From a virus (lineage: Duplodnaviria > Caudoviricetes): a stretch of 53,130 bases of DNA. Each line of letters begins with the position of its first letter. Within the stretch, counting starts at the first letter, position 1. Of this stretch, positions 1-53,130 are shown piece after piece. The notes below the pieces were generated by a model, which saw only the letters and a program-made list of their open reading frames with translations, searched no databases and had not been told where the DNA came from. The position numbers and the translations under genes were made by a program. The stretch is from positions 1-53,130 of the IMG/VR virus record IMGVR_UViG_3300037461_000603. The stretch is one strand, 5' to 3'.

Positions 1-306
1 AGCTCGCGTCCAGACGTCTACAGTCTGCAGACAATCCACGCAGTTGCGGAAGAGCCGGTCGAGCTTGTACGCGACCACGGCGCCGACCGCCCCGGAGCTC
101 GCCAGCTCGAGGAGCTCCGCGCCTCGTTCCCGGGTCGCGAGTGGTTTGCCGGCGCTCACTCCGGGGTCACCGAGCACAGATGAGAGTTCCAGGCCACGCA
201 TCGCGCAGTAGGACCGCAGCCGATCCTCCTGCGCTCCGAGCGACAGGCCCTCGATGGCCTGCTCGGCGGTTGACACTCTCACGTATCCGACGGCGCGTGT
301 TCCCAT
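1..306 (-). CDS. Serine recombinase/resolvase family protein, N-terminal part (runs off the window)
   Basis: Manual translation from ATG at 306: MGTRAVGYVRVSTAEQAIEGLSLGAQEDRL...VVAYKLDRLFRN. It has the catalytic YxRVST and DRLxR motifs. Not in the ORF track. Confidence 0.9.
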   Translation of the reverse strand, partial: MGTRAVGYVRVSTAEQAIEGLSLGAQEDRLRSYCAMRGLELSSVLGDPGVSAGKPLATRERGAELLELASSGAVGAVVAYKLDRLFRNCVDCLQTVDVWTRA

Positions 307-352
307 GGTGATCCCCTGCCTCTCTCCATCGGAAGCGGCCCCTCGATCCGGA

Positions 353-769
353 CTACTCCCGAGCGCACGCCTGTCGCTCCCGGAGCTCGCGCTCGAGCGG
401 GATCAGGAGCAGCCAGTCAGCGACCTTGTGCTCGAGGTTCTCGGCCCCTGGCATCAGCGTGTCCACGCGGTGGTGGATCAACTCGTGGATCAGCGACGTG
501 CGCCCGAGACAGCCGGAGACCATCTCTACCTCGACCAGGCCGCTCTCGTGGTAGAGCCCTGTCACTTCGTCCGTCATCCACTCTTCGGAATCGAGCTCGA
601 GCAGGTGGATCTCGACGGGGTAGAGGTCGATCAGCGGGTGCACGCGCTGCGCCGCCCACTCGACGAGCTCGGTGTCGACTTCGGACGTGCTCAGGTTGAC
701 GACGGTGATGGCTGCCCGCTCGCCGCATGCTGCGAGTATGAAAGTCATGGAGATTGTGACATGTTTCAT
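353..769 (-). CDS. Putative lipoprotein with HExxH zinc-metallopeptidase motif
   Basis: MKHVTISMTFILAAC lipobox-like signal; SLIHELIHH motif. Confidence 0.6.
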   Translation of the reverse strand: MKHVTISMTFILAACGERAAITVVNLSTSEVDTELVEWAAQRVHPLIDLYPVEIHLLELDSEEWMTDEVTGLYHESGLVEVEMVSGCLGRTSLIHELIHHRVDTLMPGAENLEHKVADWLLLIPLERELRERQACARE

Positions 770-791
770 CGCCGGCCCCCCTTCTTCCGTT

Positions 792-1424
792 TTAGTACTC
801 GATTTCTTCAGCATGCTCGCCAGCGCAGTCCTCGGTGTGCCCTGCGCCTTGCCAGCAGTAGCAGTCGGGATAGCCCAGATCCCACCCTCCACCGGCCGCG
901 GTGATCACGGAGCCGTCCGCAAAAGTCCAGCGGTACACCATGCGCTCGCCGGTGCTATCGCGCTTGCCCCCGGCCTCGGCGCACGCCGTGTCGAGGTCAA
1001 TGCCTTGATCGTCCTTCCAGCGCTGGCCATCATCGTGGAAGCGGGCTGCGATCTGCTCGGCGGTCGTTGCAGTCCAGTAGCGATCGTCGATCTCCCGGAT
1101 GGCGTCGGCAATCAGGGTGCAGATGTGGTCAACGGCGTCGTGGTCGGTCGCGGCCCAATCCTCCGGATCGTCGCCAGCACGGCATGCGTCGCAATCGCAT
1201 GCGACAGATCCGGTGCCGACAATCGTCAGCACCTTGACGCTCTGAATGTTTTGGTCAGTCGGGTTGCGGTAGGCATCAGGCAGGATCGTGCGCTCGTCAC
1301 GATTGATCGAGTCGACCACGACGAGCGTGCCGTCGGGCCAGATCTCGGCGCGAGCGTAGCCACTCTGATGCGCCTCCACGGCGAGTTCGGTTGCCGCCTT
1401 GATGATGTCGCTTTGCGTTGCCAT
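792..1424 (-). CDS. Hypothetical phage protein (Cys motifs CDCDAC, CYC)
   Basis: ORF with AGGAGA RBS before MATQSD. Confidence 0.7.
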   Translation of the reverse strand: MATQSDIIKAATELAVEAHQSGYARAEIWPDGTLVVVDSINRDERTILPDAYRNPTDQNIQSVKVLTIVGTGSVACDCDACRAGDDPEDWAATDHDAVDHICTLIADAIREIDDRYWTATTAEQIAARFHDDGQRWKDDQGIDLDTACAEAGGKRDSTGERMVYRWTFADGSVITAAGGGWDLGYPDCYCWQGAGHTEDCAGEHAEEIEY

Positions 1425-1500
1425 CGTCGTTCTCCTTGTGTGGTGGTCCATTCCGCTGCTGATGCCCAGGTCGCCCAGGGGCACGGAGCAGGGGAGCGGC

Positions 1501-1737
1501 TCAGTCCAGCTCTCTAGTGATCACACAAAATGCCTTGGCGCCGGGGTCGTCCTGGGCGTCGTCTGCGCTCGCCCATACCAGCGTCCGGTCGCCGCCCTCG
1601 CCGAGGTCGCCAGCGTGCCCGACCACGCAGCCCTCCCACGACGGCTGGTCGAGTAGCGAGTCAATCAAATCCTCGTAGCTCTCTGCCTCGCGGCGTCCAG
1701 TCGTCCCGTCTGCGTACGTCAGAAGGTAGCGCGCCAT
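1501..1737 (-). CDS. Hypothetical phage protein
   Basis: AGGAGA RBS before MARYLL; acidic, phage-like composition. Confidence 0.7.
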   Translation of the reverse strand: MARYLLTYADGTTGRREAESYEDLIDSLLDQPSWEGCVVGHAGDLGEGGDRTLVWASADDAQDDPGAKAFCVITRELD

Positions 1738-1776
1738 TGTCGTTCTCCTTCCTGTGGTTGCCATGGGCATGCCTCA

Positions 1777-2040
1777 TCAGCCGTGCAGCGTCGTTTCGTC
1801 GGCGTCGAGCCGCTCACGGATTCGATAGATTGCGAATTGGCTGCCGTCGTCGTCCTCCATCTCGACGTACTCACCCACGAGGCCAGCGGTCTGGAGCACG
1901 TCCAAGAAAGCGTCGAGTTCGCGTCCGTCGGGCTGCCGATCGTGGCGGATTCGCACGAGCATGCCTGCGGCCGGCGCACCCGGATCCATTGCGTGGTCCC
2001 AGCTGCCTGTGTACTTGTCGATCGTGATGTCGCGTTGCAT
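1777..2040 (-). CDS. Hypothetical phage protein
   Basis: MQRDITIDKY...; co-oriented within the minus-strand cassette. Confidence 0.55.
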   Translation of the reverse strand: MQRDITIDKYTGSWDHAMDPGAPAAGMLVRIRHDRQPDGRELDAFLDVLQTAGLVGEYVEMEDDDGSQFAIYRIRERLDADETTLHG

Positions 2041-2107
2041 GTGACCCCCAAGTGCTTTCGGGCAATCTTGCCCTAGTTCGTGTCCTGCTACCACATCGCA
2101 AACGCGG

Positions 2108-2767
2108 TCAAAAAGCGGACAGCTCCTCCGCCGCTTTTTTGGCTGCGTCATCGGCACTCATCCGTGAGAAGATCGGCAGGAGCTCTCGCGCCTGCTCGAG
2201 AGTAAGCCGCACGTCGCGCAATTCGATCCGTGTCTCGGTGTCGCTGTGATATAGCGTCGCGCGGTAGATGGCTCCACTTGGGTACCAGCACAGATCTGAG
2301 CCGTCCTTGCGTGCCTCTCCAAGCCACTGCGAGAGCTCGGCTATGACCTCGTCCTTGCGACGCTCGAGAGCATCCAATTCGGCGAGCTTGGCTTCCGCGG
2401 CCGCATACAGCATCAGATAATCAGGGAGGAGACGGCGGTCGATGTCCCGGGCGATCTTGGCTGCGGGTTTCAACGCATTCGCGCCGATTGACGGCTCGCG
2501 GTCGTGGTATCCGATGATTCCGAGATTTTGAAGGCTGGCGTTGCGTGGGTAGATACCTCGGATCGTGAGCTTGCTGGTGTGATAGTCAATCGACACCAAG
2601 AGCTTGTGTCCGGCATCGTCGGCTATCTCGTGCCAGTGGCTGCGATCGGGATCGTGTGGTGCTATTCTCCATACTCCCTCGAGGTTCGCGGCGACCTGTC
2701 GGCAGATCTCGTGAACCATGCGATCGCGATCGTTGCACGACAGGCGCAAGAACGATAGCGGTTCCAT
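2108..2767 (-). CDS. Hypothetical phage protein
   Basis: 219-aa ORF within the cassette. Confidence 0.7.
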   Translation of the reverse strand: MEPLSFLRLSCNDRDRMVHEICRQVAANLEGVWRIAPHDPDRSHWHEIADDAGHKLLVSIDYHTSKLTIRGIYPRNASLQNLGIIGYHDREPSIGANALKPAAKIARDIDRRLLPDYLMLYAAAEAKLAELDALERRKDEVIAELSQWLGEARKDGSDLCWYPSGAIYRATLYHSDTETRIELRDVRLTLEQARELLPIFSRMSADDAAKKAAEELSAF

Positions 2768-2850
2768 GCATCACCCCATCTCGAGAGCACCATTGCTCGA
2801 CTCGGGCCGCTGGCGCACGAACGCCAAGGGCCCGCGTCCAGCAATGCCAC

Positions 2851-3174
2851 TCAGTGCGTGCCCCAAGTCATCCCGCCATCATGCGAATGGACACCAGCGT
2901 TGATTGCGGCCGGATTCAACTTGCGGCCGGAAAGCGCCTCGGCTCTGGCGATTGCACGGCGGAGCTCGGGCGAATTCGCGGCGACCAACTTACGATAAGC
3001 GCAGGCATCAAATAGCATGCTGCGATCGCCAGTCCATCCGCGGAACGCAAGCGCGCCGTTCGCGCTGATGACCACCGTTGCCGTTCCAGCCGCGAGCTGT
3101 TTTCTCAGCCGATCAAGCGCATCCCTCTGTTTCTGGCGCATGATCTCGGTAAGGTCGATTCGGTCGCATGCCAT
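2851..3174 (-). CDS. Small protein of the AAA-ATPase module (DACAYR...HSHDGG.TW)
   Basis: AGGAGG RBS; lies directly downstream of the AAA ATPase and its partner gene. Confidence 0.75.
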   Translation of the reverse strand: MACDRIDLTEIMRQKQRDALDRLRKQLAAGTATVVISANGALAFRGWTGDRSMLFDACAYRKLVAANSPELRRAIARAEALSGRKLNPAAINAGVHSHDGGMTWGTH

Positions 3175-3207
3175 GGCTGGGGCCCTCCTGTTTTGTTGGC
3201 TCTCATC

Positions 3208-4032
3208 TCAGATGAAATCGAACGACGGCACGGCATATTCGGCCATTGCTGCCGCGACTTCTGGCGACTCATCCGGTGGAGCGAATTCAACGGCGCGCGC
3301 GGCAACGGGTGCGTCCTCGACCTCCTTTTCCTCGTCGAGGTCCAGGAAAGCGAACCGGGCGCTTGCGATTGCCTCAGTGCGTAGCTCGGCGATCACGTCC
3401 GCGGCACGCTCGCCTGATTTCTCGACGCGACGCGTGATCTCGCGAGCGGCTGCGCGCGCTTGATCGATTGCGGATGAGACCGCATCGGCAGCGTCACCGG
3501 ACAGCATAGCACCGATCGACCGGGCCCGGTTCGCTGCGTCGCGGATTGCCTCGGGATCTGCAGCTGCAATGCCCGATTGCATTGCAGAGAGTAAATCGCG
3601 AATCTCCGAGGAGATAGCGCGCGCCGCCTCAACATCATCATCCGCGATCCGGCCAGCGATCGCGTACACCGACACGTGACACGTGGCGGATGTGGCGTTG
3701 AAATCGTCCGCCAACTTGCGAGCGGCCGCAATGCACTCCCGGAGATTCTCCCCACGATCGACTGGGCAGAGCAAACCGAATTCGGAGCGGGAGCATACGC
3801 CAGTGATCAGGGTGCGGCACTTGGAGCGAACCCTGATTGCTGCCTCATATTCTACGGGATCTTGCACCTCGCGCGTCGTAAGCCACGTGGCAACCGCGGC
3901 GCCGTCGGACGTGGTCTCCGAGGAGACATCCATTCGCGAATACCGCGGTCCGCCGTTGACAGTGGATCGGAGAGCCACGAGATATCCCGGGCGGAGGATG
4001 CGAGCGGCGATTTTGTCAGTGGTCGGTTGCAT
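3208..4032 (-). CDS. Helical partner protein of the AAA ATPase (possibly DUF3150-like)
   Basis: 274-aa Ala-rich helical ORF, GGAG RBS, operonic with the ATPase. Confidence 0.7.
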   Translation of the reverse strand: MQPTTDKIAARILRPGYLVALRSTVNGGPRYSRMDVSSETTSDGAAVATWLTTREVQDPVEYEAAIRVRSKCRTLITGVCSRSEFGLLCPVDRGENLRECIAAARKLADDFNATSATCHVSVYAIAGRIADDDVEAARAISSEIRDLLSAMQSGIAAADPEAIRDAANRARSIGAMLSGDAADAVSSAIDQARAAAREITRRVEKSGERAADVIAELRTEAIASARFAFLDLDEEKEVEDAPVAARAVEFAPPDESPEVAAAMAEYAVPSFDFI

Positions 4033-4077
4033 GTCATCTCCCGTACGTTGTGGTTTCGGGTCTCTGGTGTCTATCGA

Positions 4078-5610
4078 TTACAGGTCCAAAGAGCGGACAC
4101 TTTGCGCGGACGATTCTTCTGGCGATGACGCCGATCGAGCTCGGCCGCGGGCCCAGTCTCGCACGGCCTGGATTCTATCGGCGCTTGTGCGTGCGAGCGG
4201 CACGGTTGCGCCAGCTGCAGCCACTAGATCGGCAGTAGACAGAGGGCGCGCTCCATCGGAAAAGGCCGTATAGAGCGCATCTGGGACAAGCGCGGCAATC
4301 TCGGAGCCGGTGAAATCCTGGCATGCACGTGCAACGGCCTGCAGGTCGATTGACTCGGTGCGATTGTGAGCCCGCAAGGCTGCAGCTACGATTGCGGCGC
4401 GCTCGCTTGTGGTCGGCAGGTCGACGAAAAACAGCTCGTCAAAACGGCCCTTGCGGAGTAGTTCAGGGGGAAGGGCGCGGACGTCATTGGCCGTTGCGAC
4501 CACGAACACGTCGCCTTGCCGTTCTTGCATCCATGACAGGATCGTACCGAGCGCATCAGCGCTAACCCCGCCGTCGGCGGCGCCTTGCGTTGCACCGGAA
4601 AGCGCTTTTTCGATTTCGTCAAGCCATAGCACACACGGCGCTACCGTTTCGGCCACCTTCAAGGCTTTGCGGATGTTCGCTTCGGAATCGCCAACCCATT
4701 TCGATTTGAGTGCACCCAAGTCGAGACGCAAGAGCGGCACACCCCATGCCGTGGCGATCGCCTTGGCCGTGAGACTCTTGCCGCACCCCGGGATGCCCAC
4801 GAGGAGAGCGCCTTTCGGGGCTGGCAAACCATAGGCGCGCGCCTCACGAGTGAATGCGGCGCGACGAGACACCAGCCATGATTTGAGCAGGTCCAGACCG
4901 CCAACGGCGTCAAGACCGCCAGAGATCGGATCGTACCACTCGAGCACCTTTTCACGGGAGATGACGCGACGCTTTTCCAAGCTGACGTCACGGGGCACGA
5001 TCTTGCGAGACTGAACAAGCGAGCGAGCGTAACAGGCTTGCGCTTCTTCTGCCGTGAGACCGACCGCGGCATCAATCGCGGCTTCTCGGGTTCCATTCGG
5101 TGCGGCGGAATCGCGGATGTCGTCGGGCAACGCGGCGATCACACTATCAAGGATGCTGGCGATTTCCGCGCGATCGGGCAACGGCCAGTCCACGACAATA
5201 GCGTGTCCTGCGAGCTCGGGTGGGATCTCCCCGACGGGGGATAGCACGACAAGCGCGCGCGCCGTGTCACGTGGCTGCAGCGATAGATTACGCGCCAAGG
5301 TGCGGACGGCGCGGAGGATGACTGGATCCGCAAGCCACTTGTGGAGATCTCGGAGCACGTATACGGCGCGATCGGTGCGATCACGAACACGTGCAAGCAC
5401 AGAGCTCGGATCGGTCAGAGACGAATCAACCGCCGATCCGTCATACGAGGTGAGACCCGTTGCACAGTCCCAAAAAAGCGGCGCATATTGTGCAGCTTGG
5501 CATGCCTCGAGTAATCCCCTCTCGGCTCGCGATTCTTCACGCGTGACAACCCACAGTAAGGTGTTTCGGGCCCGCAGTAGCGCGGCAATATCGGAGGATG
5601 TACGTTGCAT
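4078..5610 (-). CDS. AAA+ ATPase, Ycf46/SpoVK-like
   Basis: Walker A GIPGCGKS, Walker B LWLDEIEK, ATAN, arginine finger LRKGRFD, degenerate N-terminal AAA domain. Confidence 0.93.
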   Translation of the reverse strand: MQRTSSDIAALLRARNTLLWVVTREESRAERGLLEACQAAQYAPLFWDCATGLTSYDGSAVDSSLTDPSSVLARVRDRTDRAVYVLRDLHKWLADPVILRAVRTLARNLSLQPRDTARALVVLSPVGEIPPELAGHAIVVDWPLPDRAEIASILDSVIAALPDDIRDSAAPNGTREAAIDAAVGLTAEEAQACYARSLVQSRKIVPRDVSLEKRRVISREKVLEWYDPISGGLDAVGGLDLLKSWLVSRRAAFTREARAYGLPAPKGALLVGIPGCGKSLTAKAIATAWGVPLLRLDLGALKSKWVGDSEANIRKALKVAETVAPCVLWLDEIEKALSGATQGAADGGVSADALGTILSWMQERQGDVFVVATANDVRALPPELLRKGRFDELFFVDLPTTSERAAIVAAALRAHNRTESIDLQAVARACQDFTGSEIAALVPDALYTAFSDGARPLSTADLVAAAGATVPLARTSADRIQAVRDWARGRARSASSPEESSAQSVRSLDL

Positions 5611-5688
5611 GGTATGTCCTTTTCTCGAGTAAGTAATGGGCTCGCCGAATGCCTCATCCGCAAGGGACGGGGCATCGGAGCGAAACCA

Positions 5689-6096
5689 CTAGGTGAATGC
5701 ATGCACGCGGATGATGGAGTCTTGCGGCGTGCGTAGGAGTGTCCATTCCCCATCGGTGCCGCATGGCGTGCAACCATCTCTCAGCAACCGAGCCTGATAC
5801 TCTGGCATGTCTTTGACTCGGGGAATGCTCGCGTCGGATGGATGATGAATGCTCGGCTCGAGCCATCCGCACGCAGTCTTGCGGTAGGTCACGCGGGAGA
5901 ATCCCATTGTGCGTGCGGACGTCCGACGAGCCCGGGATTTGACGGCAACGGGCGGCGCAACGGTGTCTGCAGCTGGCATCGGACGGGACACACATGCCGA
6001 TCGGATGAGAGACAATGCCTCATCGATGCATGACAGCATGTCGTCAATCGCGGACTGCAATGACATGGTCTCTGTGGCGAATGAAAGGCTTGTCAT
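5689..6096 (-). CDS. Hypothetical phage protein
   Basis: GGAG RBS, 135 aa. Confidence 0.6.
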   Translation of the reverse strand: MTSLSFATETMSLQSAIDDMLSCIDEALSLIRSACVSRPMPAADTVAPPVAVKSRARRTSARTMGFSRVTYRKTACGWLEPSIHHPSDASIPRVKDMPEYQARLLRDGCTPCGTDGEWTLLRTPQDSIIRVHAFT

Positions 6097-6114
6097 GGTG
6101 TTCTCCAGTGTTGG

Positions 6115-6198
6115 TTAGTCGACTTCTGTGACAATCGCGGACCACACACCAAAAGCGGCGCATGCGAGAGACGGAAGTAGGATGAGAATGATTGTCAT
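6115..6198 (-). CDS. 27-aa hydrophobic peptide MTIILILLPSLACAAFGVWSAIVTEVD
   Basis: GGAGG RBS; fills the gap between two cassette genes; one TM-like stretch; below the ORF-track length cutoff. Confidence 0.5.
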   Translation of the reverse strand: MTIILILLPSLACAAFGVWSAIVTEVD

Positions 6199-6255
6199 GG
6201 CGTGTTTTTCCTCCACACACACAATCGTGAGCGGCCGCGAATACCGGACAACAAA

Positions 6256-6759
6256 TCAAACGAGATATGTGTCGGGCAGGTAGGATTCTGGGAGTGTCGC
6301 GAGCGCTGCAACGTCATCTGCAGCACCGATTGCGTAGATTTGACGACGGCCGTTGTCTAAATCGACCGTGACGATTGCCAGGGGATATCCGCAACCGTTG
6401 AATAGGACTGCCTCGATATCACAACCGTATGTAGACAGGACGGCATTGCCAGCGTGGAAATCGAAGGTCCATTGACGTCCACGGCTGCCAGTATTCGGCT
6501 CTGTCACAAGAACGGGATATCCGGGGCTGCCATAACGACACCACGTCCACGCAGGAGCCATGGTGTGGTCGTGCTCCCATGCCCACGAGAGCATGGTGTA
6601 GGCTGCCACCTTGGCGTTGTCCCGTGCGGCGTCTCGTTTCTCGTCGAGTAGGCGCTTCTCGGCCTGTAGTCGTCTCTCTTCTTTTGCCAGCTGGCGCTTA
6701 GCTTGGGCTAGTGTCTCCGCCTCAACCGTGATTCCAGAGTCGCTTGTGATTGTGTACAT
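6256..6759 (-). CDS. Hypothetical protein, first gene of the left cassette
   Basis: GGAGG RBS before MYTITSD. Confidence 0.65.
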   Translation of the reverse strand: MYTITSDSGITVEAETLAQAKRQLAKEERRLQAEKRLLDEKRDAARDNAKVAAYTMLSWAWEHDHTMAPAWTWCRYGSPGYPVLVTEPNTGSRGRQWTFDFHAGNAVLSTYGCDIEAVLFNGCGYPLAIVTVDLDNGRRQIYAIGAADDVAALATLPESYLPDTYLV

Positions 6760-6779
6760 GTGTTCGTCCTCCACGTAAG

Positions 6780-7620
6780 CTATCGCAAGGCGCCCTCAGA
6801 ACCGGACATGATTTCACATGACGCAATGCAGCGTAAATGACGCGTTGCGTTGCGAGTCCATTTCTCTCTGTTTTCACACGCAAAACGCGTAACTACTTGA
6901 AATCATTAGAGCGGTGTTCGCACGAAAACATTGAGGAATTCGGAACTATGCAAATTTTGCATAGTGAACGTGAAGTGGAAATTCTGCGATTTCTGCGTTG
7001 TAACCCAGCGTAATTGCTAGAACGGTGTCTCGGTTGATTTCGGTCGAGAAAAGCGGAAGGTTATCAAATTCGCTGTTTTCCCCCCTACTTTGTAGGGGGA
7101 AAAGAATGCGAATGAACGATTTCAGCTACTTACGAAACCGCCTTTTTACGCTGCAATGCGTCAAGACGTGGTGAATCTACCACACCACTAAATCACCAGT
7201 GAGAACCAGAGGTTACAGCGATTTCCTGAGACAACGTCTCAACTTATGACAATTTGTCAATCGTCATCAATTCAATCATTGTCACATGGGGTTGCCCATG
7301 TGACAGGGCAGGGCATAACAACAGCTGTAGATGGCCGATAAGGCTACAGAATAGGGTCCCCCATAGGGCATAGCTACTCTCCCGCCGCCCTCCCCGCCCC
7401 TATGCTTGGCCACGTGGAGCCTCCAGGCCCTTGGAGGGGCAATGCCCCCTCCTTCCTCCTACCCCTCTAGGCCCCCACAGTGCAACGCATATCTCATGCC
7501 AACTTCGGCTTGGGTCCCCCTTTCGGGCTGGTTGGTTTTTCGCTGTTGGTTGACTTGGTGATTCTTTGGGAGGGGGGTGCCTTGTTGGTCTGTGAAAATT
7601 TTTTCGGCTCGAGTTGACAT
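6780..7620. promoter_or_regulatory. Lower-GC divergent non-coding control region with several palindromes
   Basis: No credible ORF; inverted repeats at 6945-6965, 7076-7103, 7280-7305 and 7433-7452; the coding strand switches here. Confidence 0.6.
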
Positions 7621-7672
7621 TGGATGATGGTGGTCGTAGTGTTGATGGCGCATAGTGCTCCTCACCCACGCC

Positions 7673-7710
7673 AAGAGAGAGCCCGGCTTTGAACCCGGGC
7701 TTTCTTTTTG
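7673..7710 (+). terminator. Rho-independent terminator-like hairpin
   Basis: AAGAGAGAGCCCGG-CTTTGAAC-CCGGGCTTTCTTTTTG. Confidence 0.6.
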
Positions 7711-8003
7711 TCTTTGGCGCTTGGTTGTTTCGTAGGCGGTGCTTTTGGTCTTGTAAGCGCACATTCTGTGTGTAGCATTGGGACTTCAAGGCTGCGGGTG
7801 GGTTTTGTGGTGACTGAGATCCCCCCCAGGTAGCTGCCGAGCTCGCCCGCGGCCGTTTCTTTGAGTCTGAGGGTATGGACCAAAGACAGACAGAGAGCGC
7901 CGCGTCGCCGGCCGTCATGGACGACGGGTGGCGTGGTTGCTTGCATGGGCCCGCCAACCCATACCCTCGGCGGGTCCATGCAATTCTTCGTTGGAGGTGA
8001 GCT

Positions 8004-8264
8004 GTGGAGATGAGGTCGTATTCGATGACGCCGGAGATGTCCAAGAGGATCGAGAGCGCGTTCACGTATCATGCGCCGTTGGATGATCAGCCTAAGCGCT
8101 ATGAGTTGCTTCGAGACAAGGCGAAGGAGCTCGCGTTGCTCATCGTTGCGTTGACGCCGCCGAGTCGAGAGCAGTCGTTGGCGTTGACGCAGTTGTCTGA
8201 GGCGGTGATGTGGGCCAACGCGGCGATTGCGCGCAACGAGTCGCAGGAGTGTTTGACGAGATGA
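8004..8264 (+). CDS. Acb2/Tad1-hairpin-like small protein (candidate immune-signal sponge)
   Basis: FTYHAP..Q..RYE.LR.KAKELA...SREQSLALTQLSEAVMWANAAIARNE resembles the SRE..ALT..EEA.MW helix of Tad1. Confidence 0.7.
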   Translation: MEMRSYSMTPEMSKRIESAFTYHAPLDDQPKRYELLRDKAKELALLIVALTPPSREQSLALTQLSEAVMWANAAIARNESQECLTR

Positions 8265-8593
8265 CGACGCATCGAGCGCCTGTTGCTGGACGGGGGTGCG
8301 CGTTCTTTCGTGACTACGACGGGACGTTGACGAAGACGAAGTATGAGGACGACGTCGAGTCGTTTTCGTGGGACCTGACGAACGTTGTGCCATCTGGGGA
8401 GACGGTGTCGTCGGTGGCGTATGACGCGCAATCTGGGTTGTCGGTGAGTGGTGCCGCGTTGGTGACGCCTGTGTGGTCATGCACGGTGACGAAGACGGGA
8501 GTTCTTGAGGTGACGGCGACGTTCTCTGGTGGAAGCACGCTCACGGAGAGGTTTGCGTGGCAGCCGATTGACGAGGGTGTAAGCGACTACTGA
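8261..8593 (+). CDS. Small beta-rich virion-type protein (fiber/tail adaptor-like)
   Basis: ATGA overlap with the upstream gene; K..DD..SFSWD......GETVSS pattern. Confidence 0.5.
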   Translation: MTTHRAPVAGRGCAFFRDYDGTLTKTKYEDDVESFSWDLTNVVPSGETVSSVAYDAQSGLSVSGAALVTPVWSCTVTKTGVLEVTATFSGGSTLTERFAWQPIDEGVSDY

Positions 8594-9258
8594 TGAATCA
8601 ACTTGCGAAGGAACGGCGTTCTGTGCTTGCGCTTCGGGCTGCTCAGGTCGAGGCGAAGTGTGTTGAGCTGCGGCTGGCCGGCAAGACGTATCTTGAGATT
8701 GGAGTCGAAGTCGGTCACAACGCGTCCTTCGTGATGAAGATTCTGCGTCGTGTGTACCATCGACTCACGAACGAGGGGAAGCAAGACGCAATTCATCTAC
8801 GTGGGCTCGAGATTGCGCGGCTTGACGCGTTGCAGTCGAACTTGTGGGCGCGCGCGATGAAGGGTGACCTGCAGTTTGTTGATCGAGTGTTGCGGATCAT
8901 CGAGCAGAGGACGTCGTTGTTGGGCTTGAATTCCCCGGAGGTCATCGCATTTCATGCGCAGATCAACGTGCAGAAGCCTGCAGATCTGACAGACGAGCAG
9001 TTGGTGCAGATCATCGAGACGTTTCGCACGACGCAGCAGTTGGCTTCTTCTCAGAAGCCGTTGTTGCCCTCTGTTCCGATGGTTGTGGACGCGAAGAGTG
9101 GGCTTGTTGTCGAGGCCGAGGAAGAGGCGGAGAACGTGACGGACTTCACGGACGAGGAGCTCGAGGTCATTGCGCGCAAGATGGAGCGTGAGGAGGCGGC
9201 AAGTTTGGCCGTGTCTCCGTCTACCTCGGCGCCGGAGGAGAAGAAAGATGTCGTATGA
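8593..9258 (+). CDS. Putative terminase small subunit / HTH protein
   Basis: ELRLAGKTYLEIG HTH, LEIARLDALQ..LW..A..GD....DRVLRI.EQR..LLGL, DLTDEQL repeats; upstream of TerL. Confidence 0.65.
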   Translation: MNQLAKERRSVLALRAAQVEAKCVELRLAGKTYLEIGVEVGHNASFVMKILRRVYHRLTNEGKQDAIHLRGLEIARLDALQSNLWARAMKGDLQFVDRVLRIIEQRTSLLGLNSPEVIAFHAQINVQKPADLTDEQLVQIIETFRTTQQLASSQKPLLPSVPMVVDAKSGLVVEAEEEAENVTDFTDEELEVIARKMEREEAASLAVSPSTSAPEEKKDVV

Positions 9259-9502
9259 GTCACTTGACTCTGAGGTGCAGGGAATCTTGCGTGCGGCTGT
9301 GGACCGTGTGCGAGAGAGAATCGTCGAGGAAGAGACGGCGAACGCGGCCTCGCGCGTGAAATCGCGTCTTCACGAGCTCCTCGCTGCGTGTGTGCCTGTT
9401 CTGTACCGTGTCAGCGAAGACTACGGGAATCAGATCTCCATCCAGGTCAAGATCAACCAAGAGGCCATCGCTAATCTGCTCGAGAAAACGGTGCCGAAAT
9501 GA
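9248..9502 (+). CDS. Hypothetical protein
   Basis: Overlap-coupled ORF starting MSYESL. Confidence 0.6.
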   Translation: MSYESLDSEVQGILRAAVDRVRERIVEEETANAASRVKSRLHELLAACVPVLYRVSEDYGNQISIQVKINQEAIANLLEKTVPK

Positions 9503-9837
9503 AGAAGAAAGCTCAAAAACGCGGTCTTTTTCCTGAAATTGCGCCTCGGGGTGGGGTTCTGCCGCAACGATCCGGCTCTCTTGACTGCAAAGAGGTCTAC
9601 ATTGGGAGACAGAGCATCCATGCCGACAACGAGGCCATGGTATTGGTGCTCAAGATGGTAGGGGGAGAGAGAGCGATCGGAAAAGCGTGCGAGATGATCG
9701 ACGGTGAGGGCTACTTTCGCTGTGTTTTGAAGCCTGCGCAGCAGATTCGTCTGATGAAGATGCTCGTGGGCCTTCGAGCGAGCCGCGAGTTGGCGAATGT
9801 CGACCGTTTGGTGAAACCGATCTCAGAGTGGGGTTGA
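9499..9837 (+). CDS. Hypothetical protein
   Basis: ATGA-coupled ORF. Confidence 0.55.
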   Translation: MKKKAQKRGLFPEIAPRGGVLPQRSGSLDCKEVYIGRQSIHADNEAMVLVLKMVGGERAIGKACEMIDGEGYFRCVLKPAQQIRLMKMLVGLRASRELANVDRLVKPISEWG

Positions 9838-9839
9838 AC

Positions 9840-10658
9840 ATGAGCGTTCGAGAGTGGGCATCGATGTTGTTGGGTGGTGATGGTGAGTCACAGGCAGCTG
9901 GTGGTGAGCCCATGGATGAGCTTGCCGCGCTCCGTGAGCGTCTCATGCGCGAGCGCCGCGCTCCGACGCCCGAGGAGCAGGAGCTCCTGCGCTCCGGTGG
10001 ACCTGAAGCAGCCCAGAATCGTGCAATCGCAGCGAATCTCGCTCGGGCTCGACAGAGATTCGCTGATGAGCGGACGTTCGAGAATCCGCCGATCGAGTCC
10101 AATGTCGAGCTGACAATCCCCATCTCGCCGAAGACTCGAAACCTCGTGGAGGAGCAGCGGAACAAGTACGGTGAGCCTCGTCGTGGTGGACGTGTCTACG
10201 ACATGGAGGGATCTGTCGTCGAGGCTCTTCGGCCGCCTGACAAGTTTCAGGTCGATGTCGGCGAGCCTGTGATTGCTCCGCGTGTCGAGGTGGCTATCGG
10301 AGAGCCGGTGATTCATGAGGAGGGTCCGATAGAGACGCCACCAGTCCCAGAGCCTGCCCGGCGTTTCGCGCAGCTCAAGCGTGACATCAAGAAGGTTGGC
10401 GGATTCGGAAACATGTTGGAGCAATTGCTCTCTGAAGCGAAGACCGGATTTGGTGTTCCCGGTGAGGGCGCGGTTGCGTACGCCAGCATTCCGAAATCAG
10501 TGCGCGATCGAATCTCTCAGGCGTACGAGAAGCGTGGAATCAAGCTGCCGCCGATCATTGGGTGGGTGCCCTCGGAGCTATCGCCCGAGCTCGAGAATCT
10601 TCTCGCATACCTTCAAGCCGCTGGTCCCAAGGGGAACGTGGCTTTCACCATGGATTGA
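9840..10658 (+). CDS. Hypothetical protein
   Basis: Operonic ORF of about 272 aa. Confidence 0.65.
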   Translation: MSVREWASMLLGGDGESQAAGGEPMDELAALRERLMRERRAPTPEEQELLRSGGPEAAQNRAIAANLARARQRFADERTFENPPIESNVELTIPISPKTRNLVEEQRNKYGEPRRGGRVYDMEGSVVEALRPPDKFQVDVGEPVIAPRVEVAIGEPVIHEEGPIETPPVPEPARRFAQLKRDIKKVGGFGNMLEQLLSEAKTGFGVPGEGAVAYASIPKSVRDRISQAYEKRGIKLPPIIGWVPSELSPELENLLAYLQAAGPKGNVAFTMD

Positions 10659-10661
10659 CAC

Positions 10662-11180
10662 ATGAGCAAGACGACGATCACTGAGGCGTTGGCAGAGATC
10701 AAGACGATTGCGAAGAGGATCGAGGCGAAAGAGCGGTTCGTGATGAACTACCTCGTTCGCCCAGACGTTGTCCGCGACCCGCACCCAGAGGGATCTGTTG
10801 TCGTCGTCGGACGGGAGCTGCAGTCGCTTCGCGATCTCCGCACTCGCTGGATGCGGCTACGCCAAGCGATCGCGGAAGCCAATGCCAAGACGCACATGAC
10901 GATCTTGGGCATAGACCGCACCATCGCTGAATGGCTCATCTGGCGCCGCGAGATCGCTGACGGCGAGCAGGCATTCATTGGCCGCATATCTTCCATGATT
11001 CAAGAGGTCTCGAAAGAGATCGTGAAGCAGTCGTCGAGGGAAAATCCGATCCAGCCTGTTGTGTCGGTCGATGAGAGGTATCTATTTGCAGAGGCTGAGA
11101 TGCATCAGGAGGTCACCGGAACTCTCGACGGAAAGCTGTCGTTGCTGAATGCGACGACGTTTGTCGAAGTGCAGGACTAG
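10662..11180 (+). CDS. DIP1984/'septicolysin'-like coiled-coil protein
   Basis: TITEALAEIK.I.KRI...LRQAIAEANA.T...I......TIAEWL..RRE...LDGKLSLLNATT.VEV pattern. Confidence 0.7.
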   Translation: MSKTTITEALAEIKTIAKRIEAKERFVMNYLVRPDVVRDPHPEGSVVVVGRELQSLRDLRTRWMRLRQAIAEANAKTHMTILGIDRTIAEWLIWRREIADGEQAFIGRISSMIQEVSKEIVKQSSRENPIQPVVSVDERYLFAEAEMHQEVTGTLDGKLSLLNATTFVEVQD

Positions 11181-11192
11181 GAATTCAGGTTT

Positions 11193-11507
11193 GCCATCTT
11201 TCGTGAGCGATGCGAGAGAATGAGTCACATCAAGTCCAGACTAGCTCAACGGGTAGAGCACATGGTTGTGGACCATGAGGCCGCTGGTTCGAGTCCCGTG
11301 TTTGGCTCACATGATCACCCCACACAGGCGATCGTGCAGCATCAAAGCGCATCGATGAACGCTCAGAAGCTCAGGATACCAACGTTCACCGATCAGTGTT
11401 TAGCGATTCTACAAATCCATCATCACATTGCCGACTGCAGAGATGCGGTCGGACCGCAACGTGACACGGCGGTTTCTCGGATGGATGGCTGCTCTCAGGA
11501 AGATGGC
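11193..11507 (+). ncRNA. Candidate structured ncRNA (~315 nt) with a closing stem, embedded tRNA-like domain, 7-nt periodic tract and GNRA hairpin
   Basis: 5' GCCATCTTTC(G)TGAG pairs with 3' CTCA-GGAAGATGGC; internal CCGACTGCA-GAGA-TGCGGTCGG hairpin; ATCCATC/GATGGAT helix. Confidence 0.65.
11234..11309 (+). tRNA. tRNA-His(GUG)-like cloverleaf, non-canonical ends
   Basis: D arm GCTC/GAGC, anticodon arm CATGG-TTGTGGA-CCATG, T loop TTCGAGT. It has a 1:72 T-C mismatch, a T-stem mismatch, no C73 and no encoded CCA. Confidence 0.75.
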
Positions 11508-11582
11508 TCCCTCTTTCCACGTGGTTTCTTCGCTCGTCCTGGATTCGACGACCACGAAGAATACCTCTGAATAGGACATCAG

Positions 11583-12308
11583 GTGACAGCTCCGCGTCTC
11601 GTTATCGTCTCAGGTTCCGGTCGTTGTGGAAGCTCTCTGCTCATGCAGATGTTGAGCGCTGGTGGAGTTGCATGCTCCGGTCCCTATCCGAACTTCGAGG
11701 ACCCGCGTGCCATGCAGGGGCTTGACCTCGAGTGGCTGTCGTCGTTTCACGGTGCGGTCAAGATCCTCGATCCGCATCGTTACCTGCCATCCGGTTTCGT
11801 GCTCTATGACGCGCGTGGAATCTGGCTGGATCGCGACCGCAAGCAGCAAGCCATCTCGTGGTGCAAGATCTCCAGGGATGTCGTGGGTCGCAAGAATGTT
11901 TCACGTGAAGACGTGCCGCGAGTGGCGAAGCGCCTCAAGGAGTCGCGAAAGCCAGGCGTTCAGAAGCTCGTCGACGTGACAGGTCGTGGTCCTCTTTGCC
12001 TCACGTTCGAGGGCATCCTCGCAGCACCGCGCTCCGCGGCAGAGAAGATGGCCAAGTTTCTCGAGATGGAGCTCGACGTCGCGCGCATGGCGGCGCAGGT
12101 GATTCCGCGGACATCGGCTTGCATCAATGGACTGCTCGAGAACGACATGGTGCGCATGGGACAGCGTGCCGTCGAGAACATGGTCCGCCAACAGCGCGGA
12201 ATGACCACCGAAAACGAAGGAAAAGAAGACGAGTCCAAGATGAACATCGTTCGACAGCCGATGGAGATCGCATCTGCGGCTGTCGCGATGTCACACAGGA
12301 GAATCTGA
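11583..12308 (+). CDS. Sulfotransferase-family P-loop protein
   Basis: IVSGSGRCGSSLLMQML PAPS-binding-like loop, R-x7-S motif (RDRKQQAIS), later LTFEGIL..P. Confidence 0.75.
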   Translation: MTAPRLVIVSGSGRCGSSLLMQMLSAGGVACSGPYPNFEDPRAMQGLDLEWLSSFHGAVKILDPHRYLPSGFVLYDARGIWLDRDRKQQAISWCKISRDVVGRKNVSREDVPRVAKRLKESRKPGVQKLVDVTGRGPLCLTFEGILAAPRSAAEKMAKFLEMELDVARMAAQVIPRTSACINGLLENDMVRMGQRAVENMVRQQRGMTTENEGKEDESKMNIVRQPMEIASAAVAMSHRRI

Positions 12309-12451
12309 TGCCGTTGAAGTCAGGAAGCTCGAAGAAGGTCATCAGCGAGAACATTCGCCGCGAGATGGACGCCGGTCGTCCACAGAAGCAAGCCGTCGCC
12401 ATCGCGATGAGAAAGGCCGGGAAGGCGAAGAAGAGTGGAAAGAAGCGGTGA
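12308..12451 (+). CDS. Small basic phage protein (MPLK.GSS..ISENI..EM..G.PQKQAVAIA family)
   Basis: Recognisable conserved small phage peptide; TGATG coupling. Confidence 0.8.
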   Translation: MPLKSGSSKKVISENIRREMDAGRPQKQAVAIAMRKAGKAKKSGKKR

Positions 12452-12491
12452 GGACGAGTCTCGACCAGCTAATCTCCGAAAGGCAAACCTG

Positions 12492-12821
12492 ATGAAGTGG
12501 TTGCCGTGGTGGATGTGGCTTGCGATGAGCTGCATCTTCATCATCGTAGGCGTGCTCGGTACGTGTGTCGCTCGACCGGCTATGCCCGCCTCGATCGCCA
12601 CTGACGACGTTGACTATCTTGCATTCAACCAGCGCAACGAGCCGGCAATAGCGATTCACAACGAGAACCTTCCCGGCCGCGTGATTGAGTGTGCTGTGGA
12701 TTGGGGCAAGGAATGCAGAGAGGTTGTCGCAGCCATCGTTGCGCTCGGCCCGGCGAAACTCTGCATCGTCCCCGACAGCGGGGCGCCGATGGTGTGCGAC
12801 AAGATCGAGGTGGTGAAGTGA
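12492..12821 (+). CDS. Membrane or secreted hypothetical protein
   Basis: N-terminal hydrophobic helix, Cys-containing C-terminal part. Confidence 0.55.
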   Translation: MKWLPWWMWLAMSCIFIIVGVLGTCVARPAMPASIATDDVDYLAFNQRNEPAIAIHNENLPGRVIECAVDWGKECREVVAAIVALGPAKLCIVPDSGAPMVCDKIEVVK

Positions 12822-13009
12822 CCGAACTCGAGACCGAGATTGCCGCCGTGCTGAACAGGCACTCGGCAGAGAGCGAGTCGAACACGCCGGATTTCATCCT
12901 TGCGCAGTATCTGATCAAGTGCATGGCGGCGTTCAACATCGCAACCCAGCAGCGCGAGACATGGTACGGGCGAGATCCGAGACCGTCTATGGCTCGCATA
13001 ATACCGTGA
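12818..13009 (+). CDS. Conserved small phage protein (NRHS.E..SNTPDFILA.YL motif)
   Basis: GAGGTGG RBS, GTGA overlap, recognisable phage motif. Confidence 0.75.
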   Translation: MTELETEIAAVLNRHSAESESNTPDFILAQYLIKCMAAFNIATQQRETWYGRDPRPSMARIIP

Positions 13010-13019
13010 GGAGTGACTG

Positions 13020-13271
13020 ATGGCTGATTTCCTTGCTCAGCTCGAGGCGCTCGCCGCGCTCGAGCATGACCGCTGGTCGAGGTGGCAGAAGTATCTGCAC
13101 AGCAAGTGCACAGCGAATGCCGGCGGTTCTCTCACTATCCCCGCCGAGCTCGTCGATCGGTGGGATCTACAGATCGAAACGGCGTACAACGACCTCACCC
13201 CGGAGGAGAAGGACAGCGACCGCAGAGAGGCATGTCGGACGCTAGCGTTGCTCGAGGGCATCAAGGACTAG
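13020..13271 (+). CDS. RyR-domain-like small protein
   Basis: LAALEHDRW...Y.DLTPEEKDSDR matches the RyR repeat signature. Confidence 0.65.
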   Translation: MADFLAQLEALAALEHDRWSRWQKYLHSKCTANAGGSLTIPAELVDRWDLQIETAYNDLTPEEKDSDRREACRTLALLEGIKD

Positions 13272-13273
13272 CC

Positions 13274-13420
13274 ATGACCCGCGACGAGCTTCTCAGCTGC
13301 ATCGCCATGGGGCTGAGCATCTTCTCGCTCATCGTCACTGCCTGGAATGAATGGATGGATCGGAAGCTCTCGAAACAGATCGAGAAGCTCGAGAGGAGAC
13401 TGCGCGCCAATGGCCAATGA
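13274..13420 (+). CDS. Small membrane protein
   Basis: AGGA RBS, MTRDELL..., one TM segment followed by a coiled tail. Confidence 0.5.
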   Translation: MTRDELLSCIAMGLSIFSLIVTAWNEWMDRKLSKQIEKLERRLRANGQ

Positions 13421-13499
13421 CGGGACAGCAGAGCGCCGAGCGTATCGTGTGGCTTTTCCATCGATTGGACGATCACGGGTTTTTGTGAGGTGACACGAT

Positions 13500-13994
13500 A
13501 TGCCTTACGAGCTTACCAAAGAGTCTATCCTCGCCGAGTGCGATCGGCTCGGCGTCATCTTCGTCGACCACAGGCAGGCTGCAGCGCAGAAGATCATCAA
13601 CGCCGCTGCCTGGGCACGCTTCGGAACCCGTATGGGCATTGTCCACTACGAGGATTACGACCTGCGAGTCTGGATGACTGTTCGTCCGATGAAGGCCATT
13701 GTGCACCCGATCGGTGTTGATCCGAGCAGCCGATGGAAGATTGTTGCCCATGAACTGGTGCACTGGCATCAGCAACCTGATTCACGCATTGCGTTCTGGA
13801 TCTGGGTGACCAGATACCTCACATCGCAGCGACGCCGTTGGGAGATTGAAGCGCCGGCACATCTTGTCAATCTCAAGCTGCACGTCGACAACCACCTTCC
13901 TACCATGGTCGACGAGATGCGTGAGTTCTACTACCTGAACGACATCAAACGTGACGAGATGATGCACTGGTTCGATGCCCGATTGCAGGAATAG
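13500..13994 (+). CDS. HExxH metallopeptidase-like protein
   Basis: IVAHELVHWHQ...WEIEA. Confidence 0.7.
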   Translation: MPYELTKESILAECDRLGVIFVDHRQAAAQKIINAAAWARFGTRMGIVHYEDYDLRVWMTVRPMKAIVHPIGVDPSSRWKIVAHELVHWHQQPDSRIAFWIWVTRYLTSQRRRWEIEAPAHLVNLKLHVDNHLPTMVDEMREFYYLNDIKRDEMMHWFDARLQE

Positions 13995-13996
13995 CC

Positions 13997-15523
13997 GTGC
14001 CCATCACGCCAGATCAAGCTGTTCAGGAAATCTTCACACGACGCGCCGCGCGCGAGAATCTCCTGGCGTTCACGGCCTATACGCACCCGAGATGGAGGAC
14101 TGGACCGCATCATCATCTAATGGCTGATGCTCTCGACAAGGTCATCAACGGACAGCTGAAGCGGGTGATCATCTGCGCTCCTCCTCGTGGAAGCAAGAGC
14201 GAGATGGCGACTAGGCGTCTACCGCCATTCTTCATGGGGAAGTTTCCTGACCGTCAGATCATCACAGCGTGCTACGGAGACGCCCTCGCGCATGACATGG
14301 GCAAGGACGTCCGTGGAATCATCAAAGAGACCCGCTACCTCAACCTGTTTCCAGACGTTCGTCTTGCGGCGGACACGCGTGCTGCCGGTCGCTGGAACAC
14401 GAACAAGGGCGGGATCTACATCAGCTGCGGTGTTGGTGGCCCGATTGTGGGCCGTGGTTTTCACATCGGCCTGATTGACGATCCGTTCAAGGGAAGGAAG
14501 GAAGCGGACTCTCCGCTTGTTCGTGAAGACGTCTGGAAATGGTATTGGGGCAACTTCTACACCAGGCGCATGCCTGATTTCGACGACCCTGTTGAGGATC
14601 AAGAAGGCTGGGGGAATGCTGCCATCGTGTTGATCATGACCCGCTGGCACCAGGACGACCTCGCCGGCAGGTTGTTGAAGCAAGAAGGCAGCGTCGATGA
14701 GGGTGGAACATGGACCGAGGTTGACATTCCAGCGATTCGCAACGAGGACTCACTTGACGAAGAGTCATTCTGGCCGGAGGCATTCCCGATCGATGAATTG
14801 CAGGCCACCCGAGCAGCAATGATCAGCGCAGGAAGAAGCCGAGAATGGTCTGCGCAGTACAAACAGAGACCAACTGTCGAAGAAGGCACGTTCATCAAGA
14901 GGGCATGGTTCGAGAACAGGTATCAGCAGGTTCCTGAGAAGACCAGGATCTACATCGCCTCCGACTACGCGACTGTCGATGAGAGCGAGGGCTCAAATCC
15001 CAACTTCACTGAGCATGGCGTCTTTGGGATGTCGCCAAATGGTGACCTGTACGTACTCGATTGGTGGTTTGGTCGCACTGAATCTGATGTTTGGGTCGAA
15101 AAGCTGCTCGATTTGGTCCTGAAATGGCACCCCAACGCCGTGTTCGGTGAAAAAGGGCAGATCGTCAGGTCTGTAGGGCCATATCTGCGGCGCCGAAAGA
15201 AGCAGAGGAGCCTCAGATTCCGTCTGGAGCTCATCGCCAGATCGAAGGATAAGCAGGAATGCGGACGTGGCTTTCAGGCCATGGCATCCAGCGGAGAAGT
15301 GTTGTTCCCTGAAAAAACACCTTGGGCCGAGAGGGTCGTCGAACAGTGTGTCGGGTTCCCATCTGTCGAATTTGACGACGCCTTCGATGTCATGTCATTG
15401 ATGTGCATGGCTATTGACATTGCACATCCTGCATTGTCGTATTCAAGAAGATCCGAGGGTATGGAGAAACGCCGTGACCGGTGGCGGGTCGAGAGCAATC
15501 CGACAAGCTGGAAGACGGTGTAG
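13997..15523 (+). CDS. terL: Terminase large subunit
   Basis: PPRGSKS Walker A, GRG..IDDP.K, TRWHQDDL.G, YxQRP, RNase H-like nuclease with DD..D. Confidence 0.96.
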   Translation: MPITPDQAVQEIFTRRAARENLLAFTAYTHPRWRTGPHHHLMADALDKVINGQLKRVIICAPPRGSKSEMATRRLPPFFMGKFPDRQIITACYGDALAHDMGKDVRGIIKETRYLNLFPDVRLAADTRAAGRWNTNKGGIYISCGVGGPIVGRGFHIGLIDDPFKGRKEADSPLVREDVWKWYWGNFYTRRMPDFDDPVEDQEGWGNAAIVLIMTRWHQDDLAGRLLKQEGSVDEGGTWTEVDIPAIRNEDSLDEESFWPEAFPIDELQATRAAMISAGRSREWSAQYKQRPTVEEGTFIKRAWFENRYQQVPEKTRIYIASDYATVDESEGSNPNFTEHGVFGMSPNGDLYVLDWWFGRTESDVWVEKLLDLVLKWHPNAVFGEKGQIVRSVGPYLRRRKKQRSLRFRLELIARSKDKQECGRGFQAMASSGEVLFPEKTPWAERVVEQCVGFPSVEFDDAFDVMSLMCMAIDIAHPALSYSRRSEGMEKRRDRWRVESNPTSWKTV

Positions 15524-17751
15524 CCAAGGATCGCGATCCCGCTGAAGATCTCGACCAACTTGTCACTTGGTACGAGCAATACTCCGACAACACACAGGCC
15601 AACCGTGTTCTTGCCAATCGAGACGTTCAATACGTCCATCACAAGCAGTGGACCCAGGAAGAGAAGGACGCTCTTGAGAAGCGGCACCAACCTGTCGTCA
15701 CGTTCAATCGCATCGCCCCGAAGGTCAACTTCATCCGGGGATATGAGACACGCTCAAGGGTAGATCCGAAGGTCAAACCACGGACACCTGTTCATCATGA
15801 CGAGGCCGTCGCTGCGACGGATGCTCTTCGGTATTCGGCAGATACCGCTGATTTTGACGGTCGACGATCGATCGTGACGGCCGAGCTCCTGGTTCCAGGA
15901 GTTGGCGGTGTCGTCCTCGGGGTGAACGACGATCGCGACATCACCATGTCTCCGGTTCGCGCAGACCGGATCGTTTACGATCCGCACTCGATCGAGCCTG
16001 ACTTCTCTGATGCGAGATTCCTCGGAGTTGTTCTCTGGTGGGACAGAGATGATGCTCTCGACCATGAGCTATATGGAGAGCGCCCAGAGGTCATCGAGGC
16101 GTCGTTGAACGAGGCCGTCGGTCACACCCATAACTGGGACCCGCACGAAGACAAGCCAAGCGTTTGGTCGGATCCACCGAGGAAGCGTCTGCGCATTGTC
16201 GAGATGTACTTCAAACGGTTGGCGCCGGCCCTCGACGCGGACCTCATGCCGATCGTTGACGCGGACGGGAAGCCGAAGAAGCGAAAAGAGTGGCATGTTG
16301 GCCATTTCACGAAGGCTGGCTTTCTCGTTGATCCAAAGATCGTTCCGTGGCGTGACGACAAGGGACACACGTTCTGCCCGTTGATCGCCACGTCGGCCTT
16401 TGTTGACGAGGAAAACAACCGGTACGGCATCGTGCGTGGCATGATCTCGCCACAAGACGAATTCAACAAACGCCGCTCTCGTGCCCTCTGGGAAACGATT
16501 TCTCGACGCTTCATGTTCGAAGAAGGAGCGATCGACGACCCGGACACCGTCGCGACAGAGTTCGCAAAGGCAGACGGAAAGATCAAGGTCAACGAGGGAG
16601 CACTGAATCAGCAAGACGGCCCGAGAATTCAGATCCTACCCAACACGGGAGCGACGCAGGAGCAGCTGGCTCTTTATCAGGACGCCAAGCAGGAGATCGA
16701 CAACGTTGGTCCGTCAATGCCGGTCATCGCCGGTGACAACTCGACCCTGAGCGGACGAGCAATTCTTGCCAAGCAGAACATCGGCTCGATGGAGCTCGAG
16801 GCGATCTTCGACAACCTGCGCCGGTGGAGTCGTCGTGTTTTCACCTGCATGTGGTGGATGATTCGCAGGATATGGACTCAGGAGAAGTGGCTACGGATCG
16901 ACGACAACACGCAGAAGGTCGGATATCGGTTCATCGCCATCAATCGTGAGATGACCCGAGGCGAGCACATGCTCGAGCTCGTGCGTGAAGGCCAAGTGCC
17001 GATCGAGTCTGCCATCTATTCTGTTGGGTTGCAGCCAATCGTCGCACAACGTCTTCTCGCCGAAGCTCAGCAGGCGACTCGTTTGCAGGCTCAGCAGCTC
17101 GCGCAGACAGCGCCACAACTGCAGCAGATGCCGCCCCAGGTGATGCAGAAACAGATGGAGCAAATGGTGCTCGCATTCATTCTGCAGTCTCCGCTCATGT
17201 CCGAGATGATGCGCATGAATGACATTGCGCAGGTCAATGCGGACATCATAATCGAAATGGCTCCGGACACCACCATCGCGGCGGAGGAAGAGTACGCCGA
17301 GATGATGGAGATGCTGAACAAGGGAGCCTTCAACATTCCGAACGTCGAGGTGCTGAAGGCACTCATTCTCAACAGCAATCTCCGCAACAAGGAAGCCCTT
17401 ATCAAGGCGTTCGACAAGCCGCCAGATCCGCAGGCGGTGCAGTTCCAACAGCAGCAAATGCAGCTTCAGCTGCAACTGCTCGGAACGAGCGTCCAGAAGA
17501 TGCAGGCCGAGGTACAGCGGCTCGGTGCGGCAGCGATGCGAGACATGGCCGAGGCCCAGATTACAGCTCCGGCAGAGGCTCAGCGATCGCAGGCCACCTC
17601 CAGAAGAACAGCCGCGCAGACTCTGCGCGACACAGTACAAGCGCAAGTCGGTATCCCGGCGCAGGCGGAGAGAAGTCACGCCGCGGCTGTAAGGGATATT
17701 GCTACAGCGCAGGCCCAGGTAACCCATTCAAACAACGGAGTGCAGCAATGA
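15481..17751 (+). CDS. Portal protein, P22-like, with C-terminal coiled barrel
   Basis: QW...EK..L..R.QP..FNRI, YGIVR.M..PQDE.NKR.S, SGRAI; follows TerL. Confidence 0.92.
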   Translation: MAGREQSDKLEDGVAKDRDPAEDLDQLVTWYEQYSDNTQANRVLANRDVQYVHHKQWTQEEKDALEKRHQPVVTFNRIAPKVNFIRGYETRSRVDPKVKPRTPVHHDEAVAATDALRYSADTADFDGRRSIVTAELLVPGVGGVVLGVNDDRDITMSPVRADRIVYDPHSIEPDFSDARFLGVVLWWDRDDALDHELYGERPEVIEASLNEAVGHTHNWDPHEDKPSVWSDPPRKRLRIVEMYFKRLAPALDADLMPIVDADGKPKKRKEWHVGHFTKAGFLVDPKIVPWRDDKGHTFCPLIATSAFVDEENNRYGIVRGMISPQDEFNKRRSRALWETISRRFMFEEGAIDDPDTVATEFAKADGKIKVNEGALNQQDGPRIQILPNTGATQEQLALYQDAKQEIDNVGPSMPVIAGDNSTLSGRAILAKQNIGSMELEAIFDNLRRWSRRVFTCMWWMIRRIWTQEKWLRIDDNTQKVGYRFIAINREMTRGEHMLELVREGQVPIESAIYSVGLQPIVAQRLLAEAQQATRLQAQQLAQTAPQLQQMPPQVMQKQMEQMVLAFILQSPLMSEMMRMNDIAQVNADIIIEMAPDTTIAAEEEYAEMMEMLNKGAFNIPNVEVLKALILNSNLRNKEALIKAFDKPPDPQAVQFQQQQMQLQLQLLGTSVQKMQAEVQRLGAAAMRDMAEAQITAPAEAQRSQATSRRTAAQTLRDTVQAQVGIPAQAERSHAAAVRDIATAQAQVTHSNNGVQQ

Positions 17752-18629
17752 GAAAGGTTCTGTTCGTTCTCCCTGCGCTGGCTATGGCCTGCGCGCAAGT
17801 CTCATCCTCTGAGTACGTGAAGGAGCATGGCTTCTATGGGGAAAGCAACGGCTTTTTCCAGCGAATCGACACGAAGGGGTTCGACCTTCACATCAACGGC
17901 AAGCGTCATGGGTCATTCGGGAAAGCATGCTACGAGGATTTCACCGAGTACCAGGACGGAGACATGTTCTGTGAGCAGATCGACGGCACAGCCTGCCAGG
18001 GTGCTGCCGGAGCTCCGAACTATCTCGTGTTTCCGAGCGGAAACAGATTCGCACAGGACAGCATTGTCGCGCAAACGATCGTTGGCGGTGCAGACATGGA
18101 CGCTGGGTCACTCGATATTGCCGGTGACCAGACCAACAACGACGGCCTTGAGATCTACAGCGGCATCCATGGGACCTGTGGTTCGCCGTTCATCGTCAAC
18201 CATGATGACGCGTTCTACTTCTGCGCCAAGGTGGCTGTCGAAGATGTCTCTGGGACCGATGACATGCACATCGGATTTAGAGCCGCGGGTCTCATGAATG
18301 CGACGTTCGACGACTACACCGATCTCGTGTCGATCGGGCCGATGTCTGGCAATGTGACGATCGAGACGATTGTTGGCGGTGCGGCCACTACAACCACCGA
18401 TACCACGCTCAATCTGGCAGATGGTGGAACTGACACCTATTGCGTGTACGTGAGCTCGGCTGGTGTTGTGACGTACACCGTGGATGGTGACACCCCACCG
18501 ACCACTGCCGCGTTGACGCTCGCTGATTCGCTTGAGCTCATTCCATTCATCCACGTCCTTCAAGATTCGGATCTGTCTGGCGAAATCGACCTCCTCGAAT
18601 GGGAAGTCGGATACGGCACTCAGAACTGA
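17748..18629 (+). CDS. Lipobox-bearing beta-sandwich protein (paralog 1)
   Basis: MRKVLFVLPALAMAC signal; C-terminal domain shared with the next gene. Confidence 0.8.
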   Translation: MRKVLFVLPALAMACAQVSSSEYVKEHGFYGESNGFFQRIDTKGFDLHINGKRHGSFGKACYEDFTEYQDGDMFCEQIDGTACQGAAGAPNYLVFPSGNRFAQDSIVAQTIVGGADMDAGSLDIAGDQTNNDGLEIYSGIHGTCGSPFIVNHDDAFYFCAKVAVEDVSGTDDMHIGFRAAGLMNATFDDYTDLVSIGPMSGNVTIETIVGGAATTTTDTTLNLADGGTDTYCVYVSSAGVVTYTVDGDTPPTTAALTLADSLELIPFIHVLQDSDLSGEIDLLEWEVGYGTQN

Positions 18630-18662
18630 TGTGAAGCGCGAACACAAGGAGGATGAAACAAC

Positions 18663-19946
18663 ATGCAACGGAGAATTCTCGGGTTGGCGCTTCTGGCGAC
18701 GTTTGCCGCGTGTGCACACGTGGACCCAGACACCTACAAGCCGGTCGGTCATCAGTACGGACGTGATGATGGGTGGTTCGTCGATTCATCGGGCAACATG
18801 GCGTACATCGTCAACGGCGCCGAAACGGGTTCGAAATTTGACTCGTCTGGCAATTTCACAACTACGGGCACTCTCACCTACGATGACCTGGCTGCGAATG
18901 ACGACCTGACGGTCGGTGATGACGCCGGCATAACTGATGCGTTGACCGTCTCTGGGGCAACTGCACTCAACGGCGGTCTCACGATGGACACCGACAAGTT
19001 CACGGTCGCAAACACGTCTGGGAATACACTCGTCGCTGGAACATTCGACGCAGACGGTGACGCAACATTCTCTGGGGGTGCTGGTGCAGTGACCTTCGAT
19101 GACTCGGCGAGTTCAATTGTTGTTCCAGACAACGATGGAACGGCCCTCGACATTGGCGCCTCTGGTGCGACGGCGATGATGAGGTTCAAGACCACGAACA
19201 GTGCCGAGTCGGTTGAGTTGAGGTCGAATGTGATCACCTCACCATCTGTTTATGACACGTTTGGTGAGGGCGCAGACAAGGGCATCGCAATGCTCGAATA
19301 CGATGGTACGGCATTCGATGGAACAGCCGGCCACCTGAACATTGTGCACACGAGCTGGGGCAACAGATACGCCTATTTGCCAATTGTCGGTCAGACCGCT
19401 GAAGTGACGATGACGGCAACCGGAATGAACATTGCCGGTGATCAAACCGACAACGACGGTGTTGAGATCTATGGTGGTGTCCTCGGAGCAAGTGGAAGGC
19501 CGTTCATCATCGGAACCGATCCGTCATTCAAGTTTTGCGCTTCGGTCACCATCGACGATGCAAGCGGAACCGATGACTTTCATGTCGGATTTCGCAAGGT
19601 CCAAGCGGCGAATGCAACATTCGATGACTACAACACGTTTGCCACGATTGGAATCGTCGGCAACCACAATCCTGGACAGATCTATCTGGAAACAGACGAT
19701 GATGGTGCTGGCACCACATCGACGGACACCACCGACACATGGGCAGATGGAGCAAGCAAGACTCTCTGCGTCCTCGTAAGCGATACCGGAGTTGTCACCT
19801 ACACAAACGGAGGTGCCGCGCCATCGACGACGGCAGCATACACGTTCGATGATGGAGATCCAGTAATCCCGTTCATTCACATTCTCCAGCATGGTGATCT
19901 CACCGGGGAGGTCAATGTGACTGAGTGGGTTGTCGCATACCAGTAA
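18663..19946 (+). CDS. Lipobox-bearing fibre/beta-sandwich protein (paralog 2)
   Basis: MQRRILGLALLATFAAC signal; fibre-like central repeats; C-terminal domain paralogous to the previous gene. Confidence 0.8.
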   Translation: MQRRILGLALLATFAACAHVDPDTYKPVGHQYGRDDGWFVDSSGNMAYIVNGAETGSKFDSSGNFTTTGTLTYDDLAANDDLTVGDDAGITDALTVSGATALNGGLTMDTDKFTVANTSGNTLVAGTFDADGDATFSGGAGAVTFDDSASSIVVPDNDGTALDIGASGATAMMRFKTTNSAESVELRSNVITSPSVYDTFGEGADKGIAMLEYDGTAFDGTAGHLNIVHTSWGNRYAYLPIVGQTAEVTMTATGMNIAGDQTDNDGVEIYGGVLGASGRPFIIGTDPSFKFCASVTIDDASGTDDFHVGFRKVQAANATFDDYNTFATIGIVGNHNPGQIYLETDDDGAGTTSTDTTDTWADGASKTLCVLVSDTGVVTYTNGGAAPSTTAAYTFDDGDPVIPFIHILQHGDLTGEVNVTEWVVAYQ

Positions 19947-20017
19947 GAGCGAAACGGAATTTCGGCAAGGGCTAGGCGCCGCCGGCCAAACAATCGGGCG
20001 AAAAGGAGTCAAAAGCC

Positions 20018-20779
20018 ATGGCAGACGCAACAGTTACTCAAGGGCAACCGGACAGCACCACGCAAGAGAAGGCGCAACCTGCAGATGTAGGAGCATCACA
20101 GCAGGCACAGCAACCTTCAGTGGAGCCAAAAGGTGCAAGCCACGAAGAGTACGAGAAGCGTGTGCAAGGGCTCGAGACTGCCGCAGCCGAAGAGCGGAAG
20201 AAGCGACAAGCCGCAGAGGCAGAGCTTCAGTGGATCCGTCAACAGCAGAGCGCGCAGCCTCAACCCCAACCACAGCAACCACAGATCGACTGGAAGAATG
20301 AGGACACAAGGTTCTGGGCTAACCCAGCTCAATATGTCCATCAAGTCACCATGTCGAAGGCTGATGAAATCGCCAACGCCAGGGTGGCTGAGAGAGAAAA
20401 GAGACGTCTCGTTGCAAGTGCAAAACGGATTTCGGCTGAAAAGCCGGACTACCCAGAGAAGCACCAAGTGTTCATGCGAATGGTGCAGAATGAGCCGTGG
20501 CTCATGGATCAGGTAGTCGATTCGTCAGAGCCTGCGCGAGAGCTCTACGATCTCGTGGTACGCCGTCAGACTTATGGTTCATCTCCTGAAGAGATGGAGA
20601 GAGCCATTGAGGCAAAGGTGCGCGCGAAGCTCGAAGCGGAGAAACGAGAGCATCAAGCCCAAGCAGCTGTCGCCGGAGCAGTACCAACACAGGCCGGAGC
20701 ATTGGGCTCTGGGCCAAATTCGGCGTTACAGCCCATTCAGAGCGGACACATCCTGGACGATGTGCTTCCCTCGTATTGA
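20018..20779 (+). CDS. Capsid scaffolding protein
   Basis: Q/E/A-rich coiled-coil protein immediately before the capsid gene; EERKKRQ motif. Confidence 0.8.
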   Translation: MADATVTQGQPDSTTQEKAQPADVGASQQAQQPSVEPKGASHEEYEKRVQGLETAAAEERKKRQAAEAELQWIRQQQSAQPQPQPQQPQIDWKNEDTRFWANPAQYVHQVTMSKADEIANARVAEREKRRLVASAKRISAEKPDYPEKHQVFMRMVQNEPWLMDQVVDSSEPARELYDLVVRRQTYGSSPEEMERAIEAKVRAKLEAEKREHQAQAAVAGAVPTQAGALGSGPNSALQPIQSGHILDDVLPSY

Positions 20780-20807
20780 AGGCTAGCGCCGAGAAAGGCG
20801 CGAGACA

Positions 20808-21884
20808 ATGGCGGACACAACCATTGCCAGTGCTCTCACGGTAGAGCAGTGGGAAACCGCGTACATCCGTGAGTGGATGAGACGCAACAAGTTCCATGAC
20901 TACATGGGCAAAGACATCAACAAGCCCATCATCGTCAACGAGACCCTAGGCAAGGTAGCTGGCACGCAGGTGCACATCCCCTTGCTGACCCGTCTTCAAA
21001 ACGCTGGCGTGACCGGTGACAACACCCTCGAAGGCAACGAGGAGGCGTTGGGCAACTACGATCACGCCATCACGGTCGACCAGCTTCGTCATGCGGTGGT
21101 CATTGGCCACATGGAGCAGCAGAAGACCGAGATCAACATGCTCAAAGCGGCATCGCCGGCCCTATTGGACTGGGACGATGACAAACTGAGGGACGAGATC
21201 CTCGCGGCCGCGGGATCTGCCAACGTGGACGGTTCGACGGCCTATGGAAGCTGCAGCGAGGCCAACAAAGACGCATGGCTGGCCGCAAACGATGGTACGG
21301 TGAACCGCGTGCTCTTCGGCAATGCCAAGGGCAATCAGAGCACCACCGACCATTCGGCGTCACTTCTGAACGTCGACTCGACCAACGATACGCTCGACAC
21401 GGGGATCCTGTCGTTGGCCAAACGCATGATCAAGCAGGCTGACCCGCGTTGTCGCCCTGTGAGGTTCAAAGACAGTCGGGAGACGTACGTCGCGTTTGTT
21501 GGCTCGTTGGGCATGCGAGATCTCCGTGCTGAGAACGCCATGCAGCAGGCCAATCGAGATGCGCGCGAACGCGGGGAGTCGAACCCGCTGTTCCAGGATG
21601 GTGACCTGCTCTGGGAAGACATCGTCATCCATGAGATTCCCGAGATCGACGTCATCAGCGGCGTCGGCAACGGAACGATCGACGTTGAGCCTTGGTATCT
21701 CCTTGGGTCGTCAGCCATCGGCGTGGCCATCGGAGAGAAGACCAAGAAGATCAGCGACAGCTTCGACTACGGCAACAAGACCGGCGTCGGCGTTGCATGC
21801 ATTCGAGGCGTCGACAAGCTCATGCACAACTCGATTCAGCACGGCATGCTGACCGGATACGTGTCTGGCGTGGCCGACAGCTGA
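20808..21884 (+). CDS. Major capsid protein (DUF4043/N4-gp56-like)
   Basis: L...GVTGDNTLEGNEEAL, I.VDQLRHAV, NPLF.....WE.IVIHE, FDYGN..GV. Confidence 0.92.
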   Translation: MADTTIASALTVEQWETAYIREWMRRNKFHDYMGKDINKPIIVNETLGKVAGTQVHIPLLTRLQNAGVTGDNTLEGNEEALGNYDHAITVDQLRHAVVIGHMEQQKTEINMLKAASPALLDWDDDKLRDEILAAAGSANVDGSTAYGSCSEANKDAWLAANDGTVNRVLFGNAKGNQSTTDHSASLLNVDSTNDTLDTGILSLAKRMIKQADPRCRPVRFKDSRETYVAFVGSLGMRDLRAENAMQQANRDARERGESNPLFQDGDLLWEDIVIHEIPEIDVISGVGNGTIDVEPWYLLGSSAIGVAIGEKTKKISDSFDYGNKTGVGVACIRGVDKLMHNSIQHGMLTGYVSGVADS

Positions 21885-21961
21885 TGAGACCTGCTCTCTG
21901 ACTGTTCATCGGTCTTCATGACCATGGACAGTCAGAGATGCACCGAGAAGAGGAGAGTTCA

Positions 21962-22420
21962 ATGGCAGTCAAGTTCAAGTGGCTTGGGTATGACAAGGCA
22001 TGGATGGACGCCCGGGTGGCTTCGATGCTGGCCGCGATCGTCTATCCAGAGGCGAGAGGCAAGCCCAAGCTCTACACCTCAGTCAAAGATGATTCGCCCG
22101 ATGAGGCCGATGCAAAGAAGAAACGGATGGCCGAGTACCGCAAGACTCGCGAGAGGGAATACCGCGAACATCTTGCGAGACAGGACGCAGTCGGTGTGTT
22201 CGGTCCGGACGGGCCAACGCAAATCGTCTGCGAGAAGGGTAAGATCGTCGACGTTTCGGAAAAGCATCCGGGCCTTGCCAAGCTGATCAAGCTCGCGGAA
22301 GTCGACGGAGCTGGCGGATGGTCGTACGACGGAACCTGGGTACTCGATGAGTCCGGGGCTGCGGTGCCGAAGAAACATCCCGTTCAGAGCCTTGTCGATG
22401 AGAAGACCCCCAAGAAGTGA
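21962..22420 (+). CDS. Hypothetical virion-associated protein
   Basis: AGGAG RBS, follows the capsid gene. Confidence 0.65.
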   Translation: MAVKFKWLGYDKAWMDARVASMLAAIVYPEARGKPKLYTSVKDDSPDEADAKKKRMAEYRKTREREYREHLARQDAVGVFGPDGPTQIVCEKGKIVDVSEKHPGLAKLIKLAEVDGAGGWSYDGTWVLDESGAAVPKKHPVQSLVDEKTPKK

Positions 22421-22429
22421 GCATCAACC

Positions 22430-22768
22430 ATGACCAAGGCCGAGCTTGCTACAGCTGTTCTGAAACGTCTGACAGTCATCGGATCTGGTGAAACTGCAGA
22501 CGCAGACGATCAGGCGTTGGTGGAGGAAGCCATCGACTCCATCTACCCGCAGCTCAGCAAGCTCGGCCTTGCCCCATTTTCAGTGGACTCGATCGACGAT
22601 TGGGCAGAGCGGCCGATGATTCAGATTGTTGCCGCCGCCGTTGGCCCAGAGTTCGGCTATCGAGATCAAGCCTACAACGCGAACGAGGATAGGGCAGGAA
22701 GGAACGAGCTCAAGAGACAGACCGCAGCACACTCACGCAATATCCCGACGAAAGCGCAATACTTCTGA
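22430..22768 (+). CDS. Head-tail adaptor (P22 gp4-like)
   Basis: AVLKRL.VIG.GE...DD, A...GPEFG; position before the gp10-like gene. Confidence 0.75.
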   Translation: MTKAELATAVLKRLTVIGSGETADADDQALVEEAIDSIYPQLSKLGLAPFSVDSIDDWAERPMIQIVAAAVGPEFGYRDQAYNANEDRAGRNELKRQTAAHSRNIPTKAQYF

Positions 22769-24366
22769 TGCGACGACCGATTCCATTTTGGGTGCAGTCC
22801 AAAGAGGGTCGGTCCAAAGCCGTGTCCGCCCAGAAGCTGATCAACTGGTACCTGGAGATCAACAAGGACGACCAGGAGTTCCCGTTCGTTCTCTATCCAA
22901 CGCCCGGTCTGGTGATTCGCGCGATTGTCGGTGATGGACCGATCCGAGGCATTCACAAGATGGGCGATGACCTGTGGGTCGTCAGCGGTGACCGTCTCTA
23001 TCGTGTACCGAGTTCATGGATTGCAACGGACATTGGACAGGTCAGCGGCACCGGAATGGTCACAATGGCGAACAACGGGACGCATGTTCTCATCGTGACA
23101 AGCGGGCAAGACGCCTACTACGCGAACGCCGCCGGCATCTGGACGATCACCGAACAGAACATGGTGAGCGCTACATACCAGGACGGCTATGGCCTCGCCG
23201 GCAAGCGAACCACGGAGCAGTTCTATCACTCGGATGTGGACGACATGACCACGTGGGGAGCCACGGCGTTCTCAAGCGCCGATGCGTTGGCTGACAATCT
23301 CGTTGCTCTGGCGCGGTTCCAGCATCGCATCTGGGTACTCGGCGAGAAGACGATCGAACGTTGGTACAACTATGGTGGCTCGCCGTTCGCATTTCAGCGT
23401 GAGCAGGGCAGCGTTGTTGAGGTTGGCTGTGCAGCGCCGCATAGCGTCGCCATCGGCCCCGACAGGATGCTATGGGTCGGCCACGATCATCGTGTGTATG
23501 TGACCTCTGGTGGCATTCCTGAGCCGGTGTCAAATGCTGCCGTCAGTCGGGTCATCGACAGTGACACGAGCCCTGTATCCGCGGAGGCGTTCATCTACAC
23601 GCAGGAGGAACACCAGTTCTACGTGCTCTCGCTGTTGTCCTCCACGCTCGTGTTCGATCTCACCACGGGCTTGTGGTCGCACCGTGCGTCTCGCGGCCTC
23701 GACCGCTGGAGATGTCGCGGTTACGAATGGATTTGGGGCAAGCACGTCACTGGTGACTATGCGAACGGGTGCCTTTATGAGCTCGTGATGGACAACTACT
23801 CGGAGCCCGAGGTCGCCACGCACGCCATCACGGCCTATGCGGACGCCACCGGCGGCAAGGTCACTGTTACGAGCGCCGGACATGGTCTTGTAGATGGAGA
23901 CGAGGTCTACGTTTCGGATTCCGATCATTACGATGGCAACTACAAGGTCTCCGGGTGCGCAACAAACACGTTTGTCATCGAAGCTGTGTGGTCCGGTGAC
24001 GACGCCACCGGCAACTGGCGCAAGTACGTGGGGACGCAGCGCAAGGCCATCGGCCGGCTGCTCTCATCCGGAGGCTACCGCGTCGCCATGGACGAGCTCT
24101 TGCTGTCGATGGAGATGGGCGTCGGCCTAGATGGGTCAGTTCAGGGTGCAGACCCTGACGTGATGCTCCGGTACAGCGATGACGGAGGAAACAACTGGTC
24201 GAATGAACGCTGGGGCAAGATCGGAAAACTCGGCGAGTACGAGAGGCAGATCCGGTTTGCCCGTCTTGGCCAGTTTCGTGAACGCCTGCTCGAGGTTTCT
24301 GTGAGCGACCCGGTCAAGGCCGTTCTCAGGGGGGCATGGGCAGACATGCAGGTGCTTGGCAAATGA
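22768..24366 (+). CDS. Tail hub / packaged-DNA stabilization protein (P22 gp10-like)
   Basis: LYPTPGL, GPIRG, DGY, E.G.....SDDGG..WS.E....GK.GEY....RLG..R. Confidence 0.9.
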   Translation: MRRPIPFWVQSKEGRSKAVSAQKLINWYLEINKDDQEFPFVLYPTPGLVIRAIVGDGPIRGIHKMGDDLWVVSGDRLYRVPSSWIATDIGQVSGTGMVTMANNGTHVLIVTSGQDAYYANAAGIWTITEQNMVSATYQDGYGLAGKRTTEQFYHSDVDDMTTWGATAFSSADALADNLVALARFQHRIWVLGEKTIERWYNYGGSPFAFQREQGSVVEVGCAAPHSVAIGPDRMLWVGHDHRVYVTSGGIPEPVSNAAVSRVIDSDTSPVSAEAFIYTQEEHQFYVLSLLSSTLVFDLTTGLWSHRASRGLDRWRCRGYEWIWGKHVTGDYANGCLYELVMDNYSEPEVATHAITAYADATGGKVTVTSAGHGLVDGDEVYVSDSDHYDGNYKVSGCATNTFVIEAVWSGDDATGNWRKYVGTQRKAIGRLLSSGGYRVAMDELLLSMEMGVGLDGSVQGADPDVMLRYSDDGGNNWSNERWGKIGKLGEYERQIRFARLGQFRERLLEVSVSDPVKAVLRGAWADMQVLGK

Positions 24367-24593
24367 AGCTGAAGCTGCAAGTTCCACAGGAGACGCGTGC
24401 CATCCCTCACGAATGGTATCGGTTTTTCTCCGACCTTGTCGCAGCCCTCGGGTTGCACAAAGGAGCCCCGATACTTCCAAGCATGACTGAGACTGAACGC
24501 GACGAGCTCGACGCACAACCCGGTATGGAGATCTACAACACGACTGCAGATCAGGCTCAGATCTACGAGGCTGGTTCATGGAGGCAGTTGTGA
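24363..24593 (+). CDS. Small tail-associated protein
   Basis: EWYRFF; P.MT.TERD.L....G..IYNTT motif typical of fibre proteins. Confidence 0.65.
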   Translation: MKLKLQVPQETRAIPHEWYRFFSDLVAALGLHKGAPILPSMTETERDELDAQPGMEIYNTTADQAQIYEAGSWRQL

Positions 24594-25084
24594 GCAAGAA
24601 AACGAAGAAGCAATCATGTTCGCCTGAAGCTGCAAATGCTGTTGAGGTCAGAAAGGCGACGATTGATGACGTCGGGTCCCTTGCCGACATGATGATGGAC
24701 TCGCATCGAGATCCGATTTTTGCAGAGATAGCGGAGACACAAAGAGAGTACGTCGAAAAGTGGTTCACCGCATTGGTCAGCACTGGCAACGCAGCGATTG
24801 CGATGAAGGACGGCAAGCCTATCGGTGCTGTTGTTTTGGTCGTGTTCCCATTGTTCTACCATCCCGCTCACATCGTGGCTCAGTCTGCATTCTGGTGGGT
24901 ATCAAGAGAACATCGCGGATCTGGCACTGGTCGCGAGCTCATGAAACATGGTGAGGAGATTGCTCGTGAGCTTGGCGCATCCGTGATGCTTTGGACCGCA
25001 CGAAAAGACTCCGCAGGGGCAGCGAGGCTTTGTCTCGAGCATGGATACAAGCTCGGAGAGAGCTACTACTGGAGGAGGATGTAA
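24590..25084 (+). CDS. GNAT acetyltransferase
   Basis: VRKAT.DD, WWVSREHRGSGTGRELM acetyl-CoA motif; usual position before ejection proteins. Confidence 0.85.
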   Translation: MSKKTKKQSCSPEAANAVEVRKATIDDVGSLADMMMDSHRDPIFAEIAETQREYVEKWFTALVSTGNAAIAMKDGKPIGAVVLVVFPLFYHPAHIVAQSAFWWVSREHRGSGTGRELMKHGEEIARELGASVMLWTARKDSAGAARLCLEHGYKLGESYYWRRM

Positions 25085-26446
25085 ATGCCACTGTTTGGTC
25101 TTGGTCTTGGGGCAGTCGGCCTTGGCACCCTTGGTGGTGGCCTGTTTAGCTATCTTGGAGCCACAGACCAGTCCGATACTGCCAAGGATGCACTGGCAGC
25201 TCAGACGGCAATGACTCGTGCGGCCGGAGAACAAGCTGCACGTACTGGGGCAACTGCAGCCGAGCTGACTCGACAGTACGGAGACCTGGCTGGCGGATAC
25301 CTGCAAGACTATGGCTCTCAGGCGCTCGGTGAGCTCTACGCCGGTAGGGACCTAGCAGCTGGGCAGCTTCTCGGATACGGAGGAATGGCAGAGGACGCGT
25401 TGCACCAAGGATACGGTGGTGCAATCGACACGTTTTCTGATGCAGCAGGTCGATCAAGATCCGACATGCTCGATGCCCTCGGTGCATACCAGGGCGGTGT
25501 TGGTGGTGCACAAGCACAGCTCGCACAACAGATGCAACCTGTTCTCGGGTTGCAAGGATATGCGAACCAGGCAGCCAACGTCGCGAACCAGTTTCGCGAC
25601 CAGTCGCAGATGCAGCGTCTTATGGCCGACCCAAGCGGCTACATGGCGCAGGATCCTGGGTATGCCTTTCGTCAGCAGCAAGGAGAGGATGCGATTCGAA
25701 GAGCAGCCTCGGCTGCAGGTGGAAGGCTGAGCGGAAACACGCTCACTGAGCTTTCGAAGTTCAACCAAAACCTCGCGTCGCAGGAGTTCGGAAACGCGTC
25801 TCAGAGGGCGCAAGCTGCAGATGCGGCCACGCTGCAGGCGCTTGGTCAGCAAGCGAGCATCCAGTCAGGTCTCGGCCAGATGGGCTATGGAGCCCAGCAG
25901 AATCTTGCATCACAGATGGGCCAGATGGGCATGCAGGGTGCTGGCGGTGTCGCTGACATCTACCGTAATCTCGCAACGCAAAACATGCAGGCCGGATCGA
26001 ATCTGGCAGGTCTGCAGCAAGGATACGGACAGGCGCTTGGTGGTTGGTACGGAAACCAAGGCCAGAATCTTGCGAATCTCTATACCGGGACAGGTTCGCA
26101 GCTCGCCAACGCGTACTCTGGACTTGGCACAAACATGAGTAACCTTCTCATGAACGTAGGCCAGGGACAGGGGAATGCACTTGCCGGTGCAGGGCAACAG
26201 ATAACAGGTCTTGCGCAAACATTGATTCCGTCGATGACCGGAATGGTTCCGTACGCAGGAGCAGGGTATGGAGCTATTGGAAACACTCTCTCGTCGCTCG
26301 GATCGAATCTCGGTTACATGGCCATGAACGCATCCATGGGTGCAGGTTCTCCGCAAACCGGAATGTCGACACCGACCGGTGCTGGAAGTGCAACCGGAAC
26401 TGGTGGCGCGACTGGAATACCAGGAGTGCAAATCCCGGGCTACTGA
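25085..26446 (+). CDS. DNA ejection/pilot protein (gp7-like)
   Basis: Gly/Ala/Gln-rich; DPGYAFR.QQG..AI...A.A.GG..SG.TL..L..F.Q.LASQEF motif. Confidence 0.85.
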   Translation: MPLFGLGLGAVGLGTLGGGLFSYLGATDQSDTAKDALAAQTAMTRAAGEQAARTGATAAELTRQYGDLAGGYLQDYGSQALGELYAGRDLAAGQLLGYGGMAEDALHQGYGGAIDTFSDAAGRSRSDMLDALGAYQGGVGGAQAQLAQQMQPVLGLQGYANQAANVANQFRDQSQMQRLMADPSGYMAQDPGYAFRQQQGEDAIRRAASAAGGRLSGNTLTELSKFNQNLASQEFGNASQRAQAADAATLQALGQQASIQSGLGQMGYGAQQNLASQMGQMGMQGAGGVADIYRNLATQNMQAGSNLAGLQQGYGQALGGWYGNQGQNLANLYTGTGSQLANAYSGLGTNMSNLLMNVGQGQGNALAGAGQQITGLAQTLIPSMTGMVPYAGAGYGAIGNTLSSLGSNLGYMAMNASMGAGSPQTGMSTPTGAGSATGTGGATGIPGVQIPGY

Positions 26447-26467
26447 TGAACGAACGAGGAGAAGCTC

Positions 26468-27088
26468 ATGCCATTGCGATACCCAGGTACCAGCGTCCAA
26501 ATCACACCGTCGAGAAGCTCGGATCGTGGTTTCCAGTATCTGCAGTCACTGTCAGACAGGCCATACTCTCCGTTTGAAGAGAATTCACGTCGGCAGGCTG
26601 CATTGGAAGCTCTGGGGATCAATACGGATCCGAACGCTGCGATGATGAGAGGACTCAGATACCAGCCTGGAGCGCCTCTGCAGAACACGATGGGGACAGC
26701 ACCTGTTCGCACTGCGTCAGGACTCTTCTCTCCGGTATCGGCTGGTCAGGCGTCTCCAGTTGCATTGCCGCGCACAATGCCGACTGGAAGTGCTTTGCCA
26801 ACTCAACTGGACGCAGCAGAAAGTGTTGAAAAACAAAAGGCGTCATGGTTAGCCGCAAATCCAGATACGACGCAGAACACACGTGACTCCACGGCTGCAG
26901 CGCTAAATCTATCGCCAGCACTGAGAAACACGCTCGGGCCTGAGTTTCTCGACATGATGGCATCCTTGGGTATTCCAGGGCTACCTGGATCGCAGTCGAA
27001 TACACCAGCCCAGCCAACTGCGACAGATAGCAACACCAGCGTTTCGGCAACAAACAGTCATGGTCGTGGTCGTTCGCGAGCGAGGTGA
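26468..27088 (+). CDS. Hypothetical low-complexity protein (possible ejection protein)
   Basis: GAGGAGG RBS; lies within the ejection cluster. Confidence 0.6.
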   Translation: MPLRYPGTSVQITPSRSSDRGFQYLQSLSDRPYSPFEENSRRQAALEALGINTDPNAAMMRGLRYQPGAPLQNTMGTAPVRTASGLFSPVSAGQASPVALPRTMPTGSALPTQLDAAESVEKQKASWLAANPDTTQNTRDSTAAALNLSPALRNTLGPEFLDMMASLGIPGLPGSQSNTPAQPTATDSNTSVSATNSHGRGRSRAR

Positions 27089-27092
27089 TCAC

Positions 27093-28427
27093 ATGGCTGC
27101 AGGATACCCTTGGCAGGTCGAGCTTCCGAACCTTCCAGATATTCATGCTCGAGCACTGCAGGCGCAGGCAATGCGGCTTGCGATGCAGGAAAAGCAGAAC
27201 GAGATGGAGCTCGGAAGGAGACGCAGCGAAGCGGTGCGCGCCTACCAGGCAGGGGATCCAAAGCCATTGCAGGAGGTCGCTCCTGAGATCTACCAGAAAT
27301 TCGAAGCATTGAAGCTGGATCAAGACCAGCAGAAGGCTTCAGTTGCCCAAAAGCAGGCGGAGGCAGCGATCAAGGCAAAGGCTGAGCAGGTAGAGATGCT
27401 CGCACGTATCGCGCCACGACTTGCCGAGCAGCCCGCGGCGGGACCCGCGGCGATGCGGTACCTCTCACAGCTGCCGCAGTTCGAGGGCGAAGATCTGACC
27501 TGGATGCAGGATCCAGAGCAGGTCAAACAGATGGCTACAATGCTCCCTCGACTCTCACAGAAGTTCAAGGAGCCGGAGTTCGAGGACGTGTTCATGAAGG
27601 TCGCCAACGGGCTCGGCTATGGCCCGGAGAGCCCCAAAGGGTCGTATGGCGACGCATGGAATGACCCCAACTTCCTTGGGAAGTATAACGCCTATCTTGA
27701 GGCTGAGAAGAAGGGAAAGGCGAAGGGTGTTGGAGCGCAGATCACCATCACGCCGGAAGGCGAGATGCGCGACCCGCTAACACTGGGGACGCGAGCGAAC
27801 CAGCAGAAAGAGCTTATCGAGAACGAGAAGATGTTGAACTCGCTACAGGCCGTTAAGCAGCTAGCTCGTCCAGAATTCTTTTCGCTTATGGGAAGGGCGA
27901 AAAACTGGGGCTCTGCGAAGGTTGCCTTGCTCGATTCGAATCTTTTGAGCAAAGGCGCGACCGGTGATCTCGAAGCGCGCCAGCAGCTCACCAACGAGGT
28001 CGAACAACTGTTCAACGATTACCGACGCTTGATCACCGGCGCTGCGGCCTCGGTACAAGAGCTCCAATCTATGCGCGGGAGCATGTTCAATATGAGCCTC
28101 TCGTGGCCGCAGTTCACTGCCGGCATCAAACAGTTTGAAACAAAGGTCAGTCGGACGATGCGCGTCTACCGCAGGGTGCTGCGTGAAGGCGTGGACGTGA
28201 CGCCGGAACAGACACGGGAGCGGGCCAATGCGCTCATTCGTGCGGGCTCAGACGCACGGACGATGAGTGACATCATGGCCAGAAAAAAAGAACTCTTAGA
28301 GTCCGGGTTGAGCGATGTCGATGTGATCGTGTCGCTCGCCTCAGAGGGTTACCTGACTCCTGAACAGGCCGAGAGCGCAATGGAGGCCATTGGGCAGTCC
28401 GCGAGTTCGGATGCAGAGGGAATCTGA
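27093..28427 (+). CDS. DNA ejection protein (gp20-like)
   Basis: Helical Q/A-rich protein of about 444 aa, ITGAA.S..E motif, position. Confidence 0.7.
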   Translation: MAAGYPWQVELPNLPDIHARALQAQAMRLAMQEKQNEMELGRRRSEAVRAYQAGDPKPLQEVAPEIYQKFEALKLDQDQQKASVAQKQAEAAIKAKAEQVEMLARIAPRLAEQPAAGPAAMRYLSQLPQFEGEDLTWMQDPEQVKQMATMLPRLSQKFKEPEFEDVFMKVANGLGYGPESPKGSYGDAWNDPNFLGKYNAYLEAEKKGKAKGVGAQITITPEGEMRDPLTLGTRANQQKELIENEKMLNSLQAVKQLARPEFFSLMGRAKNWGSAKVALLDSNLLSKGATGDLEARQQLTNEVEQLFNDYRRLITGAAASVQELQSMRGSMFNMSLSWPQFTAGIKQFETKVSRTMRVYRRVLREGVDVTPEQTRERANALIRAGSDARTMSDIMARKKELLESGLSDVDVIVSLASEGYLTPEQAESAMEAIGQSASSDAEGI

Positions 28428-30850
28428 TGGCAGACCTCGATGCAGTGCTCGAGCAGGTGGTTGGTCCGGAGGAAGAGACTTCCAAGGGCGCAGACCTCGA
28501 CGCAGTGCTCGATGAGTCCATCAATGCAAAGCCGGAAGAGATCTCCGCGCGTCTGCGTCGCACGTTCGCGCTGACGCCACAGGACGTCATCACCCGCGAG
28601 TGGGACAAGCGGAAGTCGGCTTTCGAGCGCAAGTATGGCGCAGGGAAGGTCAAGATCGCGTTCGATCCGCAGGGGAATCGCATCGGTTTTCGGGTGGGAG
28701 AGCTCGTTCTACCGGACACTGCAGCCAACGATCGAGTGGAAGAAGAGAGGGCAAGACGAAAGGCGCTCCTCGACGAGGCGATGGAATCAGGCGAAGCGCT
28801 CGGGTTCGTCACCCGTCTAGGCAAGAGCTTTAAGAGGGGCACAACCGGGCAGCTGAACTACCTGGCAAAGATCTACGGCAAGGACAACGTCATCCCCGTG
28901 TGGAACGAGGAGGGGACCGAGGCGGATCAGTTCCTTGTCCTCGAACCAGGGAAGACGCCCAAGGTCTCCGACAAACCGGGTATTGAGCTAGCCGACATCG
29001 CAGACGTCGGCGGAGATGTCGTTCGGGCGCTGCCATCCGCCATTGGCCAGGCGGGGCTGGCCTACGCCTCCCGGGGAAAGGCCGTCAGCCCAGCGACCAT
29101 GGCTGCCGCTGGTGCAGCCGGTGACGTCGTTGGAGAGATAGCGGCACAGGCGATTGGCTCCGCTCTTCCTGGAAAAGAAGACGCCGATCTGACCGGGAGA
29201 GCCGCCGACGTTGCGACGAACGTTGGAATGGGCCTGCTCGGTGAAGGCGTTGGCCGTGTCGTGTCCAAGGGCGCCAATTGGATTCGGCCGAAGAATATCC
29301 TCGGCCGTAGCATTGCAGCCAGCGAGGTCATGGAAGGCGGTGTTTCCCGCAAGGCGGCAGACGTAGCAAAAGAAACAGAGCAGATCACCAAGGGGACTGG
29401 CATTGTGCTGACGCCCGGCCAGCGGACCATGAGCCAGCATGCGCTCGCCGTCGAGCAGGCGCTGAGACAGACCACTGGTGGCCGTTCGGTGTTCTCGGAC
29501 TTTGACTCGCAACAGGTTCAGAATCTTGCCAAGCACCTCGACAACACGCTAGCCAACGCCTTTGGCGACATGCACGAGGTGGGTGCGTCGCGAGCCGGGG
29601 AGAAGCTGGCTACCGCCTACGATCGATACCTGCGCGGCCTGGCTGAGCTGCGGCGGAAGTCGGCCGATGTTGCTTTCGGTGAAGCGCGCGCGCTTGCCGG
29701 GGATGAGCCAATCATTCCTGGCGCCCCCCTTATCGAGGCCCTCACGGATGCGGCAAAACAGCACGGCGCCATCGGCGGTACGCAACCAGCAACGAAGATG
29801 GCCAACTGGCTGCAGACAGTGCGGCAACAGCTCGTCGACAGGGCTACCGCGCGAAAGCGCATGCTGGCCGCTCAGAACGGCGTCTCCGGAGAGAACCTGA
29901 AGGAGATCGTTGCAGGTCCAGAGGACGTGCAGCTGACGATCAACGAGCTCCAGAATCTGTTGTCGGATTGGGGAGAATCAGCGAAGGGGTCCAAGCTCAT
30001 CCTCGAGCAGCTCGACAGCCGCACGAGCCAGAAGGTCGCCGCGCAGGTCTTCGGTGGCCTCCAGGAGTCGCTGAAACAGGCTATAGAGTCGGGTGGAGTA
30101 GCGGCACAGAAGCTCGAGGCGGCCCGGGTAGCCTATGCCGCAGACTCCGAGGCGATCCGCACTGCGCGTACGGAGGTTCTCGATCGTCTCCTGAACACGG
30201 TGGCACAGAAGGGGCGGGAGATCGCCCCCGGGCAACTGCGCAAACCACAGCAGATCGTCAACACCCTACTTAGCAAGTCCACGAGTGACGACGAGGTCGA
30301 GGTCGTCATGCGCACAATGCGCAGGATCGACCCCGATGCCCATAAGGCAATCCAAGCAGCAGCCGTTGAACAGATGCTCGAGAAGGCTGAACCTGGACCG
30401 AATACCGCGTTCGGAGCCGAGGGCTTGGAAGTCTCGCCTCGTCAGCTCGCCAGCGTGTTGCTGGGGCAGCAGAAGCGCATACAGGCGCTTGTCGGGACCG
30501 ACACTGCCCTCGGTGCGCAGTTGCAGCGCGTCGGGAAGATCGCCCAACGCATGGGGCAGACAGCTGGGATCTCCGGATCGCAGACAACGCCTCTGGCAGA
30601 CATGATCGGGGCCTTGAAGTTGCTCAACCCGACGACGCTCATGAATCCTGTTGCGTTCGCCGAGAAGATCGGGACCATCTTTTCCAGGAAGCGCCTTGCC
30701 AAGATACTCACGAACGAAAACGATATCCGTCTGTTTCTGCAGCTCGAAGACCCGCCAGCGTGGATGGGAAGCGTGGCTGTCATTCGTGCGCTCGAGCAGC
30801 TGACCGCGAACATCCTCCGCGAGGAGGATGAAGAGAGGAAACCGCGATGA
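28427..30850 (+). CDS. Large DNA ejection protein (gp16-like)
   Basis: 807 aa helical, LTPGQ.T motif, position before the tailspike. Confidence 0.75.
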   Translation: MADLDAVLEQVVGPEEETSKGADLDAVLDESINAKPEEISARLRRTFALTPQDVITREWDKRKSAFERKYGAGKVKIAFDPQGNRIGFRVGELVLPDTAANDRVEEERARRKALLDEAMESGEALGFVTRLGKSFKRGTTGQLNYLAKIYGKDNVIPVWNEEGTEADQFLVLEPGKTPKVSDKPGIELADIADVGGDVVRALPSAIGQAGLAYASRGKAVSPATMAAAGAAGDVVGEIAAQAIGSALPGKEDADLTGRAADVATNVGMGLLGEGVGRVVSKGANWIRPKNILGRSIAASEVMEGGVSRKAADVAKETEQITKGTGIVLTPGQRTMSQHALAVEQALRQTTGGRSVFSDFDSQQVQNLAKHLDNTLANAFGDMHEVGASRAGEKLATAYDRYLRGLAELRRKSADVAFGEARALAGDEPIIPGAPLIEALTDAAKQHGAIGGTQPATKMANWLQTVRQQLVDRATARKRMLAAQNGVSGENLKEIVAGPEDVQLTINELQNLLSDWGESAKGSKLILEQLDSRTSQKVAAQVFGGLQESLKQAIESGGVAAQKLEAARVAYAADSEAIRTARTEVLDRLLNTVAQKGREIAPGQLRKPQQIVNTLLSKSTSDDEVEVVMRTMRRIDPDAHKAIQAAAVEQMLEKAEPGPNTAFGAEGLEVSPRQLASVLLGQQKRIQALVGTDTALGAQLQRVGKIAQRMGQTAGISGSQTTPLADMIGALKLLNPTTLMNPVAFAEKIGTIFSRKRLAKILTNENDIRLFLQLEDPPAWMGSVAVIRALEQLTANILREEDEERKPR

Positions 30851-33039
30851 TTCGCACAGTCGTTTGCATCCTCATGCTCTCGTCGAGCGCGTTGGCGGGC
30901 TCTTTGCCGGTCTTGAAGTACCGTGCGCTGGACAACAGTGGCAACGCCATGAGCGGTGCGAAACTGTATTTCTACGAGGACGGCACGACGACGCCGCTAG
31001 CGACGTACAGCGACGAAGCGTTGACGACTGCAAACACAAACCCTGTGGTTGCAGACTCGAGCGGGTACTTCGGCGAGATCTACCTGAAGACCGATGAGCA
31101 GTACAAGGTTGTACTCAAGACGTCAGCTGGCGTGACGATATGGACCGTCGACGACATCACCGCATCTCAGCTTGTATCCGATTCGTTTGAGGCACGAATC
31201 GGTCAAGCAGCGACGAATCCTCTGGATTATGGCGCAATCGGAGACGGTGTCGCCAATGAGGTCAGTTACGTTCAGACAGCAATAGACGCAGCAACAGGTG
31301 TTGTCGACCTACTTGGCAAGACATACCGTTGCGACAGTGTCATCGCAATCAACAGCGGAGAAACCGGGGTTGTAATCAAGAATGGTACTCTCGACTTTTC
31401 GAACTCAACAGCCGGATCCAACGTCTACATCTACGGCACAATTGGCTCTGCAAACTCTCTCACAGGAGATGCGAACATCGGAGCCACAACGCTTGCTGTG
31501 ACGAGCTCGACAGGTCTTGCGGCTGGGGATTGGTTGATTCTGTCGTCCGGAAATGCTTGGTCAGTTGGGCTCACGAGAGGAGAGCTCGTTCAGATCGACA
31601 GCATCGCAGGGCTGAACATCACGTTGAAGAAACCAATTGAAGCGACATACCAAACTGCCCTCCTTGGTAGCGTGTATGACATCACGCAGGCCCCGCAAAG
31701 AATCCGGTTCGACAATGTCCGGTTCATCGGCAACACTTCTGCCGTTGGAACTGGGGACATGGTCTACATTGACTACATGGCATTCGACATCGCATTCGAG
31801 AATTGCACGTTCGACAACGTGAAAAGGTATGCGATAGCCTCAATTGGCGGGTGCAACGTCCATGTAGATCGATGCACGTTCACGAACATCGCAAGTTCAG
31901 GTGCGGCGATTGCAACGTCAGGCCCGACGCAGAACCTGATGGTTACAAACAACAGGTTCTCACGTGTCCCTCTCGGTGTCGGAGTTGGACTGTCTGGTAC
32001 AGTCCAAACGAGATACACAACGATCCGTGGCAACACGTTTGAGGGTGTCACACAGGGGATTGTTGTCGGCCTGTCGTCTCAGTACACATCGATTGACGAC
32101 AACGACATCATCGGTGACACCTCGGGTGGTTCCGGCACCGGCGATGGAATCATGGTGCTTTCCCCAGATGCTACTGTGACAAACAACAGGATTCGCGAAG
32201 CAGGCGGGAACGGAATCCTTGTTGATACTGACTCAGTCACCTACGATAGCGGCAAATCGCACAGCATGGTCATTACGGGAAACCGAATCTGGGAGCCGGA
32301 CGACTCAGGAATCGACGTCGAAGATTCTTCGTCGCCTGGATTGAGCCATTTGATCATTGACGGCAATGAAATCTACGGGGGGACATACGGACTTTATGTG
32401 CGGAATTCCACGGCCATCATGCATGGAAACTCAGTGGTTGATTCGTCGAGCCACGGGATATTCATCTACCTACCAGTTGCAAGCGCGAATTTCGTCGTAG
32501 ATTCAAACAACGTTGTGAATCCAGGAGACAATGGAATTTACGCGTCGACTGCTGCCGTGGCATTGGCGGGTCTTGTGGTCAGCAACAACACCGTCAAAGA
32601 CGTGGACGAAGCTGGAGATGTTTGCATTGGTGTGTCAAGCGATGCCACAGGCACTGTTACTGGCATCACGATTTCAGGGAATACACTTGAAAGAGATGAT
32701 GACCTCGACGATTCGATACAGCTGTCCGGTGGGGCTGCTGGGGCAGTGACGCGTGTGGTTGTGAGCGACAACAACATGTCGAATGGTGCGTATGGGATTG
32801 GAGAGCCGACCGACGCCAACGCAACGAACGTCGTGATTGGTCCGAACTATTGGGATGGCATTGCCACTGCAGAATATGAAGGGACTGTGACACCGGTGGC
32901 CGTGGCATTGTCCGCGGCAAATACCGTGTGCAGCACGACATGCGGAACTTTCACATGTCTATTTGGCTACGATGACGCCACAAATGCTGCTGTCGCTTGC
33001 AGCAACATCATCGCTGATCACTGTGTTTGCTATCCATAA
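30847..33039 (+). CDS. Tailspike with right-handed beta-helix, N-terminal signal peptide and Cys-rich C-terminus
   Basis: Particle-binding-like N-domain GAKLYFYE.GTTTP..TYSD......NTNPVVADS.G, DYGAIGDGV, many (I/V)xxNx(I/F) parallel beta-helix rungs. Confidence 0.88.
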   Translation: MIRTVVCILMLSSSALAGSLPVLKYRALDNSGNAMSGAKLYFYEDGTTTPLATYSDEALTTANTNPVVADSSGYFGEIYLKTDEQYKVVLKTSAGVTIWTVDDITASQLVSDSFEARIGQAATNPLDYGAIGDGVANEVSYVQTAIDAATGVVDLLGKTYRCDSVIAINSGETGVVIKNGTLDFSNSTAGSNVYIYGTIGSANSLTGDANIGATTLAVTSSTGLAAGDWLILSSGNAWSVGLTRGELVQIDSIAGLNITLKKPIEATYQTALLGSVYDITQAPQRIRFDNVRFIGNTSAVGTGDMVYIDYMAFDIAFENCTFDNVKRYAIASIGGCNVHVDRCTFTNIASSGAAIATSGPTQNLMVTNNRFSRVPLGVGVGLSGTVQTRYTTIRGNTFEGVTQGIVVGLSSQYTSIDDNDIIGDTSGGSGTGDGIMVLSPDATVTNNRIREAGGNGILVDTDSVTYDSGKSHSMVITGNRIWEPDDSGIDVEDSSSPGLSHLIIDGNEIYGGTYGLYVRNSTAIMHGNSVVDSSSHGIFIYLPVASANFVVDSNNVVNPGDNGIYASTAAVALAGLVVSNNTVKDVDEAGDVCIGVSSDATGTVTGITISGNTLERDDDLDDSIQLSGGAAGAVTRVVVSDNNMSNGAYGIGEPTDANATNVVIGPNYWDGIATAEYEGTVTPVAVALSAANTVCSTTCGTFTCLFGYDDATNAAVACSNIIADHCVCYP

Positions 33040-33049
33040 GGAGCTGGAA

Positions 33050-33478
33050 ATGTATCACTCGGCCAAGGTTCTGTGCATCGGAGCTCTAATTGTTGTGATG
33101 TCAAGCCTCGTCGCGATCCAGGTGTTCGCTACAAACTGGTCTCAGCCGACCGTCACCGATGTTCCAAATGGAACCTTTCTGCAGAATATCAATCGCCCGT
33201 GCATCCACACCACGGGTGGCTGGACAGACATCAACTGCACAGCCGGCGCTGCATATTCTGCGGTTCTCCACACGCATAGCCGGTACATCATGCAGGCTGT
33301 AAGCGGTGATCCGTACATCGCTTTCGCATCGGCGAGTTCTGGGCAAGATGCAGACTCGAACGATGGCTATCTGCCCGAGGGCCAGTGGTACGAGTTCATC
33401 ACGGCTGGGGCGGCGCAATACGTCACCTGTGATGGCTCGGCTGACACGTCTCGGATTCGCTACATCGAGTGTCTATGA
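33050..33478 (+). CDS. Secreted or virion beta-rich protein
   Basis: AGGAG RBS; hydrophobic N-terminus ending VFA; 4 Cys in the mature part. Confidence 0.7.
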   Translation: MYHSAKVLCIGALIVVMSSLVAIQVFATNWSQPTVTDVPNGTFLQNINRPCIHTTGGWTDINCTAGAAYSAVLHTHSRYIMQAVSGDPYIAFASASSGQDADSNDGYLPEGQWYEFITAGAAQYVTCDGSADTSRIRYIECL

Positions 33479-33486
33479 GGTGCAAC

Positions 33487-35097
33487 ATGCGCAAGGCTCT
33501 TCTCCTGTTATTTGTTTTCCTTCCGGTCGTTGCGAGCGCGAGAAATATATCGCTGCCGAAAGAGTCAACTGCGATCCCTCGATCTGGCGTGGCGCGTACA
33601 AACATAGACCTCAACGGCAACGACCTCGAGAACCCCGACTCGGTGCTGTTCGACGCGCCGTCGTCTGACGCTGCGACGACCGACGTCACTGTCACCAGTC
33701 AGGCGCCATTCGAGGGCGTCAACGCTGCGAACACATCGGGCGGCAACATCAACTGGGTACCGGCGACTGGTGCGATCAACGTGACGGGCATCCTGGTGCG
33801 AGCCGACACTGCGGGCGACACCATCAGGATCAACGGCATCAAAGAAGATGGCTCGACCTTCGACGTGACGCTCACCGAGGGTTTGGATTACGTGTGCGCC
33901 GCCGCCGCCTCAGACGCGGCGTGCGTGTGCAATATCAAAGCGGCGGTCGATGCGCATGCGACGCTTGGGCCACTGACCACAACCTACAGAACCGATGGCA
34001 CGTGCAGCGATGAGAGGCTGGCGATCTTCAGGGCCGGCTCGGCGATGACTGTCGTGCTGACCCCAAGCGACACGACCAACACGGTGCGCGTGGCTGGTGC
34101 GTCTGGCATTGTAGGGCTGCCCGATGGGTCGGCGGCGTATCCGTCGATTGGGTTCATCTCGGACAATGACGGGACGGGCACAGGGATCGCGCGGCCAGGC
34201 GCGAACATGTTTGCGATCTACTCGAACGGCAACACCAACACGGTCTTTGCCACGAACTACATCAGCATGTACTACCGACTGACAAACTCGAGCGCCGTCC
34301 TCAACCTCGGCACCTCTGCTGCCACCGGCCACACGCTCGCGTCCGGTGACGTGATTGTTGGCGGCAAGCTGGAGGTGGATGGTCGGCTATACGTTGACAA
34401 CGGAGTGGTGTTGCTCGACAATCTAGACCTATCTTTTGGCAATTCCGAGGATGTTGACGTACGCTATAGCCTGGCGCAGACTCCTGATACTTTTTTGCTG
34501 GGTGTAGGTGCAGACTCCAATGGCTTCATTATCTGTGAAAAAGCAGATAAGACCGTCGACTTCGGGCACGCTATACAGACCAACCCAACCCTCTTCATCC
34601 AATCGGCCGACTCGGGCACGATTGCCGATTGGATCTCGCTGGCGCATGACCAGACCAACCCGGTGTTTGGTTCGGGTGGCGGCGACTTCCGTTTCAATGA
34701 CGACGGCAACAAGGGCGTCGCAACGTACATTCGGACAAACACCTCTTCCGTGACCTTCGCCGCCGATCCGGGCGATGCGAGCAAGACGGCCACCAATCTC
34801 ATCCCAGACGGCGCGTTCGTTGTAGGCTTCTCGTCCCGCGTCACGACGGCCGGGACCAACTGCGCAACCGTGGACATCGGCATCAGCGGCGGCGACACCG
34901 ACCTGTTCGCCAACGATACGGCAGTCGCCCTCGCCGAGACGACAGACAACACCGACGTGACAGCCGACCTGGCAGCAGCCGGGCACCCGGCGCTTGCCGC
35001 TTCCTCGGTAATCGTAACGGGCAACGTCAACTGCTTCGGGCTCGTGGTCGCGCTTACTGTGCACTACCTCGACGTTTCCGCCGCAACTGCAAACTGA
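33487..35097 (+). CDS. Tail-fibre-like protein with signal peptide
   Basis: MRKALLLLFVFLPVVASA; DGSAAYPSIGF.SD..GTGI.R fibre motif; C-terminal IP.GA.V capsid-decoration-like domain. Confidence 0.75.
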   Translation: MRKALLLLFVFLPVVASARNISLPKESTAIPRSGVARTNIDLNGNDLENPDSVLFDAPSSDAATTDVTVTSQAPFEGVNAANTSGGNINWVPATGAINVTGILVRADTAGDTIRINGIKEDGSTFDVTLTEGLDYVCAAAASDAACVCNIKAAVDAHATLGPLTTTYRTDGTCSDERLAIFRAGSAMTVVLTPSDTTNTVRVAGASGIVGLPDGSAAYPSIGFISDNDGTGTGIARPGANMFAIYSNGNTNTVFATNYISMYYRLTNSSAVLNLGTSAATGHTLASGDVIVGGKLEVDGRLYVDNGVVLLDNLDLSFGNSEDVDVRYSLAQTPDTFLLGVGADSNGFIICEKADKTVDFGHAIQTNPTLFIQSADSGTIADWISLAHDQTNPVFGSGGGDFRFNDDGNKGVATYIRTNTSSVTFAADPGDASKTATNLIPDGAFVVGFSSRVTTAGTNCATVDIGISGGDTDLFANDTAVALAETTDNTDVTADLAAAGHPALAASSVIVTGNVNCFGLVVALTVHYLDVSAATAN

Positions 35098-35110
35098 GAG
35101 GGCACCACCC

Positions 35111-35515
35111 ATGGCCGACACAAAACCAATCTCTGCCACCAAAATCTCTCTCACCAGCCTGGCCCTAGGTATCGCAATCGTCGGCGGATCGATCTACTAC
35201 CTCGATCCCGGCACCGACGAGATGCGGCCCGTGGAGCAGGTGGCCCCCGTCGACCCCTTCGGCTTGATCGAGAACGCCGACCCCAAATGCGCCGCGGAGA
35301 TCCGGCTTCGTGGCCCGCTTCCGGTCTGCAGCAAGACCGGCGCCACGGAGCTGCACGGCAAGTGGACCACGGACCTCTGGGAGTGCGACGGGGCGATCAT
35401 GAAGGCTGAGATCCAGACGTGCTTGGATGAGGCGCAGGCGAAGGCTGAAAAGGCGAAGGCAGAGAAGCCGGCCGAGGAGCCGATCGGCGAGATGACAGGA
35501 GATGTCGGCAAGTGA
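35111..35515 (+). CDS. Membrane-anchored Cys-containing protein
   Basis: TM segment LALGIAIVGGSIYYL; 4 Cys. Confidence 0.6.
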   Translation: MADTKPISATKISLTSLALGIAIVGGSIYYLDPGTDEMRPVEQVAPVDPFGLIENADPKCAAEIRLRGPLPVCSKTGATELHGKWTTDLWECDGAIMKAEIQTCLDEAQAKAEKAKAEKPAEEPIGEMTGDVGK

Positions 35516-35594
35516 CTCTTGACGAACAGCTCGACAGCGCGCCGCTCGAGGTTCTGGCGCTGATCCTGCGGCTCCTGCCGGTGTGGAGGTTCCG

Positions 35595-35933
35595 ATGAGC
35601 TGGCAAGACCTACCGGGCGACAACACGCGCAACTGGAGTCGGCGCCGTCGCAGTGGGTGGTGGGTCAAGTACGTCGCCATCGTCGTGCCGATGACGACAA
35701 TCCTGACTGCCCTCGCGACCTGTGGAGGTGTGCGACTGCTCGGGGCGCAGACGGTCGCCGATGCCGAGAAGCAGCACCAGGCTCTGGCGTCTGAGATCAA
35801 AGCGGCGGAAGAGCGAAACAACCAGGCGCTCCAGACGTCGCTCTCCCAGGTCAACAGCTCTGTCTCGCAACTCACGACCAGGCTCGACGCATTCATGGCT
35901 GCACAGATCCAGCAATCCAGGGGGCGCCGATGA
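35595..35933 (+). CDS. Membrane protein with coiled tail (lysis module)
   Basis: GGAGG RBS; TM helix plus coiled coil; upstream of the endolysin. Confidence 0.6.
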   Translation: MSWQDLPGDNTRNWSRRRRSGWWVKYVAIVVPMTTILTALATCGGVRLLGAQTVADAEKQHQALASEIKAAEERNNQALQTSLSQVNSSVSQLTTRLDAFMAAQIQQSRGRR

Positions 35934-36304
35934 GCTGCGACGATATCGGAGATGCTTGCACGATGGCCTGCGATGGAGACAGCGGGAACGGGAAATCGAA
36001 CGGCGGAGGAATCGGACACAGCCCGCTCGAGCCTCCGAGCGGTGGCTGGCCATCACAGAAGCCCGACAAGTGCGACGAGCACTCGCACACTCTTTGCCGT
36101 GTCATGCGCGCCGAAGAGGACAACGCACGACTGCTCGCAGCGATCCGCCAGGCCGACAGCGACAGCCGAGGTCGTGATGATGGACTGCATACCCTCACGA
36201 CAGAGCTGATGAGAATCCAGGGTCAGATCCTCGAAACGCTCCGCCACGTGCAGGACGACCAGTATGCCATCAAAAGGCATTTGGAGCTCGTGAATGCCGG
36301 CTGA
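35930..36304 (+). CDS. Hypothetical protein
   Basis: ATGA-coupled ORF. Confidence 0.5.
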   Translation: MSCDDIGDACTMACDGDSGNGKSNGGGIGHSPLEPPSGGWPSQKPDKCDEHSHTLCRVMRAEEDNARLLAAIRQADSDSRGRDDGLHTLTTELMRIQGQILETLRHVQDDQYAIKRHLELVNAG

Positions 36305-36755
36305 ACTCGAATGTGACCTCTGGATCCGGGGCGTTCCGGCGCGAGCGAAGCTGGTCGAGATTCAGCCATGCAAGGTGATCCCGCTCTTCAGTCAGCGCGC
36401 CTGGCCGGCTCAGTACCTCGAGCGCGATGCTGCAACAGACTTCGTTGCCATGCGTGAGGCGGCAGAGAAGGACGGAGTCGAGCTGCTCGTCTATTCGGCG
36501 TTCAGGACGATGGCAGAGCAAGGCCGATTGTTCCGGGAATGGCAGGCCGGCAAGCGCAAGCTCAGACCTGCGACGCCTGGCAAGTCGACGCATCAGAGCG
36601 GCAAGTCAGTCGACATCCAGAGGTCGCACGATGATCCGGACGGCGGAGGCCCGCTCCGCGGAAAGACGGATCTGTGGCTCGAGGCAAACGCAGCCCGCTT
36701 CAATTTTCACAACGACGTCAAGGGCGAACCTTGGCACTGGACCCACAAGAGGTGA
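36294..36755 (+). CDS. Endolysin, peptidase M15 (VanY-like)
   Basis: SAFRT..EQ, PG.S.H..G..VD, EPWHW zinc-peptidase motifs. Confidence 0.9.
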   Translation: MPAELECDLWIRGVPARAKLVEIQPCKVIPLFSQRAWPAQYLERDAATDFVAMREAAEKDGVELLVYSAFRTMAEQGRLFREWQAGKRKLRPATPGKSTHQSGKSVDIQRSHDDPDGGGPLRGKTDLWLEANAARFNFHNDVKGEPWHWTHKR

Positions 36756-36758
36756 CCC

Positions 36759-37217
36759 ATGCAACCGACTCTCGGTGAGATGCTGATGCGAGATGTTGTC
36801 CCCGAGCTCGTAGTGGCGCTCGGCGCAGCGCTGACGCTGCTCGTGGTCTGGCTCCGGAGCAAGACCGCCAGGGCCATCAGCGAGACCAAGATGGCTGGTG
36901 CAGCCAAGGCCGCGCTCGACTGGGCGGCAACGCTCGCCTTCGAGGTCGTGATGTCCGGGATGAATTCTGCGAAGGACTGGAAGAAAGAGCTCGCCGACGG
37001 GAAGATCACCCGTGAGGAGCTCGACGCCAAGCTGGCGGCACTGAAGGCGGCTGCGCTGAAGACGGTCCAGGACGCGACCATTGGCCGGCTCGTGGGCTCC
37101 GGTGCGGTCGGCTCGCACGAGGCAGGATCCGCGGTCGTCAACAACCTCGTCGAGAGCGCCGTCGTCAAGGCCGGAATGGCGACCGCGACAAACCCTCCGC
37201 TGCCGCCGTCGACCTGA
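36759..37217 (+). CDS. Holin-like membrane protein
   Basis: N-terminal TM, DGKIT.EE, VESAV; immediately after the endolysin. Confidence 0.65.
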   Translation: MQPTLGEMLMRDVVPELVVALGAALTLLVVWLRSKTARAISETKMAGAAKAALDWAATLAFEVVMSGMNSAKDWKKELADGKITREELDAKLAALKAAALKTVQDATIGRLVGSGAVGSHEAGSAVVNNLVESAVVKAGMATATNPPLPPST

Positions 37218-37591
37218 GAGGCTCACATGTCGCGGCGGCAATCACGGATGCAGCCAAAATGGTCCCAACCGACCTCGAGATCGGAAGAGGTCGGATGGTT
37301 GCAGGTGCTATGTTGGCTCCTTGTGGTGTTGGGCTTGGTCTTCGCGTTGATCAGCATGTGGCCGGTCCGCTGAGTGCATTCGCGGAGGCAGAGGCATTGT
37401 GGTCATGGAAGTGGCGATTGTCTGACTGGCGGACGATCTGCGGCGTCCAGTTCAACTGGTAGTCCACACCGCGCCCCACCTCAAACCACACACGATTTGA
37501 GGCGGAACAGGCCCGATCTCGCACGCGCTGGGGCAGAGTGGACTAGGATGACCTACCCATGGCTTGGCGTAGTCCAGTAGGCGTCTGGGGC

Positions 37592-37948
37592 TCACGTCTC
37601 GACCTCGATGACCTGGATACCAGCCTGTCGTGCTCTGCGGACCGTATCAGCGGTCCCACGGCCTCCAGGGAACGCGATCACCAAGTCCGGCTTGCCCTCG
37701 TCAATCATGCGCTGATTACTTACCGGGCTGGCGGATCGGCCTTCGACCGTCCAGCAGAGCACATCGAGTCCGGCCATGGCCGCCCACACGCCAGCCATCT
37801 GATCGGCTCCGGTGGCCCCTCCGTGGATGATGACGTCGAACGGACCAAGCTCGTGATTCAGCCTGGTCATGTGGTACCCGAACGCCAGGGCATCACGGCG
37901 ATGGTCTCCGAATATCCGGCCGCCGCAGACGAGAACGCGAGAGCTCAT
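37592..37948 (-). CDS. YspA/SLOG (DUF2493-like) protein
   Basis: RVLVCGGR, IIHGGATGAD, NQRM.....PDLVIAFPGGRGTAD. Confidence 0.88.
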   Translation of the reverse strand: MSSRVLVCGGRIFGDHRRDALAFGYHMTRLNHELGPFDVIIHGGATGADQMAGVWAAMAGLDVLCWTVEGRSASPVSNQRMIDEGKPDLVIAFPGGRGTADTVRRARQAGIQVIEVET

Positions 37949-38113
37949 GCGTGGAGCCTCCGGACGCCTGGATCCGCATCTCGGAATTTGACGGGCAATT
38001 GACAGCCAACAGCCGGCGCAACGTGTCTCGTCTCGTCCGACTTTGGCGCGAACCCACTGGCGCAGGCTGTCTGACGCTGTCTGTGAGGGTCGCAATTCGG
38101 CGCGAGCGTCTCC

Positions 38114-38163
38114 ACGGTCTTCGAACCCGTAGGCCACAAGTTCGAATCTTGTAGGGCGCGCCA
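38114..38163 (+). mobile_element. attP core: 3' half of tRNA-Arg(UCG)
   Basis: ACGGTCT-TCG-AACCCGT AGGCC ACAAG-TTCGAAT-CTTGT AGGGCGC GCCA; the 5' half is absent; 40 bp from the integrase stop. Confidence 0.85.
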
Positions 38164-38203
38164 AATGAAAACAACCGAGTTCGTTGCCATACATCACCCC
38201 CAA

Positions 38204-39391
38204 TCAGGGCTTTTTGACGGGCGATTGACGGCCAATCTCGGGTTTCTGCGTCAGGGTCGCGTCGATCATGTCGGCGACCTCGCGCATCTGTGGACGCAGC
38301 ACGTGCGAGTAGATCTCCATCGTCACCCGCGGCGAGCTATGTCCGAGCAGCTTGGCCACCTTCCCGGGGTGCACGTCCTGCTCGAGCAGGTAGGTCGCGA
38401 TGCCGTGGCGCAGGTCGTGGAACCGGATCCGCTCGCCCCGCTCGACCGGCAGGCCAGCGGCTTTGAGAAGCGGCAGAAAGCTCCGGTTGCGCAGGTTCGG
38501 CTTGCGCGTCCAGCCGCCCTCCGTCGTGCAGAACACCGGGGCCCCGAGGTGCCTCTCGGCGAGCATCGCCTTTCGGTGCGCCTGGAGCGCCAGGACGGCG
38601 CGCTGCGGGAGCTCGACCACGCGCGTGCTCTGCTCGGTCTTCGCCTCGTCGCTCGGCCCGAAATGGCCCTTGGTCTCGACCAGGGTCCGGCGGATCGTCA
38701 TCGTCCGCAGCTGCAAGTCGACGTCCGGCCACTTGAGCCCGAGGAGCTCGCCCTGGCGCGCACCGGTGAGCGCAGCCAGCACGTAGAGGGCGCCAAGCCG
38801 GTCGGCCTCGGCAGCCGCGAGAAACCGCCCACACTCCTCGCGCGTAAGGACGGTGTATTGCCGCTTCGGCTTGCGCGGAGGCTCGACGCCATCGCATGGG
38901 CTCAGCCGGATGTAGCGCCAGCGCACCGCCTGCCGCATCGCCGCGCGGGTGATCTCGAAGACCATCGACGGCGTGCGCTTGCCGCCCGACCTCCCGAGCT
39001 CGTTCAGCATCGCCTGGATGTGGAGCGGCTCGAGGCTCGCCAGGCGGATCGGTCCGATGTGCGGCTTGATGCAGCGGGCGATCAAGTCCTCGTAGCGGCG
39101 CCTGGTCGTGACGCGGATCTCGTGCGTCGCCATCCACTTGTCGAGATACTCGCTGGTCGTGAGCCGGTGCGCCTTCAGGCCGGCGCGGAGCGTGGTCCGG
39201 TCCGTGGTCGCCAGCTTCTCGAGGACCTCGGCTTTGGTTGCTCCGTACAGCGTGCTCCGCATCCGCTTGCGCCGGATCGCTCCGTCTGGGCGCTCGATCA
39301 TCGCGTATCCGATCGAGACCTCGACCGTCCAGCGGCCGTCCTTGCGTTGATAGACCGCGCCCTCGCCTCGCCCGCGTCGTGTTCGTGTCAC
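38204..39391 (-). CDS. int: Tyrosine integrase
   Basis: RGRGEGAVYQRKDGRW arm domain; TGARQGELLGL, K, FHDLRH, LGHS...T..IYSH. Confidence 0.96.
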   Translation of the reverse strand: MTRTRRGRGEGAVYQRKDGRWTVEVSIGYAMIERPDGAIRRKRMRSTLYGATKAEVLEKLATTDRTTLRAGLKAHRLTTSEYLDKWMATHEIRVTTRRRYEDLIARCIKPHIGPIRLASLEPLHIQAMLNELGRSGGKRTPSMVFEITRAAMRQAVRWRYIRLSPCDGVEPPRKPKRQYTVLTREECGRFLAAAEADRLGALYVLAALTGARQGELLGLKWPDVDLQLRTMTIRRTLVETKGHFGPSDEAKTEQSTRVVELPQRAVLALQAHRKAMLAERHLGAPVFCTTEGGWTRKPNLRNRSFLPLLKAAGLPVERGERIRFHDLRHGIATYLLEQDVHPGKVAKLLGHSSPRVTMEIYSHVLRPQMREVADMIDATLTQKPEIGRQSPVKKP

Positions 39392-39394
39392 CGG

Positions 39395-39604
39395 CTACCC
39401 CACGGCCCGCATCATGCTCTTCGCCGCCATCTCGATCAGCGCCTTCTTGGGGATGCGACGGCGCCCGCGGATCTGAGCATAGACGAGCTCCCCCGACTCC
39501 ATCAGGCGACAGACCGTCCTGGTGGAGACGGACAAGAATGCCGCGGCATCTGCCACCGAGACCAGCCCCTCGTCAAGGAGACCGGCCACCTCTCGCTCTG
39601 TCAT
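39395..39604 (-). CDS. xis: Excisionase (HTH_17/MerR-like)
   Basis: LVSVADAAAFLSVSTRTV.RL...GEL....I.G.RRI; directly upstream of int. Confidence 0.85.
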   Translation of the reverse strand: MTEREVAGLLDEGLVSVADAAAFLSVSTRTVCRLMESGELVYAQIRGRRRIPKKALIEMAAKSMMRAVG

Positions 39605-39667
39605 GTGCTTCTCCTTCGCATCTTGCGTATCTCCGTCACGTCCCGGCCATCGACGACCGCGCGAGTG

Positions 39668-40105
39668 TCATGCGCCGGTCTCTTCCGTCTTCCGCCCGAG
39701 CCCCACGGTGATCGGCGGCGGCACGAGCATGATCTCGGTCTGGCAGTGCCACAGATGCAGGCAGTGCGGGTGGTCGTTGCAGTAGTCCTCGATGGCCGGG
39801 TGGATCTGAATCACCGTCGCCGAGGGATCGAAGAACAGGTCGCGGACCTTGCACATCTCGTCCCAGGTCGGGCAGCGATTGCGACCAGGCAAAGACACGC
39901 TGACGTGGTCCCAGCCGAGCCCGTCGCCGACGATGATCTTCACCTTCACGGTCTGCAAAGGCATCTTCAGCTCGAGACAGAATAGGCCATACGGAGCTCC
40001 GCGCGGAGACGACCAATCACCACCGCACACCCGCCCGCGCTCGACGACGTCGGGATACCTCGGTCGCAATGCCGAGCCTCGTTCTCGTGCTGTCGTGTCG
40101 GTCAA
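39668..40105 (-). CDS. Conserved phage protein (WDHVSVS...RCPTWDEM...HP..LHLW; DUF7694-like)
   Basis: Motif recognition; probable TTG start overlapping the upstream stop. Confidence 0.8.
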   Translation of the reverse strand: MTDTTARERGSALRPRYPDVVERGRVCGGDWSSPRGAPYGLFCLELKMPLQTVKVKIIVGDGLGWDHVSVSLPGRNRCPTWDEMCKVRDLFFDPSATVIQIHPAIEDYCNDHPHCLHLWHCQTEIMLVPPPITVGLGRKTEETGA

Positions 40106-40482
40106 AACGGCTTCTCCTCGTCGTCCTGCTCCTGGTCGCAGTAGTCGTCGTCCATCGAGTCTTCGCCGAACGTGATCACCTCGGCATCCTGCTCGTGCGC
40201 CGGCAATGCCTGCTGCTGCATCCGCCACGGGATGATCGGGTCCTGTGTCTGTTCGGCGGCGTAGGCGCGCGCCGTGTCCTCGTCGGTCCACGAGATTCCG
40301 TAGATGCTCGCCCCGCCGTAGTGCTTGGTCGCCATCGACCCGTCAGCCCGCGGGATGTCGATCCGGGCCATCACGGTCCCGAAGCGCTCCTCCTCGACGA
40401 TGAACCCCGCATGTGAGCGGTGCCCCATCAGCTCGAGGATGCCCCAGCCCCGCACCCGGTTCGTGTCGTTCTTGTCGGTCAT
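40102..40482 (-). CDS. Conserved phage protein (ILELMGH...AG...RIDIP)
   Basis: Motif recognition; operonic. Confidence 0.75.
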   Translation of the reverse strand: MTDKNDTNRVRGWGILELMGHRSHAGFIVEEERFGTVMARIDIPRADGSMATKHYGGASIYGISWTDEDTARAYAAEQTQDPIIPWRMQQQALPAHEQDAEVITFGEDSMDDDYCDQEQDDEEKPF

Positions 40483-40483
40483 C

Positions 40484-40726
40484 TCAGAACCTCACCGTGC
40501 ACGACTTGAATACCAGCCCGCAGCACACGACGCCGCGTACCATCTTGCCGACCGGATTCTTCGCGCGGAACCCGGTCGACCAGGAGTCATCCCTGCTGCA
40601 CGAGAACGGAGACCAGCCGGTGATCTCGATCTCGGTGAATCCGTGGTTGCGCAGAGCTGCGCGCGACGCGTCTTCGTTGGCACAGCCGATGACGGCGAGA
40701 CACGCAATCAGTAGTAGGCTCCTCAT
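40484..40726 (-). CDS. Phage lipoprotein, Cys-rich
   Basis: MRSLLLIACLAVIGC lipobox; G.....ITG...F.CS.DD...TGF.A....G.VC.G...K.CT.RF. Confidence 0.8.
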   Translation of the reverse strand: MRSLLLIACLAVIGCANEDASRAALRNHGFTEIEITGWSPFSCSRDDSWSTGFRAKNPVGKMVRGVVCCGLVFKSCTVRF

Positions 40727-40773
40727 CGCCTCAAGACCTCCAGTTATGAGCGCGCACTCCGCGCGCAAAACGC

Positions 40774-41043
40774 TCATCTCCCTCGCTCGATCTCCGACAG
40801 CTCCTGCATGCTGATTCCGAGTCTCACCGACTCCTGCCGCAGCGACAGTCCACGAGCCTTGCGGTCTTCTCGCCTGCGCTTGCCTTCACAGATTCGCGCC
40901 ATGTGCTCGGGCGTCACCTCGCCGGTGCCGTTGCACGTGAAGCACGGGATCTGCTCGAACGCGCCCCAGCGCTTGCCGTTGCGCACGCCATCGACGAACG
41001 CTCCGACCTTCTTGGGGCCTTCACAGTGCGGGCAGGTGGTCAT
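40774..41043 (-). CDS. Zn-finger plus XRE-HTH protein
   Basis: CPHCEG / CFTCNGTG and GLSLRQ...LGIS..ELSEIERG. Confidence 0.8.
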   Translation of the reverse strand: MTTCPHCEGPKKVGAFVDGVRNGKRWGAFEQIPCFTCNGTGEVTPEHMARICEGKRRREDRKARGLSLRQESVRLGISMQELSEIERGR

Positions 41044-41098
41044 TGTCTCAGCTCCGGATGCCGCGCGAGCGCGAGTTCATCGACGTCGATCGTGATGC

Positions 41099-41455
41099 TC
41101 ATGGCCACTCCGAATTCGCCAGTGCGCCGTGCTTGGCGCGTCTCTCCGGCGGCAGATTGTTGTCCTCGCGCCAGACGTCGAGCAGGCTGCGCTTGGCGTG
41201 CACCTTGTCGGGCGTGCCGCAGTGCGGACACGGCGCCATGTGCTCGTCGTCGACAATCAGGATCTTGCGCGCGCGGTCGATCAGCACGATACGGATCGAC
41301 GGCTCGCCGAGGTCGGCGAGGATGTCCGCCTCGACCCTGTAGCCGTGGCTGTCGATGCAGGCGGCGATCCACTGCGCGCGGCAGGCTCGCTGGTCGACGG
41401 CAGCAAACCACCACGTCGAGCCGTCATCGAGTTCCCACAGGCGGGTGTCTGTCAT
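41099..41455 (-). CDS. Hypothetical protein
   Basis: ATGA-coupled ORF, CPHC. Confidence 0.6.
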   Translation of the reverse strand: MTDTRLWELDDGSTWWFAAVDQRACRAQWIAACIDSHGYRVEADILADLGEPSIRIVLIDRARKILIVDDEHMAPCPHCGTPDKVHAKRSLLDVWREDNNLPPERRAKHGALANSEWP

Positions 41456-42171
41456 GGCTTCTCCTCGACAAGAACAAGGCGAGACGGGCTGATATCCTGC
41501 AGATCGGTCTTGTGACCGTCCGGTCCCTGGCCTTCATGCACGGTGTAGTTTCTGTCGGAGTCATCGAGACCGCAGTCGCCGCGTCGAAGGTGCTTGGCGC
41601 AGAACCGGCGCGCGTCTCGGCCACTCCAATCGTTCTCCGCGGTGTGCTTGTTCCCTTCGCTGTCATATCGGTGATTGAGCAAATACGTGCTCACCGCTGG
41701 TTCGCTGCATCCGACCTGGAAGCACAGATCCGGCGTGGCGTCTCCTCTGAACCAGCCGACATGCCCCGTGTATTGCTCGGGCCAGATTCGCAACGCCCAC
41801 GGCAGGTGGCCGAGAGTAGCGAGCAGTTGCTGCCGCTCGCCGTTGTTTGTCATGTCGATGATGTGCCGACCCTTGCGGCGGAACCGCAGACCGTCGCACG
41901 GCAGGTCGTGCAGGTCCTTGTGATCAGACCACACCCCGGGGTAGATGGCCGCACACGCCGTCTCGATGCTGCAGTAGCCGCCGTCGAATGGTGTCCAGAT
42001 ACCACCTTCGCGTCGCTCCCACATGGCGCTGACGCGCCATTCGTCGCCTGACAACTCGCTTGTCTTGTATCGTGGCACCATGATGCACCTGAGCAAGGGC
42101 TTTTCGTCGACGATCACCTGCACCTCGTCGAGCCCTTCGTCATCACGGTGCTGCACGTAGTTCAGTTTCAT
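41452..42171 (-). CDS. Hypothetical Zn-binding protein
   Basis: GGAG RBS; CFQVGC...FCAKH..RGDCG. Confidence 0.7.
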   Translation of the reverse strand: MKLNYVQHRDDEGLDEVQVIVDEKPLLRCIMVPRYKTSELSGDEWRVSAMWERREGGIWTPFDGGYCSIETACAAIYPGVWSDHKDLHDLPCDGLRFRRKGRHIIDMTNNGERQQLLATLGHLPWALRIWPEQYTGHVGWFRGDATPDLCFQVGCSEPAVSTYLLNHRYDSEGNKHTAENDWSGRDARRFCAKHLRRGDCGLDDSDRNYTVHEGQGPDGHKTDLQDISPSRLVLVEEKP

Positions 42172-42780
42172 GGCTTCTTCTCCTCGGGCACATACTTGGC
42201 CACACGCTCATCGGCTCCATTCGATCACCCACACGACTCGCTTGGATCTGGTCATGGCTTGTCTTGCTCCTGGGCGTTCAATGTCAGCACCGCCCAAAGA
42301 GCCACTAGCCACACCAGACCAAGCATCAAACCGGCAACACCAGACACGCCCCACAAGCTCCACACGATGATTGTGAGCGCAGTAATCGGAGCGCTAACGA
42401 CAAAGATTGCGAGGACGGTTCTCATGGCTTGGTCTCCCGCGGCGGCGGTCCAAAGAACTCCGAGCGATCAACTATCTCCGCGAATCCGTCATCCCCCCAG
42501 CGCACTCGGATAACGACGTGCTCCGCATTCTTGCGCCGTGCGAATCCACGCCTACCCCAGCCTCGGCACTTGCACTCATGATCAATGTTGCCATCACAGT
42601 GCGGTCTGCCTTCGGAAATGGCGAAACAGATGTTCTCCACCATGGAGTCGATCGCACCATTGTTGCCGCCATATCCAGCCGCGGCGTACTTCGCTGGGTA
42701 GTACACGACACATGGCGCGTCGAACTCCCACCCATCATCCCACATGCAGCCACGGAACTCTGTTGGGCGCCCACTGGCAG

Positions 42781-43323
42781 TCATGGCTTGGCCTTCCCGT
42801 TGTCGGCGAGGGCGGCGCGGGCCTCGCACAGCACGCACGCCTCGGTGCACTTGCCACCTATTGACGGACCTGTGTGTTGCATGGCCCTTCTGCTGATGGC
42901 TTCGCGTAGGATTGATCGCAGCCGATTGTTCTCCGCACGGAGTGCCATGCACTCATCCACGCGACGAGCGACATCGACGCATGACGCGCTCATGTAATCC
43001 GGGTGCATGTTTCTCGCTTCCGCGGCGCTTACTGGCGTGTCGGCGAGTGCGACTACACCGCATGCCGCGAGGCGCATCCTCTCGCGTTCCAACTTGGCGC
43101 GCAGGTCGGCAACGAGCGCATTGCCCTGACACGATCCGCACACTGTACCTCTGGCCTTCATCTCCTCATCGCAGTTGCAGACGTACGGGTGATTGGCATC
43201 TTCGGCAGCGAAGTAGTGCTCGCACCCAGGCCAGTCAGCAGGCACACACTCCGGCGCTTGCTCGGAGCACGACTCGGTGCCCCACGACACACAGTCAGCA
43301 CATCGGGTGGTCTTCTCGGTCAT
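42781..43323 (-). CDS. Hypothetical Cys-rich protein
   Basis: MTEKTT start coupled to the upstream stop; ERERMRLAACGVVA motif. Confidence 0.6.
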   Translation of the reverse strand: MTEKTTRCADCVSWGTESCSEQAPECVPADWPGCEHYFAAEDANHPYVCNCDEEMKARGTVCGSCQGNALVADLRAKLERERMRLAACGVVALADTPVSAAEARNMHPDYMSASCVDVARRVDECMALRAENNRLRSILREAISRRAMQHTGPSIGGKCTEACVLCEARAALADNGKAKP

Positions 43324-43514
43324 TTGCGTGGCTCCACGATCTCGACCCCGCCGTCGATGTAGCCGTGGGCCCACTCCTGCCAGTAATACTCATGCAGCCA
43401 GGCGATCAGCTCATCGCCGTCGAGCTCGGCAGGCACGTCGCCGTCATCGATCTCGATCTCGTCTTCGTGGCTGGCCTGTGGGTAGCCGATGCTCAGCGTC
43501 ATGCGGATCTTCAT
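43320..43514 (-). CDS. Small acidic phage protein (DUF7167-like)
   Basis: SIGY..A.HED.IE......EWA..YID. Confidence 0.7.
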   Translation of the reverse strand: MKIRMTLSIGYPQASHEDEIEIDDGDVPAELDGDELIAWLHEYYWQEWAHGYIDGGVEIVEPRK

Positions 43515-43750
43515 CCTCTCGTCCTCCTCGCCTTATCTTGCGGTTGGCGTCTCCACAGCTTGGCGTGCGCGCAGGTCGTGAAGTGCGACACCAGACGTTT
43601 CACGCCAGGCTCTGGCTTCACGACGTGGGCGACGCCGTTCTGGAGCTCTACGTTGCCGCCATCGACAGGCTCAGGGTCGAGCGGTATCGGAATGCCCGTC
43701 AAGGTCTTCGCCCAGAGGATGGGAGCGCGGCAGGTACGGCAGGTGCTCAT
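43511..43750 (-). CDS. Conserved phage Zn-ribbon protein
   Basis: CRTCRAPILW..T..G..IPLD.EP...GNV...SHF.TC. Confidence 0.75.
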   Translation of the reverse strand: MSTCRTCRAPILWAKTLTGIPIPLDPEPVDGGNVELQNGVAHVVKPEPGVKRLVSHFTTCAHAKLWRRQPQDKARRTRG

Positions 43751-44268
43751 CTTGCACCTCGGGCGAGCGCCAATAGGGCGTCGCGGAAGGCGGGTGGGGT
43801 CGACGCGCACTCTCGCCGGCTGAGCCTGGAGCGCGGTCGGATGCCCTGTGTGCGTGCACGTCGGCGTTCGGCTGCAGTATGAAAGCCCTCGTCGAGTCGA
43901 CGTCCAGACGACGGGCCCCAGACGAGCTCTGGCGTCTGCACGCCGTGCGCATAGAGCCACGTGGCCTTGCGTGCCGGGTGCCCGTAGTGACCCTGCTCCA
44001 CACAGCACGTCCACCCGCCATCTATGCAGGCCACCCACCCGCCACGACGCGGCGGAATCGCGAGCGAGAAGCGACGAAAGGCATGGCTCCCTTCCGGGTG
44101 TTCGAGCACCCCCCCCCATCGCTCGCACGGCGGATGCGCCACAACCGGGTGCGGGCCGGCATAGCCGCGCGCGTCACGAGACTCCGGCCACGGGTCCACC
44201 CCCGGGATCCCGTAGTACGCACCGCCCTCCTCGACGTAGAGCGCTGCAACGGTTGCGAGCTCGCTCAC
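43747..44268 (-). CDS. DNA cytosine methyltransferase-like protein, probably internally deleted
   Basis: [35 protein letters not shown]. Confidence 0.7.
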
Positions 44269-44510
44269 TCACCGCCTCCTGGCCTGAATCCCAGAAACCT
44301 CGGCCCGTCGTGCAGGATCTCGTCGAGCTGCCCGTCGCTGTCGTAGTAGAGCAGCCGGCGCTTGCCCAGATGACCGGCGGCGAACAACGCGGCCACGACA
44401 TGCTCGGCATCGTTCGTCACGGTCGGGTGCATGTGCCACGGCCCGACGTCGCGGATGACGAGCGGCTCGCGGCCATCGCCCTGCATGACGTTGTAGCGCG
44501 CGTGCGTCAT
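44265..44510 (-). CDS. Conserved phage protein (TVTNDAE.VV...YYDSDG..DEI)
   Basis: Motif recognition; ATGA overlap. Confidence 0.75.
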
Positions 44511-44695
44511 GGTGCCGTCCGCGTCCCCGTCCGCGTCCCCGTCCGCGTCCGCGTCCACGTCCGCGTCCCCGTCCACGTCCGCGTCCCCGTCCGCGTCCGC
44601 GTCCCCGTCCGCGTCCACGTCTCCGTCCGCGTCCCCGTCCGCGTCCACGTCCCCGTCCGCGTCCGCGTCCGCGTTGCCCGCAGGTGAGGACGCAT
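44507..44695 (-). CDS. (Thr-X)n repeat peptide [17 protein letters not shown]...
   Basis: TGATG overlap with the upstream stop and ATGA overlap with the downstream start. Confidence 0.6.
44515..44670. repeat. 26 copies of a hexamer [GCA]CGTCC
   Basis: Read directly; one variant unit (ACGTCT). Confidence 0.95.
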
Positions 44696-44994
44696 CACCG
44701 CACCGTCCTGGGAAGCGCATGCGGCCAATCGGTGATGACTGCACCGTTCGCCGGGAGATCGACTTGCACGCCGTCCGGGGTCGGCTCGATTTCGCATTCG
44801 GCGTCGAAACGGCCAGCGAAGAATTCCGAGCGACGACCCGTGTACGAGATCCATGCAGCATCGGTTAGAACGATTCGCTCGGCGTCTCGGCTGACGAGCC
44901 GACCAACGTACATGCTGACGCATCCGTCCGGGAGTGGCACCTCGACGACGAGGTTGCGTGATGCCGACTTCTTGGTTGCCTTCTTGGTTGCCAT
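44695..44994 (-). CDS. Small beta-rich protein, possibly Sm/SH3-like
   Basis: AGGAG RBS; Y.GRLV......IVL.DAAWI..TGR...EIEP.P pattern. Confidence 0.7.
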
Positions 44995-45004
44995 CTCTTC
45001 ACTC

Positions 45005-45220
45005 CTATGCCGCGGTGTGCGGCGATTGATTCTGTTGGCTCTGCGACTCAAGTGCTGCCTTGCGCGCCTTCGCGTACTGGTCGCGTCGATAGTCACGCGC
45101 GCACTCCTCGCAGCAGAACGGACCGGCCTGCTTTGGGTTGCGCTTCTTGTTTCTCAGCCAGTGCTCGACCTGATCTTGCCGGACCTCACGACCGCAGCCT
45201 CGGGTTGCGCAGCGGATCAT
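45005..45220 (-). CDS. Zn-finger protein
   Basis: CATRGC...FCCEEC. Confidence 0.6.
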   Translation of the reverse strand: MIRCATRGCGREVRQDQVEHWLRNKKRNPKQAGPFCCEECARDYRRDQYAKARKAALESQSQQNQSPHTAA

Positions 45221-45222
45221 TG

Positions 45223-45927
45223 TCAGCTCTCCACCGGGACAGACGCGTGCTCGTCAGCAACGTCGATGCCGTCCACCACCGTCAGCGGATCCACCTCATG
45301 CAGAAGTCCGATGACTATCTGCTCAAGGTCGACTCTCGATGCCTGTGCTCTGTCCAAGTCGACGCCCGACATCAGACGCGCCACGACAAGACCGAGGTCG
45401 GTGGCCGAGATGAAGTAGCCCCTGCTGAGAAACTTTCTCGCGCGCATCAGTGAGCCACCAACGTCTTCCTGGCGCACTGGCTTGCAGTAGACAAGGCGTC
45501 GAGCTGCGAGGTCGGCGTAGAAGCATGCATCGCAGAGCGAGTGCCAGCGATCCTCGTGCCACCACGCGACTGACCGCGCGATGGTGTAGTCGAACTCTTC
45601 GAGCAGTTGAGATGGTTCGCTGTAGAGCCAGCGGTGAATGAACTGGACCGGTGTCCGGCCCGGCGTGAGCACCGTGTAGGCATTCTCCGTCTCGTGCAGA
45701 CGGGCCTTCCGGGAGAGGGCGAGCTTCAGCGCGACCTCGTGCAGCTTGTCTTTGTCGGCTCCGAATAGGTCGATGTCTGATGGTTGCTCGTTCGAGATGA
45801 CGGAGCGGATGAAACCACCGGCGACGAACAGACTGTGCTCTTTCAGGAGCGCTTGCACGTCGCGCGGGAGATGGATGACCACTCGTCGAATGTCGGCCTG
45901 AACAAGGGTTGTTGTTGGTCTGGACAT
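45223..45927 (-). CDS. Pol-beta superfamily nucleotidyltransferase
   Basis: FVAGGFIRS.....SDIDLF, QFI, FDYTI, R.RKF..RGY. Confidence 0.85.
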   Translation of the reverse strand: MSRPTTTLVQADIRRVVIHLPRDVQALLKEHSLFVAGGFIRSVISNEQPSDIDLFGADKDKLHEVALKLALSRKARLHETENAYTVLTPGRTPVQFIHRWLYSEPSQLLEEFDYTIARSVAWWHEDRWHSLCDACFYADLAARRLVYCKPVRQEDVGGSLMRARKFLSRGYFISATDLGLVVARLMSGVDLDRAQASRVDLEQIVIGLLHEVDPLTVVDGIDVADEHASVPVES

Positions 45928-45928
45928 G

Positions 45929-46216
45929 TCACACCGCCTTTTGCTTGAACCCGTTGCATGACCGCAGCCACACCGGATCGAAGTTGCTTGGCCAGAGAAA
46001 CCAGCCATTCACGATTCCGTGCGGATCGCCGGTGACGCCGAGCTTCTTGCGTGCGCCACCGTCTCCGAGCAGCCCCCCTGCGGTCTGCATGAACAACGTG
46101 AACGGGTCTTGGTTTCCGCAAGCGTCCGGGTGACCGCATGCGGAGTGAGCGTCGCCGGCAAGCTGGCGGCGGTAGGCGCAGTCGTAGCAGTTGGGTTTGG
46201 TTGGTTCGGTGTTCAT
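45929..46216 (-). CDS. Cys-rich phage protein
   Basis: CY.C.YR....G.AHS.C; HG...GWF.WP.NFDPVWL..C.GF. Confidence 0.75.
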   Translation of the reverse strand: MNTEPTKPNCYDCAYRRQLAGDAHSACGHPDACGNQDPFTLFMQTAGGLLGDGGARKKLGVTGDPHGIVNGWFLWPSNFDPVWLRSCNGFKQKAV

Positions 46217-46236
46217 CTCACGCCACCTTCTTGGGT

Positions 46237-47277
46237 TCAGCCATCCGATCCTGGTTCTCTATCTGGAGCTCGTGCAGCGCTCTTCGCTGTCAGCTCGTTG
46301 CGGCGTTTCGCGAATGCGGCGCGCGCCTTCTGTGTCGTCTCCGGGTCGAGCTTCAGGTTGATGATGTCCTTCACGAGCGCGTCGAGCCGCTCTTTGCTTT
46401 GCGCATCCAGTAGCTCTGCAACGACATCTCGATCTGACTGTTCTACTGGCTCAACGACACGATGCTGTTGAGACTCTACACCGCGGGCCCACTGTGCAAA
46501 CGCCTCTCCTGTAGCTCTATCGATGGGCTTGTCGAGGGAGACGAAAGCTCTGTGCTGCGCCTGCAGTTTGATCGGGATCGGCACACCGGGGTGCTCTGGC
46601 AGCATGAGGCATGACATCGTGAGTTCGAACGGTACATTCTTCTCACAGATGGGTGCCCAACCCCTGACGCCGCTGGCATACTCGGGGGTCGCGCTGCGGA
46701 AGTCGGCCGGCTCGATCTTGGTGCGGCCGCTGTTGTCCTTGCCAATTTTGATCTTCTCCTCCGCCCGCAGGCAGAGAATCAGATGCGCCTTGGTCTTCAG
46801 GAGCTGGCCGATGAAACGATGTTTGTGTTCGATCTTTGGCTGGATCCAAGCCTGCATTTTGTAGCGCTCTTCGAGTTTCCAGTCCGGGTCACGGTTGTTC
46901 GGGCGTTGCTTCGCCTTCTCGACGAATGCGGCGAGCTCCTCCTCATGCCAGTCCAGGATACCGCCAGGTCCAGCGTGCTCGTGTGAAGCCTGGTCGACGA
47001 CAATCACGGGGTATCCGGCCTTGTCGGCATCAGCGATCATCTCGGCGTAGCGCCCCGGACGGAACGGCTCGGAGAAGCGAGCACAATCAAACTTGAACAT
47101 GTCGGCGTAATGGAGTGCCCGACCATTTTCTGTGTCGATGACTGCGAACGGCTTTCCGCCTGACATGCCAGTCGCTAGCTCAAGGGCTGAATAGGTCTTG
47201 CCGCTCCCGGATGGTCCGGACAATCCGACCAGGAGCGATAGGGACTGGCGTTTAGCAGGCTTGAATTCAGTTGGCAT
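46237..47277 (-). CDS. AAA_24/Sak4-like recombination ATPase
   Basis: GPSGSGKTYSAL, IDTENGR, HEH.G.GG.L, FE.T; adjacent to an exonuclease. Confidence 0.88.
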   Translation of the reverse strand: MPTEFKPAKRQSLSLLVGLSGPSGSGKTYSALELATGMSGGKPFAVIDTENGRALHYADMFKFDCARFSEPFRPGRYAEMIADADKAGYPVIVVDQASHEHAGPGGILDWHEEELAAFVEKAKQRPNNRDPDWKLEERYKMQAWIQPKIEHKHRFIGQLLKTKAHLILCLRAEEKIKIGKDNSGRTKIEPADFRSATPEYASGVRGWAPICEKNVPFELTMSCLMLPEHPGVPIPIKLQAQHRAFVSLDKPIDRATGEAFAQWARGVESQQHRVVEPVEQSDRDVVAELLDAQSKERLDALVKDIINLKLDPETTQKARAAFAKRRNELTAKSAARAPDREPGSDG

Positions 47278-48130
47278 TGGATGCATCTCTCTCTGCGTGG
47301 ATGCGCTCTTCGGAGTCCCACATGACCCATCCTGGCATGTCTGCAAAGTAGGCGCGTTCCTTGGTTGTGTGTGGGTAGCCAGGCCAACGGTCTGTATCGA
47401 GGCATCTCCGCCAGACGCCCAGGGCTTGAAACACGCGTTGCTTTGCATGCTCTTCGGCGTCTGGACCGAGGAGAACAACGCTGCACTCGTATGGTGGATC
47501 GATCTCCTGGATCACGAAATAGAACGACCGTTGGATCTCCCCCCTGATGACATCCAGGCCGCGCATGACAAGCGCAGCCTGGATGTCATAGCCGCCAGAG
47601 AAGAGTGTTCGTTTCGCCCAGCTGTGAGCATCTGCGTTGTTCGCTGTCTTGTAGTCGAATACGACCAACGCGTCGTCCGAGATCCAGTCGGGCCTCGATC
47701 GGCACCACACGCCCTGGTCATGCCAGATCAACGTCTGCTCGGTCTTCCCTGCCCCGAATGACGCCACGACAGGTCTCGCCTTGTCGACCATGGCCGCGAG
47801 TCGTGATCGGTCATCCTGGAGAAGCGGGATCTTGCCTGACGCCCGACAGTCGTCGCGAAACGCCTTCGCGTCTTTGGTTCGCCAGTCTTCCCAGTCTCCG
47901 AAGGTGATACGGTCCTCTCCACCAAGCAGCATGAGGTGAGCCGCTGAGCCGATATCAGCTCGGCGAGCGTTCGATGTCTTCTTGCCGAGTCTTGGGTGAT
48001 CCAACCATGCGTGCTTAGGCGAACGCGTGTTCACGTTCATGACGACCTTTGTCGACACGCTTGGCTCTTCGCACGGGTCCGCGACGTACTCGTCCATGCT
48101 GATGTCGTAGATGCCTTGTCCGAGCGTCAT
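47267..48130 (-). CDS. PD-(D/E)XK exonuclease (RecE/DUF3799-like)
   Basis: GSAAH, EQ...W, CRSRPDW, DYKT, YDIQAA, WPGY. Confidence 0.9.
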   Translation of the reverse strand: MTLGQGIYDISMDEYVADPCEEPSVSTKVVMNVNTRSPKHAWLDHPRLGKKTSNARRADIGSAAHLMLLGGEDRITFGDWEDWRTKDAKAFRDDCRASGKIPLLQDDRSRLAAMVDKARPVVASFGAGKTEQTLIWHDQGVWCRSRPDWISDDALVVFDYKTANNADAHSWAKRTLFSGGYDIQAALVMRGLDVIRGEIQRSFYFVIQEIDPPYECSVVLLGPDAEEHAKQRVFQALGVWRRCLDTDRWPGYPHTTKERAYFADMPGWVMWDSEERIHAERDASNAN

Positions 48131-49365
48131 GCTGACCTCTCGGACTCGCATGGAACTTGGCACGGTGGAGCGAGCGCGGCGAAGTAATCACGGATGACAG
48201 CGACGACTGAAGCAAACTCCGGCTCGTCGCTGTAGTTGAACAAGAAGACCTGCAGCATATCGCGACCAGTGGCCGTGAACATGCGCTTGCGTTTCTCCTC
48301 GAGCTCGGTGGCCTCGCGCGCCTCGCGCTCCTTGCGCTCTGCTGCATCTTTTGCCTGTCTCTCGGCGTCTGCACGCCTGCGCTCCTCGGCGATGCGTGCT
48401 TCCTCTGCCTCGCGTACCTTGCGGGCCTCCTCGTCGGCCTTCGCGCGCGCTGCTCGAGCTTCGGCGTCCGCCTTCTCCCGCGCCTCTCTGGCCGCCTGCT
48501 CCTCTGCGGCTCGACGTGCGGCCGCTTCACGCTCCTGGGCCGCGATACGCGCGCGCGTCTCTCTTTCCTCGGCCTCGAGCTTCTCTCGTATCGCGTGGCT
48601 CTCAGCTTCACGTTTCTCGCGTTCTGCCTTTTCTCGTGCGGCCTGCTCGTCCTGCTGACGCCTCAACTCTGCCCGCTCCGCCTCGAGACGGGCCTGCATC
48701 TCCGCTTCCTCCGCCTCGCGTTTCTCCCTCTCAGCCCTGGCCTTCGCTTCCTGCTCAGATCTCAGCCTGGCGAGCTCGGCGCGCTCGGCGTCGAGACGGG
48801 CTTTTTCATCTTCCTGCGACCTCGCTCTGGTATACATGGCGCGCAGGGATGTGATGGATGCGTCTCGCGCCGCACCAGCTTCGTCCTGAAACTCCTCGAA
48901 GCCGGTGAGAGACATGGCCTTGAGCTCTTCGGCGGCGCGCTTGAGGTCAGCGGTTCCCGCCTCGACGAGGTCGACGGGAACGCGTCTGATGCGGTCGATC
49001 TCGGCCCGGTGCTTCGCCTTGCGCTCCTGCTCGAGGTGAATCTTCTCCTCTTTGACTCGCTTCTCCTCTTCCTCGGCAGCCTTGATTGCCGAGTCGATAG
49101 GCTCTTCGAGCTTCAGAAACTCATCGGTGAGACGAGCGGCTTCGGTGTCGATCTCTCTGCATCTCTTCAGTGCAGGACCCTTGATCTCTTTCCGCATTTT
49201 CTCCAGATCATATCGCCATCCCCTGATCTCAGAACGTGCAGCTCGAGCACCCTTCAACTGCTCAGGAGTGTCTGTAACCCAGACGGTAGCACCGTAGCGT
49301 TGGCGTAGTTCGGCAAGTCCAGCTTCAGTCCGTGAGTATTCTGCAATCGCTGTTGTGGTGGTCAT
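48127..49365 (-). CDS. Long charged coiled-coil protein
   Basis: LEK.RK.IK.P.L......ID.EA N-terminus; E/R/A-rich tract. Confidence 0.75.
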   Translation of the reverse strand: MTTTTAIAEYSRTEAGLAELRQRYGATVWVTDTPEQLKGARAARSEIRGWRYDLEKMRKEIKGPALKRCREIDTEAARLTDEFLKLEEPIDSAIKAAEEEEKRVKEEKIHLEQERKAKHRAEIDRIRRVPVDLVEAGTADLKRAAEELKAMSLTGFEEFQDEAGAARDASITSLRAMYTRARSQEDEKARLDAERAELARLRSEQEAKARAEREKREAEEAEMQARLEAERAELRRQQDEQAAREKAEREKREAESHAIREKLEAEERETRARIAAQEREAAARRAAEEQAAREAREKADAEARAARAKADEEARKVREAEEARIAEERRRADAERQAKDAAERKEREAREATELEEKRKRMFTATGRDMLQVFLFNYSDEPEFASVVAVIRDYFAALAPPCQVPCESERSA

Positions 49366-50044
49366 CAGAAATCTCCAGTCCATCAGAATTGACGTTCATG
49401 GCCCGGTCGGAATGGACTCCTTGTCGCTCAGAGGACCATAACGACCAGGCCATGAACGGGCCTGCGCCAGGGGGACTACGCAGGCAGATCGAGTCACTGG
49501 ATGCGTGGTGGTGAGAGTCACCTCGGGATAACCCGCGCATCCAGTCGCCGACACCATGTCGGCAGCTTCGAGTTTGGCTGCGCGGAGCTCGCTCGCACGA
49601 AATCACCAAGTGAGCCGAGTTGATCCGCGCAGCCTGCCGGCACCATGCCGGCGCAAGAATGCGGGCAGAGCTGGTGCAGGTGGTCACCATTCTCGGCTCT
49701 CTGCCCGGCGCCGCAGACCATCTGCGGCACTCTGAGTGTTTCGAGCCGCGTGCTGAGTCACAGCGGAATTTCTCACGCGGCCCGAGCCGTGCGGCATGCA
49801 CGGCGTTCTGTGAACTCATGCTCATGTGCAGCACCACAGCGTCACGACCGCGGCGAACAGGGCGCCACACAAAAACGTCGCGACACCGAGAGCGCGCTTC
49901 AACCGCTCCTCGTGTCGGACCGCTTCGACAAACAGTCGAGTCGCCTCGCGCCTGAGCTCGAGCTCGGTCTCGTGCACCGCGCGCCATGAGGGTGGGTCTG
50001 GCCGAACGACTTGAGAGCGGCTAGGCGACGACATTCCGTTTTGG

Positions 50045-50836
50045 TTACGCATCACCGCCACCAATCTCCGCGCAGCCACACGGCGCCGGTGGCGGGTCTG
50101 GGATCAGGCGTAGTTGCGCCGCGTCGAGCGTCACGAGCTCACGCCAGGACCAGTGGCGCCCGAGCCCTTTGATCGTGCGGAGTCCGGGCGCCGCGTTCTC
50201 TTCCATTGCGACTGCTCGCGCAAAGAGATCGGGGGCCGTCCTGGCAAGCTCCAACACCTCGTCCTTGGTGGTCGACTGGCAGAAGAAACAGGCCGACTTT
50301 GGCGGCACGCACAGCCCGGCGCGCTCGATCGACGCGATGCACTCTCGGCGACCCCACTTCCATTCGATGAGGGGGAACCACTTCCGATACTTCGGCGTGT
50401 CTGTGTCGCCTCTGAGCGCGCGGTGCTGTTCGCCAAAGTCGAAGCCAATCGCCTTCGTGTACTTCGGCCAGCCCTTGCAGTAGCTCTCCTGCGGGGCGAT
50501 CTTGAACTGTTGGCTGCACTTCCGGAATCCGAATACGATCGACGGCAGCGTATTTCGCCCGAGACACTCCTCCTCAAGCGTCGGGAACATCCGGCGTGCC
50601 TTGACTACGGTCAAAGTGGGGAAGCCGGCGCGCGCCAGCCACACCACGAACCGTTCCAGGTGCTCGTAGGTCTCCGGCCGCTCCCCTCCCGTATCAGCGA
50701 ACATGATGTGATCAGGTCGGATGCCTCGCTCGTGTAGGCCGATGACGAGCGCGGTGCTGTTGACACCGGCACCGTAGTTGACCACGATGGGCCTTTCCGG
50801 CTCCATTTGCAGTTGAGACCGCTCAGCCATCTTCAT
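50045..50836 (-). CDS. PAPS-reductase-like / PP-loop protein
   Basis: NYGAGVNST, FADTGGERPETY, C...FKI.P, IGF...E..R, FPL, PPKSACFFC, terminal CGC. Confidence 0.85.
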   Translation of the reverse strand: MKMAERSQLQMEPERPIVVNYGAGVNSTALVIGLHERGIRPDHIMFADTGGERPETYEHLERFVVWLARAGFPTLTVVKARRMFPTLEEECLGRNTLPSIVFGFRKCSQQFKIAPQESYCKGWPKYTKAIGFDFGEQHRALRGDTDTPKYRKWFPLIEWKWGRRECIASIERAGLCVPPKSACFFCQSTTKDEVLELARTAPDLFARAVAMEENAAPGLRTIKGLGRHWSWRELVTLDAAQLRLIPDPPPAPCGCAEIGGGDA

Positions 50837-51014
50837 CCTCCACGTCTGGTTTGTCGCACCACTCGGTCAGAGCGTCCGACCACGCCTCGCGTGCGCATCG
50901 GTCGAAATCCTCGGCCTGCTCGATCAGCCACGCGTGCACGTCCGGGTCAGACGCGAGCTCCGCCGCAGCACGCAGCCGGCGAGACTCCGCAGACCATGCG
51001 CGGTGCTCACCGAT
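50823..51014 (-). CDS. Hypothetical protein
   Basis: Short operonic ORF; start uncertain. Confidence 0.4.
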   Translation of the reverse strand: MGEHRAWSAESRRLRAAAELASDPDVHAWLIEQAEDFDRCAREAWSDALTEWCDKPDVEDEDG

Positions 51015-51321
51015 GGAGCTCACGTCGCACTCCCCTCAACGAGGCACGGGCCAGACGGATCAACGACCGAGCCCGCATCAAGCTCACCGATGCAGGTTGA
51101 TCGTGGTGGCCGAGGTCCTCATTGCGATGCGTGCACTCGACTGCCACATGCACGCTGTTGCCGCATTGCGCGCAGTCGCGGACGTCCAGGTCGGTGGTCT
51201 CTCCTCCAGCGCACATGCAGCCGCGAATGTCTCCAGGCTCCATCTTCTGGCCGCGCAACATGAGCTGGTAGAACTGCTCGCGCGTGTAGACCGAACCGCA
51301 GACCGAACACTTGGCGCTCAT
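51007..51321 (-). CDS. Zn-ribbon protein
   Basis: CSVCG...RDCAQCGNS; GGAGG RBS. Confidence 0.6.
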   Translation of the reverse strand: MSAKCSVCGSVYTREQFYQLMLRGQKMEPGDIRGCMCAGGETTDLDVRDCAQCGNSVHVAVECTHRNEDLGHHDQPASVSLMRARSLIRLARASLRGVRRELHR

Positions 51322-51581
51322 TGGTCACCTCCGACTCGCAGGCCGACAAGTCCAGCGATGATGTTCCGTGCTCGCTCAAGTGCCAGCTCGGGAGTGACCG
51401 TTTCTCCGGCACGGACCAGCAGTTGCTTCGTGACTTGCGCGACCGCTTCGTCGAGCCCGATCGCGTCGTCCTGCAGCAAGGCAACTTGACGGCGCAGTGA
51501 CGCGAGCAGCTCGAGTGCCGAGCTTTCGACATGCGGAGCGTCGATCACAGCATCAGTAAGCGATCGTTTTGCAGTGTCCAT
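51318..51581 (-). CDS. First gene of the leftward early operon
   Basis: GGAGG RBS before MDTAKR. Confidence 0.65.
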   Translation of the reverse strand: MDTAKRSLTDAVIDAPHVESSALELLASLRRQVALLQDDAIGLDEAVAQVTKQLLVRAGETVTPELALERARNIIAGLVGLRVGGDQ

Positions 51582-51606
51582 AACGGTCCTCCGAGCGACT
51601 GAGGAA

Positions 51607-51659
51607 ATGTTACACCACAATGCAAGTTTCTGTCAATACGAAATTACACCGGTGTGCAA
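51607..51659 (-). promoter_or_regulatory. PL-like promoter with two operators
   Basis: Minus-strand TTGACA-N18-TAACAT; TTACAC-CACA-ATGCAA (51610-51625) and TTACAC-CGGT-GTGCAA (51644-51659). Confidence 0.75.
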
Positions 51660-51706
51660 CATGGAGGATACACGGACGCCGTGTGAATTGGTGAACCAGT
51701 ATGATG

Positions 51707-52147
51707 TCAGGAACTTACGCGGCGAGCCTCGATGAGGTGAAATATGGCCCTCGGGCTGGGTCTGATTCCGACGCATTGTTCGAGCGGAATCGTCGCCAGC
51801 CAGGCTAGCTCATCGTCGCTGACTTTTTCCGAAGAGCACCATGGGGAATCGCGGAATGTTTCAATGATCGCCCGTCGCAGCTCGATCTTGCTGGTGGCCT
51901 CTGCAAGCACGTATTCCAGCGGGTAACCGATAGCATCACAGATGCGCTTGGCTCTGTCGATGGACATGCTTTTCGTTCCGTATAGCTCGAGCTGTGCGAG
52001 CATCGATGTCGAAATCCCTGCTGCCTCGGAAACTTGTTCGCGCGTCAGGCCGCTAGCATCTCGTTTTATCTTGATGATTCGACCGACACGTTTGAGAAAC
52101 TCGCTGTCGGCGTCTGTTTTCTGTCCTGCTGGCAAACGTCTGCCCAT
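51707..52147 (-). CDS. CI-like XRE repressor
   Basis: IK.KR...GLTREQVSEAAGIS.S.L.QLE HTH; divergent from the cro-like gene. Confidence 0.85.
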   Translation of the reverse strand: MGRRLPAGQKTDADSEFLKRVGRIIKIKRDASGLTREQVSEAAGISTSMLAQLELYGTKSMSIDRAKRICDAIGYPLEYVLAEATSKIELRRAIIETFRDSPWCSSEKVSDDELAWLATIPLEQCVGIRPSPRAIFHLIEARRVSS

Positions 52148-52181
52148 ATGAACACGTTACGCATGGCCACGCGAATCGGCG

Positions 52182-52234
52182 ATGGACCACAGTGCAATTT
52201 TGCCTTGACCGCGACTTACACGCCAGTGTAAATT
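52182..52234 (+). promoter_or_regulatory. PR-like promoter with operator(s)
   Basis: TTGACC-N18-TAAATT overlapping the perfect operator TTACAC-GCCA-GTGTAA (52216-52231); weak site ATGGAC-CACA-GTGCAA. Confidence 0.75.
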
Positions 52235-52242
52235 GCGCGGCC

Positions 52243-52455
52243 ATGAAACATCTGCCTACCACAATCGCAATACGCCGAAAACGTTGCGGATTGTCCAAAT
52301 CAGCACTGGCTTCTGCTGCTGGAATTAGCCCTTCCGCAATGACGAAGATCGAAAAAGGCCATTGGAACATCGGCGTCAAGACACTATCTGCAATCGCCAG
52401 GGCATTGGACACAACTCCGTGGCAGTTGCTGCGCAACAGCAACACGCAACGATAG
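52243..52455 (+). CDS. Cro-like XRE HTH protein
   Basis: RRKRCGLSKSALASAAGISPSAMTKIEKG...TL.AIA.AL. Confidence 0.85.
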   Translation: MKHLPTTIAIRRKRCGLSKSALASAAGISPSAMTKIEKGHWNIGVKTLSAIARALDTTPWQLLRNSNTQR

Positions 52456-52800
52456 CACACCAACCTGTAAGGGGGCCGCAGTGCGTACCAGCGTGCTGTT
52501 GTCGTGTGTCTGTCCCGTCTCGTACTCCGACGGCGTATTCAGCCTTCGTCAGCCATCCTCTCACAACGGAGATCTCGCTACGATGCAGGACAAATGCGCG
52601 CGCAACTTGCTCGGACAACTTTCGTCGGTCATCGAGCAAGCTGAAGAGAAACTCCGCATAGCCAACTGGCGGTGCAAGGCTAACAGACTGCACGGCGACT
52701 GTGACGCCTGCTCCGTCATTGGACTCCTGCTCGAGGCCGAGAGGCTGCTCGCCGAATACCGGAACGGACCTCGGGATGGGAGCGGAGGCCAGGGCGACTG

Positions 52801-53130
52801 ATGGCTCACATCGCGGTCGAAACCAATCTGCCAGACACCCCAGAGGCTATCGAACTCGAAGAGCTCTTGGGGGTCGAGGATGCCTGGCGCTTTCTCGTTC
52901 ACCTGTGGCGATGGGCCCTGGACTCTGACTTTCAGGACGGCGTCGTGAAGCTGACGCCGCGTCGCCTCGCCTCCGTGACAAGGTGGCATGGTGACCCGGA
53001 CACACTGCTCATCGCGTTGTGCGCTCCGCTTGGTCCGGACAAGATGCCCTGGCTAATCGATCAGGGCGATGGGTACTACTACCTGCGCGGGTGGAGCAGA
53101 AATAAAGAGTTTTTCTCGAAAAAGGAACGC
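52801..53130 (+). CDS. Replication initiator-like protein, N-terminal part (runs off the window)
   Basis: MAHIAVETNLPDTPE...LVHLWRWAL....DG...LA....W.GD.D.L..AL...W; usual position after cro. Confidence 0.65.
   Translation, partial: MAHIAVETNLPDTPEAIELEELLGVEDAWRFLVHLWRWALDSDFQDGVVKLTPRRLASVTRWHGDPDTLLIALCAPLGPDKMPWLIDQGDGYYYLRGWSRNKEFFSKKER

What the first reader, a model, noticed from the sequence alone, without database searches (positions are those of the whole stretch)
10662..11560. Coiled-coil DIP1984-like gene plus a ~315-nt closed RNA: candidate ribonucleoprotein system
Seen: 12 nt after the stop, a 14-bp closing helix (GCCATCTTTC-G-TGAG at 11193 with CTCA-GGAAGATGGC ending at 11507) encloses four elements. 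These are a tRNA-His-like cloverleaf, a periodic tract, and an AAATCCATC...GATGGATGGCTG helix that itself contains a 9-bp GAGA-tetraloop hairpin (11431-11452). A further hairpin follows (11526-11561). Recognised by eye: the upstream protein has the DIP1984/'septicolysin' long-helical pattern, a family of unclear function. Inference: gene and RNA are co-transcribed and form an RNP in which protein oligomers bind the RNA. I know of no characterised function for this pair.
Basis: partly seen in the sequence, partly recalled or inferred. Interest (0 to 1): 0.9.

Follow-up and report, generated by a model that had tools for sequence, protein, structure and literature searches.

The report
Phage protein gene with partner RNA
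A small helical phage protein gene is followed, here and in dozens of other phages, by a conserved folded RNA of about 315 bases that is absent from the RNA-family library and carries a tRNA in a variable pocket.

Summary
Window 11193-11507 (+) is one member of a conserved, pseudoknotted RNA of about 250-360 nt. It starts 12 nt after the stop of the 172-aa gene.

On 37 aligned members, 40 predicted pairs are 91.6% paired, against 35-43% when the partners are slid. Of the 40 pairs, 34 show compensatory changes. A further 5-bp pseudoknot also covaries.

It sits in a variable slot that holds some tRNA in 23 of 71 members. The "periodic tract" is a fixed-length stretch with period 7.

The protein models with high confidence, and its best fold match is the C. 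diphtheriae protein 3kdq.

Gene and RNA are tightly linked:
- A model of the RNA's 3' domain hits 54 of 66 protein-seeded viral loci.
- It hits 16 of 18 MAG loci.
- All 17 elements found by an RNA motif alone have the gene upstream.
- Flanking genes vary.

Rfam 15 has no matching family. Protein-RNA binding and the function remain inferred.

The parts
10662..11180 (+). Gene for a 172-aa helical protein with a DIP1984-like fold, the conserved partner of the RNA.
   Evidence: ORF. PHROG phrog_1491, E 4.8e-14, labelled 'tail fiber protein'. NCBIfam DIP1984_fam 20.2 bits, below the cut-off of 70. AF2 model pLDDT 96.2. Foldseek top hit 3kdq, E 4.1e-5, TM 0.53/0.58. 561 relatives at E <= 0.001.
11193..11507 (+). 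The whole closed structured RNA, from the P1 5' strand to the P1 3' strand.
   Evidence: Alignment A2 of 37 members, RNAalifold and pair counts. No Rfam family besides the embedded tRNA.
11193..11202 (+). P1 closing helix, 5' strand. It pairs with 11498-11507.
   Evidence: Sequence. A2 columns 5-14 with 441-451: 10 of 13 pairs of helix 1 show compensatory changes. Alignment-free duplex test.
11498..11507 (+). P1 closing helix, 3' strand.
11206..11220 (+). Conserved 5' motif AGCGATGCGAGAGAA (family consensus AGCGAAGTGAGAGAA). It holds the P2 5' strand (11207-11209, pairing with 11490-11492) and the pseudoknot 5' strand (11213-11217).
   Evidence: Only one good copy in the window, with 2 mismatches. 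Found downstream of the gene in relatives. P2 columns 16-18 with 437-439.
11213..11217 (+). Pseudoknot PK, 5' strand CGAGA. It pairs with TCTCG 11475-11479.
   Evidence: A2 columns 22-26 with 421-425: 93.5% paired against 84.1% shuffled (0 of 500) and 21.6-61.1% slid. All 5 pairs show compensatory changes. The window itself carries C-G where most members have U-A.
11235..11307 (+). tRNA-His (anticodon GTG) in the variable slot.
   Evidence: ARAGORN. Rfam RF00005 49.1 bits. Slot occupancy in relatives.
11341..11408 (+). Periodic tract with period 7. In relatives it reads (A)AAG plus 4 nt, repeated about 4 + 4-5 times around a central AGGAUUU-like segment.
   Evidence: Lag-7 autocorrelation. Tract sequences. 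Length 65-69 nt in 33 of 37 members.
11417..11421 (+). P3 5' strand CCATC, preceded by the conserved AAAT. It pairs with GATGG 11484-11488.
   Evidence: A2 columns 352-356 with 430-435: 98.9% paired, 4 of 5 pairs compensatory.
11426..11429 (+). P4 5' strand. It pairs with 11480-11483.
   Evidence: A2 columns 362-365 with 426-429: 95.3% paired, 4 of 4 pairs compensatory.
11431..11452 (+). P5 hairpin with GAGA (GNRA) tetraloop at 11440-11443.
   Evidence: A2 columns 368-375 with 380-387: 8 of 8 pairs compensatory. In the MFE fold.
11452..11474 (+). P6 hairpin: 11452-11457 pairs with 11469-11474.
   Evidence: A2 columns 394-399 with 415-420: 6 of 6 pairs compensatory.
11475..11492 (+). 3' core strand TCTCG-GATG-GATGG-CTGC. 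It carries the 3' strands of PK, P4, P3 and P2 in direct succession.
   Evidence: This stretch is the most conserved part of covariance model R1.
11526..11561 (+). Hairpin after the RNA and before the next gene (GTG 11583). It is not part of the conserved element and its role is unknown.
   Evidence: MFE fold. No terminator-like site was called in 9400-12400.

Best explanation
The window holds one member of an uncatalogued two-part phage module.

Part 1 is a gene for a DIP1984-fold helical protein that is predicted to dimerise.

Part 2 is a 250-360-nt RNA, made from the same strand and most likely from the same transcript.

The RNA's two ends pair (P1, P2). A conserved purine-rich strand just inside them forms a pseudoknot with the 3' core. 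The 3' core also closes P3 and P4 and carries two hairpins, P5 (with a GNRA loop) and P6. Two long inserts hang from this compact core.

The first insert is a variable slot. In this phage it holds a complete tRNA-His gene. In relatives it holds other tRNAs or tRNA-arm-like hairpins.

The second insert is a tract of about 66 nt and fixed length, made of (A)AAG-N4 heptads.

Shown here:
- The fold, by covariation.
- The strand.
- The near-obligatory linkage to the gene, amid changing neighbours.

Inferred:
- The protein and the RNA act together as a ribonucleoprotein.
- The heptad tract is the most likely multi-site platform for protein dimers.
- The slot displays, or delivers after RNase P/Z processing, a tRNA or tRNA mimic.

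The cellular role is open. I favour a role at the interface of phage and host tRNA or translation biology.

My odds:
- Real conserved structured RNA coupled to this gene: about 0.95.
- Direct protein-RNA complex: about 0.5.
- Tract as the binding site: about 0.3.
For: Structure:
- 40 pairs, 34 with compensatory changes.
- 91.6% paired against 65.4% shuffled and 35-43% slid.
- The pseudoknot has 5 of 5 pairs compensatory.
- Closing-helix duplex test: cognate -18.1 against non-cognate -11.5 kcal/mol, Mann-Whitney p = 3e-16.

Linkage:
- Covariance model R1 of the 3' domain hits 54 of 66 protein-seeded IMG/VR loci at E <= 5e-7.
- Three more loci hit weakly and 2 are cut by the contig end.
- The 7 remaining misses and one of the weak loci (L052) still show the tract and the AAAxCC...GGCTG motifs by eye.
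- R1 hits 16 of 18 MAG loci, and the other 2 end at the gene.
- An RNA-motif-only scan gave 31 loci. I judged 17 to be real elements: by a 3'-domain pattern in 14 and by eye in L136, L147 and L149. R1 was run on the four new contigs and hit all four.
- All 17 have the gene upstream on the same strand, 16 at 6-373 nt and one at 1093 nt.
- None of the 7 non-element loci tested hit R1.

Module behaviour:
- Flanking genes differ. 36 downstream and 28 upstream ORFs were scanned with no recurrent family. Among them are an HNH endonuclease, RecT, RtcB, the large terminase, thymidylate synthase and Gp2.5-like SSB.
- In L045 and L063 the RNA lies upstream of the gene.

Co-transcription:
- The gap is 12 nt in the window.
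- A promoter-like site (11 of 12) before the gene and a terminator-like site after the RNA-like stretch occur in phiPsa315.

Protein:
- pLDDT 96.2.
- The 3kdq fold.
- Invariant or near-invariant K14, R19, K23, R33, R62, R67, R95, R96, R117, W91 and W94.
- Predicted homodimer: score 0.68, best of 3 controls 0.00. The mark was reached by 20 of 30 proteins solved as pairs of one chain and by 1 of 23 solved as single chains. The runs agree in at least 93% of contacts and the partner's pLDDT is at least 88. My own alignment was used, so the counts hold only roughly. The related crystal 3kdq has several chains, so the pass may be from memory.

Tract:
- Period 7 in 32 of 37 members.
- Length 65-69 nt in 33 of 37.
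Against: - No experiment or transcript data exist.
- The protein family is not basic: median pI 6.66, range 4.77-9.04, window 6.00. That is unusual for an RNA-binding protein.
- The protein has no recognised RNA-binding domain.
- Linkage alone would also fit a regulatory relation or a shared pathway without contact.
- ROOL and GOLLD, the nearest analogues in theme, assemble without protein (PMC12286853, passages read).
- In the window the single-sequence fold is not better than shuffles (z = -1.52).
- The window's tract is a weaker copy of the heptad pattern than most.
Confidence: 0.5

Rival explanations
1. An RNA-only machine of the ROOL/GOLLD type. The RNA folds, and perhaps multimerises, on its own. 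The tRNA is a covalently linked passenger. The upstream protein only shares its transcript or pathway.
For: - The core is compact and pseudoknotted, with a GNRA tetraloop.
- It is phage-encoded and has tRNAs in or beside it. [quoted passage not shown]
- The tract is rich in short palindromes (AGCU, ACGU) that could pair between molecules (my reading).
- The protein is not basic.
Against: - The near-obligatory adjacency to one protein family, amid changing neighbours, is unexplained.
- At about 250-360 nt the RNA is far smaller than GOLLD, many members of which exceed 800 nt.
- Nothing in the region reached any Rfam family other than tRNA, so the GOLLD and ROOL models, if held in the library, did not match either.
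Confidence: 0.2
2. A cis-acting element of the gene's own mRNA: a 3'-UTR stabiliser or processing signal, or an operator through which the protein feeds back on its own expression, with no function in trans.
For: - The RNA begins 12 nt after the stop codon.
- The distance from the gene match to the 5' motif is 6-26 nt in 11 of 17 motif-seeded loci.
- A terminator-like site follows the RNA-like stretch in phiPsa315.
Against: - A pseudoknotted fold of more than 250 nt, with a fixed-length repeat tract and a tRNA slot, is far more than such roles need.
- In L045 and L063 the RNA lies upstream of the gene.
- In several loci it lies 100-370 nt from the gene, and in L147 1093 nt.
Confidence: 0.12
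3. A tRNA expression cassette. The conserved parts are only the leader and trailer of a phage pre-tRNA, or decayed tRNA genes.
For: - A tRNA starts 10-111 nt after the gene in 19 of 66 loci.
- A tRNA sits in the slot in 23 of 71 elements.
- A T-loop-like motif occurs in 21 of 37 slots.
Against: - 48 of 71 elements have no callable tRNA, yet they keep the full core and tract.
- The conserved, covarying parts lie outside the tRNA.
- The tRNA identity changes freely, with at least 14 anticodons.
Confidence: 0.06
4. A new self-cleaving or otherwise catalytic RNA, or the RNA part of a mobile cassette that moves together with the gene.
For: - The pair sits in many different genomic contexts.
- It occurs in contigs binned with at least nine bacterial lineages.
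- Strictly conserved unpaired nucleotides sit next to a pseudoknotted core.
Against: - No match to any Rfam ribozyme.
- No direct repeats, integrase or nuclease are consistently beside it.
- No catalytic motif was recognised.
Confidence: 0.05

Closest known systems
GOLLD and ROOL RNAs (large ornate phage and prophage RNAs)
   Same: - Phage-encoded and elaborately folded, with pseudoknots, and of unknown function.
- Found next to tRNA genes. tRNAs are sometimes embedded in a GOLLD linker (PMC12286853 and PMC12990946, passages read).
- Here a tRNA sits in a variable slot in 23 of 71 members.
   Different: - No match in the region to any Rfam family other than tRNA. That Rfam holds GOLLD and ROOL models is stated in PMC12286853. 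The searches were at gathering score on the window and 20 loci, at E <= 10 around the window element and at E <= 1 on L010.
- Much smaller, at about 250-360 nt.
- It has a fixed-length heptad tract.
- It is tied to one protein gene. No protein partner is known for ROOL.
Protein genes with an adjacent cognate structured RNA (IscB/TnpB with omega RNA; Rsr with Y RNA or YrlA; SmpB with tmRNA). All recalled from memory, not tested here.
   Same: - The layout of a protein gene directly followed by, or next to, a structured RNA that the protein binds.
- YrlA and tmRNA contain a tRNA-like module closed by the pairing of the RNA's two ends.
- One relative (L169) has an RtcB ligase gene right after the RNA. 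As I recall, RtcB neighbours rsr/Y-RNA loci.
   Different: - The protein fold is that of 3kdq (four helices plus a small sheet). It is not a nuclease, a Ro ring or SmpB.
- ARAGORN and Rfam find no tmRNA or Y RNA here.
- The tRNA sits in an internal slot and is not formed by the RNA's ends.
DIP1984 family / DUF6847 proteins ('septicolysin' annotation); crystal structure 3kdq
   Same: - Foldseek: 3kdq_C, E 4.1e-5, probability 1.00, TM 0.53/0.58, 18% identity.
- Weak NCBIfam DIP1984_fam hit, E 5.2e-4.
- 11 of 40 relatives hit Pfam DUF6847 weakly, best E 4.4e-4.
   Different: - Below the family cut-off: 20.2 against 70 bits.
- The window protein has no Pfam hit.
- No function is known for the family. 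The searches 'DIP1984' (1 paper, listing only), 'DUF6847' (0 papers) and 'septicolysin' (34 papers; the 10 shown in the listing are genome-annotation or survey papers) gave no functional study.
Repeat-triplet RNA targets of oligomeric proteins (TRAP with GAG/UAG repeats; HutP with UAG plus 4-nt spacers). Recalled from memory.
   Same: A single-stranded run of purine triplets at a fixed spacing. Here (A)AAG plus 4 nt gives period 7, the spacing I recall for HutP sites.
   Different: - There is no relation between the proteins.
- Here the tract is one module of a much larger folded RNA.
- Binding is untested.
Unannotated RNA-like stretch after the homologous gene in Otagovirus phages (phiPsa315, UNO-G1W1, COT4, Ep020, Bobbio) and in the unassigned Pseudomonas phage UAVern
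   Same: - The gene is 31-35% identical over 53-67% of the query.
- It is followed by about 375-430 nt without an annotated gene in the annotated records other than UNO-G1W1.
- The stretch is closed by long-range helices and contains AAAG heptads and an AAAUC-helix...helix-CUG arrangement. RNAalifold on 6 phages gives 59 pairs, 18 with compensatory changes.
   Different: - Too diverged for model R1: no hit at E <= 1 in L159 or L160.
- The 5' motif differs.
- No tRNA lies in it.
- In UNO-G1W1 two small annotated ORFs overlap the stretch.
- Homology of the RNAs is my reading of shared layout, not a scored match.

Membership tests
tRNA (Rfam RF00005), for the embedded cloverleaf | The covariance model score is above the gathering score, and ARAGORN calls a cloverleaf. 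| tested here: met
   49.1 bits against 29, at 11235-11307. ARAGORN tRNA-His(GTG) at 11236-11306.
tRNA-His (bacterial type) | An extra G at position -1 paired with C73 (established knowledge of HisRS identity). | tested here: inconclusive
   In the Rfam register G11234 is at -1, but position 73 is U11307, giving G-U. Pair 1:72 is a U-C mismatch. No CCA is encoded (sequence).
GOLLD / ROOL RNAs | A match to the Rfam covariance models of these families. | tested here: not met
   Only tRNA or tmRNA matches at gathering score on the window and 20 relatives. No such match at E <= 10 in window 11150-11620 or at E <= 1 in L010 3100-3450.
GOLLD / ROOL RNAs | Encoded in phages or prophages, close to or enclosing tRNA genes. 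| tested here: met
   The window is a virus record. A tRNA sits in the slot in 23 of 71 elements. This is a resemblance, not membership.
DIP1984 family (NCBIfam NF038048) | A whole-protein score at or above the curated cut-off of 70 bits. | tested here: not met
   20.2 bits, E 5.2e-4.
DIP1984 family (NCBIfam NF038048) | The same fold as the solved C. diphtheriae protein. | tested here: met
   Foldseek 3kdq_C, E 4.1e-5, probability 1.00, TM 0.53/0.58. That 3kdq is locus DIP1984 is recalled, not shown.
tmRNA | ARAGORN or Rfam tmRNA detection: a tRNA-like domain formed by the RNA's two ends, plus a tag reading frame. | tested here: not met
   No tmRNA was called in the window. The tract has stop codons in the shared frame in relatives (my reading).
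Ribonucleoprotein of gene-adjacent RNA and its protein | Physical binding of the protein to the RNA. | not testable with these tools
   Only linkage and a predicted homodimer are available.

The most novel reading that the evidence does not exclude
The pair is a new kind of phage ribonucleoprotein. Dimers of the DIP1984-fold protein line up on the heptad tract of a pseudoknotted scaffold RNA. The scaffold's slot presents a tRNA or tRNA mimic. The particle would then protect, store or decoy tRNA against host tRNA-targeting defences such as anticodon nucleases, or would dock on the translation apparatus. It would also give the DIP1984/DUF6847 ('septicolysin') protein family its first function, as an RNA partner.
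Probability: 0.15. Interest if true: 0.95.

Novelty: categorically new. Interest (0 to 1): 0.85.

Why it matters
Large, intricately folded bacterial and phage RNAs of unknown function are rare, and each has opened a research line. This element adds a class with three features the known ones lack together:
- An obligatory protein-gene partner, whose family has a solved fold but no known function.
- A built-in slot that accepts tRNAs of any identity.
- A fixed-length heptad-repeat tract.

It occurs in uncultured phages binned with many bacterial phyla: Chloroflexota, Alphaproteobacteria, Armatimonadota, Acidobacteriota, Planctomycetota, Desulfobacterota, Bacteroidota, Gemmatimonadota and a Clostridium MAG. 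A diverged form seems to exist in cultured Pseudomonas phages, so it is directly testable.

It also explains why a phage tRNA sits at this spot. And it marks roughly 300-430 bases that current phage annotations leave blank.

Tried and rejected
- **Single-sequence folding** of 11185-11565 gave z = -1.52, so it is no evidence by itself.
- **Repeat scan** of 10400-12400: the closing helix is not among the 25 inverted repeats listed, because of its bulge.
- **DNA similarity to cultured phages**: only the tRNA matched.
- **Exact 15-mer scan of IMG/VR** gave 57 loci. Only 3 are the element, and all 3 were already known. The rest are chance matches or an unrelated repeat.
- **Promoter reading of the 5' motif**: rejected, because there is only one good copy in the window and it pairs in the pseudoknot.
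- **Coding reading**: ORF 11220-11570 runs through the tRNA. The tract has stops in the shared frame in relatives such as L033 and L013 (my reading).
- **Shine-Dalgarno sequestration by P1**: GGAG(G) lies 5-8 nt before an ATG in L012, L030, L041, L043 and L046. But P1 covaries to non-SD sequences in L024, L025 and L014, and in the window the next gene starts 75 nt away. Rejected as the general role.
- **Simple hairpin for the tract**: both arms are A-rich and not complementary (my reading). RNAalifold pairs only 4 bp at its base.
- **Expression data**: no RNA holder was listed, only two DNA runs from wetland metagenomes, one of which is possibly the source sample.
- **Earlier scan notes**: nothing on this genome or protein.
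- **Literature**: searches found no description of this RNA.
- **The catalogue of 10,006 candidate viral RNAs (PMC10690425)**: its held supplements had no occurrence of the 5' motif in the 6 files searched. Files 1 and 2 (too large) and file 4 were not searched, so the element may be listed there.
- **NF038048 in the window's genome**: no match. Among 14 control genomes only Deinococcus radiodurans matched, and no locus was returned.
Full report
**What is in the window.** The window is a 53,130-base IMG/VR virus record, rated 98% complete. The ORF at 10662-11180 (+) encodes 172 aa. Twelve bases after its stop codon, GCCATCTTTC (11193-11202) begins. It is complementary to GGAAGATGGC (11498-11507).

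Between these two strands lie:
- A tRNA-His(GTG) gene. ARAGORN places it at 11236-11306. Rfam tRNA scores 49.1 bits against a gathering score of 29.
- A tract at about 11341-11408.
- The helix CCATC/GATGG.
- A 9-bp hairpin with a GAGA loop at 11431-11452.

On its own the sequence is not persuasive. The fold energy of 11185-11565 has z = -1.52 against shuffles.

**Relatives.** The protein has 561 relatives at E <= 0.001, and the closest listed is 49% identical. Scans of IMG/VR seeded with the protein gave 6 and then 63 loci.

In 19 of 66 loci a tRNA starts 10-111 nt after the gene, but with many different anticodons. Printing the spacers showed a conserved motif, gCCTTCGGnAGCGAAGTGAGAGAA, ahead of the tRNA. 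The motif is also present where no tRNA is called.

Longer print-outs showed the same order of blocks everywhere:
1. The 5' motif.
2. A variable stretch.
3. An A-rich periodic tract.
4. AAAAUCC.
5. A GNRA hairpin.
6. A second hairpin.
7. UUCUCAGG-N-GGUGGCUGC.
8. A strand complementary to the very 5' end.

**Is the fold real?** An alignment-free test paired each element's 5' strand with every element's 3' strand. Cognate pairs average -18.1 kcal/mol and non-cognate pairs -11.5. The cognate partner is the best of 37 in 13 cases and among the best three in 27.

A MAFFT alignment of 37 elements (A2) was folded with RNAalifold. I left out L060, a near-duplicate of L016, and L029, which is cut by its contig end. 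The fold has 40 pairs, 34 with compensatory changes.

Pair counting gave the following:

| Measure | Observed | Shuffled partners | Slid partners |
|---|---|---|---|
| Cells paired | 91.6% | 65.4% (0 of 500 reach it) | 34.7-42.9% |
| Covariation score | 0.739 | 0.222 | 0.10-0.13 |

I then noticed that UGAGA in the 5' motif can pair with UCUCA in the 3' core. That pseudoknot is 93.5% paired, against 21.6-61.1% when slid, and all 5 pairs have compensatory changes. The window itself has C-G where most members have U-A.

Conserved G-U pairs fix the strand as +, the strand of the gene.

**The two inserts.**
- The slot is 52-162 nt long. ARAGORN calls a tRNA in 13 of 37 aligned members. A T-loop-like motif occurs in 21 of 37, and an anticodon-arm-like hairpin in 23 of 37.
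- Over all distinct elements found with the model, 23 of 71 hold a tRNA. These have at least 14 different anticodons, and 5 have odd loop sizes.
- The tract is 65-69 nt in 33 of 37 members.
- It has period 7. Lag-7 identity is 0.474 against 0.274 in shuffles, and lag 7 is the best lag in 32 of 37.
- It reads as (A)AAG plus four bases.
- Its two halves are both A-rich, so I do not think it is a simple hairpin.

**Linkage to the gene.** A covariance model of the 3' domain alone (R1: 85 positions, 23 pairs) gave these results.
- It hits 54 of 66 protein-seeded loci at E <= 5e-7, always on the gene's strand.
- Three more loci hit weakly and 2 are truncated.
- The 7 misses and one of the weak loci (L052) still show the tract and core motifs by eye.
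- In contigs of GTDB MAGs assigned to at least nine lineages it hits 16 of 18 loci. The other two end at the gene.

Going the other way, a scan with a degenerate 5' RNA motif alone returned 31 loci.
- I judged 17 to be real elements. A 3'-domain pattern was positive in 14, and L136, L147 and L149 were accepted by eye.
- R1 was run on the four new contigs (L133, L136, L147, L152) and hit all four.
- All 17 have the gene upstream.
- Thirteen of the 17 lie on contigs already found through the protein, so only four are new.
- The other 14 loci are unrelated matches, and none of the 7 tested hits R1.

Neighbouring genes differ from locus to locus. Among them are an HNH endonuclease, RecT, RtcB, the large terminase, thymidylate synthase, Gp2.5-like SSB and a repressor. 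In the window the large terminase is 2.5 kb downstream. In two loci the RNA precedes the gene. The pair therefore behaves as a unit.

**The protein.**
- Pfam gives nothing.
- PHROGs gives phrog_1491, labelled 'tail fiber protein'. I see no support for that label.
- NCBIfam DIP1984_fam scores 20.2 bits, below its cut-off of 70.
- The AlphaFold model is confident, with pLDDT 96.2. It has four long helices and a small four-stranded sheet.
- Its only significant fold matches are chains of 3kdq, a C. diphtheriae protein of unknown function.
- A two-copy prediction passes: score 0.68, best of 3 controls 0.00. The mark was reached by 20 of 30 proteins solved as pairs of one chain and by 1 of 23 solved as single chains. 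The runs agree in at least 93% of contacts and the partner's pLDDT is at least 88. My own alignment was used, and a related multi-chain crystal exists, so the pass may be from memory.
- The family is near neutral, with median pI 6.66. It keeps a set of conserved Arg, Lys and Trp residues.

**Cultured relatives.** The only matches among 50,697 phage records are distant ones: 27-35% identity over 53-78% of the query. Fourteen of the 15 records are Pseudomonas phages and one is a Pectobacterium phage. The five Otagovirus records I opened and the unassigned phage UAVern share the layout below.

In the annotated records other than UNO-G1W1, the gene is followed by about 375-430 bases with no annotated gene. 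In UNO-G1W1 two small ORFs are annotated there.

That stretch has long-range closing helices, AAAG heptads and the AAAUC-helix...helix-CUG arrangement. On six phages RNAalifold finds 59 pairs, 18 with compensatory changes.

In phiPsa315 a promoter-like site precedes the gene, and a terminator-like site follows the RNA-like stretch. R1 does not detect these copies, so their homology is my reading of shared layout.

**Known or new?** Rfam 15 matches nothing but the tRNA:
- On the window and on 20 relatives at gathering score.
- At E <= 10 around the window element.
- At E <= 1 on a tRNA-less member and on phiPsa315.

My paper searches found no description. A 2023 catalogue of 10,006 candidate viral RNAs could contain it. 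Its searchable supplements do not hold the motif, but three files could not be searched.

The nearest known things in theme are GOLLD and ROOL. They are phage RNAs near tRNA islands, with tRNAs sometimes inside GOLLD, and they assemble without protein (passages of PMC12286853 and PMC12990946).

**Reading.** I take the fold, the strand and the gene-RNA coupling as shown. Co-transcription is a strong inference. A physical protein-RNA complex, with the heptad tract as the platform for protein dimers and the slot displaying a tRNA or tRNA mimic, is the explanation I favour, at about even odds. It is untested.

The main rival is an RNA-only machine of the ROOL/GOLLD type that merely shares a transcript with the protein. 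No expression data could be found.

Noticed in passing
window 11234-11309: The embedded tRNA-His is atypical in the Rfam register. Pair 1:72 is a U-C mismatch. G is encoded at -1 but faces U73, not C73. No CCA is encoded.
   Followed up: partly
window 11583-12308: The next gene (241 aa) has only sub-threshold sulfotransferase hits: Pfam Sulfotransfer_3 at 18.1 bits against 27, on an N-terminal GSGRCGSS P-loop-like stretch. It has no PHROG hit.
   Followed up: no
window 8593-9258: A 221-aa protein hits phrog_645, labelled 'Rnase E' (E 1.5e-18). By eye its N-terminus looks like a helix-turn-helix. It lies upstream of the large terminase at 13997-15523. I suspect it is a small terminase, but this is untested.
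   Followed up: no
L169 3556-4737: In one MAG contig, binned as Desulfobulbia, the gene right after the RNA is an RtcB-type tRNA-splicing ligase (phrog_1075, E 4e-141). This is a possible link to RNA or tRNA repair, but it is a single case.
   Followed up: no
L023 3082-3160; L025 3102-3177; L065 3088-3162; L063 2080-2152; L133 1396-1470: Five slot 'tRNAs' have anticodon loops of odd size. ARAGORN reports 4-base or 2-base 'anticodons': atcc, taaa, tt, aa, tc. They may be tRNA mimics or frameshift-type tRNAs.
   Followed up: no
L039 1-296: The 132-kb viral contig holding this locus also carries a tmRNA, cut at the locus edge (Rfam RF00023, 78.9 bits).
   Followed up: no
L022 4181-5519; L034 5077-5514; L055 3387-4151: Some relatives carry large tRNA arrays within 1-2 kb of the module. 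L022 has 15 tRNAs in one 5.5-kb locus.
   Followed up: no
L144, L145, L154 around 1490-1560: Three contigs have the 5' motif inside a short self-closing hairpin (GCCTTCGG...CCGAAGGC), with no tract, no 3' domain and no partner gene. This may be a remnant or an unrelated look-alike.
   Followed up: partly
L073, L083, L094 and about 15 more loci: The exact 15-mer also sits in a different short tandem-like repeat (AAACGAAGCGAG followed by the motif). Many of these viral contigs carry the same IMG/VR numeric prefix. It is unrelated to the element.
   Followed up: no
window 1-6000 and 36000-53130 against 6000-36000: G+C is 60-66% at both ends and 54-58% in the middle block, with one 2-kb bin at 61%. 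GC skew changes sign near 34-38 kb, which suggests two oppositely oriented modules.
   Followed up: no

Follow-up and report, generated by a model that had tools for sequence, protein, structure and literature searches.

A phage-encoded RNA of about 300 nucleotides with an array of 7-nt repeats, found beside one protein gene in otherwise unrelated genomes

Introduction

The window analysed here, a 53,130-nt stretch of viral DNA, carries on its plus strand, a few bases past the gene of a 172-aa protein, an RNA element of about 300 nt in which a 5' motif, a slot for a tRNA or a hairpin, an array of 7-nt repeats (heptads), and a three-way junction with a GNRA loop follow one another, the heptad array being one domain of the whole. 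We regard it as almost certain that the RNA, its periodicity, and its linkage to the protein gene are all real. Judged by alignment with its relatives, the tract in the window is a GC-shifted, degenerate copy of a conserved, unpaired array of four plus four heptads. The best explanation overall, held tentatively, is that this conserved 4+4 array forms part of an RNA-protein module and is bound by copies of the protein.

The heptad RNA is a family absent from Rfam and undescribed in the literature found. Comparison of positions 11150-11620 with the 4227 models of Rfam 15 (including GOLLD, ROOL, riboswitches, and ribozymes), at E values up to 10, returned only a tRNA and four chance-level matches, the best of these being sR1 with 15.7 bits against a gathering score of 45, and the same comparison for 12 strong members, at E up to 0.1, returned only tRNAs. 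A literature search found no description of a heptad RNA; portions of one may be included in a catalogue of 8495 structured-RNA candidates drawn from IMG/VR (PMC10690425). The family adds to the complex-folded RNAs of phages one with an unusual type of domain, an unpaired array of fixed length in a 7-nt phase, and it provides a first handle on its defined protein partner, which belongs to an orphan family of 561 homologues without assigned function.

A degenerate tract and its clearer relatives

An earlier note on this DNA had described a 7-nt periodic tract at 11345-11409. All 65 letters quoted there match the sequence, and a period of about 7 is indeed present, but two of the nine quoted units are 8 nt long and the phase is not strict. 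Against 5000 dinucleotide-preserving shuffles, identity within the tract is raised at lag 7 (0.362, z 2.1, p 0.029) and at lag 14 (0.431, z 3.1, p 0.0012), with p 0.027 for the best of lags 2-20, so that the autocorrelation stands above the shuffles and yet is borderline when the window tract is taken alone. The composite of lags 7 and 14 places the tract in the top 0.18% of 65-nt windows over the whole 53 kb; the same composite is reached at 11 separate places, and periods 4, 5, 8, and 10 each attain an equal value in 0.2-0.3% of windows, so the tract by itself is about what a scan of 53 kb would be expected to yield. The pentamer GNTCA occurs four times in these 65 nt against 0.36 expected, the sole such cluster in the window, and a heptad weight matrix derived from the relatives, with the window excluded, finds four matches in the tract (at 11344, 11358, 11366, and 11381), which ties the window maximum and is not unique.

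Beside distant homologues of the 172-aa protein (31-49% identity) the adjoining tract is much clearer than in the window. The family array consists of four AAAGYUN units, a spacer of ~8 nt, and four further units; its consensus unit is A-A-A/C-G-Y-U-N, with positions 2, 4, and 6 the most fixed and position 3 either A (74%) or C (21%). The 420 heptad sites are separated by 402 gaps, of which 155 are of 7 nt, 33 of 8, 39 of 14, and 39 of 15-16. In length the array measures 65 nt at the median, and the interquartile range spans 64-75 nt. Within its own locus, the tract preceding the junction ranks at the 99th percentile or higher in 50 of 64 members and in 6 of 9 independent loci. Among non-codon periods, 7 performs best in 52 of the 64 members and in 8 of the 9 independent loci, and 44 of 68 loci have their overall period-7 maximum downstream of the gene at a distance of less than 1 kb. 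The comparison with homologous loci, which the earlier note had proposed as a check, is thus strongly positive, with period 7 present beside the homologues, and its argument that such a period arises neither from codons nor from slippage is borne out by the spacings and the per-locus period tests, which mark the period as a conserved feature of the family.

The window tract aligns with its relatives unit for unit, in a register whose units begin one base earlier than first described, at 11344. In this register (alignment A5 of 62 members) the tract extends over 11344..11408 of the plus strand, and its 65 nt equal the family median. The first four units occupy 11344-11372, with one extra base at 11365, the spacer 11373-11380, and the second four units 11381-11408, all on the plus strand; the 8-nt unit GGATACCA of the earlier note corresponds to the conserved central spacer. 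The middle units of the array are weak both in the window and across the family, and in four loci (L050, L063, L066, and L068) the spacer is expanded by extra bases resembling a hairpin. RNAalifold placed no consensus pairs inside the tract over 62 sequences, and the tract is predicted to be unpaired. Pairing of the two half-arrays with each other was considered and rejected, as there are no consensus pairs, and inspection by eye found no pairing of the GGCUGC of the 3' tail with the last heptad unit.

The borderline significance inside the window is what might be expected if the tract were a chance pattern or part of a small coding frame (ATG 11355 to 11570, 71 codons), a frame that stays open across the spacer and has gene-like GC at codon positions 1 and 2. 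Its GC3, however, is 0.52 compared with 0.65-0.73 in the neighbouring genes, it matches no protein family, and the same stretch aligns unit for unit with 61 relatives and contains covarying RNA helices. The alignment, the percentile ranks, and the covariation refute this reading for practical purposes, and we accord it a negligible probability. A peptide match to the small ORF in locus L017 proved to be a chance word match inside an unrelated gene. For the scanning of genomes the lesson is that a signal of marginal significance in a single genome can be what erosion has left of a feature that is strong across its family.

A three-way junction, a candidate pseudoknot, and a tRNA slot

The tract had also been placed inside a candidate RNA, and covariation and a covariance model do reveal a conserved structured RNA at this position; part of the extent originally given to that candidate is, however, a tRNA-His gene that had been overlooked. 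The element opens with a conserved 5' motif (11192..11222, plus strand; family consensus GCCUUCGGyaGCGAAGuGrGAGAA), which is found in 46 of 64 members and starts 16-30 nt past the stop codon in 27 of 42. A sigma-70 promoter within this motif was considered and set aside, since the would-be -10 element lacks, by eye, the conserved final T and a promoter scan gave no match on this strand.

Between the 5' motif and the heptads lies a variable slot that in the relatives holds a hairpin or a tRNA. In the window it holds a tRNA-His (GUG) at 11236..11306 of the plus strand, predicted by ARAGORN and matching RF00005 with 49.1 bits (gathering score 29). Slot tRNAs are present in 22 of 64 members and include at least 11 named identities and four of unassigned type, which bears on why phage RNAs of little-known function cluster with tRNA genes. 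A possible small hairpin between the tRNA and the tract (11311..11335, plus strand) appears in a single-sequence fold only; the 276-nt spacer as a whole, folded in the same way, gives no significant result (z -1.0).

Past the heptads, an A-rich linker, CAAAUCC (11412..11418), with nearly invariant AAA..CC columns, leads into helix P1 and the three-way junction (11417..11488), which the covariance model matches over 11402-11514 with 82 bits and an E value of 4e-17. The junction is made up of helices P1 (11417-11421 with 11484-11488), P1b (11426-11429 with 11480-11483), P2 (11431-11452, its GNRA loop GAGA at 11440-11443), and P3 (11453-11473), all, like the linker, on the plus strand. Compensatory changes occur in 21 of 23 RNAalifold pairs, and 22 of 23 junction pairs are changed on both sides; in an alignment that was fitted to the model, which favours structure, 95.1% of junction cells are paired, as against 56.8% in shuffles (none of 500 reaching 95.1%) and at most 42.9% with slid partners. 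Because G-U pairs are frequent, the fold is possible on this strand only.

The unpaired junction strand UCUCG (11475-11479) would form the 3' strand of a pseudoknot, P0, its 5' strand being CGAGA at 11213-11217 (both on the plus strand), with which the junction strand covaries: at two positions, 25 and 33 of 45 pairs are Watson-Crick (permutation p 5e-5 and 4e-4). On this permutation test P0 appears to be present, with weaker support than the junction helices have. The element ends in a conserved 3' tail (11487..11502, plus strand) composed of GGCUGC, five bases, and a purine-rich GGAGG-like block (GGAAG here), the GCTG of the tail being invariant in 25 seed sequences.

Folds of comparable complexity are known from GOLLD and ROOL, phage and prophage RNAs of unknown function that are pseudoknotted and frequently located close to tRNA genes; GOLLD, many of whose members are longer than 800 nt, sometimes includes tRNAs in its linker, and ROOL has no identified protein partner (PMC12286853). 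The heptad RNA resembles them in being phage-encoded, in its complex pseudoknotted fold, and in the tRNA within a variable region (here in 22 of 64 members), and differs in its length of ~300 nt, its periodic single-stranded array, and its constant protein-coding partner (PMC12286853). It could be an RNA-only assembly of this kind, in which the junctions multimerise and the heptad tract and tRNA slot serve as a flexible tether, as its encoding by phages, its proximity to tRNAs, and the tRNA inside a variable linker would suggest. We give this a slight probability: at ~300 nt the RNA is far smaller than GOLLD (many >800 nt; PMC12286853), it has no Rfam match, a constant protein partner accompanies it, whereas ROOL has none identified (PMC12286853), and neither a sequence-specific 7-nt phase nor a fixed length would be preserved in a mere tether.

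A gene and an RNA that travel together

The constant partner of the RNA is the open reading frame of the 172-aa protein, whose predicted fold resembles that of DIP1984 (10662..11180, plus strand). As the RNA begins a few bases past the stop codon of this gene, the two are probably co-transcribed. The tie between RNA and upstream protein that the earlier note had drawn holds at the level of linkage, with model matches locus by locus and no other gene in common. At E<0.01 the junction model matches 66 of the 80 loci that carry the protein, in every case on the strand of the gene, and none of 10 terminase-only controls; it also matches 8 of 8 loci from genome bins outside the set from which it was built. 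Where the RNA pattern was searched first, the matches L105 and L106 both have the gene directly upstream. The order of gene and RNA is reversed in L091, where they are 41 nt apart, and in L076, where they are 682 nt apart with small ORFs between, and 10 loci have the protein with an RNA junction that has diverged or escapes detection.

The surroundings, in turn, change from phage to phage. None of 11 neighbouring genes of the window recurs beside the module elsewhere, except one terminase, and the module, with dozens of members, is present in viral metagenomes as well as in genome bins whose assignments cover at least five bacterial phyla. These comparisons are best explained if the protein gene and the RNA form a two-part module that passes between phage genomes with no other relationship, a mobility that suggests a self-sufficient function. 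Searches of phage records, IMG/VR, genome contigs, and metagenome contigs found no close relatives at the DNA level; for the RNA pattern in genome contigs, which gave at least 120 matches, none of the 80 listed passed the model, all being chance; and two public DNA sequencing runs yielded only identical pieces and unrelated tRNA matches.

Directly past the tail, a putative frame of 23 codons (11503..11574, plus strand; six-frame translation) is spaced too closely behind the purine block for a typical ribosome-binding site. The next gene (11583..12308, plus strand; GTG start) encodes 241 aa with a weak sulfotransferase-like P-loop (Pfam Sulfotransfer_3, E 0.0034, below cut-off) and is not part of the module, no relatives of it having been found in any other locus. 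No intrinsic terminator was found near the RNA in the window, and terminator-like hairpins within 220 nt past the RNA occur in 3 of 64 members as compared with 3 of 271 control windows. With terminators so rare, transcription would read on into what follows, and the whole element might be a cis-acting leader that controls downstream translation or transcription, the heptads providing a ribosome standby or enhancer tract; the GGAGG-like tail has a start codon 4-13 nt on in roughly half of the 30 members listed, and the pseudoknotted junction resembles a riboswitch-type fold. Nonetheless, the downstream genes are unrelated between phages, other members have their next start 36-170 nt away with a ribosome-binding site of its own, only the 23-codon frame follows in the window, and it is the upstream gene that stays constant, not the downstream one; we therefore think a leader improbable.

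Twenty neighbour proteins from 14 loci were compared with PHROG, and those with a match belong mostly to replication or nucleotide metabolism, for which reason a role at the DNA level or in replication is conceivable. The repeats might then function at the DNA level, either as replication-origin iterons or as a packaging site bound by a phage protein: eight direct repeats lie beside replication or recombination genes in many sampled loci, and the protein has a look-alike, a lead only, in the Atlas cluster 'Siphovirus Gp157 family', a family linked to phage replication modules. Against this, the repeats are contiguous and always on the same strand as a structure foldable on one strand only (G-U pairs), their 7-bp spacing would turn successive sites to different faces of the duplex, and the window contains no second array or inverted copy; the probability of a DNA-level array seems to us slighter still than that of an RNA-only assembly. 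The terminase genes 2.4 kb downstream in the window had given rise to another idea, a late-operon antiterminator cassette of the Q/qut or N/nut type, which is weakened by the location of the module, in the other sampled phages, mostly among replication genes and by the lack of terminator enrichment past the RNA.

The partner protein

Every named one of the 561 homologues of the protein is 'hypothetical', the best identity to a relative is 49%, and in cultured phages only distant homologues were found, in Otagovirus. AlphaFold2 predicts four long helices and a small sheet (pLDDT 96.9). The best PDB fold match by Foldseek is 3kdq (E 7e-5, probability 1.00, with a TM of only 0.53-0.59 and an rmsd of 8 A), and a structure row of the Atlas, 'DIP1984 family protein', reaches TM 0.62. 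The NCBIfam profile DIP1984_fam (NF038048) scores 20.2 bits (E 5e-4) against a curated cut-off of 70 bits, with 3 of 10 members matching, a search of the record with profile NF038048 gave no match, and DUF6847 has weak profile matches in 12 of 67 members. The likeness to DIP1984/DUF6847 (3kdq) thus consists of the best predicted-fold match and weak profile matches, with the window protein far below the curated cut-off (20 vs 70 bits), and since the bacterial DIP1984 family has no known function, it explains nothing. A PDB sequence search with the protein gave nothing significant, no known RNA- or nucleic-acid-binding fold was recognised in its structure matches, and comparison with Pfam, NCBIfam, and PHROG gave no informative family. 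With a median pI of 7.1, the protein is near neutral.

Prediction of a complex of four copies scored 0.58, the best of three controls scoring 0.04; in the calibration of this score, the same level is attained by 20 of 30 homomeric pairs of solved structure and by 1 of 23 single chains. The prediction runs share at least 71% of contacts, with a partner pLDDT of at least 81, and the pass may partly reflect memory of 3kdq. On this modelling the protein is predicted to self-associate, and may do so, through an interface like that of a symmetric dimer, not a ring with four or eight sites. No longer, fused forms of the protein were found, which is weak evidence.

How the repeats may be read

Arrays of short repeats bound by oligomeric proteins have precedents. 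HutP binds two sets of three 7-nt repeats, one set on either face and one repeat per subunit, with a 17-nt linker between the sets (PMC2425495). The hut leader of Bacillus subtilis resembles the heptad RNA in having 7-nt repeats on unpaired RNA, in two clusters with a linker (PMC2425495); the spacer between the clusters of the heptad RNA is ~8 nt long. The motif is different, being XAG followed by four spacer bases, in 3+3 units, for HutP and fixed A2, G4, and U6 in 4+4 units for the heptad RNA. A direct comparison of the family array with the HutP type found the period of 7 but not XAG units in two sets of three; moreover, the HutP array lies in a terminator, while the heptad array adjoins a three-way junction without a following terminator. 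No HutP structure is among the listed fold matches of the 172-aa protein, the top match being 3kdq.

In the trp leader with TRAP, and in CsrB/RsmZ with CsrA, phased copies of a short motif are likewise bound by an oligomer or by many dimers: TRAP recognises 11 G/UAG triplets set 2-3 nt apart, and the GGA motifs read by CsrA lie in hairpin loops. Motif and spacing of both are absent from the heptad array (spacing 7, ~8 units), which lacks TRAP sites, and neither a TRAP nor a CsrA family appears in the Pfam, NCBIfam, and PHROG results for the protein; Hfq and TRAP, invoked by the earlier note as models of repeat reading, are both unrelated to it. In type III toxin-antitoxin systems (ToxIN-like), tandem RNA repeats of ~36 nt precede the gene of an endoribonuclease toxin, with a terminator between, an arrangement from which the heptad RNA departs, with repeats of 7 nt that usually lie downstream of the gene.

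In the mechanism that we propose, the 5' motif would pair as a pseudoknot into the three-way junction of the probably co-transcribed RNA, a permissive slot would accommodate a hairpin or a whole tRNA gene, and the GGCUGC...GGAGG tail would often double as the ribosome-binding site of the next gene. With the folded junction holding the heptad array in position, the unpaired strand of the two half-arrays would serve as a multivalent platform on which several copies of the protein, inherited together with the RNA and predicted to self-associate, could settle, much as HutP or TRAP do on their RNAs; the particle so formed would then influence the expression of the phage's genes or its replication. 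It is plausible that the adjacent protein reads the repeats, an assignment made by analogy that we hold slightly less firmly than the explanation overall. A bolder version, which we consider unlikely, is a new type of phage ribonucleoprotein, in which a four-helix-bundle oligomer would sit along a ruler of 4+4 heptads, each subunit taking up 7 nt on one of two half-sites, held by the junction, provided with a cargo slot for tRNAs, and mobile as a module; if true, it would tune phage replication or expression, or deliver or protect phage tRNAs.

The unpaired, A-rich, multivalent tract could also suit a host single-stranded-RNA factor (ribosomal protein S1, an RNA chaperone, or RNase E), for which the array would be a decoy or recruiting site while the protein has a separate job. 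The protein indeed lacks an RNA-binding signature, and a target conserved among hosts would accord with the spread of the module over bins of at least five bacterial phyla. Such a factor would leave unexplained, however, that the RNA lies nearly always beside one protein gene and nothing else, and we know of no host-factor motif in which every other position of a 7-nt unit is fixed as A, G, and U; this reading, too, is improbable, if less so than the other alternatives. The preferred reading remains that copies of the co-inherited protein bind the array.

Adjacency and co-inheritance would also be expected if the RNA only regulated the protein gene or were only co-transcribed with it. Phage phiPsa315 has a heptad-like run and a 15-bit match to the junction model, followed by a terminator, and is a lead only.

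The heptad tract in its locus

The window, 53,130 bases long, is a complete virus record of IMG/VR. Its tract of 7-nt units (heptads) at 11345-11409 sits in a 402-nt intergenic gap between two plus-strand genes, for a 172-aa protein upstream (10662-11180) and a 241-aa protein downstream (11583-12308, GTG start at 11583); the large terminase gene lies at 13997-15523. The gap also holds a tRNA-His (GUG) gene at 11236-11306, unrecognised in the earlier note, which ends 38 nt before the tract and stands between the 5′ motif and the heptads of the RNA element described below. The tract letters quoted in that note match the sequence, and two of its nine units measure 8 nt. Compared with 5000 shuffles of the tract that preserve dinucleotides, identity reaches 0.362 at lag 7 (z 2.1, p 0.029) and 0.431 at lag 14 (z 3.1, p 0.0012), with p 0.027 for the best lag of 2-20, and GNTCA occurs four times in 65 nt against 0.36 expected, a cluster without a second in the window. 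The combined lag 7 + 14 score falls in the top 0.18% of the window's 65-nt windows; 11 separate places reach it, other non-codon periods attain it about equally often over the whole window, and the four tract matches to a heptad weight matrix built from relatives (window excluded) are the window maximum, tied and not unique. Because these levels of score, period and weight matrix are also reached elsewhere in the window, the periodicity of its tract, taken alone, is borderline.

Among the neighbouring genes, the 241-aa product has an N-terminal P-loop and a weak sulfotransferase match (E 0.0034); neither viral nor genome contigs yielded a relative. The outer parts of the window (1-6000 and 33000-53130) have a GC content of 0.60-0.68 and the middle (6000-33000) one of 0.53-0.59, with a turn in cumulative GC skew near 33 kb; a mosaic record, or one with host-like flanks, is possible.

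Periodicity and anatomy of the array across homologous loci

No close relatives were found in any collection searched (best protein identity, 41-49%); the 7-nt repeat is much stronger downstream of the 172-aa protein's distant homologues, the comparison that the earlier note had proposed. Nine of the 12 assessable loci of a first set, which includes some contigs counted twice, beat the window's score, mostly as the locus-wide maximum, and in L023 and L024 the tract is displaced past the tested stretch by an inserted HNH gene. A protein profile (A1) added 75 further viral loci, and in 44 of 68 profile-found loci the locus-wide period-7 maximum falls within 1 kb on the downstream side of the gene. 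Anchored on the RNA junction and ranked within its own locus, the tract reaches at least the 99th percentile in 50 of the 64 members, 38 of which are at the 99.9th or higher, and in 6/9 independent loci; period 7 exceeds periods 4, 5, 8 and 10 in 52 of the 64 members and in 8 of the 9 independent loci. Several loci are near-duplicates.

The heptad, from an iterated weight matrix (64 members, 420 sites), has A at positions 1 (0.81) and 2 (0.94), A (0.74) or C (0.21) at 3, G (0.94) at 4, C (0.49) or U (0.29) at 5, U (0.89) at 6 and any base at 7, with gaps between sites of 7 (155 times), 8 (33), 14 (39), 15-16 (39) and 21-23 nt (24). Aligned over 62 tracts (A5), the array consists of two sets of four units, separated by a spacer of about 8 nt, and is followed by an A-rich linker, AAAAYCC; conservation peaks in the first and last units, and RNAalifold gives no consensus pairs within the tract. 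Measured from first to last unit, its median length is 65 nt, with quartiles at 64 and 75; the window's tract is 65 nt long, and its heptads correspond one to one to the family units. The 8-nt unit GGATACCA of the earlier note covers the conserved spacer, which reads CAGGAUUU in several relatives. A shift from AAAG to AACG in GC-rich members, the window included, explains why lag 14 outdoes lag 7 in the window's tract. In L050, L063, L066 and L068 the spacer is enlarged by extra bases resembling a hairpin, which suggests that the two halves behave as separate sites.

A structured RNA around the array

The candidate RNA proposed in the earlier note is borne out, as the tract lies in what comparative analysis shows to be a conserved, structured RNA with covarying pairs and an apparently fixed-length, unpaired, 7-nt-phased array. 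Directly 3′ of the tract (seed alignment A2, 25 sequences) are predicted a helix P1, a short helix P1b, a hairpin P2 capped by a GNRA tetraloop and a hairpin P3, with an invariant GGCUGC that closes P1 through its two G's and is followed five bases later by a GGAGG-like block. RNAalifold predicts 23 pairs in this junction, 21 with compensatory changes, and 22 of the 23 vary on both sides in a 70-row alignment, where 95.1% of cells are paired against 56.8% in shuffles (0/500 reach it) and at most 42.9% with slid partners; that alignment was fitted to the covariance model, which favours structure, though the margin is large. G-U pairs are common, so the junction is foldable on this strand only. 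DNA iterons, whereby the phased repeats would act as DNA, come fourth and last in likelihood among the four rival explanations.

Of the 64 members, 46 have a 5′ block with the consensus GCCUUCGGyaGCGAAGuGrGAGAA; it precedes the heptads by 65-175 nt except in two cases, which look like false regex matches when the junction strands are read. The block's GCGA starts 16-30 nt past the protein stop codon in 27 of 42 members, which leaves no room for a separate promoter, and we therefore infer that the RNA would be made on the protein gene's transcript. Covariation links two positions of the block to the unpaired strand of the junction that follows P3 (Watson-Crick in 25/45 and 33/45; permutation p 5e-5 and 4e-4, values that sequence relatedness can inflate and to which automatic register choice adds noise); on this two-position permutation test, block and strand would form a pseudoknot, P0.

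In 22 of the 64 members ARAGORN calls a tRNA in the slot between 5′ block and heptads; these tRNAs have 11 or more named identities, besides four of unassigned type, and the other members have a hairpin or tRNA-like arm there. Two tRNA-like pieces escaped ARAGORN: an acceptor-like stem around a long insert plus a T-arm (L001, 723-830), and a lone hairpin resembling a T-arm, located upstream of the heptads (L006, 3575-3610). tRNA genes also directly follow the RNA in L061 (3425-3500), L096 (2 nt away), L064, L103 and L059, so that the element can sit inside a tRNA cluster. In lying near tRNAs and in carrying one within a linker, the RNA is reminiscent of GOLLD and ROOL (PMC12286853), but neither Rfam model matches, and the heptad RNA is about 300 nt long whereas many GOLLD members exceed 800 nt. 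An RNA-only assembly, in which the RNA would act without the protein, is third of the rivals in likelihood.

On its 3′ side, a start codon lies 4-13 nt past the GGAGG-like block in roughly half of the 30 members listed; in others the next gene is 36-170 nt off with its own ribosome-binding site, and in the window only a 23-codon frame directly follows. Intrinsic terminators after the RNA are not enriched (3/64 members versus 3/271 control windows). A cis-acting leader, serving the gene that follows, is the second likeliest rival.

Linkage of the RNA to one protein gene

At E<0.01 the covariance model R1 matches 66 of 80 sources that bear the protein, each time on the same strand as the gene, and none of 10 terminase-fetched control loci; the 14 misses comprise five truncated loci, four weak matches and five with a diverged or undetected 3′ domain. 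Of the last five, L067, L083 and L088 retain a clear heptad run, the A-rich linker and a tail like GGCUG (GGCUGA in the first two, GGCUA in L088) around a simpler or different interior, and L099 and L101 have a looser repeat, a UUCAAGG-like unit broken by hairpins. All eight genome-bin loci outside model building carry the RNA, 160-380 nt past the gene (bin labels Anaerolineales, Alphaproteobacteria, Vicinamibacterales, Gemmataceae, Desulfobulbia, Gemmatimonadaceae, Pseudomonadota and one unclassified). An RNA-first exact-pattern scan gave eight viral matches, six passing the model and three of those new contigs, and L105 and L106, the two new ones whose upstream sequence is long enough, have the protein gene directly upstream; save for this small test, the membership counts come from loci found via the protein. 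The order is reversed, RNA before gene, in L091 and L076, where the RNA ends 41 nt and 682 nt short of the gene; the longer interval, in L076, contains small ORFs. These comparisons show an apparently obligate linkage of the RNA to one protein gene.

Eleven other window genes are without relatives in the other loci except one terminase. Among 20 neighbouring proteins from 14 loci, 16 have a PHROG match, 11 of them in the DNA, RNA and nucleotide metabolism class; functions include DNA polymerase, helicase, exonuclease, replication initiator, thymidylate synthase and Erf, and a UvsX-like recombinase is classed under 'other'. Since the linkage persists while neighbours vary, gene and RNA behave as a mobile two-part module. 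An HNH-endonuclease-like ORF (CxxC ... DH ... CxxCH) between protein gene and 5′ motif in L024 (1242-1690), also present in L023, looks like a free-standing homing endonuclease splitting the module. In the window, a 221-aa protein (8593-9258) about 2 kb upstream of the element matches PHROG 645, labelled 'Rnase E' (E 1.5e-18), a label of RNA metabolism; its relatives were not found among other module-bearing loci.

The 172-aa protein as putative ligand

The 561 homologues at E<=1e-5 are all unnamed or 'hypothetical', and Pfam, PHROGs and NCBIfam matches all fall below cut-off, the weak ones being DIP1984_fam, DUF6847 and a PHROG labelled 'tail fiber'. AlphaFold2 (67 sequences) predicts four long helices and a small sheet (pLDDT 96.9); the best solved match is 3kdq (E 7e-5, TM 0.53-0.59), a Corynebacterium diphtheriae protein without known function, and the viral structure matches are all uncharacterised. 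The family is near neutral (median pI 7.1) and keeps nine basic positions and two invariant tryptophans. A four-copy co-fold scored 0.58, whereas the highest of three controls had 0.04; in the tool's calibration that mark is reached by 20/30 solved homomeric pairs and 1/23 single chains. The runs show at least 71% contact agreement, partner pLDDT of at least 81 and a symmetric, dimer-like predicted interface; the pass may partly be memory of 3kdq. Longer, fused forms of the protein were not found, which is weak evidence. An Atlas look-alike cluster, 'Siphovirus Gp157 family', is a lead only.

We infer that the array would be a multivalent landing pad whose ligand would be the co-inherited, predictedly self-associating 172-aa protein. 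A host-factor decoy, in which the heptads would instead bind a factor of the host, is the likeliest of the four rivals. For the landing pad, HutP is the nearest working analogy of a phased 7-nt array read by an oligomer, with three 7-nt repeats on each of two faces and sites joined by a 17-nt linker (PMC2425495); protein, motif and context are unrelated, making it an analogy and not membership. Oligomers that read phased repeats, the principle that the heptad RNA may use, are already known from unrelated systems. The heptad RNA has no Rfam family, its protein no solved or named relative with function, and no description was found in the literature searched, though the IMG/VR catalogue of 8495 unnamed candidate structures (PMC10690425) may hold pieces of it; we regard the RNA as a new class partnered by an orphan protein.

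In Pseudomonas phage phiPsa315 (Otagovirus), an unannotated 426-nt gap after a distant homologue gene, phiPsa315_103, contains (3240-3520 of locus L233) a run resembling the heptads, a weak match to the junction model (15 bits, E 0.06) and then an intrinsic terminator, as well as a near-consensus sigma-70 promoter; it is possibly a reduced form of the element in a cultured phage, and serves only as a lead towards a cultivable system.
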